A DNA stretch of 62,000 nt, the filler included, from Jimgerdemannia flammicorona (Eukaryota), in the NCBI GenBank assembly GCA_003990765.1. It is 3 parts of 3 records of this genome, joined end to end, with 100 filler letters (N's around TTAATTAATTAA, not from the genome) between each part and the next. Parts side by side here need not be neighbours in the genome. Positions count along the whole stretch, not along the records: positions 1 to 20,602 come from RBNJ01001636.1; 2 more parts are not named here. One strand, given 5' to 3'. Under the pieces are notes generated by a model. It was not told the origin of the DNA and ran no database searches. It was given only the letters and a program-made list of their open reading frames with translations. The number at the start of each line of letters is the position of its first letter. Positions within the stretch are counted from its first letter, which is position 1. Below are positions 1 through 62,000 of this stretch, piece after piece. A program made the translations under genes and the position numbers.

Positions 1-1435
1 AGGAGCACATCCAAGAACTCTTAGACAATGGAGTCATCCGACCCTCTACCAGCCCTTGGGCCAGCCCTATACTTATTGTACCAAAGAAAGGAGGATGGAG
101 ACTCTGCGTGGATTACAGAAAACTCAACTCAGTCACTGAAAAGGATGCTTATCCTTTGCCCAGAATCAATGACCTTTTGGACCAGTTACAAGATACCAGA
201 TACTTCAGCAGTATGGACCTCCATGAGATCCCCATGGACCCCAAGGACATTCAAAAGACAGCCTTTCTTGCTCTGGGAAAACTGTTGGAATACCTCTGAA
301 TGCCCTTTGGACTCTGCAATGTACCCCCCACCTTCCAGAGGATGATGAATTCAGTCTATACCCCCTTGATCCACCACTGTCTGATTGTATACATGGATGA
401 TTCCAACATCTATTCAGCAAATTTCGAAGAACACCTGCACCACCTAGAGGAATTCTTCAAGCTCACCCACAAGAATCACTTGAGACTGAATGCAAAGATT
501 TACTACTTTGGAAAACAGAAACTCGAATTCCTTAGATTCATGGTCTCAAAAGAAGGAACTCATGCAGACCCAAAGAAAACCGAGAAGATCAACAATTGGC
601 TGGTACCCAAGACTCCAAAGGAAACACTATCATTCTTGATACTAGTATCCTACTATAGAAGGTTTATCAAAGATTTTGCCCAAATTGCTGCCCCAATCCG
701 AATCCTTCTCAAGAAAGGAGTGCCATTCAAATGGACAGAATTACAGGAAAAAGCTTTCAGAGAACTCAAGAACCGCATGACTACAGCACCAATCCTTGTG
801 TGCCCCAATCTATAGAAGCCATTTATCTTGAAAACAGATACTTCTAAAGATGGCCTAGGAGCAGTTCTAGCCCAAGAAGGACCTGACCAACAGCACCATA
901 TGATAGCTTATGCAAGCAGGGTAACCAACCAGCAGCAGATGAACTATGGTAGCACCAAACTGGAATGCCTTGCAGTCATATGGATGGTCACCCTGTTCAA
1001 GCATTACCTCATCAGAAAAAGGTTCACCCTGATCACAGACCATGTAGCCCTCAAATGGCTATTCAACCACAAGAAACCTACTGGAATTCTAGCCTACTGG
1101 ATCCTCATCCTTCAGGATTACAAAATCACCATTATACACAAAGCAGGGAAAGCTCCCAACAATGTTGATGTACTTTCCCACCAAGGAACAAGAAAATCTC
1201 ATCTGACAAGAACATCAGAAAGCCCACCAAGGACAGACATACATAGAAGACAAGATTCAAAAACAATATCAACATTGGCCCCACCTCAGAGCTCAAGTAC
1301 GGGACATCATTCAGAAATATGACACCTGCCAGAAGTACCAAGGAAAGAAGAACTATCAAGCCCCTCTGCAACTGATTCCCCCACCCACTCATCTTTCAAA
1401 GATGGGGAGTAGATGTAATTGGACCTCTACCAGTT

Positions 1436-4178
1436 TTTTTTTTTTTTTTTTTTTTTATAGTCGCTTGGACTCCTTTATTCCACTAGTCTAATGAAAAACA
1501 CTATCCATGTATCGCTATGATTACCTCAGAACAACAATGAGCCCAACCCACCACTATTTATAATAATACAAAGAAGGGCCATTTAGCCCACACCTTCTTT
1601 CTACCTCACCCTCTTCTCACCAAGTACAAGGTGCTCCTGACTTCTCTGAACAATATCTAACACCTTCTTCATGGCCCCCAACTGGTGCCTCTTCCCCTGA
1701 TACCACCACCCTTGCACCACTTCCAAGAGTAACCCCTTCCACTGCTCCACCAATTCTCCAATTTCCATCCAGGGATCCCTCTCCAACACCCATCGCCAGT
1801 ACACCGCCATCAGTACCCAGATTCCGATAATCCGACCTAGGCCTCCCCAGATGTCCCCAATTTCTCCCACCAGTCGATGCTTGATCACCCGACAAGTGGG
1901 GCCCCCTGCCTGCTCACTCTCTTCCCCCCAATAACCTTCCAATATCTGCCAAAATCCTTCAACCCCTGGACAAGCTGCCAGAACATGCTCTAGAGTCTGC
2001 ACTACTCCCCCATCCAGCTCACAACACCACTCACATTCCCTTACACCTTCTTCCACCATCCACCCCATCCTGTACCCCAGTATGATGTTCTTCTGCAGAA
2101 ATCACCACCATACCACCCAGAACTTTGGCAGGGCAATCTTGAGTAGCGAGGTCCCCCAACTCCAAACCTGACCCCACTCCCATTCTTCTCCAAACCCAGC
2201 CTTCTGCCAACCAACCGGCCACCTCTCAAGTGGACCCATCCAGATCCATTCCATCGCTCCAGACAAAGCATATTCCACCAATGGGTGGCCACCAATATGA
2301 ATCACACTAAATTGCCACCATCGCCATTCTGGGTCCTCCTCTTCTTCGCCAGGTTCTGGGCCCATGAGTCCTATTACTAGCCAAGCTTCTACAATACCCC
2401 ACCAGAATCCCCTATAATACAACCTGCCAACTCTTCCAACCTGGAGCAAACCCTGCATGTCCTTCCGAGCCTTGCTCCAGGGACAGAACTGAACTTCCCA
2501 GTTGTCCATAGCTAGTTTGCTCTAACCCTCCACTCCTAATTCTGCCATTTGACAACCCCACCAGCCTCAAAGTACCTTCAGCTACCTTCTGAAGTCCACC
2601 AGCCCCAGACCTCCATCTGCCTTCGGTGTCACCATAATCTCCCAACTAATCTGTGATCTCCTTCCCTGCCACAGCCATCCTTCAACCACCTTCTTCAGTT
2701 TCTGTACCACCCATCCTGGAAAGTCCAGGTGGTATCCCAAGTACCACAGCTTTAGTAACCAATATACATTCAAAACTACAATTCTCCCAACCAAGGAGAA
2801 GCCCCTCCCAGACCAGCCCACCAAAATATTCTCCCACTTCTATATCAATCCACACCACCACTCTTTCGGCAGCACCATCCCATAAACTAAGAACCAGATA
2901 CCCAGATGAGGACTGTCTGCAGGCACTCCCAGTTTGCCCTTCACCACCTCTTCCTCTTTCCATCAGTCAGAATCCAGATCCAGTCCTTGGCAAACTCCTC
3001 CCATTTCCTCTTCTGCAGTTTCTTCACAGCCTCTCTCTCCTCTAGGGCAACTAGCAATTCCTCCTCCTTCTGTTCAGAACCCTTCCTTCTCTACACTTTG
3101 CACTCCTGCCCTCTGATATGAATTACTTCTGGCCAGTCCCTCCCCTGCCCCATGGCTCCTTGCCTTCCAGCCTCACCATCACCTCACAGTTGCCATTCCT
3201 CAACTTGGTCCCCTCCCAGAACATAAACCTGAAGTCAACCATCTCACCAAATGCCCCCAGTGCCTCTGCCACCATTCCTTTGGTCTCCTGTCTCCCCAAT
3301 GTCAGCAGCCCTTCAATCACCAGTTGCACTACCCGTGGGTCCCACCTCAGGCACCTCGCCATACTGACCTTGATGCTCTTGATGACCAGCCATTTCTCCA
3401 AGGCCTTCACCATCTCCTCCTCCTCAACGAATCCTATCTCAACTGCCTCAGCTAATGGGATGAACTTGAGCGACTCTGCCCCTGCAATCTCCTCTCCCAC
3501 TAGCTGCAAGACCTCCCTAGCAGACATCCCCAGCCCCAAAAAATTTGCTGATATGGCCCACATCAACACCAACTTGTGGAAGAAGGGACGCACCACTAGT
3601 TCACCAGAACCAGCTGCCATTGTCATCTTCTTCTTGTTCTCTGACACTCCAGCAGTCACCCCAGCCACTGGCCCAGCCCCAGGAATACTAGTTTCAGCCA
3701 CACCACTTCTGGACCCCTGGCCCCTAGCAGGCACCTGACCAGTCACCTGACCTGTCACCTGGCCAGTCACCTGACTCCTACTCCTGTCAATACTATGCCC
3801 CCCCTGCCCTACCCCCATGGGCCTAGTAGCCATCCTCCTGCCCCCCATCACCATGTGCCAACTCTCAATGCCAGCCTGCCTCCCCTGACCACCTACTCCT
3901 CTTGCCCCTACCCCCACTCCAACTGTCACCGCGAAACTCCTGGGAGACCCAGACCAGGCCTCCTTCTCTCCAAATACTCAGAGCTTGATCAACCTTGGGT
4001 TGCCATCTGACAAAAACTCCACTGAAACAGATGAGACTTGTTGTGTACTATAGCTAGACTTCTGCTGCACCTCGTACACCAGTATAGATGATGGGAAAAC
4101 TTGAAACATGTTGCTTGTCACAAAAAGATGTCTGTGTGGCTTAGCTCGCTCCAAATGGTTTGAGCCAAAGAAGATCCC
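1436..4178 (-). mobile_element. Internally deleted L1/Tx1-like LINE (ORF1 plus C-terminal part of ORF2, poly(A) tail) inserted in the Gypsy A integrase
   Basis: Poly-T at 1434-1456 is the poly(A) tail on the minus strand. 16-bp TSD TGGACCTCTACCAGTT at 1420-1435 and 4179-4194. ORF1 3123-3929 shares RCLRWDPRVVQL with the LINE at 14890. ORF2 remnant LGIWF...SLVGRIVVLN...GGLGLVDF and zinc-finger region CEWC...EHVLAAC. Confidence 0.92.
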
Positions 4179-5026
4179 TGGACCTCTACCAGTTACACCA
4201 AGAAGAAACCAATATATCCTTATATTTGTAGAATATCTGACCAAGTGGCCCGAGGCTTTCCCAATTGAAATTGCAGATGCCTTAACTATTATAGGCCTCC
4301 TCCATGGACTCACACTCAGATATGGACCCCCAGAAGAACTTATCTCTGACTGAGGCACAGAATTCATCAATAACATAATCACAAGTTATGCTCAAATTCA
4401 CAAGATCCACCTCAAAAGGACCACATCATACCACCCACAGACCAATGGCATGACAGAAAGAATAAACCAGACCATCAAGAAAGGACTTGCCCAAGTGAAC
4501 CCTACTAATTGGGACCTCTGCTTACCTGAGATTCTATGGGAAATTTGGAATATCCCTGCTATGTCCACCAAACAAAAGCTATTCGAAATGATGTTTGCCA
4601 AGAGAACCAGAACTGCCGACCATGAGAATCTCAGAGACCTCCTCAAGAAGGCAGAACAGTTACGAAATCAAGCCTAAGGACAGATTATCAAAACCCAGGA
4701 AAGACAAAAGAAGTACTATAACCAAAAACAGAAGGATCAGGAGATCAAGATTAGAGATCAAGTCCTAGTTTGGAGAAGCATGATTGAGACAAACTTTGCC
4801 ACCAAACTAGAACCGAAATAGGAAGGATCTTATCTTGTACACAACATCAGAGAAACCAGCATCTATTTAAGAAGCATGGATGGATGAACCCTGAGAACAC
4901 CAGTACACATCAATCACCTCAAGATATACTTCTCACACCATAAACCAGAGAATTGACAACTGCCTCCAAACTCTTGTCCTCAGTTCCCTCCAAGCCCTAT
5001 CAGTTCCCCTACCTCAGTTCCAGGAA

Positions 5027-5452
5027 CCGAATGGAACCTATCTTCAGAGAATCTGAGTTCATCAAGAGAATCTCACTTTGGCCGAGAGGCTACTCCAGGT
5101 CCACCAGCTGCAGGCATATTATGCAATTGGAGAACAATTGCAGAATCTTTCTCTCCCAGACCTAGCCTATGTCCGAAACACCACTGGCCTGAACAGAAGG
5201 AACACTACTGCTGCAGACAGACTATATACAATATATAAACAAAATCCTTCTGCCTTAATCCAGGCCCAGTTTTCCCTGAATGATCTCTAAAGGATGATAC
5301 TGCCCACCTACCTCAGCATTATTCACTAAGTGGAGATCCTATTTCCTGAGGAAGAAGAAGAACCCCTGGAATAGAGTGACTGCAGCTCAGATGATAATGA
5401 TGGAACAGGTATAGATGCAGAAGCTGCTTATGCCTATTGGGATGATGACTGA
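5027..5452 (+). pseudogene. Extra ORF between integrase and PPT of Gypsy A (uncharacterised accessory protein, decayed)
   Basis: One frame reads NGTYLQRI*VHQENLTLAERLLQVHQLQAYYAIGEQLQ...TTAADRLYTIYKQNPSAL...acidic tail. A similar ORF sits at the same position in Gypsy C and D. Confidence 0.7.
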
Positions 5453-5491
5453 AGAATAGTCTGGGACAGACTACCCTTCAGTGGGGGCTGT

Positions 5492-6863
5492 TGTAACAGA
5501 CCAAAACATACCATCTGAATTATAACTTAGCCAGATGACACGAACAATTAGCATACTTACTCAGCATGATGTGACGTCCAGTGTATCATAGTTACTCATG
5601 CCTGCCACACTTATAATTAGCCAAAACACCAGACCAAGATTGTTTACCTGTGTCCTGAGGACACACTCATGTCCTGCGGACACACTCATGTCCTGCAGAC
5701 ACACTCATATCCTGTAGACAGACCTGTACTCAGAGGACACACCCAAACATTACTGAAGATAGCAAATCTATAGTTAGCCACATAGTAACCAGATAGCAAC
5801 CAACTTGTATAAATTACCCCAGAGACAAAAGTGAATAAACCTCAGTCCAAATTGAAGTGCAAACCAAAGAAGCCTCTAAAGATTGAGCAATTGGTCCCCT
5901 TATTCCCACTCTGGTCCACTTTCTGATACAAAGATTGATTGGTTCACTTGCCAGATAAGCCTGAAGATTTGCCGCCTAAGTTCAAGAAGAACTTTGCCAC
6001 CTTTTGAGTAACCTGCTGCTTAAGGAATAAGCCACCATTTTCAAGTTATCCACATTCCCAGAGAAAGCCACCTTGCCTAAGCCAGTTTCCGACACAACTT
6101 CACAGTGATCCATTCATGCAAACGAAGCCAGTCTTTGATGCAACTTTGCCAAGAGACCCTTTCCAAGCTGCCATCCGGTTTCCCTGTTAGAGCCCACCGA
6201 TCCACTATTTTTGAGTTATCCACTATATTCCCAGTTGAAGCCAAATCCGCGCCATCCGAGTTAATTCCCAGTTAAGCCACCACTTTCAAGAAGCCTGCCA
6301 AATCTGCATTGTCTGCCACTTTCGAGTTATCCGCATTCCCAGAAGAGCCACCCAAGTTGTTTGTCATTCCCAGTGAGCCCGGTACTAAAGAAACTGCACC
6401 ATATATTCCCAGTGAGCCAAATCGAGTTATCCACCAGATTATCAGAATGTCCTGCATAAGGAACCTGCCACGCTATACAGAGATCATCATGCTACACAAG
6501 ATCATCATACAGAAATCACATAAGGAGAACTGCTAAATTACCAGACTATCATATACAGAGATCATCACACTAAGACTATCACTCAGAAATCACATACTTT
6601 TGGAAATTGTCTCACTAAACAAAATTGTGGCATTCCCAGTTGACCCAAGAAAGAAAGATACAAATCACCACTACACCCAGAGAACTGTCCCAATAAGGAA
6701 ACCACTTGCAGATATCCAGCTTTGACTATTATACCACTAAACACTAAGGATCTCAGGAATCTTAGAATATTTTGTTGCTTTTTGACAAAGTAACTGGGGG
6801 CTCAAGCCAAACTACATCAACCCCCAACCTTGTAATTTGCCTCCATTGAGCTGGCATGTTACA
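5492..6863 (+). repeat. 3' LTR of Gypsy A (~1.37 kb)
   Basis: Starts TGTAACA right after the PPT and ends TGTTACA (7-bp terminal inverted repeat). TATAAAT ~5808 and AATAAA ~5834. Unrelated pol sequence begins directly after it. Confidence 0.85.
5651..5720 (+). repeat. 19-bp tandem repeat (TGTCCTGxxGACACACTCA, ~4 copies) in the LTR U3 region
   Basis: Directly visible tandem units. Confidence 0.85.
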
Positions 6864-8501
6864 ATAGTGATGATGCCGATAAGTATATACAGTATCATCA
6901 ATACTAACTAAAGGATAATACTATCTACTATAAAGACAGACTGTATGGCCCAAACAACTGAGACCTCTGAAGGACAATCCTATTCGAATGTCATGATGCC
7001 TCTACAGCTGGACATTTAGGATTTGATAAATACTATGAAGTTATCTCCTGAAACTTCTATTGGACCTGTATGGCAGATCAGCTCAAAACCTACATCACTT
7101 TCTGTGATGCCTGCCAATGAAACAAGTCCTCAATACTAGCAAAACCTGGCTTACTTTACCCTATCCCAGTACTATCTGTAAATTGGAAACAAATCTCTAT
7201 GGACTTCATTATACAACTACCCTGAACCAAGAACGGGAAAGATGCAATTATTGTCTTTGTATATTACCTCAGCAAACAAGCCTACTTTGTGTCTACTACC
7301 ACTACTGCAACAGCACCAGACATAGCCACACTCTTATTTGACAATATCTTCCACTATCATAGTCTTCCTAAGATCATTGTTAGTGACCGAGATCCAAAAT
7401 TCACCAGCCATTTTTGGAAAGCCCTCCATACACACCTTGGAACAAAACTTGCACTATCAACAGCCTTTTATCCAGAAACTGATGGCCAAACTAAAAGAAT
7501 GAACCGAACTCTGGAACAAATGCTAAGGAACTATGTTTCCTACAGACAAGATGACTGGCATGAACACCTTACTACAGTCAAGTTTGCCTATAACAATAGC
7601 AAGCAAACCTCTCTCGAAATGACCCCATTCTTCACCAAAACTGGACAAAACCAAACACCCCTTTGACACTTATCTGAACAACTGAAGAACCCTCCACAGT
7701 CGAAGCTGTTGAAGAATTCTTACTCTGAATGCACAATCTAAGCCAGATTGCTATTGAGAATTTATTATGAGCTCAAGAACAACAGTCACAGTATGTTAAC
7801 CAACACTGCTGAGAAGAAACCTTTGATATTGGAGAAAAAGTTCTACTGGACATCAGAGGATACCGAGTTGACAACCTCAAGCACAGACTATCTACAAAGC
7901 TGAACAGCAAGTTCATTGGACCATTTGAAGTCATTGCATAAGTCTCTAACCTCCTACAAATTGGCACTACCAGACACCATTAAGATTCACCCAGTCTTTA
8001 ATGTTCAATGTCTCAAGTGATATAATGAGAATGATGACAAGCTATTTCGAAACTGGACCACCAAACCACCTACACCTGTTATTATTAATGACTAAGAAGA
8101 GTATGAAGTTGAACAAATCCTCAACAAACGTGGCAACAAGAGCTACCCTGAGTACCTTGTCAAATAGAAAGGTTACCCGATCCATGATGCAACCTGGGAA
8201 CCCAAGACCAATCTTCAGAATACTACCAACCTAGTTCAGGAATATGATTCCTTAAACAACTAGAACGAAATACTTCACACCTATCTATACATACTACATA
8301 TATATTATCCTCCCGAACATTATAATTATTGTAAACTAAACCAAGAACTCAGCAAAACAAGACAAGAATACTGACCCTCTGGAAAAATAGCAAAACTGAA
8401 AGCAAGCCTATTCTCCCTATACTACTGGTGGGAAACAAGGTATAGACATAACAAAATTAGAAGGCCCTGATGAGGACATCGAAAGCTAAGAAGGGGAGAG
8501 T

Positions 8502-10562
8502 TGTAAGCGCACAACCTCCAAGCCACTGAAATTACATGTCACCCTCTGAACAAGTCACTGAAATCACACATGACCTCTGAACAAATCTGGAAATCACCTG
8601 CTTGATCACAAAGCTGAGTCAAACTGAAGTCACAGTGCACAAAGCTGAGTCAATATGAAGTCACAGAACACAAGATTTACACAAATGGAATCTTACCAAT
8701 TAGGACCAAATGCATATATATTGAGCACTGAGATATGTCAAATCAGAGAACCAAAACAAACCACAACCACAACTTCCAAACATACAAACATAACCACCAA
8801 GATCTATACCTGTATCCGCACTGACATTTGGAATGCCATTTTCAACTGAGCCACACCCCCTCTGCCCCTTATGAATATCCATAGCCTAGCACCCCTCTAC
8901 TTCGTGGAAGCCTGATGGAATGCTCTGAACATGCTTAGTAAGGCCCACTGAATTGGACAAATCTCAAGCTACTACCAGATCAGCTGCCTTCTGGAAGACA
9001 TGATTGAATACCACCACAATACAGACATTACCCAGATGTCTCAACACCAGAAGCTCATCGCCTGCAAACATCAAGAACTCTTCTACGAGTATAGCACCAT
9101 TATTCTCCACCTCTGAGTTACCACAGCCAAAATGGTTGCTACTCTGTCCTATGGCCAAATCAATGACATGATATAAGAACTCAACCACAATTACCTCAAG
9201 TACATCAAAACCACAGACAGAACCTTCCCATACCCCAATGATCATATCCTGCAAATGCCCCAAGTTGGATATGCCATGAAGGACATCTACAATATAATCC
9301 ACTTCAATGAAGATGAAGCAGAAGACAATGATCCCTCCGATGCCAACATGACCTCTAGCCAAGGATCTCTGCCAACCCTGATTACACCGCCAATCTTGCC
9401 AATGAACTTATAATAATTTATAACAGCATACAAGACTTATTGGGACAATGACCACTGGTATGAATACCAATCTGCATTCACTCCCGATTACTTCAACTAC
9501 AACAAAGAGACCGGAGAACATGACCTGTACCTCCAGACAACTCTCGAGATTGAACCAACCACTCCACCACCTGAGTATGAGTGATATGAACCACAGCCAC
9601 CAGCTTACTACAACCCCACAACTTATAGTGCTATAATCTACAGAAAATATGCAGACAGCGAATTCGATGCAAGTGAAGACAATACACCCCTCCTTTATCT
9701 ACCAATACCTTATCCAGTATATGAGACAGACAATACTATTCTGTGGGATGGTGATGAAGTTCCAATGTATTATTACCTCAGCAAACAAGGAGAAGTAATC
9801 CACGAACCACTCTTCCTAGACGACTACTTCATCAGAGATGATGCAATTGATGGTGATGTCATCGAAGACTACTCAGACAGTGCCTAAACCTATAAATAGT
9901 CTAGCAGTCATAGTATAGTTAGATTAGTCTTATATGATGTGACTGTGGACTGACTCAGCTGTCAGACAATCTTTTGACATATCAGATCACACTTGTACTA
10001 CATAACTGCATTCTGACTCAGCAAGGCACTTAGTGCTACCTCCATATTAGCATAGTCTACATAGCCCCTCACTGGTATAAATACACCCTCCCCCAGACCT
10101 CAGAATCTCAGAATCGAACATACAAGTACATTTCTGAACACTTCTCCACAATATCTCATCATACAACTACTCCTAGTATAGCAATATCATGAATAGCAAA
10201 TAAACCTATTTAATAACCCACAAATCACTTTTAAGTAAATCTGCTCCCTGTTAGGTCCTACTCCTAACCCCATTATGAAATTTCCTACTTGGGTATTGTC
10301 TGCAGTGATATGCCAATTCAACTAAGCTAGTCTTAGTTTTTTGAACTTCCTGAAATATGGAAAATCCTGAACATCCAGAACTAGTCCAAAAAAGGACTTT
10401 GGTTGAGACCTTAATCCGATCTTGAAATCAATAAGCATAGAGGACATACTCCATATGAAATTGACCTTGACCAATAGAAAACAGTCTTCCAGAATATCCA
10501 GAACCTCCAGAAAACCTTTCCAGAACTATGTAACAGTTACCCTAAAAAGCAACCCTCTTACA
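8502..10562 (+). repeat. 3' LTR of chromovirus B (~2.06 kb)
   Basis: TGTAAG...CTTACA inverted termini, preceded by the PPT. TATAAATA ~10076 and AATAAA ~10199. LINE sequence resumes at 10563. Only one LTR copy is in the window. Confidence 0.75.
8655..9887 (+). pseudogene. ~400-codon decayed ORF inside the chromovirus LTR (U3), unknown protein with acidic C-terminus and PPxY motifs
   Basis: A single reading frame from 8655/8685 to TAA 9885-9887, interrupted only by TGA/TAA stops consistent with C-to-T changes in CGA/CAA. Contains SYYQISCLLE...KLIACKHQELF, PPPEY and PPAYY. Confidence 0.7.
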
Positions 10563-13500
10563 GTTACCCTCTTATAGACTAATCATCAATACCCAGAACA
10601 AGAGAGAGATATCAATTCTCTTTAAATCTTCTCTAGTCAAACTTACCTAATCTGATTATAGATCTTCTTCAAATCTAAGAAGACTACTTTTCTATTCAGC
10701 TTACTAGTTCTCATCCCTTCAATCTTACCATATATCCAGACTATATCACCTCTAATCAGTCTGCTTCCAATCAAATTTCATTTCTTATCTCCTAATATCT
10801 ATTGGGTCACCTTCTGTGACCTCACAATAATCACTTTAGTGATCAACTTTTTTTCTATATCTAGAAGTATAATTGATCTCCAATTCTTCCAATTCTCTCT
10901 CCTGCTCTTATTCTTATATAGTAGTGCTACCATACTAATGTCCTGCCCTCTGACTTACTTCCTAAATATGAGGACATAGTTACAAAGTACTGTCATTTTC
11001 TCCAACACCCCCAGGACCCACACTATCTTCTTCCAAAAGTCTCAGGTTAGGCCATTCTTACCAGGAGCTATGCCCAACTTTATAGCTACTAAGATTCTTA
11101 AGATTTCCTTCTTCTGATCTGGTAGAATTAGATCCTTGAGATCATCAACATATAGAGAGTACTATTCCTCCAGAGAGCACACAATAATCTTCTCATCCAT
11201 ACTCTCTTTCTTCTTACTCCACAGTCCTCCTCACTGATTCTTCAAAGAATCAAACTACTATACTCATTTACTATGATACTCTTCTCATCTAATACTTTAT
11301 CTTACTACTGTCTCACCCTCCTTATCTGAAGAAGTCTAGTCAGATACTTAGTGGGCCCCTCATCTTTCTCAAGTCTCTGCCACTATACCTAAGTGGCTAT
11401 ACCCTATACTAAAGCCTCCTCCTTCTCTCTTAACACCCTCTTCAACTTCTTTATCTTTATCTAAACTCATTCTAGTCTACAATCTTTGACAGTCTCTCAG
11501 TCTATCAGACTAGCTCATATTAGCTATAACCTTTTCAACTATTGGGAAATTCACCCCACCCTCTGTCTCTACTGAACACCCTTGAATCTACTCTTCAATA
11601 CATCCTAACAACCTTCTTCAACTTTACCCAGCAGACTCTCACAGCAGATCTCTTATAGTTCTAGCATATAATCTTTGATTTAATATTCTCCACCCAAGCC
11701 TCTCACAACCTGGTCTCTTCCAGCAAGGAGGAATTGAGACATTAATATTCAGATCTATTTGCATCCTCTCTAAACTAACTATATCTCATAAGTCCCCAAT
11801 AATCTAACCATGGGCACTACTCAATCTCCAGGTCTACTCAAACATCTATCCCACAGTAGTCAGTGGTCAGTATCCAGTCAATTCTCATCCCAAGTCTATT
11901 CACTCAGTGGGTGTAAACCCTCCTGTTTCCCCATAACAATTTGCTAGGATCTACTAAAGAACTTAGATGTTTTACTTTCTCTTAGATATTCAGACCACTT
12001 CTATGGTCTCCAATACTCCTTCCTCTATCAGTCCTGTCTAATAACACATTTTACACTATATTGAAATCTCCACTAAGTACATCTATGTGTATCTCAGTAA
12101 GTATACCCTACTTATGAAGACTCTACTTAGTTACCCCTCACTGCTGGACAATATCAGGAGCCACTCACTACCAGACCTCCACCACTCTCTCCAAACCAAG
12201 CAATCACTCCAACCCTCAACCTCACAAAGATCTCCTCTACCTTTCTATACTAGAATCTCCACCTTACCCTTTCAAACTACTATACTACTCTATTTTCTTA
12301 CTCACTCCTGTCTATTAAGTCTCTCTTATAGTATATATTCTATAATAAAAAAAGATCTGAATCCAATTCTCTGAGCCAAGCAAAAATGTTTTAATATCTT
12401 ATAGAGCCCCTCAGATCATTTATATTCAGTGAGAAAATATTAGTTATACTGTTTATAATTAAATAATACTATATAGTATTCTCAATATTCTTATAGTTCT
12501 ATACTTACCTCATTCTGAGCCAAGTCCAACTATGTTCTATAATAGCCTCCTCCTCCTTGACCTTCCTAGTCTCCAATTTAGCCAGTATTTCTGCTATTGT
12601 CTCATTATCCTTAGTCTCTATCTTCTCTTTATATTCAGTGCATGTCTTCTGCCAAAGTTACAATTCATATCATCGATTCCACCAGAAGGCAGCATATTTC
12701 TCAGTAGCTACCACTAATTCAGCTTCTCTCTCAGTATCAACCTCATAACTCTCTTTCTCCAGAAATACCACTAATATCTCAGTCTTTGGCTTCTCTACTA
12801 CTCTATTATCTTATGATACTCTTACTCAATACTCCTTATTAACAATCCTCAAGTCCACTTCTCTTGCTCTTTCACAGCAAAATTATCTATTGTCTTAATC
12901 ATTCACCTTAAGATATTAATGTTCTTTCCACCTGGGGTCACAGATCTCCCCTCTCCTAGTATGTATTATGACATCAATACTAGTAATTACAGACTCATCT
13001 CATTCCTCCTTCTGGAACTTCTGCTGCTTATCCTCCTTGATCCCAACTACTTATCCACTCTTCACTACATCAGATACCACAAACTAGATCGTGTGTATGC
13101 CCCATATCTCTATATTCTCTCCAATATTTCTGACCTGAGCACTAGCCCTCATCTTGTACTTCACTTTCTCTTCTCAGATCAAAGTACTCTATTATTATAT
13201 AGCTACTGGCTTACAACCTCTCTGCTCACTACCATATTCTCTATCATCTACTCTTCTCTATTTCTAGCCCAAGTGCTCACCTTTACTTCTTTTGAGCCCT
13301 CTATAGCCCCAGTTACAGACCTCTCCTTTATGTCTACCAATAGATCTCTCTGCCTTTTTCTCTTCCTACATCATCTCATCTATATGAATCTACTTTTCTT
13401 TATTATCTCCATATATATCAGTGTCTCTTTCTTAAGTTTACCATACTGCTGCCCTATACTTTACTACTTCACTAAGCTCCTCCAGAGTCTCCAGCTGATC

Positions 13501-14400
13501 CTCCTCCTCCTCTTCACTCCTCTTCATCCTTGTCATCTTGTAAATAAAAGTACCCTACATTATCACTTAAGTCCCATTATAAGCCTATATATAGCCTCTC
13601 TCCCAGCAATCTAGAGCCAGACATCTATATCTCCAGTTCTGAACAAGGTCCTCTTATAGACCTAGAATCTAATATTCACCATATAACTATACTTCACTAT
13701 AACCTCTTCCATTCTCTCGACCACCATCACTATAGATATCTCTTTTATCAGGAGCTGAACTACCCTCAGATCCCATATCAAGCACTAAGTCATTGATACC
13801 ACTATCTTACCAACTGTCAATCCAGTCCTTAAGATTTCCTCCAATAGCTCTATCTTCTCAAAACTCAACCCTCTCCATCTCTTGAAGGAACTTTACTGAA
13901 GCTATCTCAGTTATCTAATTCACAATTAGACTCACAACTATCTTGACTATTACTGCCAGCTCCCAGAAATACAATATGATAGCAAATTCTTAGATCTACC
14001 TTTTGAGTAATATAGCTACTGTCAGGTATATTATACTATCCACCAGATCTCCTTTTCCATTATATCTCATCCTAACTATCAGTTATCATATTTGGTTTTT
14101 TTACAAAATTCCCCATTACTTTCCCATTAGCAATTACATCTCTGTTTCTTTATAGTAACTCCACTAGCCCCTATAACTGTCTTTCCAGTCAATGATCTGC
14201 CAGCCCTCTCAGTACTCTCCTTTCTCCTCTCCCTATCCTTGTTGCTCTGCATACTCCCAGGACATCCCCCCATCTTCATCTTGTTAGCAAAATTCATTAT
14301 TCTCTACCAACTCCTGCCCAGCTCTCCTTGCCTATCTTAATACTAAAAAACCCCATCTCTATACTGTAACCTCTCTTGATATATTGTCAATCACAGGCCC
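10563..14400 (-). mobile_element. Heavily mutated L1/Tx1-like LINE (ORF1, endonuclease, N-half of RT), interrupted by chromovirus B
   Basis: Minus-strand remnants VALLYKNK...KNWRSIILLD..KKLITKVI and MISL*EG match the LINE at 16976-19750. The 5' boundary is approximate. Confidence 0.8.
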
Positions 14401-14859
14401 CATGTCTATTTGACACAATATGTCTTTCAGAACTCTTATATATTATTATGTTGCTTTCTTCAAAAATAGTATAAAAAGTGATGGAAGATATTTATATAAT
14501 ATAAATTATATCAAAAAAAGATATCTATTTACTCTCTATTACTAAAAGGTATTATTTAATAGTGTAATCAGTTGTAGTTATACTTAGTAGCTCTTCTTTC
14601 CTTAGTACTTTTAATAGATATCACATTTTTTAAGTATGTCCCTAACTTGTACTTTAATCAATATTGAGATATTGTTTACCATATTTCTTCAATATTTGTC
14701 TATCTTTGGTAGACTTTCTAGTGTTCTTTTTAGTAAGGTCTTTCTATACTTTAGTGGTCATAAGAGCTTCCTTTAGAGTATAGTTCCTCAGTATATCATT
14801 CTGGTGGAAATATATATCAATATTATTAAGAGCTATCTCTACAAATACCTTTCTCCTGT

Positions 14860-17800
14860 ACAATTCACATTATACAAAAACTTCAATCAATGGCTCTCAA
14901 CACAACTAGGAGAAAAGATACTATCAATATGTCTTCAAGCAAGAGTTCTGATGGGTGTACTGGGTCGGGGGGAGCTGGAGCTTTCGGCTGGCAGAATGTG
15001 GGGAGGGGTTACAGCCTGGGGATGGGGGCCTTTGGAGGGTCAAACAGGGGTGAGGGCTCTAGAGGAGGACTGATGACAGGTGGTGTTGGCGGAAAGGCTG
15101 GCCCCTCAAGCTTTGCTGACAAGGTGAAGGGCCAGCTGAAGACAGGGCTGGTGCTGCTGTGGGGAAGGGCAAGGCAAGCCTTGGGAGGGGGGGAGGTCCC
15201 CAGGCTGGAGGTGTGAGCATAGGGGCTGGAGGTACAGTGGCTGGGGGTGTGACTGTTGATGGGAGTGTGATGGGGAATCAGAAAAAAAAAAGAGATGTGA
15301 TGGCTGATGGCCAGGTGGGGCAGAGGCTCCTGATGTGGAAGGGGGATCTGGCTGATGGTGTAACGGGGCTGGTAGTGACACCATTACTCAAGAAGTCGAT
15401 CTCAGAGTTCATGGTGACCTTGTGCTTCTAGGGCTTGGCGGTGATGGCGAGGATGGTTCTGGGGCTTGTTTCGAAGCAGGTGGCTGGGGCGGCCTTGGTG
15501 AAGTTCTTGAAGGGGCTAGAGGGGGTCGAGGTGGGCTTTGAGGAGGCAGGCCCTCTGGATGAGGTACTGAAGACTGGAGTTGTGGTTGGAGAGGTAGTGG
15601 TCTCCAAGGTGAGGTGCTTGCGATGGGACCCCAGAGTGGTGCAACTTCTGGTGAAGGGGGTGCTCATGGTGACTAAGGAGGAGACAAGGAAGAGGGTAGA
15701 GGAGGTGATGGTTGAGTATGGTAATGTGGTGGACATCAGCTTTCAGGTATGGGAGGGGACGATGATCAGGACAGGTGATGTTGATGTCCAAATTAGGATG
15801 GCAGGCAAGGAAGCCACAGGGAAGATGAGTGACTGGCCTTCAGTGTTGATGTGGGGGGCTTTTATTTGTAAGGTGTTGAGGGTGAAGGGGAGTGAGGAGG
15901 AGGAGGATGATCTGTTGGAAGCATTGGAGGAGATGAGTGGTATGGTGGAATAGTGGGCAAAGACCTGGAAGCTCTATGAGGAGTTGATACACCTGGAGAT
16001 TGTAGAGGAGAAGTGTGTCTGCACTGACAAAAGGCAGTGGGAGCAGGCCCAGGGGTGCTTAAGGCAGGGAGCTCTTGGCGAGTATGACAGGAGGGGAGAA
16101 GAGGAAAGTAGATGGGGCAGAGGGGGCTGGAGGCATCGAGGCCAGTATATGGGCTGGCGAAGGTGGAAAGGAGGCAGTGGGGAAGGAAGAATGGGCTGTG
16201 AAGATACTGGGCAGGGATCCCTATGCCGACAGTACTTTCGAGGTCTGGGAGGAGGAGTCAGATGGCCCCCCCCCACTACTTGTCAGGAGGGGCCCGGTGG
16301 GGTAAAGAGGGGCAGCAGATGATATGCAGATGCAGGGGGCCCAGCGAGTTACCTTTGGGGTCCCAGATGTGGTGAAAGGGGTCCAGGTGGTGGCAGTTGG
16401 TGAAGATGAGCTGGTGGATGTCCCAGAGGAGGAGTGGAATGAGGATGTAAGTGTCGGTGCTGATACTACAATGCTGGATGCAGGGCGGCTGGGGACCCCT
16501 GGAGGGAAGGAGATTGGGAACCTGCTGTGGATGAGTAAGGTGATGGATAATCTTGCAGCTGAGGTGTTGGGGGAAGTGGATCTGAGGGTCATGCCAGAGG
16601 AGCACTGGGCAAGGATTCTGCGAGGTGATGGGGTGGTGGAGGCGCTGAAGATGGAGATTCTTATGATACTACTGGAGGAAGAGGGTTATGAGGTGGATGA
16701 GGTGAGGAAGGCAGAGCTGGTGGTTGTGGTGGGTAAGCGGGTGGCCTACTGTTGGGCAGAACGCCATGGTTTGCAGTTCTGGCAGGAGACCTGTGGGGAG
16801 TATTGGGAGGACTTTGAGGAGAAAGAGGATGGGGTGATGGTTGAACTTCTGGAGGGGTTGGAGGCACAGGGAGCTGAGAAGAAGGAACTGGCTGTGGAAC
16901 ATATCTTGGATTTGGCACAGGAGGACTTGAGTGTGGATTTGTAGAGGAGAGGTTTAATCTTTAACAATATTCCTCATGAACAGTACAACTAACATTTTCT
17001 CTCTCAATGTGAATGGCCTTCAAGGATCTGGGCAGTGTAAGAATATTTTTACATGGCTAAAGGGATTGGAGGCTGATCTCTTTTTACTGCAGGATGTATG
17101 GTGTGAGGATGTGGATGATCGGGTGGAATGGACTAGGGAATGGGGTGGGGCTACCACTCGGTTTGGAAAGGTGGCAATTCTGATAAAGAAGGGTAGAGGA
17201 GATTTGGAGGGAATCAAGAGCTGGGGAAATCGCTTGGTCTGGGGTGAATGGCACTAGCCAGGGTGGGAATTAGTGAGGGTGGGCTCTTGTTACTGCCCAG
17301 TGGCTAGGGGAGAGAGGATTGTGTGGATCAAGGAGCTACTGGAGGAGGGCATCCTTTTGGAGGAAGGGGTCGATGTTCTTGGTGGTGATTTTAACATGGT
17401 TTGAGATTTACGGCTGGATAGGACTGATGGAGGGAGGAATGTAGATGGGAGGAGTGGCAGTATAGATGCATGGGAGGAGGTGGAACATCTTAGCTCCTTA
17501 GTGGACATGGGCCGAACTTGGTTGGGCATCTCCAGGATCTACATGCACTGGGTGAATGGCTTAGGGACAAGGATTGACTGGATTCTGACAGCTGAGTGTT
17601 GGGGTGCTGATGTCTGGAAGACTTTGAAGGTAGTGTGGTGCCCGTGGTCTGATCACTGGGGCCTGTTCAGGCAGGGGCAGTTTGGGGTGAGTGGAGATGG
17701 ACCTGGACATTGGCATCTTAACTCCTCCCTGCTGGCTGAGAAGGGGCTGTGGGACCCATGGGTGGAGGATGTCCAGGCAAAGATTCCACTTTGGAGGTAG

Positions 17801-20602
17801 GAGGGTTTGTTGGTGGATGTCTGTTGGATGAGATTGAAGAAGGCTGTGAGGGTCTATTGGGTGGAGCTGGTAGGGAGGCAGGGAGATGGAGGAGGAGGCG
17901 AATACAGTGTGCTTCAAATAGGCTAAGGAGATTGCAGTTGGAGTAGGCAGATTTGCTTAAGGCTGACATGGTGAAGGATTGGAGGTTAGAGAGGGCGAAA
18001 TTGAAAGTTGTAGAACTGCAACAGGTGTTGAGAGAGGAGGAGGAGACTCATATGCGAGGAATGGTAGCCAGACTAAGATGGCAGGGGCTTGAGGAGGGGG
18101 AGCGGCCTACTACTAGGTACTTGTCTAGGCTCCTCCAAGCCAGGTGGGTGAGACATCAGTGGAACGGGATCTTGGATACCAAGGGAGAGTTGGTGCATGG
18201 TATGCAGCAAATCCTGAGAGTATTGAAGGAGAATTGGTTGGGTCTGTGGAGTGAGGAAGAAGGAGGTGCTGATGCAGAGGCAATTGGTGACACACTGGAG
18301 GAGTGGGAGCCACCACAGGTAGAGGGGCCGGGTGACTTGATCTTACCAGTCCAGGAGGAGGAGATCCAAGGAGTCCTGGCAACAACTAAACTTGGGATGG
18401 CGCCAGGGGAGGATGGGTTACCATGGGACTTTTGGAAGAAGATGGTGAAAATCCCTGGGATGCTGAGAGAGATGATTGCCCTTTGTGACTATGTTCTCCT
18501 AAATGGCATGTGGGTTGGAGAGCAGGACTTAGGGCTGGTGGCCCTATTGTACAAAGACAAGGGCCGGCGTGGGGATTGAAAGAACTGGAGGCCAATCATG
18601 CTTCTGGATATGGATTGGAAGTTGGTGACTAAGGTGATTGTTACAAGGCTACAGAAGGTTGCTCAACAGGTGCTGGGTGAGGGGCAGTGGGGCTTTATAG
18701 GAGGTAGACTTATCAGGGATGGGACTGCCTGGGTGCATGACATCATTGAAGGAGCCCGGGCCTGTGGATTGGATGGAAGACTGGTTTTTTTGGACCAGGA
18801 GAAGGCCTATGACTGTGTTCGGCAGATTTGGCTGGGCAAGGTAATGGACAGAATTGGCATTCCACCACCATTTCAGGCCTCTATATTGAGTTTGTTGGAA
18901 GGGAGTAGGGTGGCACTGATGTGTAATGGTCACAGGGGTTTGGCATTCCTCTTGTGGAGATGAGTCCCTCAAGGGGACCCATTGTCCCCTATCCTTTATG
19001 GGCTCTCCTTGGAACCTTTGATGGACAGGATCCATAAGAGGGTGACTGGGCTCTCTGTGTATGACATGGAGTGGAAGGTGGGGGCCTTTGCAGATGATAT
19101 GGTTGTTGGACTTGGATCAGATGCAGATGTTGAGGCTCTTCAGGAAACAGTGGAGTGGTATGAGGCACACTCGGGAGCAAGGCTCAACTGGCATAAGTGT
19201 GAGATGATGGTGCTGGGGAATGGGCTAGTAGGAGGAGATGATATTGGAACAATTGTCCCCACAGGAGAGGTGGTGAGGTATCTAGGTATCTTCCTCTCTG
19301 TATATGGATCAGTCCTACCATGGATATGGTGGGAGAGGAGAGTGGACATTTGGGGGGAGACTCTAAAAAGTTGGCGGGATCGTCACATCTCCCTGGTGGG
19401 GTGGGTGGTGATTCTGAATATATACTGGTTCCCCAAGCTGTGGTATGTTGCGTATCACTTAGACTTTCCTGCTTGGGTAGTGAAGAGGCTGATGAAACTG
19501 GCTAGGGATTGGATTTGGGCAGGTAGAAGGGCCCAGATCAGTTGGGATACTCTTGTCGAGCCAGTGCTTAGGGGAGGCCTGGGCCTTGTTGATTTCCCTA
19601 AATGCCTACACTGCCTGCAAGCTTGATAGTTAAGAAGGGCTGTTGAGCTACAGGGAGGAGGTTGGGTACCATTGATGAAGAAGGTGTAGGAGATGAGAGT
19701 CTCCCCCCGGGGGTCCTCTGGGGATCTACTCTCTTTGGTGGGTCTGAATTACCCCTTCTTGATGAAATACCACTTTATCCAACACCATCTCCACCCACCC
19801 ACCACTCTATTCACAGATCCTTCCACCAGATGGCGGCATTGCCCACCTTGTGGTCCCCATCCCACCCACTACCCCATCAGCAGATCTGCCACCAACTCCT
19901 CCCATCTCAACAACTTCTCCTATAATACTATTCGCCGCCCCTTCTCAAAAACAAAGAGCCAATGTCTGGCCAACCCCACCCACACTGCCACAACCCACCC
20001 TACAGTAAGCCACCTATTGCCAACACCTCTCACAAGCCTAGATTCCAGATCTTCCCAGCGACCTCGCTCTCCATCTGGTCTCCTATCAACCCCTAGCTGG
20101 TCCCCTACAGCTACCCAAAAATCCCCCAGCACCTCACACTCCCCCAGCCAATGTTCCAGCATTTGTACAAATCCCCCAACATGCCCAATGTTGTAACACT
20201 CCTCACACTCCAGCTGACCACCATCCACCAGATGGCCAGCACAGAAGTTCAATATAACATTCCTCTACAACATTCACCACCACACTACCCAGAACTTGGG
20301 AGGAAGCCACCACCACACCTCCGTACTCCAAGACCAGATCCCTGCCCAGTCCCACTCCTCACCAATCCTCACTGCCTGCCAACTACTCAGCCAAAGATCC
20401 TGGCTGATTTGCTGCTGACACTCCACTCCATCTCCAATGTCAAACTCAGTGAGTGGAACTTCCCCTAGAAGCAGACAGTCTCATCTCCACATAGCTGGAC
20501 CCCATACCACCTCCCCCTCATTGCCATGCCAGCGCAAGCCAATCCTGTATGCCCCATCAACCACTCCCCACCAGAAGCCCTTATACTGTAGCCATCTGGG
20601 GG
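14860..20602 (+). mobile_element. Near full-length L1/Tx1-like LINE, degenerate: ORF1 ~14890-16944, ORF2 APE endonuclease-RT 16976-19750, final ~850 bp inverted
   Basis: Endonuclease SLNVNGL...LLQD...GGDFN...RIDWI...SDH. RT APGEDG, NWRPIMLL, DQEKAYD, PQGDPLSP, FADD, YLG. The C-terminal zinc-finger region lies on the minus strand at 19751-20602. Confidence 0.93.
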
Positions 20603-20702
20603 NNNNNNNNNNNNNNNNNNNNNNNNNNNNNNNNNNNNNNNNNNNNTTAATTAATTAANNNNNNNNNNNNNNNNNNNNNNNNNNNNNNNNNNNNNNNNNN
20701 NN
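20603..20702. other. Artificial contig spacer (N44-TTAATTAATTAA-N44)
   Basis: Six-frame stop linker flanked by Ns, identical to the second spacer. Confidence 0.98.
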
Positions 20703-21260
20703 CCAACACCATAACACTCCTCGCAGTCGAATTGTCCACCCTCCACCAAATGCCCTGAGCGGAAATTCAGCATAACATTCCTCCACAACATTCTCCACCA
20801 TACCACCCAGTACTTGAGAGGGAGCCATCGCCGTACCTCAGCACTCCAAGACCAGATGCCTGCCCAGTCCCACTCCTCGCCTATCCCAACAGCCTGCCAG
20901 CCACCCGGCCAAAGATCCTGGCCAAGCCCCTGCTGACACTCCACTCCCTCCCCAATATCGAATGCAGCCAAGGGAGTACTCCCCAGGAGCAGTCTATCCC
21001 AATGCCACATTCCAGGCCCCCACTCCACCTCCCCCTCATTACCCTACCAGCGCAGGCCAATACGGTGCGCCCCTTCAGCCACTCCCCACCAAAACCCCTT
21101 GAACCGCAGCCTCCGAACTCCATTCAGCCCCACCAAAGAGAGCAGATCCCCGGAGGATCCTTGAGGGGATGTACGCATCTCCCATATCTTCTGCAGCAGA
21201 GGCACCCAACCGCCACCTCGCAAATCCACAGCTCTCTTCAACCACCAGGCTCTCAAGCAG
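20703..21260 (-). mobile_element. 5'-truncated LINE fragment (ORF2 C-terminal region), relatively young, abutting the gag of Gypsy C
   Basis: RAWWLKRAV...GDLLSLVGLN...KGFWWG...WRMLWRN...CEEC is homologous to the other LINEs. Many CpGs are retained. Confidence 0.85.
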
Positions 21261-21261
21261 T

Positions 21262-23731
21262 TCAGTCTTTAAGGATCAGCAAGAGCAGCATTCACAGTTG
21301 CAACCCATATAGAAAATGATGATGATACTATGCTAGCAGTACAGAAGACCTGCCTCTGAGCCATATACTACATAGATAAGATCAAGCAGATACTGAAGAA
21401 TCAGCTCAATACAATATACTAAGGAATAAGTGAGAATTCAAACATATTCTACACCAGAATCTGATATCAGATAATCTTTACAGATTATATTACTATTATC
21501 AGAGATCAAGTAGTCAAAGTAACCTTTATAAAAGGAATCTATTCAGAGATAGCCTTGGCCATTCACTCATTACCAATAGTTCTGAATCTGATACAAAAGA
21601 TCATCTATGCTCAGTAATACTAGATAGCCAGACATCTATAAGACTATATAATAGAGAGAGTCACTGGAGTCAGAATTGAAGTACTCAAGACAATTAGTAT
21701 GATTCCTATCACAGTAATCAATCAAAACACACCTCAACCAAGAGCTATTAAATAACAGAGAAATAGTGACCCTATAGAGGAACTTGCCAAGAAGTTCACC
21801 AAAATGATAGCCTATCTAGGAGATATGGTAAAGGAAATTAAAGAAAGAGACTGCTGCTCAGTTCAGAAATTTGCTACTATCTCAGACAAGAAGAGAGATA
21901 TCTGCTATACTTGTAAAGAAGAAGGCCACTACTTATGTATATAAATATATAAGTGAAACCAAACATAAGGTATAGCTAAGTAATACTACTTGAAATAAGA
22001 AATAGGTCAACATCATCACCTTTAAGAAGATTGGAGAATTAGATGAAGAGGAATAAGAGGTCTATTCCATACAGACCACCAAAAAGAATATTCATAAACA
22101 ACTCTATAAGAGATCACCAGGGAGACTCAAGAAGAACTCTGTGGAAAAGCAGATAGAGACTGCTACAGAAAGTCAAGGTAAAGAAATAGATCAAGATATG
22201 GAGCTAGAATAGACTGTTTAAGATATTATCCAAGGAACCACTCTAGTTAGTAAAGGAGAAAAGAAGAAGAAACTTTACAAAACCAAGACCTTCAAGTATG
22301 ATATCTTCAAGAATCTCAGTCAATAAAAGATCAATACAACCTTTGGTCAACTGGTAGAAATACTCATATTCAGATAGCAAATAAGATATGGACTTACTGA
22401 AATAACCAAAGAGTAAAGATGAAAGATAACTAAGGCCAACAATGTTCAAGAGGACTCAAGAGAAGAAAGCAAAGATAACTATAAGATCTCTACCTAGAGG
22501 ATTACATAACCAAGGTACAGATATTACAATGAAATAATGTGGAAAAGATTCACAAGCCCCTAGAGATTATTAAGATAAGAGATAAAGTCCTAGTATATTG
22601 AAATATAGTAGAAGCTTCATAGTTATGAAAACTAGAGCTCAAGTAAAAAGAATCTTATCTTATACAAGATATAAAAAGAACCACCTTTTGGCTATAAAAA
22701 CTCTCAGACACAATTATCCCCACTACTATTTATCAAAACTGACTCAAGAAGTATTATAGCCAGTTAATGAAGTATTGCTACAGCTCTCAAGATCATTAGT
22801 ACTATAATGAGTTATAGAAAGATAATAATATACTACTGAGCTGCCTATGATGAAGAAATCCTTTGATAGTATCCAAAGTATAGTATAGATATATCTGTCA
22901 TGAATTTCACACTTCAAGACCTATTAGAATCAGATAGAGTTTCAAGAATACTTCAAGTTAGGATAGCTACTGAACTTATAACCAGAGATAGTAAAAGAAG
23001 ATTGGATCAGAGAGTGCCAGCTCTCCCATATTCAGATCACTATTACTAAATAAGTGTATAAGTTATTTAAGAAGAATGAGCCAGCCTTAGCTCACCTTAG
23101 AGAAGTGGTTCTAGGAGACTTTGCATAAGTTAGAAGGTATTATTGGGAGATTATAATGATATAGATTATATAGTACAAAGAGATATAGATTGTGGAAGCT
23201 TGGGAGTTTGAGTGAATAGGATATTTTAAAGATAAATCACCTATTTAGAAGAAAGTTATAATGGTTAATCTAAATTAGAAACATGAATTAGAAGAATAAA
23301 CATTTAATTATAATACCTAAATCTAATTCCCAAATATAGTATAGTCTTACAAATAGCAGTCATATTTTCACAAATGTAGAAATTTTATAAATATAGAAAT
23401 TTTACAGATATAGAATCTTTATGATTATAGAGATTTCACAGATATAGAGAATCTATACTTGTAGAAGATAATTTATAGAAAACATAGTCATAACTTAGCC
23501 ACCTTATAGCTAGCAAACTTGTATAAATATCCCAATATTTAGAGTAAATAAACCTTAGATTGAAATAGTTCAAAACAAAGAGAAAGCAAAGAAACTAGTA
23601 AGCCTACAGATAGATATACTTCAAACTCACCTACTCTTACATTCCAAGAACTCTGTAGAGTTAAAGAAGATCAAGTTTTTAAGATACAGAAATCTAATAT
23701 ACTTTCAAGATTAAGTATCTGCTATGTTATA
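21262..23731 (+). mobile_element. Gypsy C: internally deleted, strongly mutated relative of Gypsy D (gag, integrase tail, extra ORF, PPT, LTR 23257-23731)
   Basis: Collinear with Gypsy D gag, including the knuckle CYTCKEEGH at ~21903. Jumps at ~22495 from the pre-protease region to the integrase tail. PPT-like TAGAAGAAAGT, then an LTR resembling the D LTRs. Confidence 0.82.
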
Positions 23732-23949
23732 ATATATATAATATATTATATTACTGATCCTATATTATCATCAATTAGTATATATAAAAATATATTATTT
23801 ATATTACTAATAAAGTATTACTCTTTGAGAAAACTTATATTTATAATATATTATAATCTCTATTAATAGCTAAAAGATATCTCTTTATATATATATAATA
23901 GTTTGAGTAGTAACTATAGGAGTTTGTAGATATTGTTTATAGTTTAAGT

Positions 23950-25712
23950 AGAATAGTGTTATCTTAATACTTATACTTGAGCTTTTATTATATGTGAATT
24001 TAGTTAGAATTAACTTTTTATCTCAATCATTTTACTTGTAGTCATAATAAATACTAAGTATCTACTTTAGAATTTAATTAGTTCTTTTTATCTAGCTATT
24101 TGTTTGTAGATAATATACTATAGATATTTTCTATAAAAGTGGAACACATTATCTGTACTATTTCTAGTACTGTTGTAGTAATAGTTATTACATATAATAA
24201 AGTGAGTCTACTTGCTGAGATAATTAAAAAGATGATAATTGTATTTTTTCTCTTAGTTTTTAACAATTAGACAATAAAGTCTATTCTAATATAGTTCTAA
24301 TTTTGGGTGAGAATTAGTAATAATTATAGAGTACCAGCTAATACCTAATTGCTAGACTTATATCTTTGACAGATATTATAGAATATGATATAGTTCTTAA
24401 TGTCAAATGTTATTTTAGACTAATAGAAGTCTCAGATAATATATTGGTATATTTTATCAAAACTCATATATCTGACTATAAGTATATTATATAGTTCTTA
24501 TAAGATTTATAAGCAGATAAAAGTGTTAGAGACTCAGATTCTTATATTGTCAAGGTATATATATTTATTTTAGACAGATATATTCTTATAGATCTTTTTT
24601 ATAATATTACTGTCTTCTTTAAGAATTTTTTTTAGAAATTTCTTATAAATTAGTATCTTTGATATATTCTTTCTTAACTTCTTTGAATAAACTAATAATG
24701 ATATTACTAATTGCAGAAAGGTCATCTTTCTGAGTACTCTGAGAGAGTATATCAGCTACTTTATTTTTTATTCTAGCAATATGCTTAATTTTAATATCAA
24801 AGAGTATAAAGATATATATCTATTAGATCTATCTTTCTATAGAATTGGCTATATCTGAATATATTGAAGAACTTGATAGTTAATCTATAAGGTGAATATT
24901 TTGCTAAGAAGGAAGTATCTCTATACTTATAGAGATTGAATAATAGTGAGGAGTTTCTTATCTTATATAGTATAGTTTATTTTATATTCATTGAGTTTCT
25001 AAGACAGATAGGTGATAGGATATTTATATTGAGTTAGGATAACTCTAATGATAATGTTTGAAGTATTAATAGTAACTATAAAGAGTCTAATTAAATCAGG
25101 ACTAATTAAGATTAGTATATCAGTCAGTATTCTCTTAAGGATATTTATAGCTATAGTATATACTTCTGTCTATTCTTTTTTGATATTAACTCCTTTTTTT
25201 TAGCAAGGCTGATAAGTGGGGCAGTAATTGCAGAAAATTCTTAAATAAATCTCTTATAATATCTTACTAGTCTATTAAATTCTCATAGAGACTCAAGAGT
25301 CTTCAAAATAAGTTAATTGCAGATTACTTGGATCTTTTTGGGGTCAATAGCAATACTATTTTCTGAGATAATATATAATTTTCTTCATAAAGAAGTAGTA
25401 TTTCTTTTTTTTTTTTACTAAGAGCTTATATTTGCAGAATATGTTGAAAATCATTTATAAATGTTGTTAGTGAATAATACTACTTATACTATATACCAGA
25501 ATGTCATCCAGATAGACCAGAATAAACACTCTGAGGTATTTTTTAGAAAATATCATTTATTAGTATTTAGAAAGTTACTGATATATTGGTGAGACCAAAT
25601 AGTATTATACAGAATTCATAGTGTCCAAATCTTGTTTGAAAGACTGTCTTGGAGATATTCTCTTCTTTAATGTAAATTTGATGATATTCAAATATAAGAT
25701 CAATATCCCTTA
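23950..25712 (-). mobile_element. Extremely AT-shifted Gypsy pol remnant (RT-RNase H-integrase), similar to element B
   Basis: IDLIFEYHQI...KTVFQTRFGHYEF.IILFGLTN, VYLDDILVY, and an integrase remnant IRIDFIV*L.KTK...YLSK matching element B. Confidence 0.78.
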
Positions 25713-26109
25713 TATCATTGACATCTGTAGGCTCAGAATTTAGTGACATCATCCTTATCTTCATAAACATACCCTGCTGTATTCTGCTATATGCCATATG
25801 CCACTCAAGATTGATACTCAAATACACATGAGGAGTGCTGTAACAAAACCAGACAAAGTGAGCATTTAAGATGAGACTGCCTCGCTTGCTGATCTTGGCT
25901 TAATGTTTATAACAACTCTACTATTGCCAAGATTGTTGACATTCAACTTGAATTGCTTTCTTTCTCTTTCTTTAATTGTTTTTAGTTTACCCTAATTCAG
26001 TTTCAGAGCCTTTGAAGAATATTTTCAAGACAGTGTTAAGCAGCAGAGCTTGTAATTAATGTTAAGAGTATTTAAGAGAGGGTTTTCTGATATACTCCAA
26101 TAAACAAAA

Positions 26110-29100
26110 ATGTCTAATTTTCATGATACAACTGGAGATGTCTTTTATTCCTTGCTATGTTGTGAGTTTTCTCCTATCCTATTAACAGGACATACCATAG
26201 AGTGTAGGATTCCCATACAGCTCACCATAATGTAGCCTTAATTCTACCTCAGATTAATCAAAGAGAATAATATCAATTGACAATGATCACAGATCCCTTC
26301 TAAAATTTGAAAGGTTGTTCCCTAAAATAGAAAAGTGCTGTTGTCATCATCATCACTATAATAAGTCATCATGTTGGGAAGTGCATCATTAAAAACAACA
26401 TGGTTTGAATTCTCCAAGTAAGTCTTATATTTACAATCTCCTTTCACTTCATATTTCAATGATTCTATATACTAATACTTCTTTCATTCACAATCAGCCA
26501 AACTACTTCAGGGCATATACCCAAGTCTGAATATTTCAACTACCCATCTAAACACTGGAGTATTCTTGGATATTACGAATACTGAAAGAAACAGCCTAAC
26601 TTCAGTGGTACTTATTCTCAGGAAAATGATATATTGAAAAAAGATTTAATTGCCATTATGAACAGCACAGATACTACTAATATTGAACATCAATGAGCAT
26701 CAGCATTGCATTCCTCTCTACAGGTAAGCATATCAGAGTAGATAAGTTGCTCACAATTAGGCAGAGGATAGCTGCTAGCTATCCTGTTGATGGTCTGCTA
26801 GACCATTGTTTGCAATCTTAGGCTATATGGATATATGTGTTTTTTGTATTCATATAGTTATTCTATAAGGTTGTGTATACTCTAGGGATGGTTGTTAGCT
26901 GCTCTATTGATGGTCTGCTAGAGTATCATGGGAGATTACATAGGACCTTGCTTGGCCACCTGATAGGATCCTAGATACAAGATTGCTGATTATATAACCA
27001 TGATACAGAGGTACCTTTGAAGGGCAGTAATCTTCTATTTCTCTTTTCTTGTCTTCAGAAACAAATGTGTGATCCTTCGATTATCCACTTTTGGAATACC
27101 CAAGATGAGCTGAAACTGATAAAAATGTAGATGGAGATCACAAAGATATGTTAATATACTATAGCATTGATACATTTGTTAAGTCATAATTGTAGCAACT
27201 AATGTAACTCTTTTCTTATGCAATAAGAATGAAGGGATCTTATAATCTATTAGGATGACAACTAATGGAGTTCTGAGTACTATCAAGGCAACAAATGAAA
27301 TTCATTATCACAACCTCCAATTCTTTCTCTGGTCCCCATGCAGTGATGTAAAGGTAATTTATATGTTTTCCTATCTTTTGTTATAGCTGCTCCTTTGTGA
27401 ATTACTTATCTAAGTCAATCATTATAATCTGGATTGAAAAATGGAAAATGGAATATTGACAATCTTGACAAAGATGAGGTATCTACATTGATGAAGAGAG
27501 TAAGTGATGATTCTCAAACTTGATAGTAATTCAAAAAATTAGATACAACTTATTACAAACTCTCTTTGGTTTTCTATTCTTAATATTAGCTAAGAGATGA
27601 AGCAGACAAGGCTGAGGTGCTGTCTGATTCCAATGATGTAGAGAGTGATAATAATGGTAGTGTATTGGAGAAAGAAAATGATGACAAAGATGAAACCAAG
27701 AATATAGATAGTGATGCCAAGGAATATGATCTTCCAGGTGCTTCAGTTGATGATGACTTATCTTGAGCTATTGTCAATGCAATTAAGAAAGCACGTCATC
27801 ACTCTTCGAAAAAACAAGATATGTATAAAAGTACTGTATATGTATGACTGTGAGTATATATATTGATATCATGCTTACAGAATGTGTCTGCATATAGTCC
27901 AATGTATTACAGTATACTTGATCTTCACCCTCACTCACTGACAGACTACATCGATATACGGGCTGCTGATATTTTGCCCAAAGACTACCTTCACAGCATG
28001 AGGAGCAGACTGGAAGTGATAAGAAGTAGCCTGTTCAATTCTACTGAGTCAGTTTGCAAGCTACTTGAAGCTATCTAGAAGGTGAGATTTCTGCTCTATA
28101 TACATATACTACATTCCTGGCTATGATTGATCCTCTCTATGACTATTGTTTTGCTGGACAGCTTCCATCAAAGTCCCTGATCAAAATATGTGAGTGTATG
28201 TATATTGATGGGACCACCAGCTTGCTTTGGTGACTTGTTGAAGTCATTTCAGTTGCTTCTGTATACCATTCAGACACATTAAGTGAGCTGCTCAAAGAGG
28301 AATCATCAAAAGGGAGTGGCAGTACCAACAATGTATCTGGTATTGATGCTGTGACAGTGGCTGGAGATCTGAAGAGTATTGACCCAGAAAATAAAGAAAT
28401 CCAATGGGTCTTTCATACTATTGATGAAATATATGTTCTATGGATCATTCTTGTCTGTTAATCTCTTGTCCAGCAGCTCACTATCGATCCTTTCCACCAG
28501 TATCTACATAATCTGCTCTGGATTTTTAGAAACAAATATAATGGAATACAATGTTGATATGAATCTCCTAAAGCAATTTTTCGATAGATGTGACTTGCTT
28601 GCATTAGTGAGTATTCATTCTTTATAACATTAACTTATACTTTGATGTATAGCTACTCTGTATTTAAGTCATTTTCTTGATCAAAATATTGCCTATAGCG
28701 GGGAAGGTGAGTTGAGAGCATCAAGAAATTGCCAGACCAGTATCAAAAGTGGAGAAAATATGGGTGATCAATTTGACTGGCTTATATCTGTAAGTTTGGG
28801 GGGTTTTTTACCTGCTTATGACTCTTTTCTTATCAGTATTATTTTGCTATTTTAGTATTATTCAGCATTTCCAGATAATGTATGGAGAATTGAGTTTGGA
28901 GTCACAGAAAACTCTGGACTGAACCAAGTGGATAGCATGGAGAAAGCTTGCACAGACATTGTCAAAGTGATTAAGACAGTACAAGATCAGCTATTGGAAA
29001 TTATCAGAAAAGTGTGGACCATGTATGGCACTGACCATCTCCCTTAGAACATTAAGTATGGAATCAAAGCTCTCTCTTTGCTGTTATGCTCCATATAGTC

Positions 29101-29450
29101 AGACTCAATGTTTGGGCCCAAGGCAATGTCTTTGCTATGGCTGAATTAGGCTCTACTTGTCTTCCTCATTCACTGGAATCAATATACAATACTCTCAAAT
29201 TCTGCCATTTGGTACTGAGGGTAAAGGTATTGACTCATTGTTATTGATAAAATCAATTTTATACATGTATACTTACATATGTCTGTTCCCCTAGACAATT
29301 ATATTGCAATCAATATGACTTGTAGATGTCCTGTTTATGGAAATAAAACAACTGTCTCCTGGTTCCCCTCCAAAATTTGGTCAGTGGCAAGTCCCAGATA
29401 TGCTAACAATAGCAAAACAATACAAGTATAAACCCAACAAGTTAGTATAA
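26110..29450 (+). pseudogene. Decayed multi-intron gene; C-terminus resembles PD-(D/E)xK restriction-endonuclease-fold proteins (Crinkler-associated type)
   Basis: Several GTRAG...YAG introns, an acidic linker (27590-27770), and motifs GEGELRASRN...GDQFDWL...IEFGVTENSG...KACTDIVKVIK...DQL. Contains stops and frameshifts. The family assignment is inference from motif spacing. Confidence 0.5.
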
Positions 29451-29683
29451 TCAATTTTTTTTATATATTGACTACCTTGTAGAATTATATCTAACTACTT
29501 TCTTTACTATTTCTAGATAATGGCTCTAGCTTGATAATGAGACCTGTACCATATTCGATAGAGTTCTGATATGAGAGAAAATAAATTTTAAGTGAATGCT
29601 GTTGGTGAACCTTGGCAGCTAAACTGATATAGGATTATCCTTATATAAAATATCAATATGAAGTTAAAGACTACAGTACCATC

Positions 29684-32594
29684 TAGTGCTTCACAAACTA
29701 ACCTGAAACCTGACCCATAAAACAGCCAACCCAGAATTAGATATCACTTATCTTTAACTTAACTCAGAATTATACATCACATATCTTTAACCTGATCTGA
29801 AAATATGTCACCTGTCTTTAATCTGACTCAGAATTATATATCACCCATCTTTAACCTGACTCAGAAATATAAGTTATCTATCTTTAACCCAAACCTAAAC
29901 CTGACCCCTAAACCTGACCCTGAACCTGACTCTTAAACTCAACCCTAAACTTGACCCTTTCTGAAAAAATAATTTAAATAATATTTAGATGATATTTAGA
30001 GCAATTAGAAATGAAAAATATCTGAAGACTATTAAAAATTCAGACATATGTATATATGAATTATATTTATACATATATAAGCTATTTTAATGTTTAGTCA
30101 CTAGCTCACTAGTAATAAAAATACATTCAGATGCAACAGATGTCATCAAAATAGCAAGATAATTGCAAGCTATTCATAAAAGATTAGAATATACTAACTA
30201 ATTTTACTACTACCAATTTAGTATATCTATATAAGGATTAGCTAGATTCTTAAACAAATAACTGAAATAGAGAAATATAAGTAAAAATCAACCAAGCCAA
30301 CCAAAAAAACATAACAACAATATCTACTATTCAAGCTTATCATCTATATTGATATACTGTTTCTTCTTATATATTAAATTAATAAATTATTAGCATTATG
30401 GAATATTGAGAGTATAATAACAGTATTAATAGACTTATACTTCTTTTTTCAAATATATTCGATCTAATTCTTTCATTTATTAATTAAGGTTTTTTTTCCA
30501 TTACTTATAATAGAAATAATATATATTAATATATAGATCTAAGGCTGAAGCTATACTATATAATAGTGTTATCTTATAGTAATACTTTAGAAGTTTCATA
30601 TATATATTCTCAGTAGCAGTAAGTATTATCTATAAAAAAAATAAAAAGTAAATTGAAATATATACATATTACTTCCCAATTATTTACTAAATTAATTTCT
30701 AAATTTACAAATAAAATTACTTTCAAAATCATATATGTATATCTAATTAAAATATTCACTAGTTCAAAGTGATCATATAGCTAATTAAATAGTAGGATAA
30801 TAGCTATTATTATAAAATACTTCAAAGCTGATATTATAGTTATTATTTTGGCAAAAGGCTTAAGAAATTAGCAAATCAATTCAAATTGTTATTATGTATC
30901 TTTAGATATATTGCTTATTTACTTATCTATAATACATAATATTCAAACTCTATTTAGATATAATATTAATTTATTTAATATTAAAATACTTCTAAATCAC
31001 ATTATAAAATTTATACAAATAGATTCAAAATTTTATCTTATGAATCTCTAGAGCATGTACTAACATTATATATATAAAACTCTATTTTATTGTAATATCT
31101 AAGAGAGGCTTCAAAATGGAAATTTCAGAGAATTTATAGATTTTTATCAGTTATATTTATTATTTATACCAAATTTTTAATTTTCTTTATTAACTCCTAT
31201 AACTTTTTAATAAACTTATTAAGAGAACCAAAAGTATTATAAATAATAAAATTCAATATATATCTGAAATAGCAAATATGAGCAAGTAGATAATAGAGAT
31301 TCTTAAATAGAGTATTATTATTACTGATATTATTATATATAATAGTAATGATTTACTTATTACTAAGTAATAAATTATCTATTACTAGCTCTAGACTCTT
31401 TATAAAATTGATATTTATATATATTATTTTACTAATATTTACAAAGTCTAAGATAATATTATATATCTTTCAATTACTATCAATCTAATAGACTGTTATT
31501 TTAAGAAAGACCTTGATATTAATATCTGATATCTAATAATCAAGTATAAGTAATATCTTCAACTTGAGTTTTACTAGTCTTGCTTTTACTTGGATCTACA
31601 ATAGTTTGAATTTCTTTTGAATATATAACTTATAAAATCATATCAGTCAATAGAAGGGCTATATCAGAATATAATATATAAAAGAGATATATACTTAAAG
31701 CTAGAGTTTTTAATAATAGAGAATGGCTGATACTTAGTAATAATAAAGTTGATAATTAACTAATGAAAATTCTCATTACTTAATGTCTTACTAGTATATT
31801 TCTATTTGTAATAATAAAATTTAATATTTATTTTTCTAATAACCTCCTAAGTACTTCGAAATTTCATTCTATTTATACTTATAATATATATTATCTTTCT
31901 TAGATTAGTAAGGATTTTTAATATGCTAGAGAGATAAGAGTATGGTATTATAATACTTCTAGAGATATTGTTTAAAATTATTGATATTACTATCTTTTGA
32001 TATATAACTTCAAGTTATATAATAGTTATAACTAACAAGTTTACTTTGTAAATTCTATTTAAATAGAGAGATATGAGACTATATTAGAATTTCAATTATT
32101 TATAACTAACTATTTTTATGATCAATAATCAACTACTTTTATGATTGATAAGACTAACTATCTTTATGGTATAATTTCATACTTAGCTATTACTAGGTTT
32201 TATTTTTATTTTTTTTCTCATACTCATTAGTGATAATAAACTAGTAAAGATATTCAATATATCCTCTAATATATTATCTGATAGTTCTGAAATTTCTTCT
32301 AAATATAATTCTTAATCTTTAGATATTTCAAAAAGTATTTGATAATAGTAGAGACTGAGAGCTTGAGTGGAAGACTGAGAGCTAAAAAGTGACTAAAAAG
32401 TGGTGAACTAGAGAGTAGTGAGCTGAAGTGGAAAATAAGCTAGAGGGATAATAAACTGAGAGATAGAGAGTTGAAGACAGAGAGTTAGGGATACAGAGTT
32501 GGAGATAGTAAGTGGTGGGGGAAGTCAAGAATTGTGGAGCCTAAAATAGAAGTCAGTGAGCTAGAGAGTAGTAAGATAGAGAGTAGTAAGGTAA
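29684..32594 (-). mobile_element. Possible ghost hAT-type DNA transposon with subterminal repeats
   Basis: TAGTGCT start resembling the MITE TIR, and AACCYGACCC-type repeats. Minus-strand remnant YSIASALD(L)YI resembles the hAT IAxxLDPR motif (~30520-30570). Ser/Pro-rich repeats at 32350-32590. The second TIR was not found. Confidence 0.35.
29695..29960 (+). repeat. Tandem repeats: ~30-bp unit (TCACxTxTCTTTAACCTGACTCAGAA, ~5 copies) and AACCTGACCC-like short units
   Basis: Directly visible. Confidence 0.8.
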
Positions 32595-32598
32595 CTGT

Positions 32599-33055
32599 TA
32601 TAATGTAGCAGATGCTAAGATGGGCAAGTATATCAGATTTCTTTATCTTAAATTCTTGTCTTCTTTAACTCTCAGAGTCAGTAGTTTCTTGAGACCAAAT
32701 GTGTTTAAAGAGGTAATCCTGAAAATCCCTTTTATCAGTATACTTGTTCTTTTTCTAACACTTTCAATCTGAGGTTTATTCACTTAAAGATACTGAGTTA
32801 TTTATACAAGTTTGCTAGCTATAAGATGGCTACTGAGTTATATGGCTAAGTTATGAGTCATTTAGCACTTTGCAAAATATTTCACCAGTTGCAAAATGCT
32901 ATACTATATTGAGAAGCTCGATCTTGCGCTTTGCAAAATATTTAGCAAATGGCAAAATTGGGGACTGCTGACTATGTGGCTATACTACTTTGGGACTGGG
33001 TATGATCAAGTGTCTGTTCCAATTTCCTTCTTCCAAATTTGGCTATACTGTTACA
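32599..33055 (-). repeat. 3' LTR of Gypsy D
   Basis: About 92% identical by eye to 38816-39273. Preceded on the minus strand by a purine tract (CAGGAGAAAG). Confidence 0.95.
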
Positions 33056-33069
33056 ACTTTCTCCTGAAT

Positions 33070-33540
33070 AGATGATCTCATCCTTGAAGCATCTATTCAA
33101 ACTCCCAGGCTTCAATGGTCTGTATGGTCTTATACTGTGTAATTTGTTGTATTACTGTTTCCTAATAGTGTCACCTGACTTGGTCAAAGTCTGAGGGAGT
33201 CACTCCATATAGGTGGACTAGTGCTGATTCATTATCTCAGAATAGTTTGTAGATTCTCTTAGCAATGGTGATCTGGAAATAGAAGAGCTGGCATTCTATA
33301 ATCCAATTTTCTTTAGTCATTTCTGGGTCTTGGTTGAGTACTTGGCCAAGTTTGAAGTACTCTTGAAATTCATTTCGATGCTGATAAGCCTTGAAGTGTG
33401 AGATTCAAGAGAGATGAGTCTGTACAATGCTTTGGATACTATCATAAGACTCCTCTATTGTTGAAGGCTCAGTGGTATATCATTGTCTCTCGATGGCTCT
33501 TTGGGCAGCACTAGTGATCTTAAGTGTCATTGCAGTACTT
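33070..33540 (-). pseudogene. Extra ORF between integrase and PPT of Gypsy D
   Basis: ISHFKAYQHRNEFQEYFKLGQVLNQDPEMTKENWIIECQLFYFQITIAKRIYKLF*DNESALVHLYGVTPSDF. A homologue lies at ~22780-23220. Confidence 0.75.
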
Positions 33541-36254
33541 TTGTTATTAGCCATGGTACTTCTTGAGTCAGTTTTGATAAATGGTAGTGGGGATTATTGT
33601 GCCTGAGAGTTTTTATAGCCAGAAAGTAGTCTCTTTTATATCTTGCACCAGATAAGGTCCTTCCCACTTGGGCTCCAGTTTTTATGACCAAGAAGCTTCT
33701 ACCATATTCCAGTATACTAGAACTTTATCTCCTATCTTGATAATCTCCAGGGGCTTGTGGGTCTTTTCCACATTGCCCCATTGTAGTGTCTGTGCCTTGA
33801 TTATGTAATTCTCTGCCTTTTTCCTAATTTGATGCAATCTCCATATCTCCATATTCACATGCTTCCAGACTATATCATTATTTGCTGACAAACTTCTACT
33901 GAAACTTTCTTCTCTGAACAGTATTTCTCATAGTGTGAAGTGGGTGCTTTGTGATTGTATGTCTCATAGAGTAGATAATACTATTGGAAGATAGTGATCC
34001 CAGTTTCCATATTCATTGCAGATCTTGGTAATACATAACATTCTTGAGGTTGTTGGTCCTTTCTGCTTGTCCATTTCCTTGTGGGTGATAAGCTGTGGTC
34101 TTGATGTATCAGATCTTGTACTTCGTGTAAAGAATTTCATGGAATTGATTGACAAATTCTGTTCCTCTATCTGTGGTGACTTGCTTTGGGGTCTTGAATT
34201 GGCAGATGATTTCTCTGTAAAAGAAATCAGCAATTGACTATACATTGGCTTCCTTAAGGGGTCTGGCTTCTACCTATTTTGTAAATAGGTCTACAATCAC
34301 AATGATATATTGGTTACCAGTCAATATCAGGAGTAGAGGGCTGATAACATCTATTGCTATATGGGTGAATGATATTGGTTTAATGTCTACTGATCTAGGG
34401 GCTTGATATCATTGGTCTTGTTTCTGTTTCTGGCATTTGTCACAAGTTCTGACAAATTGTCTGATGTCTTCTTCTATTCCTGGCCACCACATGGTTCTTC
34501 TTACTTTATCATACATATTTGTTCCTCCTACATAACCTTGCTCATATACTTCCTTCATTACTTGATTCTTTCAGTACTTGGGAATGACTACTTGTTGTCC
34601 TTTCTTGAGTATTTCTCCATCAGTTTTGAATTGTTTCCATGTCTGATTAATAATTGTTTTTGTCCATTCTTCCAAATGTGGGGGCATCTTTTGCTGCCCT
34701 AGATAGCTGATAATTCTATAGTACAGTTCTCTATTTATGGTAATTTTGTAGGGGTGGGGTCCTTCGGGGTATCTATGAGAGGGCATCAGTATTAGCATTA
34801 GTTCTTCTGGGGTAGTGAATGATTGTGGCATTGTATACTTGCAGCTTCATGATCTATTAAGCATAGATTTCTTTAGGTTCACTGGTAGTGAGCAACTAGG
34901 TAAGTGCTGAGTGATCCATCTGGATGGTGAAATGTCTACCTACTAGATAGTAGTGGAACTTCTCTACAGCCCAGATAACTGTAAGGTATTTCAGCTTATA
35001 TGATTTGTAGAACTGCTCAGCTCCACAGATATCTCAGCTGAGATAAGCTACTACATATTCAGCACCATCCTTCTTTTGAGCAAGAACTGCTCCAAGTTTC
35101 AGGATGCTGGCATCTGTTTGCAAGATGAATTCTTGAGTCCAGTCTGGTCTTCTCAAGATTGGGGCCTGGGTCAATCTGGTCTTGAGCTCATCAAAGGCTA
35201 GTTGCTACTGCTGTGTCTACTGAAACTTGACCTCTTTTCTGAACAGATCATAGATAGGACTGGCAATATGGGAGAATTTTCGAATAAATCTCCTGTAATA
35301 GGATATGAGTCCCATGAAGGCTTGGGCTTCAGTGATGCTGGTGGGTACCAGGTATGCTACTACTGTCTTGATTTTCATAAGGTCTGTGTGTATTCCTTTA
35401 CTGTTGATGATGTATCCCAGATATGCAATTTCTTTTTCTCCAAATGTGCATTTCTTGGGCTTAATGTAGAGGCCATGTTTGCAAAGTCTTCTGAGGATTT
35501 CCTTGATGTGGTCCAAGTATTCCTTAGCTGTCTGACTGAAGTTAATTACATTATCTATATATATCATCATCCATTTTTCTATTACATCCCTGAAGATGCT
35601 ATTCATCATTTGCTGGAAACTTGCTAGTGCATTGCACATTCTGAAGGACATGTGGAGGTAGACATAGGTTCCATCAGGAGTGATGAAGGCTGACTTTTTA
35701 CTGGCTTCTGGTGTAAGGCCGATTTGGTAGAATCCGAAAAACAGATCTAGGGTAGTGTAGAATTGTGCCTTGTTTCCTAGCATAATAAGGATGTCGCCGA
35801 TATTGGGCAATGGTTGTCTATCTTTCTCTGTGACCTTATTGAGCCTTCTATAGTCTGTACAGAGTCTAGGTGCAAATTCTCCAGATCGACTTCCTTTCTT
35901 GGGTATAAGGACAATAGGTGAGGACCAGGGGCTACTGGCTTTCTTGATAATACCAGATTTCTCCATTTCCTTGATTTCAGTCTTGAGTTATTCTCTGTAT
36001 ACTGGCAGAATGGGGTGGGCTTTTTGGTAAATTGGCTTTACTTCTCCAGTATTGATGTTGTGATAGTATAGGGGCTTCTTGGTCTTGATGTCCTTGAAGT
36101 CAATGACCAGTACATCTTTGAATGTATGTAGGAGATTCTGTAGTTCTTCTCTAAGAGGAAAGTTCTTTCCAATTATATAGGTGTACTTGTCCTGATTTTC
36201 CTCCTTCTCATGCTCCAATTCAGTGATCCGAGTTGCTACAAGAACTCTTCTTTC

Positions 36255-36670
36255 TATTGAGTCAAACCCATTTCTTCCTCACTCCGTTTGTCTGGCTTTT
36301 GTATTTTCTTTGATCCTCAGGTTAAGGACAGATAGGATGAGCATTTGTGCTAGCTGATCCTTCTTCCTTACTTCAAATGGAATGATTGAGTTGTGGTTTC
36401 TAGCAAAAAGGAGAATTTCTCTGATGTAATCTGAATCAATAACTCCTCCTTCTATGGATATTTCACTTTTGGCCAAGCTACTTTTTGTCTTGAGAATTCC
36501 AATGTGGTTTGGTGGGATGGTTACTTCGATTTCTGTTCCCAGTATAGTAGTGGTTTGTGGTTTGAGGATTATATATATTGTAGTAGACAGGTCTATTCTT
36601 ATTGTATTTTCCAATTTATACTATGGTATGACTGCATCAGGGTGGATTCTTTGTATCTTGACTGTGATGT
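36255..36670 (-). pseudogene. dUTPase domain within Gypsy D pol, between protease and RT
   Basis: All five trimeric dUTPase motifs in decayed form: IRIDL (AGxDL), KSSLA (RSS/RSG), GGVIDSDY, QLAQM (RIAQ), *GRNGFDS (RGxxGFGS). Confidence 0.9.
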
Positions 36671-38815
36671 CTTCTTCATCATTACTGTTGTCCAGTAGCT
36701 CTGGTGGTCCATATTCTGATTTCTCCTGGTTCTTCTTTGGCTTGTTGGTGATCTTCTTCACCTCGATGATGCAGGAGTAGCAGTGATCCAAGTGCTGGGC
36801 ACAGTACATTCTTTCACTATAGAGGCACCTTCCTAATGGGGCATATCCTTCTGTGATCCTTCTATACCATTCCTTCTCTGTTAACTGCTTACCTTTTCCC
36901 TTTTTCATGGTAACTATATAGGCTTCTTCTTCTTGCTCTTTCTCTATCTTAGAGCAAACTCCTTTGTAGACATTGATAGAAATTCTGATTTTCTTTCCCT
37001 AGTAGATGATTTGCATCTTCTATACACTGAGGTCAATCATTGCCTTGGCTTTGTGAAGCTATTGATTGCCAATGAGGATATCATAGTTGGTTGCATTGGT
37101 GATGATGACATCTACTGGGATAGTAGCTTCACCAAACTTGATTGGTACATCCCAGATCTTTTCCAAGGACATTGCTCATGTTCCATCGACTGTAATAAAT
37201 ATCAATTTGGTGGCTTCTTCTATCTCCCAGCCTAGGTGGTCTACTGCTTTTTTTGTGATGAAACAACCTCCAGCTCCCATATCAATGATGGCTTCAAAGA
37301 TGTAGTCCTTGATCTGACAGATAGCATAGGCTGATGTCTTCCTGTTATCTTCACTTTCTTCATCTAAATCTTCTTGTACATTGTTGGCCTCGATGATTCT
37401 GTATCCTTGATCCTTTCTAATGTCTGATATCTCTATTCTTATTTGCTGTCTAAATGTTGGGATTTCAGCCAGCTGACCAAAGGTTGCATTCACTTTTTAA
37501 TTCTTCAGATCCTTGAAGATATCATACTTGAAGGTCTTGCTCTTGTGCAATTTCTACTCCTTCTTTCCTTCACTTGATGGGGTGGTATTTCAAATGATGT
37601 CTTCTACTACTTACTTCAGTTCAGCATCTTATTTTAGTTCCATATCTTGATCAGCTTCACTCTGCTGGATTTCTTTTTCAATGACTATTTCTGATTATTT
37701 TGTCTGTGTCTGAGCCTTCTTAGGAGGTCTGCCTAGAGGTCTCTTATAGGAATCAGTTCAGATATCCTTCTTGCTTGTGGTAGTAGGATAAGCTTCCCAT
37801 TCTTCCTTCTCATCCTCAGATTCTCCAATCTCCTCAAAGGTGATAGTATTTGCTTATTTATGGTTCCTGGTTACATTGTTCGGATTGGCCTTGCATTTGG
37901 TTTCTATCATACAATTGGAGGCATAATGGCCTTCTTCTCCACACCTGTAGTAGGTTACTGACTGCCTGTCATTTATAGCAGCGAATTTCTATACTGGCTT
38001 CTTCTTGAACTCCTTGATCATATTGCTGAGGTATGCAGTTATTTCAGCAAACTATTTGGCCAGTTCCTCCATTGGGTTGGCTCTTCTCTGCTCTTGAGAT
38101 TGGGATTGTTGTTATATATTTCTATTGACTATAGTAGCTGGGACTGTATTGGTGACCCTTGGTGCTTGTTCGATTTTTACTTCTGTGATCCTTTCCATTG
38201 TATGGCCTTGAGGATGTCTAGCAGTCCAGTATCTTTGGGCATAGGTAACCTTCTGTTCCAGGTCTAGTAGTATTGGAGTAGATCATATGGCTAAGACAAT
38301 TTCTTGATGAATTTCTTTCATAAAGATGTTCTCAGCCACTTGGTCTTGAACTGCATCTGGGTAGTCAGCAAGGACTATTTGATATCAGATTCTTGTGTAG
38401 AATGTGTTTGGGTCTTCAGACATTCCCTGACAGATAGTATTTAATGATTCTTGAGTATTTGTTTGATTTCATCAGTATAATAGGTTGCTCAGAACCAGGT
38501 CTTGAAAGCCAGAATTCTTGCTGGATCATCTGCTCCTTAAACATTAGCTACAGTGAATGCAGTTCTTGCTGGGCCTCTGAGGCTTACAGAGAGTAGGGCT
38601 ACTTGCTATACTGCACTTAAGGTCCTTACAGCTGCATACTGCTCAAAATCATCAATGAAGGTGATGATTGATTTGTCAGAGGTGTATCCATGAAATACAG
38701 GTGGTCTCATATCTATTCTGTCTGATTGTATTGTGTGGGTTCTTGTTGTAGTTGTTTGTTGTTCAGCTTGAAAGTGTGAGATTTATCTTGAATCACCAGC
38801 TAATGGGCACCAAGT

Positions 38816-39273
38816 TATAATGTAGTGGATGCTAAGATGGACAAGTACATCAGATTTCTTTATCTTGAATTCTTGTCTTCTTTGACTCCCAGAGTCAGTA
38901 GTTTCTTGAGGCCAAATGTGTTTAAAGAGGTAATCCTGAAGATCCATTTTATCAGTATACTTGTTCTTTTTCTAACACTTTTGATCTGAGATTTATTCAC
39001 TTAAAGATACTGAGTTATTTATATAAGTTTGCTAGCTATGAGATGGCTACTGAGTTATGTGGCTAAGTTATGAGTTATTTAGCACTTTGTGAAATATTTC
39101 GCTAGCTGCAAAATGCTATACTATATTAAGAAGCTCAATCTCATGCTTAGCAAATTATTTAGCAAATGGCAAAATCAGGGACTGCTGACTATGTGGCTAT
39201 ACTACTTTGGGACTGGGTATGATCAAGTATCTGTTCCCTATTTTCTTCTTCCAAATTTGGCTATACTGTTACA
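38816..39273 (-). repeat. 5' LTR of Gypsy D
   Basis: Begins TGTAACA on the minus strand, followed by ACT-TGGTGCCC (putative PBS). Confidence 0.95.
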
Positions 39274-39879
39274 CTGTATAAGATATAATGACCAAAGATT
39301 AATTATAGATAGAAAATAGATAAATAAATATATATGAATAATAAATTAGTACCTATTACATAACTATAAACAATAAACATACTTTGGAGATTTAGTATGC
39401 ACTATATAATTCAGTATATTTTACATAAGTTTCAATTAAGCAAGATTTATAATAATTTTTTAACAAGGTTTATAGTACATTTGAGTGAGATTTGTAGTAA
39501 GCTTTATAGTAAGATTTAAGTGAGATTTGTAAGTAAGATTAAAGCAAGATTTGCAAATAGGATTAAAGTAAGATTTATAAGTAATGTTTGAGTAAAATTT
39601 ATATATATTTAAACAACATGTGGAAAGTAACAGATAGTAGAAAATATACTGAATAGTATGTAGAATATAGCAGGCAGTAAGTGGTACTGATAGTGGATTA
39701 TTTTATTCTGTCATTTTATAATAATTATATTATCAAATTCTATTCAATGGGATCAATTCTATCATATGAATTATATGATATATAAATTTGCCTACAGATG
39801 CCAATAAACTAAAGGATACTAGTTCTTATTATTTGAGATTTTTTTAGTAGTATTGTCTGTAAGACAGTACTGTAAAGAT

Positions 39880-40224
39880 TAGTACTTCCAACGAATGAAA
39901 TCGAATCGAATTTGGCCCAAACTTGATTCGATTTGATCAAATCAAGGGTCCAATTCGATTCGATTCAAATTGAATCAAAGGTCCAATTCAATTCGAAGTT
40001 TGATTTGAACCTTAATTTTCAAAATATAATAGCTTGACGAAAACTCATCCAAATTTAACGTATTTTAGCTTGTTAGATTCACCATATTAATGTGATTCTA
40101 ACAAGCTAAAGTACGTTAGATTTAGATGAGTTTATGCTGAGTTATTGCATTTTGAAAATTAGGGTTCAAATCAGACCCTCAATTTGATTCAATTTGAATT
40201 GATTCAACTCATTTGGGAGCACTA
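39880..40224. mobile_element. hAT-type MITE (345 bp)
   Basis: TIRs TAGTACTTCCAA / TTGGGAGCACTA. Perfect 8-bp TSD GTAAAGAT (39872-39879, 40225-40232). ATTCG-type subterminal repeats and a long internal palindrome. Confidence 0.92.
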
Positions 40225-41301
40225 GTAAAGATCATATTTTGCATCTATTAGATAAGCTTTAGTAGAGATAATTGCTTTATAATAAAGCTTTTTAAATTTG
40301 ATAACTTCTTCTATCTCAGAAATAGTATTAATAACTGAGATAGTTGAAGATCTTAAAGGAATGTTTTTATTTTTCTTTAGATAAATATTAGATATATATC
40401 CTATTTTTTTATAATAAAAATATTTGCTTTTTTTTTTTAAGTCTGTCTCTTTCTTCTGGAGAAAGTTTTTAAAAAGTAGATTTTTTAAGTATTAGAGTTT
40501 CTCTATTCCAATTCTTTTTTCTAGAGTCTTGATAGAATTTACTTAAAGTTTGCTCAGAGTTTTTTATATTATTTTGCTCTCTAATTTTAATCATGGTATA
40601 TAGTAGATACTGTTAAAACTATTCTTACTCTAGATATTACTTGTTTAAAGTACTATTGATCATGAGGACAGTCTGTAGAGATTTTAATTTTCTTGACTCT
40701 TCTGACTAACTATGGAGAAATACTTTGAAAAAAGTAATTTGCTCTAGTTTTATTTGAGATATTATTATTAGAATTATAAGAAAGTTCTAATATATTCAAG
40801 AAAGCTTCTATTCTTACTATAAAGACTTCTAGATTTTTTTTATTATATTCTTTCTATTTTATAGCTTCTAATTATACTCTTATATCTATAAGAAGTAAGA
40901 GACTTAAGCCTCCGCTACCTTACCGGTCACAAGGTTTGGTAGGCGACCTTCCGAGTCCCCTTTCCCCTAATATTACCCCCTCTACCTCGGGTTGGTTTGC
41001 TGTGCCTGCAGGGGCATGGTGGGAGGAGGGCAATGGTGGTGTGTTGTCCCTTTATCGGTGTCCGATCGGTGCTTTCTCCACTTTTTCGCGGATTCTGGTG
41101 CCTTCGGCTGCGTCTGGGGTGTACCCGTTTTGGTGCGGCGCTTTCTTCCTTTTGCCGTCGCCAACAAGGAGTTGTCTCGGTGTGTCTCGGGCTACGTAGG
41201 GAGTCGGCCGACCTTGGGCGTCAAGTGCTCAGTGTAGGTTACCTGCAGGTCTTCGGTGCCTGTGGTGGGGCCCTCTGGCTTTGGCGAGCTTCCCGGCGAG
41301 C

Positions 41302-41401
41302 NNNNNNNNNNNNNNNNNNNNNNNNNNNNNNNNNNNNNNNNNNNNTTAATTAATTAANNNNNNNNNNNNNNNNNNNNNNNNNNNNNNNNNNNNNNNNNNN
41401 N
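41302..41401. other. Artificial contig spacer (N44-TTAATTAATTAA-N44)
   Basis: Same linker as 20603-20702. Confidence 0.98.
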
Positions 41402-41415
41402 CCCCGGTTTTGTAG

Positions 41416-43069
41416 TACTGTCTTGAGCACGGTATTCAACCTGATGGCACCATCAGCGCCGACAACAAGACTGGTGACACTTCGTAAGCGTCACGATCTC
41501 AATCAGTCAGTCACTTTCTGAGTTTGAGCCATACACTCCCGAGTCAACAATAACCCCTCCGATTTTTCTTTTTTCCTTTTCCGGATGAATACAGCTTTGA
41601 CACCTTCTTTTCGGAGACTGGCAATGGCAAGCACGTTCCCCGTACCGTCATGATCGATTTAGAGCCCTCCGTTGTGGATGAGGTCCGTACTGGCACCTAC
41701 CGCCAGCTCTTCCACCCTGGTATGTTTCTTTTGGTGTGGAGGAGGGGGGGAGAGCTTCTTAGACGCTGTAGTATTATGTAAGGTGTAGCTGTGTCGAGAT
41801 TTTGTGATCATGCTATCAACGCCTAACCTAATAAACAGAGCAACTGATCACCGGCAAGGAGGACGCCGCCAACAACTACGCCCGTGGTCACTACACCGTT
41901 GGCAAGGAGCTCGTCGATTCCGTCCTCGATCGCATCCGCAAGCTAGCCGACAATTGTACTGGTCTCCAAGGCTTTCTCGTCTTCCACTCCTTTGGTGGTG
42001 GCACCGGTTCCGGCTTCGGCGCCCTCCTTCTCGAGCGTCTCTCGGTCGATTATGGCAAGAAATCCAAGCTCGAATTCTCAGTCTATCCTGCTCCCCAGGT
42101 TGCCACCTCAGTTGTTGAGCCCTACAACTCCATCCTTACCACCCACACTACCTTGGAGCACTCGGATTGCGCATTCATGGTTGACAACGAGGCCATCTAT
42201 GGTACGCCATTCAATTTATTGCTTGAGAATGAATCTTATGAATTCGTATGGAGGATAGAATAAGTCAACGCAAATTTGATGATCCCATTTCATTGGCTCA
42301 CGACATTAATTTATTTTGCCTACGACTCATTAATAATGCTCTACCAGACATTTGCCGTCGCAACCTCGACATCGAGCTTCCCACCTACACCAACCTGAAC
42401 CGGCTCATCGCCCAGGTCGTGTCCTCCATCACCGCCTCGCTTCGCTTCGACGGCTCGCTCAACGTCGATTTGAACGAATTCCAGACCAACTTGGTTCCCT
42501 ACCCCCGTATCCATTTCCCCCTTGTGACTTACGCCCCCATCATCTCCGCCGCCAAGGCCTACCACGAACAGCTCTCGGTCGCCGAGATAACCTCGGCTTG
42601 TTTCGAGCCTACAAACCAGATGGTCAAGTGCGATCCCCGCCACGGCAAGTACATGGCCTGCTGCCTGCTATATCGCGGCGACGTCGTCCCCAAGGACACC
42701 AGCGCCGCTATCGCTACCATCAAGACCAAGCGCACCATTCAGTTCGTCGATTGGTGCCCGACTGGCTTCAAGGTCGGAATCAACTACCAGCCCCCGACTA
42801 CCGTGCCCGGTGGCGATGTGGCTAAAGTTCAGCGCGCTGTCTGCATGCTGTCCAACACCACCGCCATCGCAGAGGCCTGGGCCCGTCTCGACCACAAGTT
42901 CGACCTCATGTATGCCAAGCGCGCCTTCGTCCACTGGTATGTCGGCGAGGGTATGGAGGAGGGTGAGTTCTCCGAGGCCCGCGAGGACTTGGCTGCCCTT
43001 GAGAAGGACTACGAGGAGGTCGGCTCCGACTCACTCGGCGAGAGCGAGACCGAGCCCGAAGACTACTGA
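41416..43069 (+). CDS. TUB1: Alpha-tubulin, 5'-partial; exons 41416-41483, 41595-41719, 41839-42201, 42348-43069
   Basis: [46 protein letters not shown]-terminus EPEDY. GT-AG introns restore the frame. Confidence 0.98.
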
Positions 43070-43344
43070 GCGATTCCTGTCGTCCAGCTTGCCATGATCG
43101 TTCTGGGTCTTCTCATGTAAAAGGGATATGGGTTCTTCTCCTGGAAAGCCCACTCGGTGAGCTCGGCGACGAACTTCTCCTGACTTGGCATATCTTCATG
43201 GAGTGGGAGTTACTGATGTGACCAATTCGCGTCGATAAGATGGACAGGGGAACGTGTGAATGCATGACAATCATGCATTCTTTGTGTGATTGTGCAGCTT
43301 TGAAAGAGCTGGCATGTAAATTTTTTTTAGAATCTCTCAAATAA

Positions 43345-43345
<1 letters not shown>

Positions 43346-43390
<45 letters not shown>
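43346..43390 (+). repeat. Poly(A) homopolymer (~45 nt)
   Basis: Directly visible. Confidence 0.9.
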
Positions 43391-43392
<2 letters not shown>

Positions 43393-43613
43393 CGAGTGGT
43401 TACCACAGATATTCGATTTGGGGGGGCAAGTGATGAAATGACGCCATATGATGGGAACAGAGTCACACGTGGTTCGTAAAAGACGCGTCTGGTTAATCCT
43501 ACGACCCTTGCCTTGGCGGCTGACCTTCATGTCGACATGTCGCCGCAACAAGCAGCAACGAATAGACACACCATCGTAACCATTCGCGTTTCCCTCCTTT
43601 GCAAGACAGCGGC

Positions 43614-46600
43614 ATGGCAATAGTAACGAACCACGAAACAGACATCACCGACCTGGTTCACGTTATCGAAATCCCTCCGGCCGTTCAGGGGGAAACGTTC
43701 ATCCATACCACCTCTGCCGGCCCGATTTACCACGGGCGCATGCGAAACGACGCAGCCCAAGGAGGTGTCGCGAAAATTTCAGACAGTGCCATTGTCGTAC
43801 CTTCGGAAAAGACATCGTTCAGTGCGATCGCCGTAGCCGTTTCTGCGGATGGGAGCCATCTGATATCGGTTTTGACCGAGACCGCGCTCGGCCTCGAGCC
43901 CAGTCGTCCCGTTATTGTCATCGTGTGGGTCGTCATAAAGCAAGGTGACAAACTAGTGTGCATGAAGAGCTTCGAGAGCGAGGCTGACGTTATTCTGTGC
44001 AATTCGTGCGCAGACGGCGCCGCCATCTCCAACGACGGGAAGCACATTGTACTGCCAATCGTCGGGGACTTCTTCAACCATGGTGCCATCTCCGTTGACG
44101 ATCTTGGTAGGATTCATGCGCCACAGCTCATCACCATACAATGCTTGGGCGCCTGCGCAACCTGGTTCACCTACGACGAATCAGAGATTCGACACCTCCT
44201 CTTCTCCGATCGGCAAGGAACGATACTGGTCTACAATAACGACTTTCGCACCATCCTACACTGCTATAATGAACACATGGCCTACTACCCGTTCATCGAC
44301 TGTCCGGGTAACACCTACAGGCTAGCCGAACAGTATTTCAAATCTCACCCAATAGACAACGACGGATGGGTTCAGCTACGCTCGATTCAGGACTCTCGCC
44401 TTGTGAATGAAGGAGAGGCCATGGACTACGCCATTTCCCAGGGGGACGAAAGACAATTGCTTGCCGAGTTACTACCCGGCCCTGTGCTAAGAGTCGTCTT
44501 CGTGGAAACTGGCGCCGTTTTGGCAGAGGTCAGCATCGCCAACGCCCGACGTTCGGACGGTTCATGTCTTCCCAAGCCACACTGGAAATTCGTGGGCTTC
44601 TCTCGTGACGACACTCAGCTGGTCCTGTTTGACGTTGGACCTGAATCCATCACGGTCTTATCCTGGGACTTCTACGAGACGTCCCGGCCCGCGACTCGCC
44701 CGCTACCGTTCTCCAAAGGCGATTCCGGCTCAGAACAGCGGGGTATCATGGCAGGCAGCGCACGACTTGCCGACTCTTGGTACGTATTTAGCGTGCGGGG
44801 GATGGAGCTTGTTTTGAATGGTTTGCGGACAGGCGAAGATGATGATGAGAACACTTCCGGAAGGGACTCCCCTATGAGATTTGACGGGAATTCGGCGTAC
44901 GAGATCACTCGTCTGTTGTACAAAACGTCTGTGTCTGGCGATCTCCAAGCCATTGACGCGCAGGAGTGCCGGGTGCAGATTTTATCGAACATTGAACAAT
45001 TTCCATTTCTGTTGAAACTCGGGATTCTCGGGGACGATTTCCAACTTCCTTACGTTAGCCGACCCTTGGTGGAAAGCAAAGCGGACGATCCCATCTACCG
45101 CCCTTGGACATCCGCCGAGCGGATTTTCATCAAAGACTTGGTTCGGAGATCAATGTACCTATCGCAAGTTTTGCCGTCGTCTTCGATGGTCGAGAGACAT
45201 GTGACGAATTTCATGGATTGCCTCTCTGAGGAAGAGAACGTGCTGATGCCGTATGTGGAGCGTAGCCTCATCACATCTCCAACGTACCTTCAATTTCTGA
45301 GCGTTTGCTTTGCACGGATATGCGAGCAAGCTCCGGCTACGGCTGTCACAATCCTTCGCGCGGCCTCATATACCCCAACGCCGTACAAAGTTGGAGTAGT
45401 GCCGGGGCGGTTTAAGCCGTACAGCTACCCTCGAGACTGTCGGAGCGGGCAAATCCAGTACGTGAACTCACCCGAGTTCGCCACGTTCGCCCATGGTGTC
45501 TTCGTTGTTGATCGTACGTATCTTTCATGGAGGTGCACGCGATACCTCGCTCAGTTTCTCTTGTATTGGATCTCCCTCTGGAGCCGGTTCTTGCCACAGC
45601 GGCAATCAACCTCGTTTCGCCAGTCGGTGTTGTGTGTCACTTCGATACCGGACTTCTGCAAATACGGGATCTCAATCTCCAGGAATGATGAGAACTGTCA
45701 GCCTCAGCAAAGCTTTTTCGGCACGAAATGGCCGGTACCCGAAAGCGCTTTCTCCGCCACTGTGGAACTGATGCGCGACAACGACGAAATATTTGGTCTG
45801 CCGTTTATGGAAGTTCTAATACTTTTCAAGTGGCGGACGTTCGCCCGGCATCGGTGGATCACAGCTCGCTTGGTACCCCTGATCGCCATTTACATTATCT
45901 TCCTCATCGCCATCACATTGCCTGGTGGAAGCGACTCGAAAGTGGCCTCTGGGCTGATGGTCCTCGTTCTCCTTTACAACATTGTGCGACTTGCTCAAGA
46001 ATCCTGGCAGCTGGTTCATTCTGGACGCAGATATATTGCGTCGCTCTATAATTTGTTCGATCTTGTCGTTTTGGGTTTCACTACCGCCACTGCGGTCCTC
46101 GTTATCCGAAGTATTCCATCCACGCCGAAAGAGGGTTGGGTCGTGACGGTCACCATTCTACTCGTGTGGTTTCACACCTTGCTGCAGCTCCGAGTATTCA
46201 GGCCTGTTAGAATGTACATCTACGCCACGGTGGCGTTGCTCAAGCATGTGGTGGCTTTCCTGACGATCCTGGGTGCCGTTGTGTTTGGTATGCGTCTCGA
46301 TGATGTATTTAAATATTCTTTCTAACAATTTATAAATTTGGCATAACATATTTAACAAACATTATTATTCTCCAACGGCACTAGCATCTTCAAATGCCTT
46401 ATACATGTATCTTTGCCCGAAGATACCATCCGTAGGTAACATTTTCAACGGCACACTTTCTGACGGCATGGCCTTTGCGATGACCGAGCCGGTCGACGAC
46501 ACCATCATGTTCGCGCGGTTCCACCAATCCCTCAAAGCTGTCTACATGTTCCTGACAGGCGACTATCCCTCCACTGCCTCCTGGGGCGGCGACCCAATGA

Positions 46601-47055
46601 TCGACACTCTCAAGATTGCGTTTTTCATCCTCACCACGCTCGTCATGTTCAATACCTTCATAGCGATCGTCAGCGACCTCTCCAACAGAAACACGGAAGA
46701 AAACCGACGCCGCTGGATTCGCGAACTCGCCGAGATGGTCGTGGGAATCGAACGCACATTGCTGTGGCCGTCGGAGAGAGAGAACCCAGCTTATTTCCCG
46801 CGGTTTGTTTACTATGAGGCCGATCCAAATAAGGTTGAGGTGTGGAGAAACCGCGACGCGGAGTGGTTGCCGGAGGCCAAGTCGGCCGAAATCTACGAGT
46901 TGCGAGAGCTCGTAACCAAGATGGAGAAGACACACAGGAAGCACCTGGATGATATTGGGGCGAAGTTGGATAAGCTCGCGAAACCAAAGGGCAACCGAGA
47001 TCCTGGAAATTGCGACGGCCGAAAACGGACGGTGCCGTCTGGCTCTTCGGCATAG
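43614..47055 (+). CDS. TRP-like cation channel with a large beta-rich (propeller-like) N-terminus; exons 43614-46287 and 46385-47055
   Basis: Pre-S1 LILFKWRTF, about six hydrophobic helices, YNLFDL (S3), LRVFR (S4), pore AVYMFLTGD, S6 VMFNTFIAIVSD, TRP-helix-like WIRELAEMVVGIE...YFPRFVYY, and a C-terminal coiled coil. The intron joins the two ORFs in frame. Confidence 0.85.
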
Positions 47056-47949
47056 ACTGGTACGCGGATGGTTCATTATTGGGGAGTTTGCTCTCCTCTG
47101 GTCTAGAACACACAGAACTTCAGCCTCCCCCCTCGTGGCAATATCAATATCAAAATATGATGGTTGTTCTTTACGCCTCCCCTTTGTCGTTGTATTTCTT
47201 TGTAGTTTAATAGTTGTTTCCCCCATACTACCACACCTTCATTCTTCTGAGTCTTCATTTCCGAATGACGTGCTCTCATTGCCGTATAATGAGAATGTTG
47301 CCAGCCTTTGATAGTTTAATAGTTGCTAGTGAAGTTCACATGTCCAATTAAGGATTTATTCACCGTCTGTTTACTGAGGCGAATCACAGAAGGTAATTCA
47401 TGACTGAGTACGAGATACATTTGTCGTCCCTCCCCGCCTTTAATCTTAAGGGGGAGCAGTGAAAGGTAAGGAAGGAATGCTACACAGCTTCCCGTCGCCT
47501 TTACCCCGCCGAGCTCATTACCTCCGTAATTTCCGCTTTCATAACCCTTCGTCCGATTTAATACACGACTACCCGTTATTATACATCATACTAACGTCAT
47601 TTCCTTCAACCTCCAGCATCCCATACAGCCACATACGCATACTGTCTTCGCTGCATTTTTCAAGTTACAATATCATCTTTCCCACCCGAACCGACCGAAC
47701 GCGTTCTTTCAGCACACCTTGCTATTTCCGGACATCGCACGCCCGGTACCTCTCCTTTAACACGACGTTCATCCATTGTCGTACCTTCCCACAAGCTTGA
47801 GATTGGTTTATTGGGTGAGTCTCATGTCACGTGATACACATATCTGTCTCTTTATATCAGATTTGTACAGTTTCCGTCATCATATTCAAACGCAATACCT
47901 AAATATTGCTCACTCAGGCCGCTGCGGCAATACGCGCGGTTGACGACGC

Positions 47950-48468
47950 TCAAGCAATTCTCTCCAACATCTTCCTGACGATCTCGTGCGCGCGATTCAG
48001 CTCCTACAATAAGACCAAGCAGAGAACGGATTCGCAATGCCTATGAGCATAGGATCAGGAAATTTTGCCATACAATGACGATTATCCCCGCCCTACACAA
48101 TTCCCAAAGACAAATTCTCACCTCGGTCACCTCAGCCTCGCCGGGGATCTCGTACGGATCCTTGAGTAGGGAATTTTGGTTCTGATGCTGCCGTACGGGC
48201 TCGATGTACCCCTCGCGGTATCTTTCGTCGATATGGTGCAGCTTGTTCTATCGACGGGCGATAGTTTCGTGGTAAGCGAGATGGAAAAGGCGCATTAATT
48301 TACCACAACGACGAATTGAATCGAAAAAGAGATACATGCTGGAGGGCCTACCTGCCAATGCCTCACGTCATCCTCGTTAAACTTGCCAGACTGCTCCAAG
48401 TTGTTAAGACCGTCGAGCACAACGGTGATCTGCTCGTGGATTGGTTCGAGTTCTTTGGAGATAGGCAT
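47950..48468 (-). CDS. 98-aa helical protein resembling one repeat of DUF2408 (yeast Cub1/YPL260W); exons 48468-48352, 48247-48122, 48003-47950
   Basis: Three phase-0 exons with GT-AG introns give MPISKELEPIHEQI...DVRHWQNKLHHIDERYREG...PGEAEVTEELNRAHEIVRKMLERIA*. Absent from the ORF track. The family call is from recalled motif pattern. Confidence 0.75.
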
Positions 48469-49038
48469 TGCTTAAAGTGTTGTTTGTCGTTTTTGTGCTT
48501 TGGGGAAAGAATTGAGTGAATAAAGCTAATGGGGTTTTTAAATCTACGCGTGTGGCGTGAGTAAGGGAGGTCATGTGACGAGCGGCAGAAGTTTGAGACA
48601 TCAGGTCTGGAAGCTTCCTGAGGAAGGATTGGCGTGCAGCACATTTACGTATATAGCCACGAGGAGTTCGGTGGGCGGCTTATGTTCAAACGAGCCAAAC
48701 CATTTCCAACATGGGTTAATGGTGCCTTTTCACGCGCGAATCCGTGTTTGTATCAAACAAAATTCTTCCCACGACGGAAGGAAGTGTGTGATTCCCACAA
48801 TGTATATACCTAATTATCCCGTATTGACCTTTATAGCATGTTCGTCGGATGGCTCACACTTTTTTTTTTTTTTTTTCGTTCTGTTAACATGTTCAGTGGT
48901 CTCATACATTAGCCTATCGCTTAATGCACATTATTCCCCGTATCTGTATATTGGTTATCAATCTTTTTCGTGATCCCACTCCCTCCCGTCTGGCAATCCC
49001 ACTTCTGTGACAATTTCTGTGACAATTTAACCGAATCA

Positions 49039-49944
49039 TTAAAGCTCCATCTCATACGCCAGATATTCGTACCCCTGAAGTATGAGCTTCCTCTTCAGGA
49101 TCACGAATCCCGCCTTCTCCAGCGACTGCCGCTGCTCCATCTGCACTGTCGTCAGATTGATGGCAAACAGCTTGCTCAGCTTGTGTCCGCGTGCCCAGCG
49201 GACCGACTCGGCTATAAGCGCGTCCATCACTCCCTGGGAAACGTATTTGGGGTTGACCACCAAACGGCGCAGCTCACCAATACGATGTTTCGAGTCAGTC
49301 GATGGGATTTCCTTGTACTCTAAGCCAACGCTACCAACGACATCGTTTGAAGCCGTGTCAACGCATACCCAAAAGTTGGATGGTGTGATAGCGACATAGA
49401 ATGTACTTGTGCTGATTGTTTTAACTGCGTCCTCTTTATCTTGATCGTCTTCCCCCTTTCCGCCCCCCTCTTTCTTCACATCACTCTCCGGCTCCAGCCT
49501 AAAACTCGTCGCCACATCCTTCAACTCACCCTCCAGTGCAGTCTTAATGTTTTCTCTGAATCCAATCCTGAAAAACCACCACAACATTACTGGGATGGTA
49601 ACCGTCCACAACGACACCGATATGATAGTCATCTCCACCGAGTACGCCTTAAACATCTGCACACGATTGAAAAGGAACATCAATATGTTGATGACGATGC
49701 CGAATGCAATGACGTAAATTTTTGCAACGTTGGGGTGGAAGAGCAGCGATTTCACGGCGCGCCAGGACTGGCCCTTGTATGAGGACGAGTGCAGCCTGTG
49801 AAGGGATGGGCAATCGGAGGGGCGGAAGGTGCGGATGACCAGGTTGGGATCGAGTTGTGTAATGGCGGTGGATGGATCACTATCAGTACGAGTGGTAGAA
49901 GTGGGTTTAGCGAGCTGGGAAGCCTTTACATCTTTGCGCGGCAT
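49039..49944 (-). CDS. Membrane-anchored GNAT N-acetyltransferase (NAT8/Camello-like), intronless
   Basis: VIRTFRPSD, two TM helices, NFWV...VVGSVGL...GELRRLVVNPKYVSQGV...LEKAGF. The start may be upstream at 50019. Confidence 0.85.
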   Translation of the reverse strand: MPRKDVKASQLAKPTSTTRTDSDPSTAITQLDPNLVIRTFRPSDCPSLHRLHSSSYKGQSWRAVKSLLFHPNVAKIYVIAFGIVINILMFLFNRVQMFKAYSVEMTIISVSLWTVTIPVMLWWFFRIGFRENIKTALEGELKDVATSFRLEPESDVKKEGGGKGEDDQDKEDAVKTISTSTFYVAITPSNFWVCVDTASNDVVGSVGLEYKEIPSTDSKHRIGELRRLVVNPKYVSQGVMDALIAESVRWARGHKLSKLFAINLTTVQMEQRQSLEKAGFVILKRKLILQGYEYLAYEMEL

Positions 49945-50096
49945 GATGGAATGGAGTGAAGGTTGGAGACATGCAGAGCCGCGTTCCAAATCTTTGGAAA
50001 AATGCCTGTCACATGACATAATTATATATCCAGAAAGATGAATTACTATAAATTACTTCTTTATTGTATTACTATTAATACTCGGGCAATCCCCGT

Positions 50097-51376
50097 TCAG
50101 GTCCGCGTTTCTTCCAGCTCATCATACTCCGGCAACCCCCTTTCTTCTTCAACTTCATACTCTATCTCTGCCAACGATCGGGCCGATCTCTTGAACTCCT
50201 GATATCGTGGACTGCATGCGCAATGAAATCCATCCAACGTCTCCCCCGAAGCCGAATATTTCGGAAGCGCAATATAATCATCCACGGCCCGACAACTCAG
50301 CACGCGCAATGCTGCTCTCAGATTGAACTCACGTGTCACCCGCGAACCCGGTGGTTCCGACCACTCCTCGGGCGCCGGCGCCGTCAACTTGAGCTTGAGC
50401 TGAAGCTGATGTTCGACAATTAGGTTGGGGTACGACTTGATGCTCGGACTCAGACCGTTCCCGCAACCGGGCACCATGAATTCGGCTCGCCCTTCCCATT
50501 CCCCGTTCGTCCCGTCCAATTCGGCTTTCTTGAGCCACGTGCCGTCCCGCTGCTTCAGCGAAACCTCCGTGATCTCTTCTTTCCTCCGAGCTTGGCCTGT
50601 GTCGGCGCCCTTCTCATGCGACCGCTTCTCCACCATGTTCACCTCCAGACCCTCGAAGATCAACCCTTGAAGCCTTGCTGAAACCTTCACTACAACTGGA
50701 GCCACCATCCCCATGACGACCGTCGCCTTCTCCAATAGGATCTGGATATTCGCCACACCGGGTGCGGAATGATTCACCACGAATGTCTGTTCCGCGTTAG
50801 CTTCATCCGCCGAGGGCACGCGAATTACACAAATGTCGCGTCTGGTGCGCAAAATCGGGTTAGACAACCAACGAGAGCCAATGCGGTGGAGGTTGGCGAA
50901 CAAACTGTGGGTGACAGCGATGCCTTGTTTATCAAACTCAATAGTTTCGGTGAGGCTATTTGGAAGCGAAAGCTCGAAAGTGTAGCGGTGCTTGCCGGCA
51001 GGAAGGTGGATCGGGGTGTCTGACGGAGCAGTCAGGACAGTGATATATTGGGTATGTAATATTTTATCGGCGGCTTTACGGAGGCTGACTCCTATAAGAT
51101 GCGATTGCAATGTTACCAAACCAATCGTACATGCAGCAACAGCCATTATTAGTTCATCGGAAAGGTTCGCTTGCCATCCGAATGCTCCTTCGCTCTTCCA
51201 ACAAGCTGCAACCTCAACAAAGTCACAGACGACGCCTTTGCCAACTCGAGCACGAGTTCTCCGCACAGTAAGGAGGTGGTGGGCTCCGTGGGGTCCCCTC
51301 TCAAGTACACGATAGGGCCTGTGATCAGATGTACCGAAAGCTGCTTCTTGCGAATGCGAAAATTGAACAGCTTCAT
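50097..51376 (-). CDS. Alpha-arrestin (arrestin-related trafficking adaptor); one GC-AG intron 51092-51174
   Basis: Arrestin-N pattern VYLRG...LLCGELVL...LPAGKHRYTFELSLPNSLTETI, arrestin-C region, and C-terminal LPKY and LPEY motifs. Confidence 0.88.
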
Positions 51377-51569
51377 GATATGGTATGCGTCGTGGTGGAC
51401 ATGAGGCGACGATTTGACAGTTCTATGGTTTTGGCCACGACGAACGTGGCCACATTCATTTTGGAAAGTCCGTGCCCACACGTCACCCAGAACTTTTTTG
51501 ATTTTCCACCCGCCGCCCCCCGCATCCCCCTCCTAAACCACCTACCCCTCCTAAACCACCTACCCCTCA

Positions 51570-54390
<2,821 letters not shown>

Positions 54391-54751
54391 AGATTTAGAG
54401 AATAGATGGGAAGAGGAGTGGAATTTTGAGATGGAGGTTGGTTGATCGGATCAAAGGAGCCACATGATTTTAAGCTTGTGGAAAAATTGATGTTCCGCAA
54501 TTTCATTTTTTTTTTTTTGGAATCCATGTGATTAAACGCGCCTTTTATTGAAGTTACATGGATGCGCGGTGGTACTAGATGTTCTTTTTGTTTTATTTTT
54601 GTTGACCTTATGGCCCACTTCGGCCGGAAACGGCACGATGATCGCGTTCTCTCATGACAATCATGTGAGGCATCTAAATACGCAGTCATTCACAAGATTA
54701 GGAGTAAATGATATATACTTCCGTGTAATAGAAAAACTATGTACCCACCCG

Positions 54752-56705
54752 CTAAATCTGCACCTCAATATCCATAAACTCCATTTCCCCCTCCCTCTCA
54801 CCATCCCTCGCCTCGCCCTCATTATCGTCGTCCCCGTCGAACCACTCCCCTTCCTTCTCAACCCTCCCACCCTCTGCCTCTCTCCCTCTCGTCTCCTTTC
54901 CCCTTTCTGAATCCTCTGCCGCATTCCTCTGCTCCTCCTCTCCATCCTCCAAGAACCCCAAGATATCCGGCGGAATCTCCTGCATCTGTACCGATGGCGC
55001 CCCCTGCAAGTACCTTAGCTGCTCTAGCACGCGCTCACGTATTTTTTTCAGATAAGCTTTATCGTTTTGGTTCTCAAGCCGTCCCGAGAGGTGAGGATGG
55101 AGCAGGTAATCGGGCGCGAAGTACTCCATGTATTGATTCTTGGGCAGATCGTTGGGGATGTCGGAATCAACAACGATCGAGGTCTCATAGGTCCAGCATC
55201 GGGCGACATTGCGAATGGTATAGCCGCCGCCGCCAACGACCAGGAGCGGCAGTTTGAACTCCTTGATAAAGCGCACGCACTCGCCATGGGCCTCAATCGA
55301 GAGGTTGAAGCAACCGAGGCGGTCGCAGCCGAGGGAGTCGGCGCCGCATTGGAGGACAATGGCCGAGGGGCAGAATGTGTCAATGGTGGCCTTCATGATG
55401 GATTGGAAAAGGTCGACGTAGGAAACATCATCAATACCGTCACGGAGAGGGACGTTGACCGAGTAATATTTGCCCAGGGCGGAGCCAATCTCATCCATGT
55501 TGCCTGTGCCCGGGAAAAAGTCGCCATTGTACTTGTGGAAGGACACAGTCATAACGCGATCTGTGGTGTAAAAGGCTTCTTGGACGCCGTCGCCATGGTG
55601 GATGTCGATGTCGACGTACAGGACACGGGGATAGTATCTGACGGGAAGGTGGTTGTGTGGTCATTAACGTTTGGGCAAACGTAATTCCAAGGCATAAAAC
55701 CTGGTTCGGTGCACACACATGTTAAAGCGTAAACCGAAAGAAAAAACAACACCACCAATTCTCGACCTGCGTCCCACATTTCGTACCAGTGCTTTGACCC
55801 CAACTCCCTCTGACGTCGCCTAGTTATCAACTCACCTCAGCAAGTTCAGTATTCCCAACACAATGTCATTCACATAGCAGAACCCACTCGCCTCGCACCG
55901 CTTGGCGTGATGTAACCCGCCAGACCAGTTGACACAAATGTCGGCGCCATTGGAAACCAGTTTCCGTGCGGCGTCAATGGTGCCACCAGCATAGATTTGA
56001 CAGAATTCGTACATGCCGTCGAAGATGGGGCAGTCGTCGCCAACGTTGAAGCGTTGGAAGAATTTGGAAAAGTTGGAGACGTTGTCGGGGGTGACTCTTG
56101 GGGAGGCAGGGGGACAGAGGCGTGAGCATGGGTGAAGGGTATGTGGCAAACACAAGGTGATGGGGGGGTCAAACGACTAAAGTTTGTAGATATGAACGTT
56201 TCGTTCGTGTTATTATTTCAGATTGCTGGGCCATCACGACGATCCGTTTCTCCGCAAAGGTACAGTTCTCGTGATGTGATGGTTGTTCGCCCAATACACA
56301 CCTTTTTAAGAAGTCTACGTAATCTGCAGCATGGAAATCTAAGATCTCCTGCTCTGTCGCCTTGCGGGGTTGGAAGATCTCCATTTTCTGGTGCAGGTCG
56401 TAGGTGAGGACGAGATGGTTCGTCAAAGTCAAGCGGTGAGGTTTCATGGGATGGCGCTCCTGTAGGTTAAGGGAACATTGATAAGAAAAAGTATGATGTT
56501 GGGGCAATTGCTCCTAGCTAGTGGTTTTGCTCACCCCATAGTGGAAATTTCCGACCTCCTCATCGTGAAAATAGGCGACGCGTGTCTTTGAGTGGGCTGC
56601 GAGCCGTACTGTTGAAGGAGAGTTGAGCTTTGTGTGTTTTGCCGAGTACTGGTCGGATGTGAAGGTTGGTGGGTCGTTGTCGCTCTGAGTGCGGCGTGGA
56701 GGCAT
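54752..56705 (-). CDS. HOS2: Class I histone deacetylase, Hos2/HDAC3-like, 4 exons
   Basis: [69 protein letters not shown]. Confidence 0.93.
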
Positions 56706-56823
56706 GGCCGAGAAAAAGAGGCGAAAGAGAGAAAGAGGGGTGATGTCATCAAATTAATACTTGTAATTTAAGTATCGCCCCTTTCCCCCCTTATTGATCT
56801 TTCATTTATTTATTTATTTCGAC

Positions 56824-57804
56824 ATGTCCGAACCCCCCCTTGCCCACTACCTCCTGAACCTGCGCGACAACTACTCCCATGACTTGCTCGCGAGCTTTTA
56901 CAAAGACTTGATGGTCCCAAACTTTGGCCAGTTCGAGTCAGGTGAGTTTCTCGTTTTGAAAATCCTGCCTTCTTCAATCCCCCTTCTCCCCCAACAAGCT
57001 CACTGTTTCCACCACCCGCCCTCAGAACTGGAACCCGTCTCCGTTTGGTTCAAGCAATTTGAGGATGCCGACCATCAGTCTCTGTATACGCTACACGTTA
57101 TTTTGGTCTTAGATCAGGATCCGTCCAAACTCAGCCATCATTCAAAGGCCGTCATCTACGGAGGCGTTTGCTGCGAGTATTATCCCAAGTCGAATTGCGG
57201 CCTCATGACCTACATCGCTGGTAATTCCAACTCTCGACCTTTGAGCATTAAGCATCATGGAAACAGGCAGGTGCCTTCCACACCTTTTGCTCAAACAACA
57301 ACCCCCCCCCCCCCCATCCTAGTCTCCCCAACTGCAAAGGCCAGCGGCCTCGGCAAGCTCCTCGTCTCTCACGTTCTCGCATCCCTCAACGCCGAAGCTC
57401 GATCACGCGGTCACGCCCGCTGCCACGCCATCTACCTTGAGACTAACAACGACCATGTAGACGCCAGCAAAGACGTGATGCTGCCTGCCACTCGCCGCAA
57501 GGTCTTGCACAAGCTCGGCTTCCGCATCCTCAAATTTGATTACGTCCAGCCACGCTTGTCCGACGATCAGGACAAGTGCCGCGACTTGTACTTCGCCGCC
57601 CACGACTCGTTCCTCGAGGAGCATGTTGGCGACGGGACCTCGAAGGTCCATGTGCTCCATAGTCAGCATCTGTTAGAGTTCATTAAAGAGTTCTACGTAG
57701 TGTTGCAGGGGGAGGACTCTATTACGGAGGATGAGGATTATTTGAAGGCGGAGAAGACGTTGAAAGGATTGAAGTACATTGAAGTATATGCCACACCAAT
57801 TTGA
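56824..57804 (+). CDS. Putative GNAT-fold acetyltransferase; introns 56942-57025 and 57221-57322
   Basis: Spliced product reads GGVCCEYYPKSNCGLMTYIAVSPTAKASGLGKLLV (acetyl-CoA motif A-like), AIYLET, LHKLGFRIL, YVQPRL. Confidence 0.78.
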   Translation: MSEPPLAHYLLNLRDNYSHDLLASFYKDLMVPNFGQFESGEFLVLKILPSSIPLLPQQAHCFHHPPSELEPVSVWFKQFEDADHQSLYTLHVILVLDQDPSKLSHHSKAVIYGGVCCEYYPKSNCGLMTYIAGNSNSRPLSIKHHGNRQVPSTPFAQTTTPPPPILVSPTAKASGLGKLLVSHVLASLNAEARSRGHARCHAIYLETNNDHVDASKDVMLPATRRKVLHKLGFRILKFDYVQPRLSDDQDKCRDLYFAAHDSFLEEHVGDGTSKVHVLHSQHLLEFIKEFYVVLQGEDSITEDEDYLKAEKTLKGLKYIEVYATPI

Positions 57805-58436
57805 TGTATTAATATTAATATTTCTGAGGTTTACCACTGCTTCTAAGTAGTCGTTATTATATTGGCATCGTGGCGGTAAATGCTTATACGCATATGTTGT
57901 AATCCGTTTTACAATCCCAAAGGCGATCTAATGTTGGCCATCGACCATAAAGTCTTTCGTTGTCATATTGGCATGATGGTTTCGATACAGCTAGATCACC
58001 AGAACCATGAAGTTTGTTCTAAGAGAGAGACCATTTTTTCGACCCGAGTGCGTTCACAGGCTCCATCATCTTTCAAATCACGCACTGTTAACAAATTCAT
58101 TCTTTGACTCTTCATGAATAAACCTGTTCGAGTCCCTCCCCTAGAACCCTCAACTAATATTGTCGTGTAGATGCATACGGCCATGTATATCCTCAAAAGG
58201 GAAGTGAATTAGTGACGTTATAAAAATCGGTTGCGGATTCCGTTGGTTTTTGTTTGCATCCTGCTTGCCTGTTGTCACGCGCTTTTATTCCTTTTGCCCG
58301 GCTGTATTGTACTGGCATTATTATTATTATTATTCATTGCCCGCCAGCAACTATGGACATTCTATCATTGTCGTCTTTTGACAGAAAGATTCCCCGGTCA
58401 TTCCGGTAATCTTTTGTCAATCTTCTTTTTGGGTCG

Positions 58437-58889
58437 TCAGCGGTCAACTTGAGCGATCGATTTCGTCCAAACTGTCAAAGCGAAGGAGGCCGGGACATTT
58501 TCCAATATCTCCTCCAACTCGGCGATGGTTATGAGCCGCTGATATTGCAGGTAGGTGGCGAAAGTCGCGAGGAAGTAGGCCTGCTGCACGGTTCGGGTTC
58601 CAGAGGTCATTGTATCTAGTGGGTAGAAAACGCGCTGGGTAGGAAATAGTAGCTAGCAAAAAATTTGGGAGACAAGACGGGACCCATACTTATGTCTGAT
58701 ACAAGCGAGGCCAAGCCTCCGTCAAGTGGCCACGAGCGTCGACGAAATGGTGGAGTGTGTTGCCGCAGATAACCGGCACTGTGACAGGACGTATAGGTTT
58801 GACGAATTGGTGCCGAGCTTCTCGGAAGGGCGGTATCTGCGAGGATGGCGATAGGTTCGGTCGAAATCCCGCACGGCTTGGCGGATCTC
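58437..58889 (-). pseudogene. TSN: Decayed translin (Tsn1) N-terminal fragment
   Basis: Remnants EIRQAVRDFDRTYR, VICGNTLHHFVDARGHL, YNDLW(+1 frameshift)TRTVQQAYFLATFATYLQYQRLITIAELEEIL. These follow the translin order. No start exon or C-terminal half is seen. Confidence 0.7.
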
Positions 58890-59204
58890 CTGTGCTTTAA
58901 AATATCGATTTATTTATTTATTTATGATTTTATTTGATTCAGAATTTAAGGATACCTCCACCTCCTAGATTGCACAACACATGCCCAGCATTTCGTTGCA
59001 TCACGCGACCACCATTATTTTACATCTCCCTCCTAATAATGCCCTCTCAAGAAATAAATAGAATTCGACTCATCCAGCGTCCCAGATCATTTTTACACAT
59101 TCGAATGCTTTATGGATTTTCACCTTTTTTTTTTCTTTTTTTTTTTGTCTCTGTGCGATATATTATAACATAATTCATCACCAAACACCGTAACATGCAC
59201 AAAA

Positions 59205-60008
59205 CTACTCGGTCTTTTGCTCTTTCTTCTTGAAGAACGACGCCCTCCATTCCTGCTTCTCCTCCTCCGACATTTGTACCAGCATGCCCTTGATATTGCC
59301 GCCACCGTACTCGTACACGGCGAAGGCGGTGCCGACAGCCACACAGGCCCCGCACATAACAGGAATAGAGTGGGCTGGGAGAAAGTGAAGTGGGGGGAGG
59401 TTTCGTATAGTGATTTTTGAATAAAAAATACAAAGAAATACATGGTTCTGAGATACAGCCAAGAGCAATGCGGGCCTCGGGGCACCATCCGAGAAATCGC
59501 GAGTCGAACAAACAAGAGAGGAACTGAAAAAACGCAAGAGTACCTCGAATACCGGCAACGATACCTGCCGCACATCCAGCAGCGGCTCTGTTCAACGCAT
59601 CATCCTCTTTACGAATCTCCCCGACGATACATTCGGTAGCGGCAAAGACACCACCCATGGCGGCTGGGATGCAATATATATATAAAAAGTGACACCAGTG
59701 CGGACGTGGAGTGAGGGTCGTGCAGCAAAAAAAAGGAAATGTTCCTAATTCGTGGCGCGCGCACGTTGGGCTGAATGTCTCCAAACGGTAACTCGTATAT
59801 ACGTTTGGAGCCGCCTTGGGGTTCGTTTCCCTCGCGTCTTACCAAAGAAGCCGATGGTGCCACCGGTGCGGGTGAACACACCCTTCGCGCCTTGCGAGTG
59901 GGTCCCAAGGGAATTCTGGACTGAGGAGACGAGAAGACCAGCTACTGCGAATGTTGCGCCAACTCTGATGGCGGCCTCGGGGCAGGCTTCGTTGTTGTGG
60001 GGAGGCAT
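59205..60008 (-). CDS. NDUFA11: Complex I subunit NDUFA11/21.3-kDa type (Tim17 family), 3 exons
   Basis: AGLLVSSVQNSL...GAKGVFTRTGGTIGFF|AAMGGVF...IRKEDDALN...GCAAG...RASFFK. Confidence 0.9.
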
Positions 60009-60061
60009 TGTGGGTTTGGGGGGGAGGGGTGTGGAAGTTTGTTATGTTTTGGCAGGCTCAG

Positions 60062-60094
60062 GTCATGTGACGGTGAAGGGACAAGTCACATGAC
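60062..60094. promoter_or_regulatory. Inverted pair of E-box-like GTCACATGAC motifs in the 150-bp divergent NDUFA11/thioesterase promoter
   Basis: GTCATGTGAC at 60062-60071 and GTCACATGAC at 60085-60094. The same 10-mer occurs at 48570 and 50008, upstream of other starts. Confidence 0.6.
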
Positions 60095-60158
60095 ATCCAT
60101 CGATTTCGCCGACACGCCATTCCTCTCTTCCCACTTCCTTCTTTCGCCCTTTCCCGGA

Positions 60159-61199
60159 ATGGACCCCTCCACAGTCGCCATCGCCCTGGCCATTCCTGTC
60201 GTGGCTCTCTGGTGCATGCACTACCAGAGCTTGCCCCTTGCCTACACCGTGCGCTCCTACTTCCTGCTAAGGTCCATAATCCCAAAGGCCAGATGGAACT
60301 TGCACTCTCCTTTAGGTGTGTTTAAACGTCCTCCCCAAGGTTTGAGTCGGCTTGTTCATTCCCCTCCCTCCCCCCCATCCGTGCTGAAATCATGCGCATT
60401 GTGTATAATATCCAGACCTCTTCACAGTCATCAATCAGTACGAGCGATGCCTGTGGGACGACATCGATTACAACTCTCACATGAACAATAGGTGCGTACG
60501 GACAGTTGGAGATATGTATCATCCGGTTCTGAGTAATTTGATGCATCCCATATCCCCTACTCCCCCACTTTTTTTTTTTTTTTTTGATTTTGATTCGCTC
60601 GATATCGGAATCGTAATCATCGTCCCCTCAGCTCGTACAACAAGATCCTCGACTTTTCCCGCATCCGTATCCTCTACCTCCTCTTCCCACGTGTCATGCT
60701 CGATCCGGACGCCAGCATCTACTGCAACAACGCCGGCGTCCTTACCCTGTTTAAAAAGGAGATCGCCCCGCTACAGCGCTACACCGTTCAGACCCGCGTC
60801 CTTACCTGGGATGATAAGTGGTTTTGGCTGGAGCACCGCTTCGTCTACCCAAAAGACCCAGCTGCCTACCAGAGGTGGCCGACCCGCCACCATCAGCAGG
60901 CCGATGAGGACACCGCCGCCGCCGCCGCAGACAAGCACGCCGAGGACGAGATCGTCGTGGCCTGCGTCGCCCTGTCCAAATTGGTCTTCAAGGAGCGAAC
61001 CGGCAAGACCGTGCCGCCGGCCACTGTACTGGAGATCTGTGGCCACGGGGTTGGTGACGAGGAGAGGGAGAGACGGAGGGCTAAGACGTTTGAGGTCGTG
61101 GAGGGGCTGCAGAAGACCGAGAGACTGTTCAGGGAGAGGTGGGGGGATGACGAGATCAGGAACGGGGCCGTGGTATCGTTGACCAGGGCCAAGCTATAG
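60159..61199 (+). CDS. Hotdog-fold thioesterase (THEM6/YBR096W-like), 3 exons
   Basis: N-terminal hydrophobic segment, DIDYNSHMNN|SSYNKILDFSR, FKKEIAPLQRY...TWDDKWFWLEHRF. Confidence 0.88.
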
Positions 61200-61956
61200 T
61201 GCCAACCTTGTGCGGATCAATGGTGGATATCCTAATTGGATGAAAGGCACACGTCGGATTCGTGGCGCTTGTTTAATCATATCAACTCATTTTTTCATTA
61301 CTTTTCTTTGATTATTGCTCATGTATTTTGCACTCAATCACCTGTCCTACATAAACATTTTATGATAACACATGCATTACATACTCCTTTTCTCCCGTTA
61401 CTGGCATAGCCATTATAGAGATTTTCAAGTGCTTACGTTTGACAATACTTGTATTATTGATAGAGGCCGAGTCTGGAAACAAAAAACGGTTTCTCTCGAT
61501 TTGAATTTTTTCAATGTATCGTGCCGACTTGGGTGCGTATCAATTGAAAGTTTCCATAGGGGGTTCTCTCTACCCTCCATCTATTGCTTCCGCCATCGTG
61601 AATCAAGTAAACGTGCGTGCCCGGCAGCAGCTTTTGCGTGGGTCGTGTGGTTATCTTTGGATACGTCTGTCCACAGAGTTGTGCCCATGTCCTTAAGGAG
61701 GTGAGGCCGTCTCTCGAATGGCCGTCGATGGCATTGACTTAGTACGGTTCTCTTAGGATGTGTGACGACGAGTTGCTTCAGTTTTAATGAACTGGACAGT
61801 TCCCAAATGAATGAACCCATATTTCCGGTTGAAGTTTAACTTAGAAGGGCAAGGCGTCGCAGGCCCATTAGAAGGTCTCTATGTACGATCAGTGTTTAAC
61901 GCAGTGTTTCAAACCGATAATTTTGGTACGGGAAGAATTGGATGACTGCCTCCCTC

Positions 61957-61960
<4 letters not shown>

Positions 61961-61994
<34 letters not shown>
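61961..61994 (+). repeat. (CT)n microsatellite at the window end
   Basis: Directly visible. Confidence 0.95.
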
Positions 61995-61997
<3 letters not shown>

Positions 61998-62000
61998 AAA

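Follow-up and report, generated by a model that had tools for sequence, protein, structure and literature searches.

Genes within LTRs are textbook features of a few vertebrate retroviruses. The sag gene of MMTV (the 'LTR ORF'), lentiviral nef and the bel/tas genes of foamy viruses all lie in or overlap U3, and an LTR-internal position is so far known mainly from a few such retroviruses. A phrase search of the literature for the LTR-ORF returned, among the matches listed, almost solely MMTV, and in the running text that was searched no gene inside an LTR was described for LTR retrotransposons. Retrotransposons with additional ORFs are known, and in the available parts of the sources these ORFs are placed within the internal region. 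The additional ORF of fungal chromoviruses is drawn as internal and labelled 'add. ORF' (PMC2864245), and the bdelloid extra ORFs (PMC5408684), Cer1 CERV (PMC10309623) and the additional ORF of Botrytis brtn are internal as described.

The locus analysed here lies in a window of 62,000 nucleotides (the whole stretch of DNA, filler included) and follows the 3' part of a pol gene, at 6603-8263, of a Ty3/Gypsy element that we call B; coordinates are on the plus strand unless stated otherwise. The Pfam domains found in this pol segment are Integrase_H2C2 (about 6959-7132, E 5.6e-15), rve (about 7190-7465, E 5.9e-06), SH3_Tf2-1 (about 7834-8023, E 3.5e-05, split across two frames) and a chromodomain (Chromo, about 8102-8248, E 1.1e-12), with the pol stop, TAG, at 8261-8263. 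The position of the Chromo domain, C-terminal to the other three, identifies the element as a chromovirus. Its 5' side is cut or interrupted near 6603-6660, and repeat cover begins in the bin 6603-6803 in four sequencing runs. The reading that we favour, and consider reasonably probable, is that 8790-9887, downstream of pol, is a dead accessory gene, decayed through CpG methylation, lying wholly within U3 of a 2.06-kb LTR of this chromodomain element.

A coding frame broken by C>T changes

The sequence-only reading had reported a frame of ~1.2 kb free of frameshifts, and translation bears this out: 8655-9887 comprises 410 codons and a closing TAA, stays in one frame throughout and is interrupted by eight stops. 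Five of these are TGA (8847, 8913, 8949, 9114 and 9582) and three are TAA (9174, 9411 and 9414). Taken alone, the openness of the frame is only modestly unusual. The part from 8790 to 9887 contains nine stops when the terminal one is counted, whereas 2000 mononucleotide shuffles had 18.3 on average (s.d. 4.1), eight or fewer stops being obtained in eight of the 2000.

Coding status is settled instead by two metagenomic proteins, P0001 and P0002, which were the only credible relatives among 1.84 billion representatives in a protein search and which place intact copies in soil metagenomes. P0002 (128 aa, open) corresponds to codons 46-173 of the frame with 78% identity. P0001 (247 aa, open) corresponds to codons 160-409 with 58% identity and 78% positives, and its alignment has just two gaps, each of 2 residues and so of whole codons. 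Because both proteins are open and match the frame, sequence comparison shows 8790-9887 to be a real, conserved and selected protein-coding gene. The protein search gave no nearer or shorter homologue beyond these two; another match, P0003, a six-fold repeat protein (E 8.6e-4), was uninformative, with a match of only 36 residues and scattered unrelated Pfam matches. Two scans of metagenome contigs, one with P0001 and one with the alignment A1, gave 25 and 12 pattern matches respectively, none of which was confirmed as DNA of the relatives.

The relatives also bear on the extent of the gene. P0002 begins with Met at codon 8790, which is ATA in the window copy, so codons 1-45 (8655-8789) are without support from relatives. 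The gene thus probably starts at 8790 and has 365 codons plus TAA, and the originally proposed extent of 8655-9887 stands from 8790 onwards and not for its first 45 codons. The last residue of P0002 falls at the codon just before the TAA at 9174, and P0001 starts at a Met 14 codons upstream; given this placement of end and start, the accessory gene may be two consecutive cistrons rather than one.

The window copy has been disrupted by C>T changes. P0002 reads R at all four TGA stops within its span, and P0001 reads Q at all three TAA stops and also at the TGA at 9582; seven of the eight stops are one C>T step away from the R or Q codon of the relatives. The earlier proposal that the stops are decayed R and Q codons is therefore upheld, and the motifs it predicted on reversion of transitions, IGR and IAR, are both found in P0002 where the window copy reads ISC and IAC. 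G-poverty of the strand as a mark of RIP with W-to-stop changes was dropped, since the relatives show R and Q at the stops. Alignment with P0002 covers 128 residues and shows 28 differences; one C>T or G>A step on the window side accounts for 21 of them, 15 of these steps being in a CpG context. The observed/expected ratio of CpG, 1.0-1.1 in the genic part, falls to 0.03-0.38 across the transposon part and has a value of 0.30 for the ORF. In contigs from four public runs, most other copies read CAA CAG TTC at 9411-9419.

The predicted product and its possible action

The N-terminal domain (8790-9131, ~114 residues in the P0002 alignment) is predicted to be all-helical and carries the motifs Y-Y-x-I-G-R-L-L and I-A-R-K-x-x-E-L-F. 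Its net charge is about 0, and since it is not basic, nucleic-acid binding is not favoured. The C-terminal part (9132-9884, ~250 residues in the P0001 alignment) has a conserved Met at its start and is predicted to be unstructured; this tail has a net charge of -35/-36, and consists of 15-16% F/W/Y and 9% Pro. Single-sequence AF2 models gave five helices for P0002, at low confidence (pLDDT 51), and a pLDDT of 36 for P0001.

Pfam assigned no family to the ORF, P0001, P0002 or the D-family ORF described below (DUF3410, E 0.074, was set aside). A sequence search of the PDB returned nothing below E 0.1 and a combined profile had no matches there; SKA1 (E 0.11), asparaginase (E 0.15) and a phage integrase N-domain (E 1.3) were not significant. 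No similarity of the ORF to sag- or nef-type proteins was seen in the Pfam and PDB sequence searches. Foldseek with the pLDDT-51 model found generic helical bundles (best E 0.9), and the ESM Atlas gave no usable match. As no family or fold is assignable, function can only be inferred.

The product would consist of a ~115-residue helical domain and a ~250-residue acidic, aromatic and proline-rich tail with conserved short blocks, and we favour a role in trans, as a regulator or an adaptor. The gene could be expressed from a CCAAT/TATA-like promoter of its own within U3, with use of the LTR poly(A) signal, or a subgenomic RNA could carry it as the 3'-terminal cistron. A CCAAT at 8696-8700 and a TATATAT at 8715-8721, 70-95 nt 5' of the ORF start, form a possible promoter of the ORF's own. 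The likeliest single mechanism, put forward tentatively and by analogy, is transcriptional activation of its own LTR, much as foamy-virus Tas or HTLV Tax act: the helical domain would bind the repeats in U3, and recruitment of host machinery would fall to the acidic-aromatic tail.

Slightly less likely than activation is that the product is not a transcription factor but a Vpr/Vif-like adaptor or antagonist of host factors, or a helper in assembly or budding that uses PPxY motifs. That a small helical domain is joined to a tail bearing conserved short blocks fits an adaptor, as does the fast divergence among the A, B and D families described below (12-17% identity), and the window copy has PPPEY and PPAY. 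However, P0001 reads PLSEY and PLAYY in these places and has the motif at neither of the two aligned positions, so that the suggestion of WW-domain ligands at PPPEY/PPAYY fails on conservation.

Position of the gene relative to the LTR

Several features strongly, if indirectly, indicate that the ORF lies within an LTR. A polypurine tract, GAAGGGGAGAG, at 8490-8500 is followed by a T and then by the proposed LTR start, and GAAGGGGAGAG-T-TGTAAG (8490-8507) shares its layout with AGGAGAAAG-T-TGTAAC of element D, whose 460-bp LTRs are present in two copies with 92% identity. The purine run as a whole (8488-8500, 13 nt) is the longest in 8200-10700, and the sole long one adjoining TG. The proposed 3' LTR of element B then extends for 2061 bp, from 8502 to 10562, and ends in CTTACA (10557-10562), the exact inverted complement of TGTAAG at 8502-8507. 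Contigs of other copies part from the window sequence at 10560-10562, and high-copy cover stops in the bin 10422-10622. Past the LTR end there is a PBS-like continuation, ACT followed by TGGTAGCAGCAG in one contig, to be compared with ACT followed by TGGTGCCC in D; after 10560 this contig, of run X3 and a single record, reads TAACTTGGTAGCAGCAG, paralleled in D by ...TATAAC-T-TGGTGCCC. Summed contig depth, which by the warning of the tool itself is a poor measure of copy number, was 2.2, 2.2, 2.9 and 2.2 times as great over 8613-9818 as over pol (6603-8210) in runs X1 to X4, parts of the stretch without contig cover being left out of the interpretation. The layout of the polypurine tract, the inverted termini, the PBS-like continuation and the depth are indirect evidence that the ORF lies in an LTR; within the window, self-comparison found no second copy of 8481-10300, and so neither a 5' LTR nor a solo LTR.

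The 5' part of the proposed U3 contains two tandem-repeat arrays detected by TRF, at 8519-8584 (32 nt x 2.1) and 8607-8673 (31 nt x 2.2). Repeat number varies between copies, with joints of 8542 to 8574 (skipping 31) and 8586 to 8658 (skipping 71). The putative main promoter of the LTR is marked by TATAAAT at 9891-9897 and 10076-10082, and its putative poly(A) signal is the sole AATAAA that it contains, at 10199-10204. The ORF ends 4 nt before the TATAAAT at 9891, with another TATA-like site upstream of it at 8715, and the gene would therefore sit between the short tandem repeats on its 5' side and a TATA box immediately on its 3' side.

It is improbable, in our assessment, that what is seen here is simply an internal 3' ORF of the kind found in elements A and D, with the tract at 8490 not a primer site and the true LTR confined to the last ~700 bp (about 9800/9890-10562). 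The related A and D ORFs are internal and lie a few tens of nt from the LTR, and the LTR of element D is just 460 bp. A 9-nt purine run is present at 9787-9795, and depth rises by a further 1.7-4 fold from the bin 9819-10019, over ~9819 to 10622, in all four runs, as an LTR start near 9800-9900 would also predict. However, that purine run continues TAATCC and not TG, and near 9800-10050 none of the TG dinucleotides matches the LTR end in inverted form, whereas the TGTAAG at 8502 inverts CTTACA exactly and has the 13-nt purine run before it, in the layout of D. Depth has also risen already, by ~5-fold, from the bin 8211-8411 to the bin 8412-8612. The second step, at the TATA box, may instead reflect a variable U3 beside a conserved remainder. 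This resembles the crapaud LTR subfamilies of Podospora, in which, according to the available part of the source, variation is concentrated in U3 5' of the TATA box and the remainder is conserved (PMC10787394), although the crapaud U3, as given there, is <200 bp and non-coding. Copies of the P0001 type, at 58% protein identity, would moreover fall under the 80% threshold for contig placement.

Less probable again is that 8790-9887 is foreign to the LTR, a captured fragment of a host gene or a small nested element without function for the retrotransposon. The protein has no recognisable retroelement domain, and depth over the 3' 750 bp of the LTR exceeds that over the ORF part 1.7-4 fold, so that many LTRs may be without the ORF part. 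Against a foreign origin, contigs of other copies bridge both borders of the ORF, from repeats to ORF (8639-8884) and from ORF to TATA (9762-9931). The ORF has been kept open over 42% protein divergence, the protein search with its two credible relatives gave no host-gene family, and the N-terminal domain weakly resembles the 3' ORFs of two further Gypsy lineages. The weakest alternative, that the real gene is antisense with the sense frame its shadow, or that the frame is a chance relic, appeals to the mere 6 stops of antisense frame -0 in 8790-9887 and to minus-strand ORFs of 147 and 96 codons, and is considered very improbable because the two independent relatives are open in sense, over 247 and 128 codons, with conservative substitutions, and all eight sense stops coincide with R or Q codons in them.

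Internal 3' ORFs of other Gypsy elements and comparison with known systems

Three further extra ORFs lie in the window. The decayed 3' ORF of Gypsy A (4937-5464) has a related motif and, like the B ORF, an acidic tail. It starts where integrase stops (4954-4956), in a different frame, and ends ~25 nt before the A LTR start, TGTAACAG, at 5492, so that the ~45-nt layout of D is not seen. Gypsy D is a complete element whose internal 3' ORF (33096-33554, minus strand; 153 aa in relatives) ends about 40 nt before the start of the 3' LTR at 33055, with the polypurine tract within that spacer. A second copy of this ORF is found at 22811-23212, and the two together are called C/D here. The A and C/D ORFs lie directly 3' of integrase and specify a putative helical domain of ~130 residues, in which, colinear with B, stand the motifs Y-[YF]-x-[IL]-G and, after about 27-29 residues, A-[RKD]-[KR]-x-x-x-[LI]-[FY]. 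Unlike the B ORF, those of A and C/D are internal, stopping some tens of nt short of the LTR, and their elements have no chromodomain in the frames read.

The sequence-only reading had placed these ORFs and the B ORF in one accessory family. Searches across the window with the B ORF by tblastn and with a family HMM found the ORF itself and nothing else, as did regular expressions for the motifs chosen by eye. HMM-HMM comparison by hhalign of B with the other extra ORFs gave P values of 0.042 and 0.029 over 55 columns, which are marginal; the motif had first been chosen by eye. The real score was reached in 8 of 379 column shuffles, and a reversed control scored 13.7 against 18.2. Residue shuffles, which flatter the score because they destroy helical periodicity, reached it in 4, 7 and 70 of 5000; with the A ORF the counts were 4 and 17 of 5000. 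MAFFT aligns the A, B and D families colinearly, at 12-17% identity. Overall the similarity among A, B and D has P values of 0.02-0.04 and is weak, yet colinear and mutually consistent. On balance, we consider that the N-terminal domain of B and the internal 3' ORFs of Gypsy A and C/D probably have a common ancestor; the colinearity and the hhalign comparison (P 0.03-0.04) lend the proposed family weak support, the tblastn and HMM searches none. If ancestry is shared, the boundary between polypurine tract and LTR would have come, in lineage B, to lie upstream of the gene.

A more elaborate scheme, which we regard as speculative and rather unlikely as a whole, would make each LTR a self-contained cassette of enhancer-like repeats, CCAAT/TATA-like promoter, 365-codon ORF and poly(A) signal. 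Both LTRs of an insertion, and solo LTRs, could then express the trans factor, its dose scaling with the number of LTR copies and outliving pol. The cassette would have originated when the plus-strand primer site moved to the 5' side of an ancestral 3' ORF of the internal region, one that non-chromo Gypsy elements also have, the gene being swallowed into U3 and gaining its long acidic effector tail later.

The favoured placement of the gene in U3 has consequences of its own. An ORF within the LTR is duplicated at both ends of an insertion and retained in solo LTRs; being thus copied twice per insertion and persistent, an accessory factor encoded there would be altered in its action in trans and in its evolution. 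If the link to the A and C/D ORFs is true, one accessory module exists in two architectures in the same genome, a natural experiment on the repositioning of accessory genes by retroelements. The protein family is an orphan, and because intact copies occur in soil metagenomes its function is testable.

The additional ORFs of fungal chromoviruses and other LTR retrotransposons likewise lie beyond gag-pol and, in the parts of the literature covered, are sometimes common to unrelated retroelement lineages. The B ORF would differ from them in lying within the LTR, those ORFs being internal by description. The variable U3 of crapaud upstream of the TATA box matches the step in depth at the TATA box here, as far as the available part of that source describes it. 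The closest likeness is to MMTV sag and, more loosely, to nef and bel/tas: in each case, as proposed for the B ORF, a frame of a few hundred codons lies in U3, 3' of pol and 5' of the promoter signals of the LTR, and thus at the 3' end of the genomic RNA, where it is duplicated with the LTR. The carriers of sag, nef and bel are vertebrate retroviruses, whereas the carrier here is a chromodomain Ty3/Gypsy retrotransposon in what is probably a fungal genome.

The reading frame and its intact relatives

The accessory frame of element B, a chromodomain Gypsy, spans 8655 to 9887 (+), 410 codons closed by a TAA. Translation confirmed the sequence-only reading that it is a single frame free of frameshifts and broken only by stops, of which there are eight internal ones. 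From 8790 onwards the sense frame has nine stops, the terminal one included, against 15, 27, 6, 25 and 25 in the remaining five frames; in mononucleotide shuffles the mean was 18.3 (s.d. 4.1), and eight or fewer stops arose in 8 of 2000. This low count is by itself only suggestive, and the antisense is even more open. The antisense frame of 8790–9887, with 6 stops, contains open stretches of 147 codons (8964–9407) and 96 codons (9408–9698).

A HMMER search of 1.84 billion representative proteins gave three matches to the B frame, and word-index protein searches added no further relatives. The intact metagenomic protein P0001, open over 247 residues, aligns with codons 160–409 at 58% identity and 78% positives; there are two gaps, each of two residues, and its C-terminal end coincides with that of the window frame. 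A second, P0002, is open over 128 residues and aligns gap-free with codons 46–173 at 78% identity. The third match, P0003, is a six-fold repeat protein that aligns with a single 36-residue stretch of the ORF, and was discarded. That the frame stays open for 247 codons over 42% protein divergence, with gaps of whole codons only, argues that it has been maintained by selection.

The initial Met of P0002 aligns with an ATA codon at 8790, so the supported gene is 8790–9887, or 365 codons; the 45 codons upstream found no support in the relatives. P0002 ends at the codon before the window TAA at 9174, and P0001 starts at a conserved Met at 9132, 14 codons upstream; all 10 invariant columns of a three-way alignment fall in this 14-residue overlap (9132–9176 region). 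The gene could really be two cistrons in one frame, the stop could be read through, or the limits of the two proteins could be mere contig ends.

The internal stops had been ascribed to CGA-to-TGA or CAA-to-TAA transitions. P0002 indeed has R at all four TGA stops within its coverage and P0001 has Q at the three TAA stops and at the TGA at 9582. The IGR and IAR expected where the window reads ISC and IAC are present in P0002. The window copy and P0002 differ at 28 of 128 residues, 21 of the differences being single C>T or G>A steps in the window copy, 15 of these in CpG context. The observed/expected ratio in the ORF is 0.30 for CpG and 1.84 for TpG; that for CpG is 0.03–0.38 across the repeat-rich 1–42000, and 1.0–1.1 in the gene-bearing 42000–62000 (tubulin, arrestin-like, GNAT and histone deacetylase genes), a contrast that fits methylation-driven decay restricted to transposons. 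The contigs of three soil metagenomes and one organism run, four public data sets in all, contain many other B copies, with 80–99% likeness to the window. Nearly all of them carry C at 9411, some reading CAA CAG TTC at 9411–9419, and the stops therefore reflect decay private to this copy of a methylated repeat. Gene content and compactness suggest a eukaryotic host, probably fungal. The B copy in the window is dead; the coding sequence has been under selection.

Position of the ORF relative to the LTR

The sequence upstream of the ORF is the 3' portion of a Gypsy pol that encodes integrase and a chromodomain and stops at TAG 8261–8263. Element B is truncated or interrupted close to 6603, at the onset of high-copy cover; its 5' LTR is absent from the window, in which blastn found no second copy of 8481–10300. 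At 8490–8500 stands GAAGGGGAGAG, followed by T and then TGTAAG, an arrangement shared with element D, another Gypsy in the window, whose LTRs are verified by two copies. The only long purine run adjoining a TG within 8200–10700 is the one at 8488. TGTAAG has its exact inverted complement, CTTACA, at 10557–10562, each hexamer occurring only two or three times in the first 16 kb, and contigs of other copies depart from the window sequence at 10560–10562. One of these runs ...TA-ACT-TGGTAGCAGCAG, the 'ACT + TGG' layout of the 5' LTR/PBS junction of D; two further contigs enter a different flank. Other copies span the passages from the U3 repeats into the ORF (8639–8884) and from the ORF into the TATA region (9762–9931). 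Summed contig depth, a poor measure, is 2.2, 2.2, 2.9 and 2.2 times as high over 8613–9818 as over pol in the four runs. The position of the ORF in an LTR is strongly indicated, and on this indirect evidence the LTR is probably a long one, 8502–10562.

Depth climbs again 1.7–4-fold from about 9819, and a short LTR with the ORF internal would also give such a step. The rise more likely reflects LTR subfamilies that are common after the TATA box and unlike in U3, and copies of the P0001 type would be too diverged to enter contig depth. The step is like the pattern of the crapaud LTR subfamilies, which, in the portion of PMC10787394 drawn on here, vary in U3 and agree downstream of the TATA box.

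The long LTR has tandem-repeat arrays, their number varying among copies, at 8519–8584 and 8607–8673, CCAAT at 8696–8700, TATATAT at 8715–8721, the ORF at 8790–9887 (+), TATAAAT at 9891–9897 and 10076–10082, its sole AATAAA at 10199–10204, and its end at 10562. If the main start follows a downstream TATA box, the ORF would lie within U3; alternatively, it could have a putative promoter of its own. With the ORF in the LTR, reverse transcription would copy it to both ends of the element, and solo LTRs would retain it. Around the LTR end and flank, ACAGTTACCCT occurs twice (10533–10543 and 10560–10570). The B flank GTTACC resembles the D 3' LTR flank, which could be target preference or coincidence.

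Proposed kinship with the extra ORFs of Gypsy A and D

Element D (32597–39273, -) is a complete non-chromo Gypsy with 460-bp LTRs (33055–32597 and 39273–38814, 92% identical), an LTR layout of AGGAGAAAG-T-TGTAAC and a PBS-like TGGTGCCCATTAGC after the 5' LTR; no clear target-site duplication was found around it. Its internal ORF (33554–33096, -) is 153 aa long in seven intact relatives, 63–78% identical to the D copy in the window, and ends about 40 nt before the 3' LTR start at 33055; a second D-type copy, at 22811–23212, is 57% identical. The decayed ORF of Gypsy A (4937–5499 region) begins at the integrase stop 4954–4956 in another frame, bears a Y-Y-x-I-G motif and a tail rich in acidic residues, and stops a short way short of the A LTR start, TGTAACAG at 5492, which is preceded by a G-rich tract.

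Kinship of the B ORF with those of A, C and D had been proposed. Simple searches (tblastn and HMM over the window) found no link. Profile comparison gives marginal matches: hhalign matches B and D colinearly (P 0.042 and 0.029) over 55 columns at 27% identity, with 8 of 379 column shuffles reaching the real score and a reversed control scoring 13.7 vs 18.2. Against residue shuffles, a lenient null, and with a motif picked by eye beforehand, the real score was reached in 4 of 5000 for the D profile with P0002, 7 and 70 of 5000 for the B profile with P0004 and P0008, and 4 and 17 of 5000 for the D and B profiles with the A ORF. The A/B/D alignments are colinear and mutually consistent, MAFFT giving about 130 columns at 12–17% identity. 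The balance leans towards a shared ancestry of the N-domain of B with the A and D ORFs.

Other repeats lie nearby. The stretch 1560–4300 (GC 0.52, strong C-over-G skew, proline-rich translations) interrupts the Gypsy A integrase, starts at a T run (poly-F when translated) and has the look of a different repeat inserted into the element. At about 17000–19500 (+) the translation resembles a reverse transcriptase of non-LTR type, with a FADD motif, in a G-rich segment. Four runs of 44 Ns (20603–20646, 20659–20702, 41302–41345 and 41358–41401), masked or gap stretches in appearance, fall in the filler at the record joins; direct repeats of 300 nt, spaced 518 nt apart (20194–21011), flank the first pair.

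The protein, its possible role and precedents

The N-terminal ~114 residues have five predicted helices in a weak model (pLDDT 51) and a net charge of about 0. The C-terminal ~250 residues carry a net charge of -35/-36, with 15–16% F/W/Y, 9–10% Pro and a pLDDT of 36. Several blocks here are identical between the window and P0001, and their retention in an otherwise poorly modelled tail suggests short linear motifs. Pfam, a PDB sequence search, ESM Atlas and Foldseek assigned no family or fold.

Acidic, aromatic-rich tails are typical of activation domains. The product would act in trans, and such a tail, combined with the small helical domain and the U3 repeats, makes an LTR transactivator the first choice, though a tentative one. 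A role as adaptor for host factors, or as their antagonist, ranks close behind and is just as tentative. The PPxY motifs singled out in the sequence-only reading are both absent from P0001, so a role in assembly or budding through them is unlikely.

Genes borne in U3 have precedents in MMTV sag and in the lentivirus and foamy-virus genes that overlap U3. Among the papers listed for LTR ORFs, nearly all concern MMTV, and two others use the phrase for ORFs of whole elements. For fungal chromoviruses, additional ORFs without assigned function have been drawn (PMC2864245), and such ORFs are reported for other LTR retrotransposons (PMC5408684, PMC10309623); in the portions of the literature covered, none was found inside an LTR. 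The B ORF differs from these extra ORFs, as there described, in its probable placement in the LTR. It would in this respect be like MMTV sag, with the U3-borne gene here in a Gypsy chromovirus.
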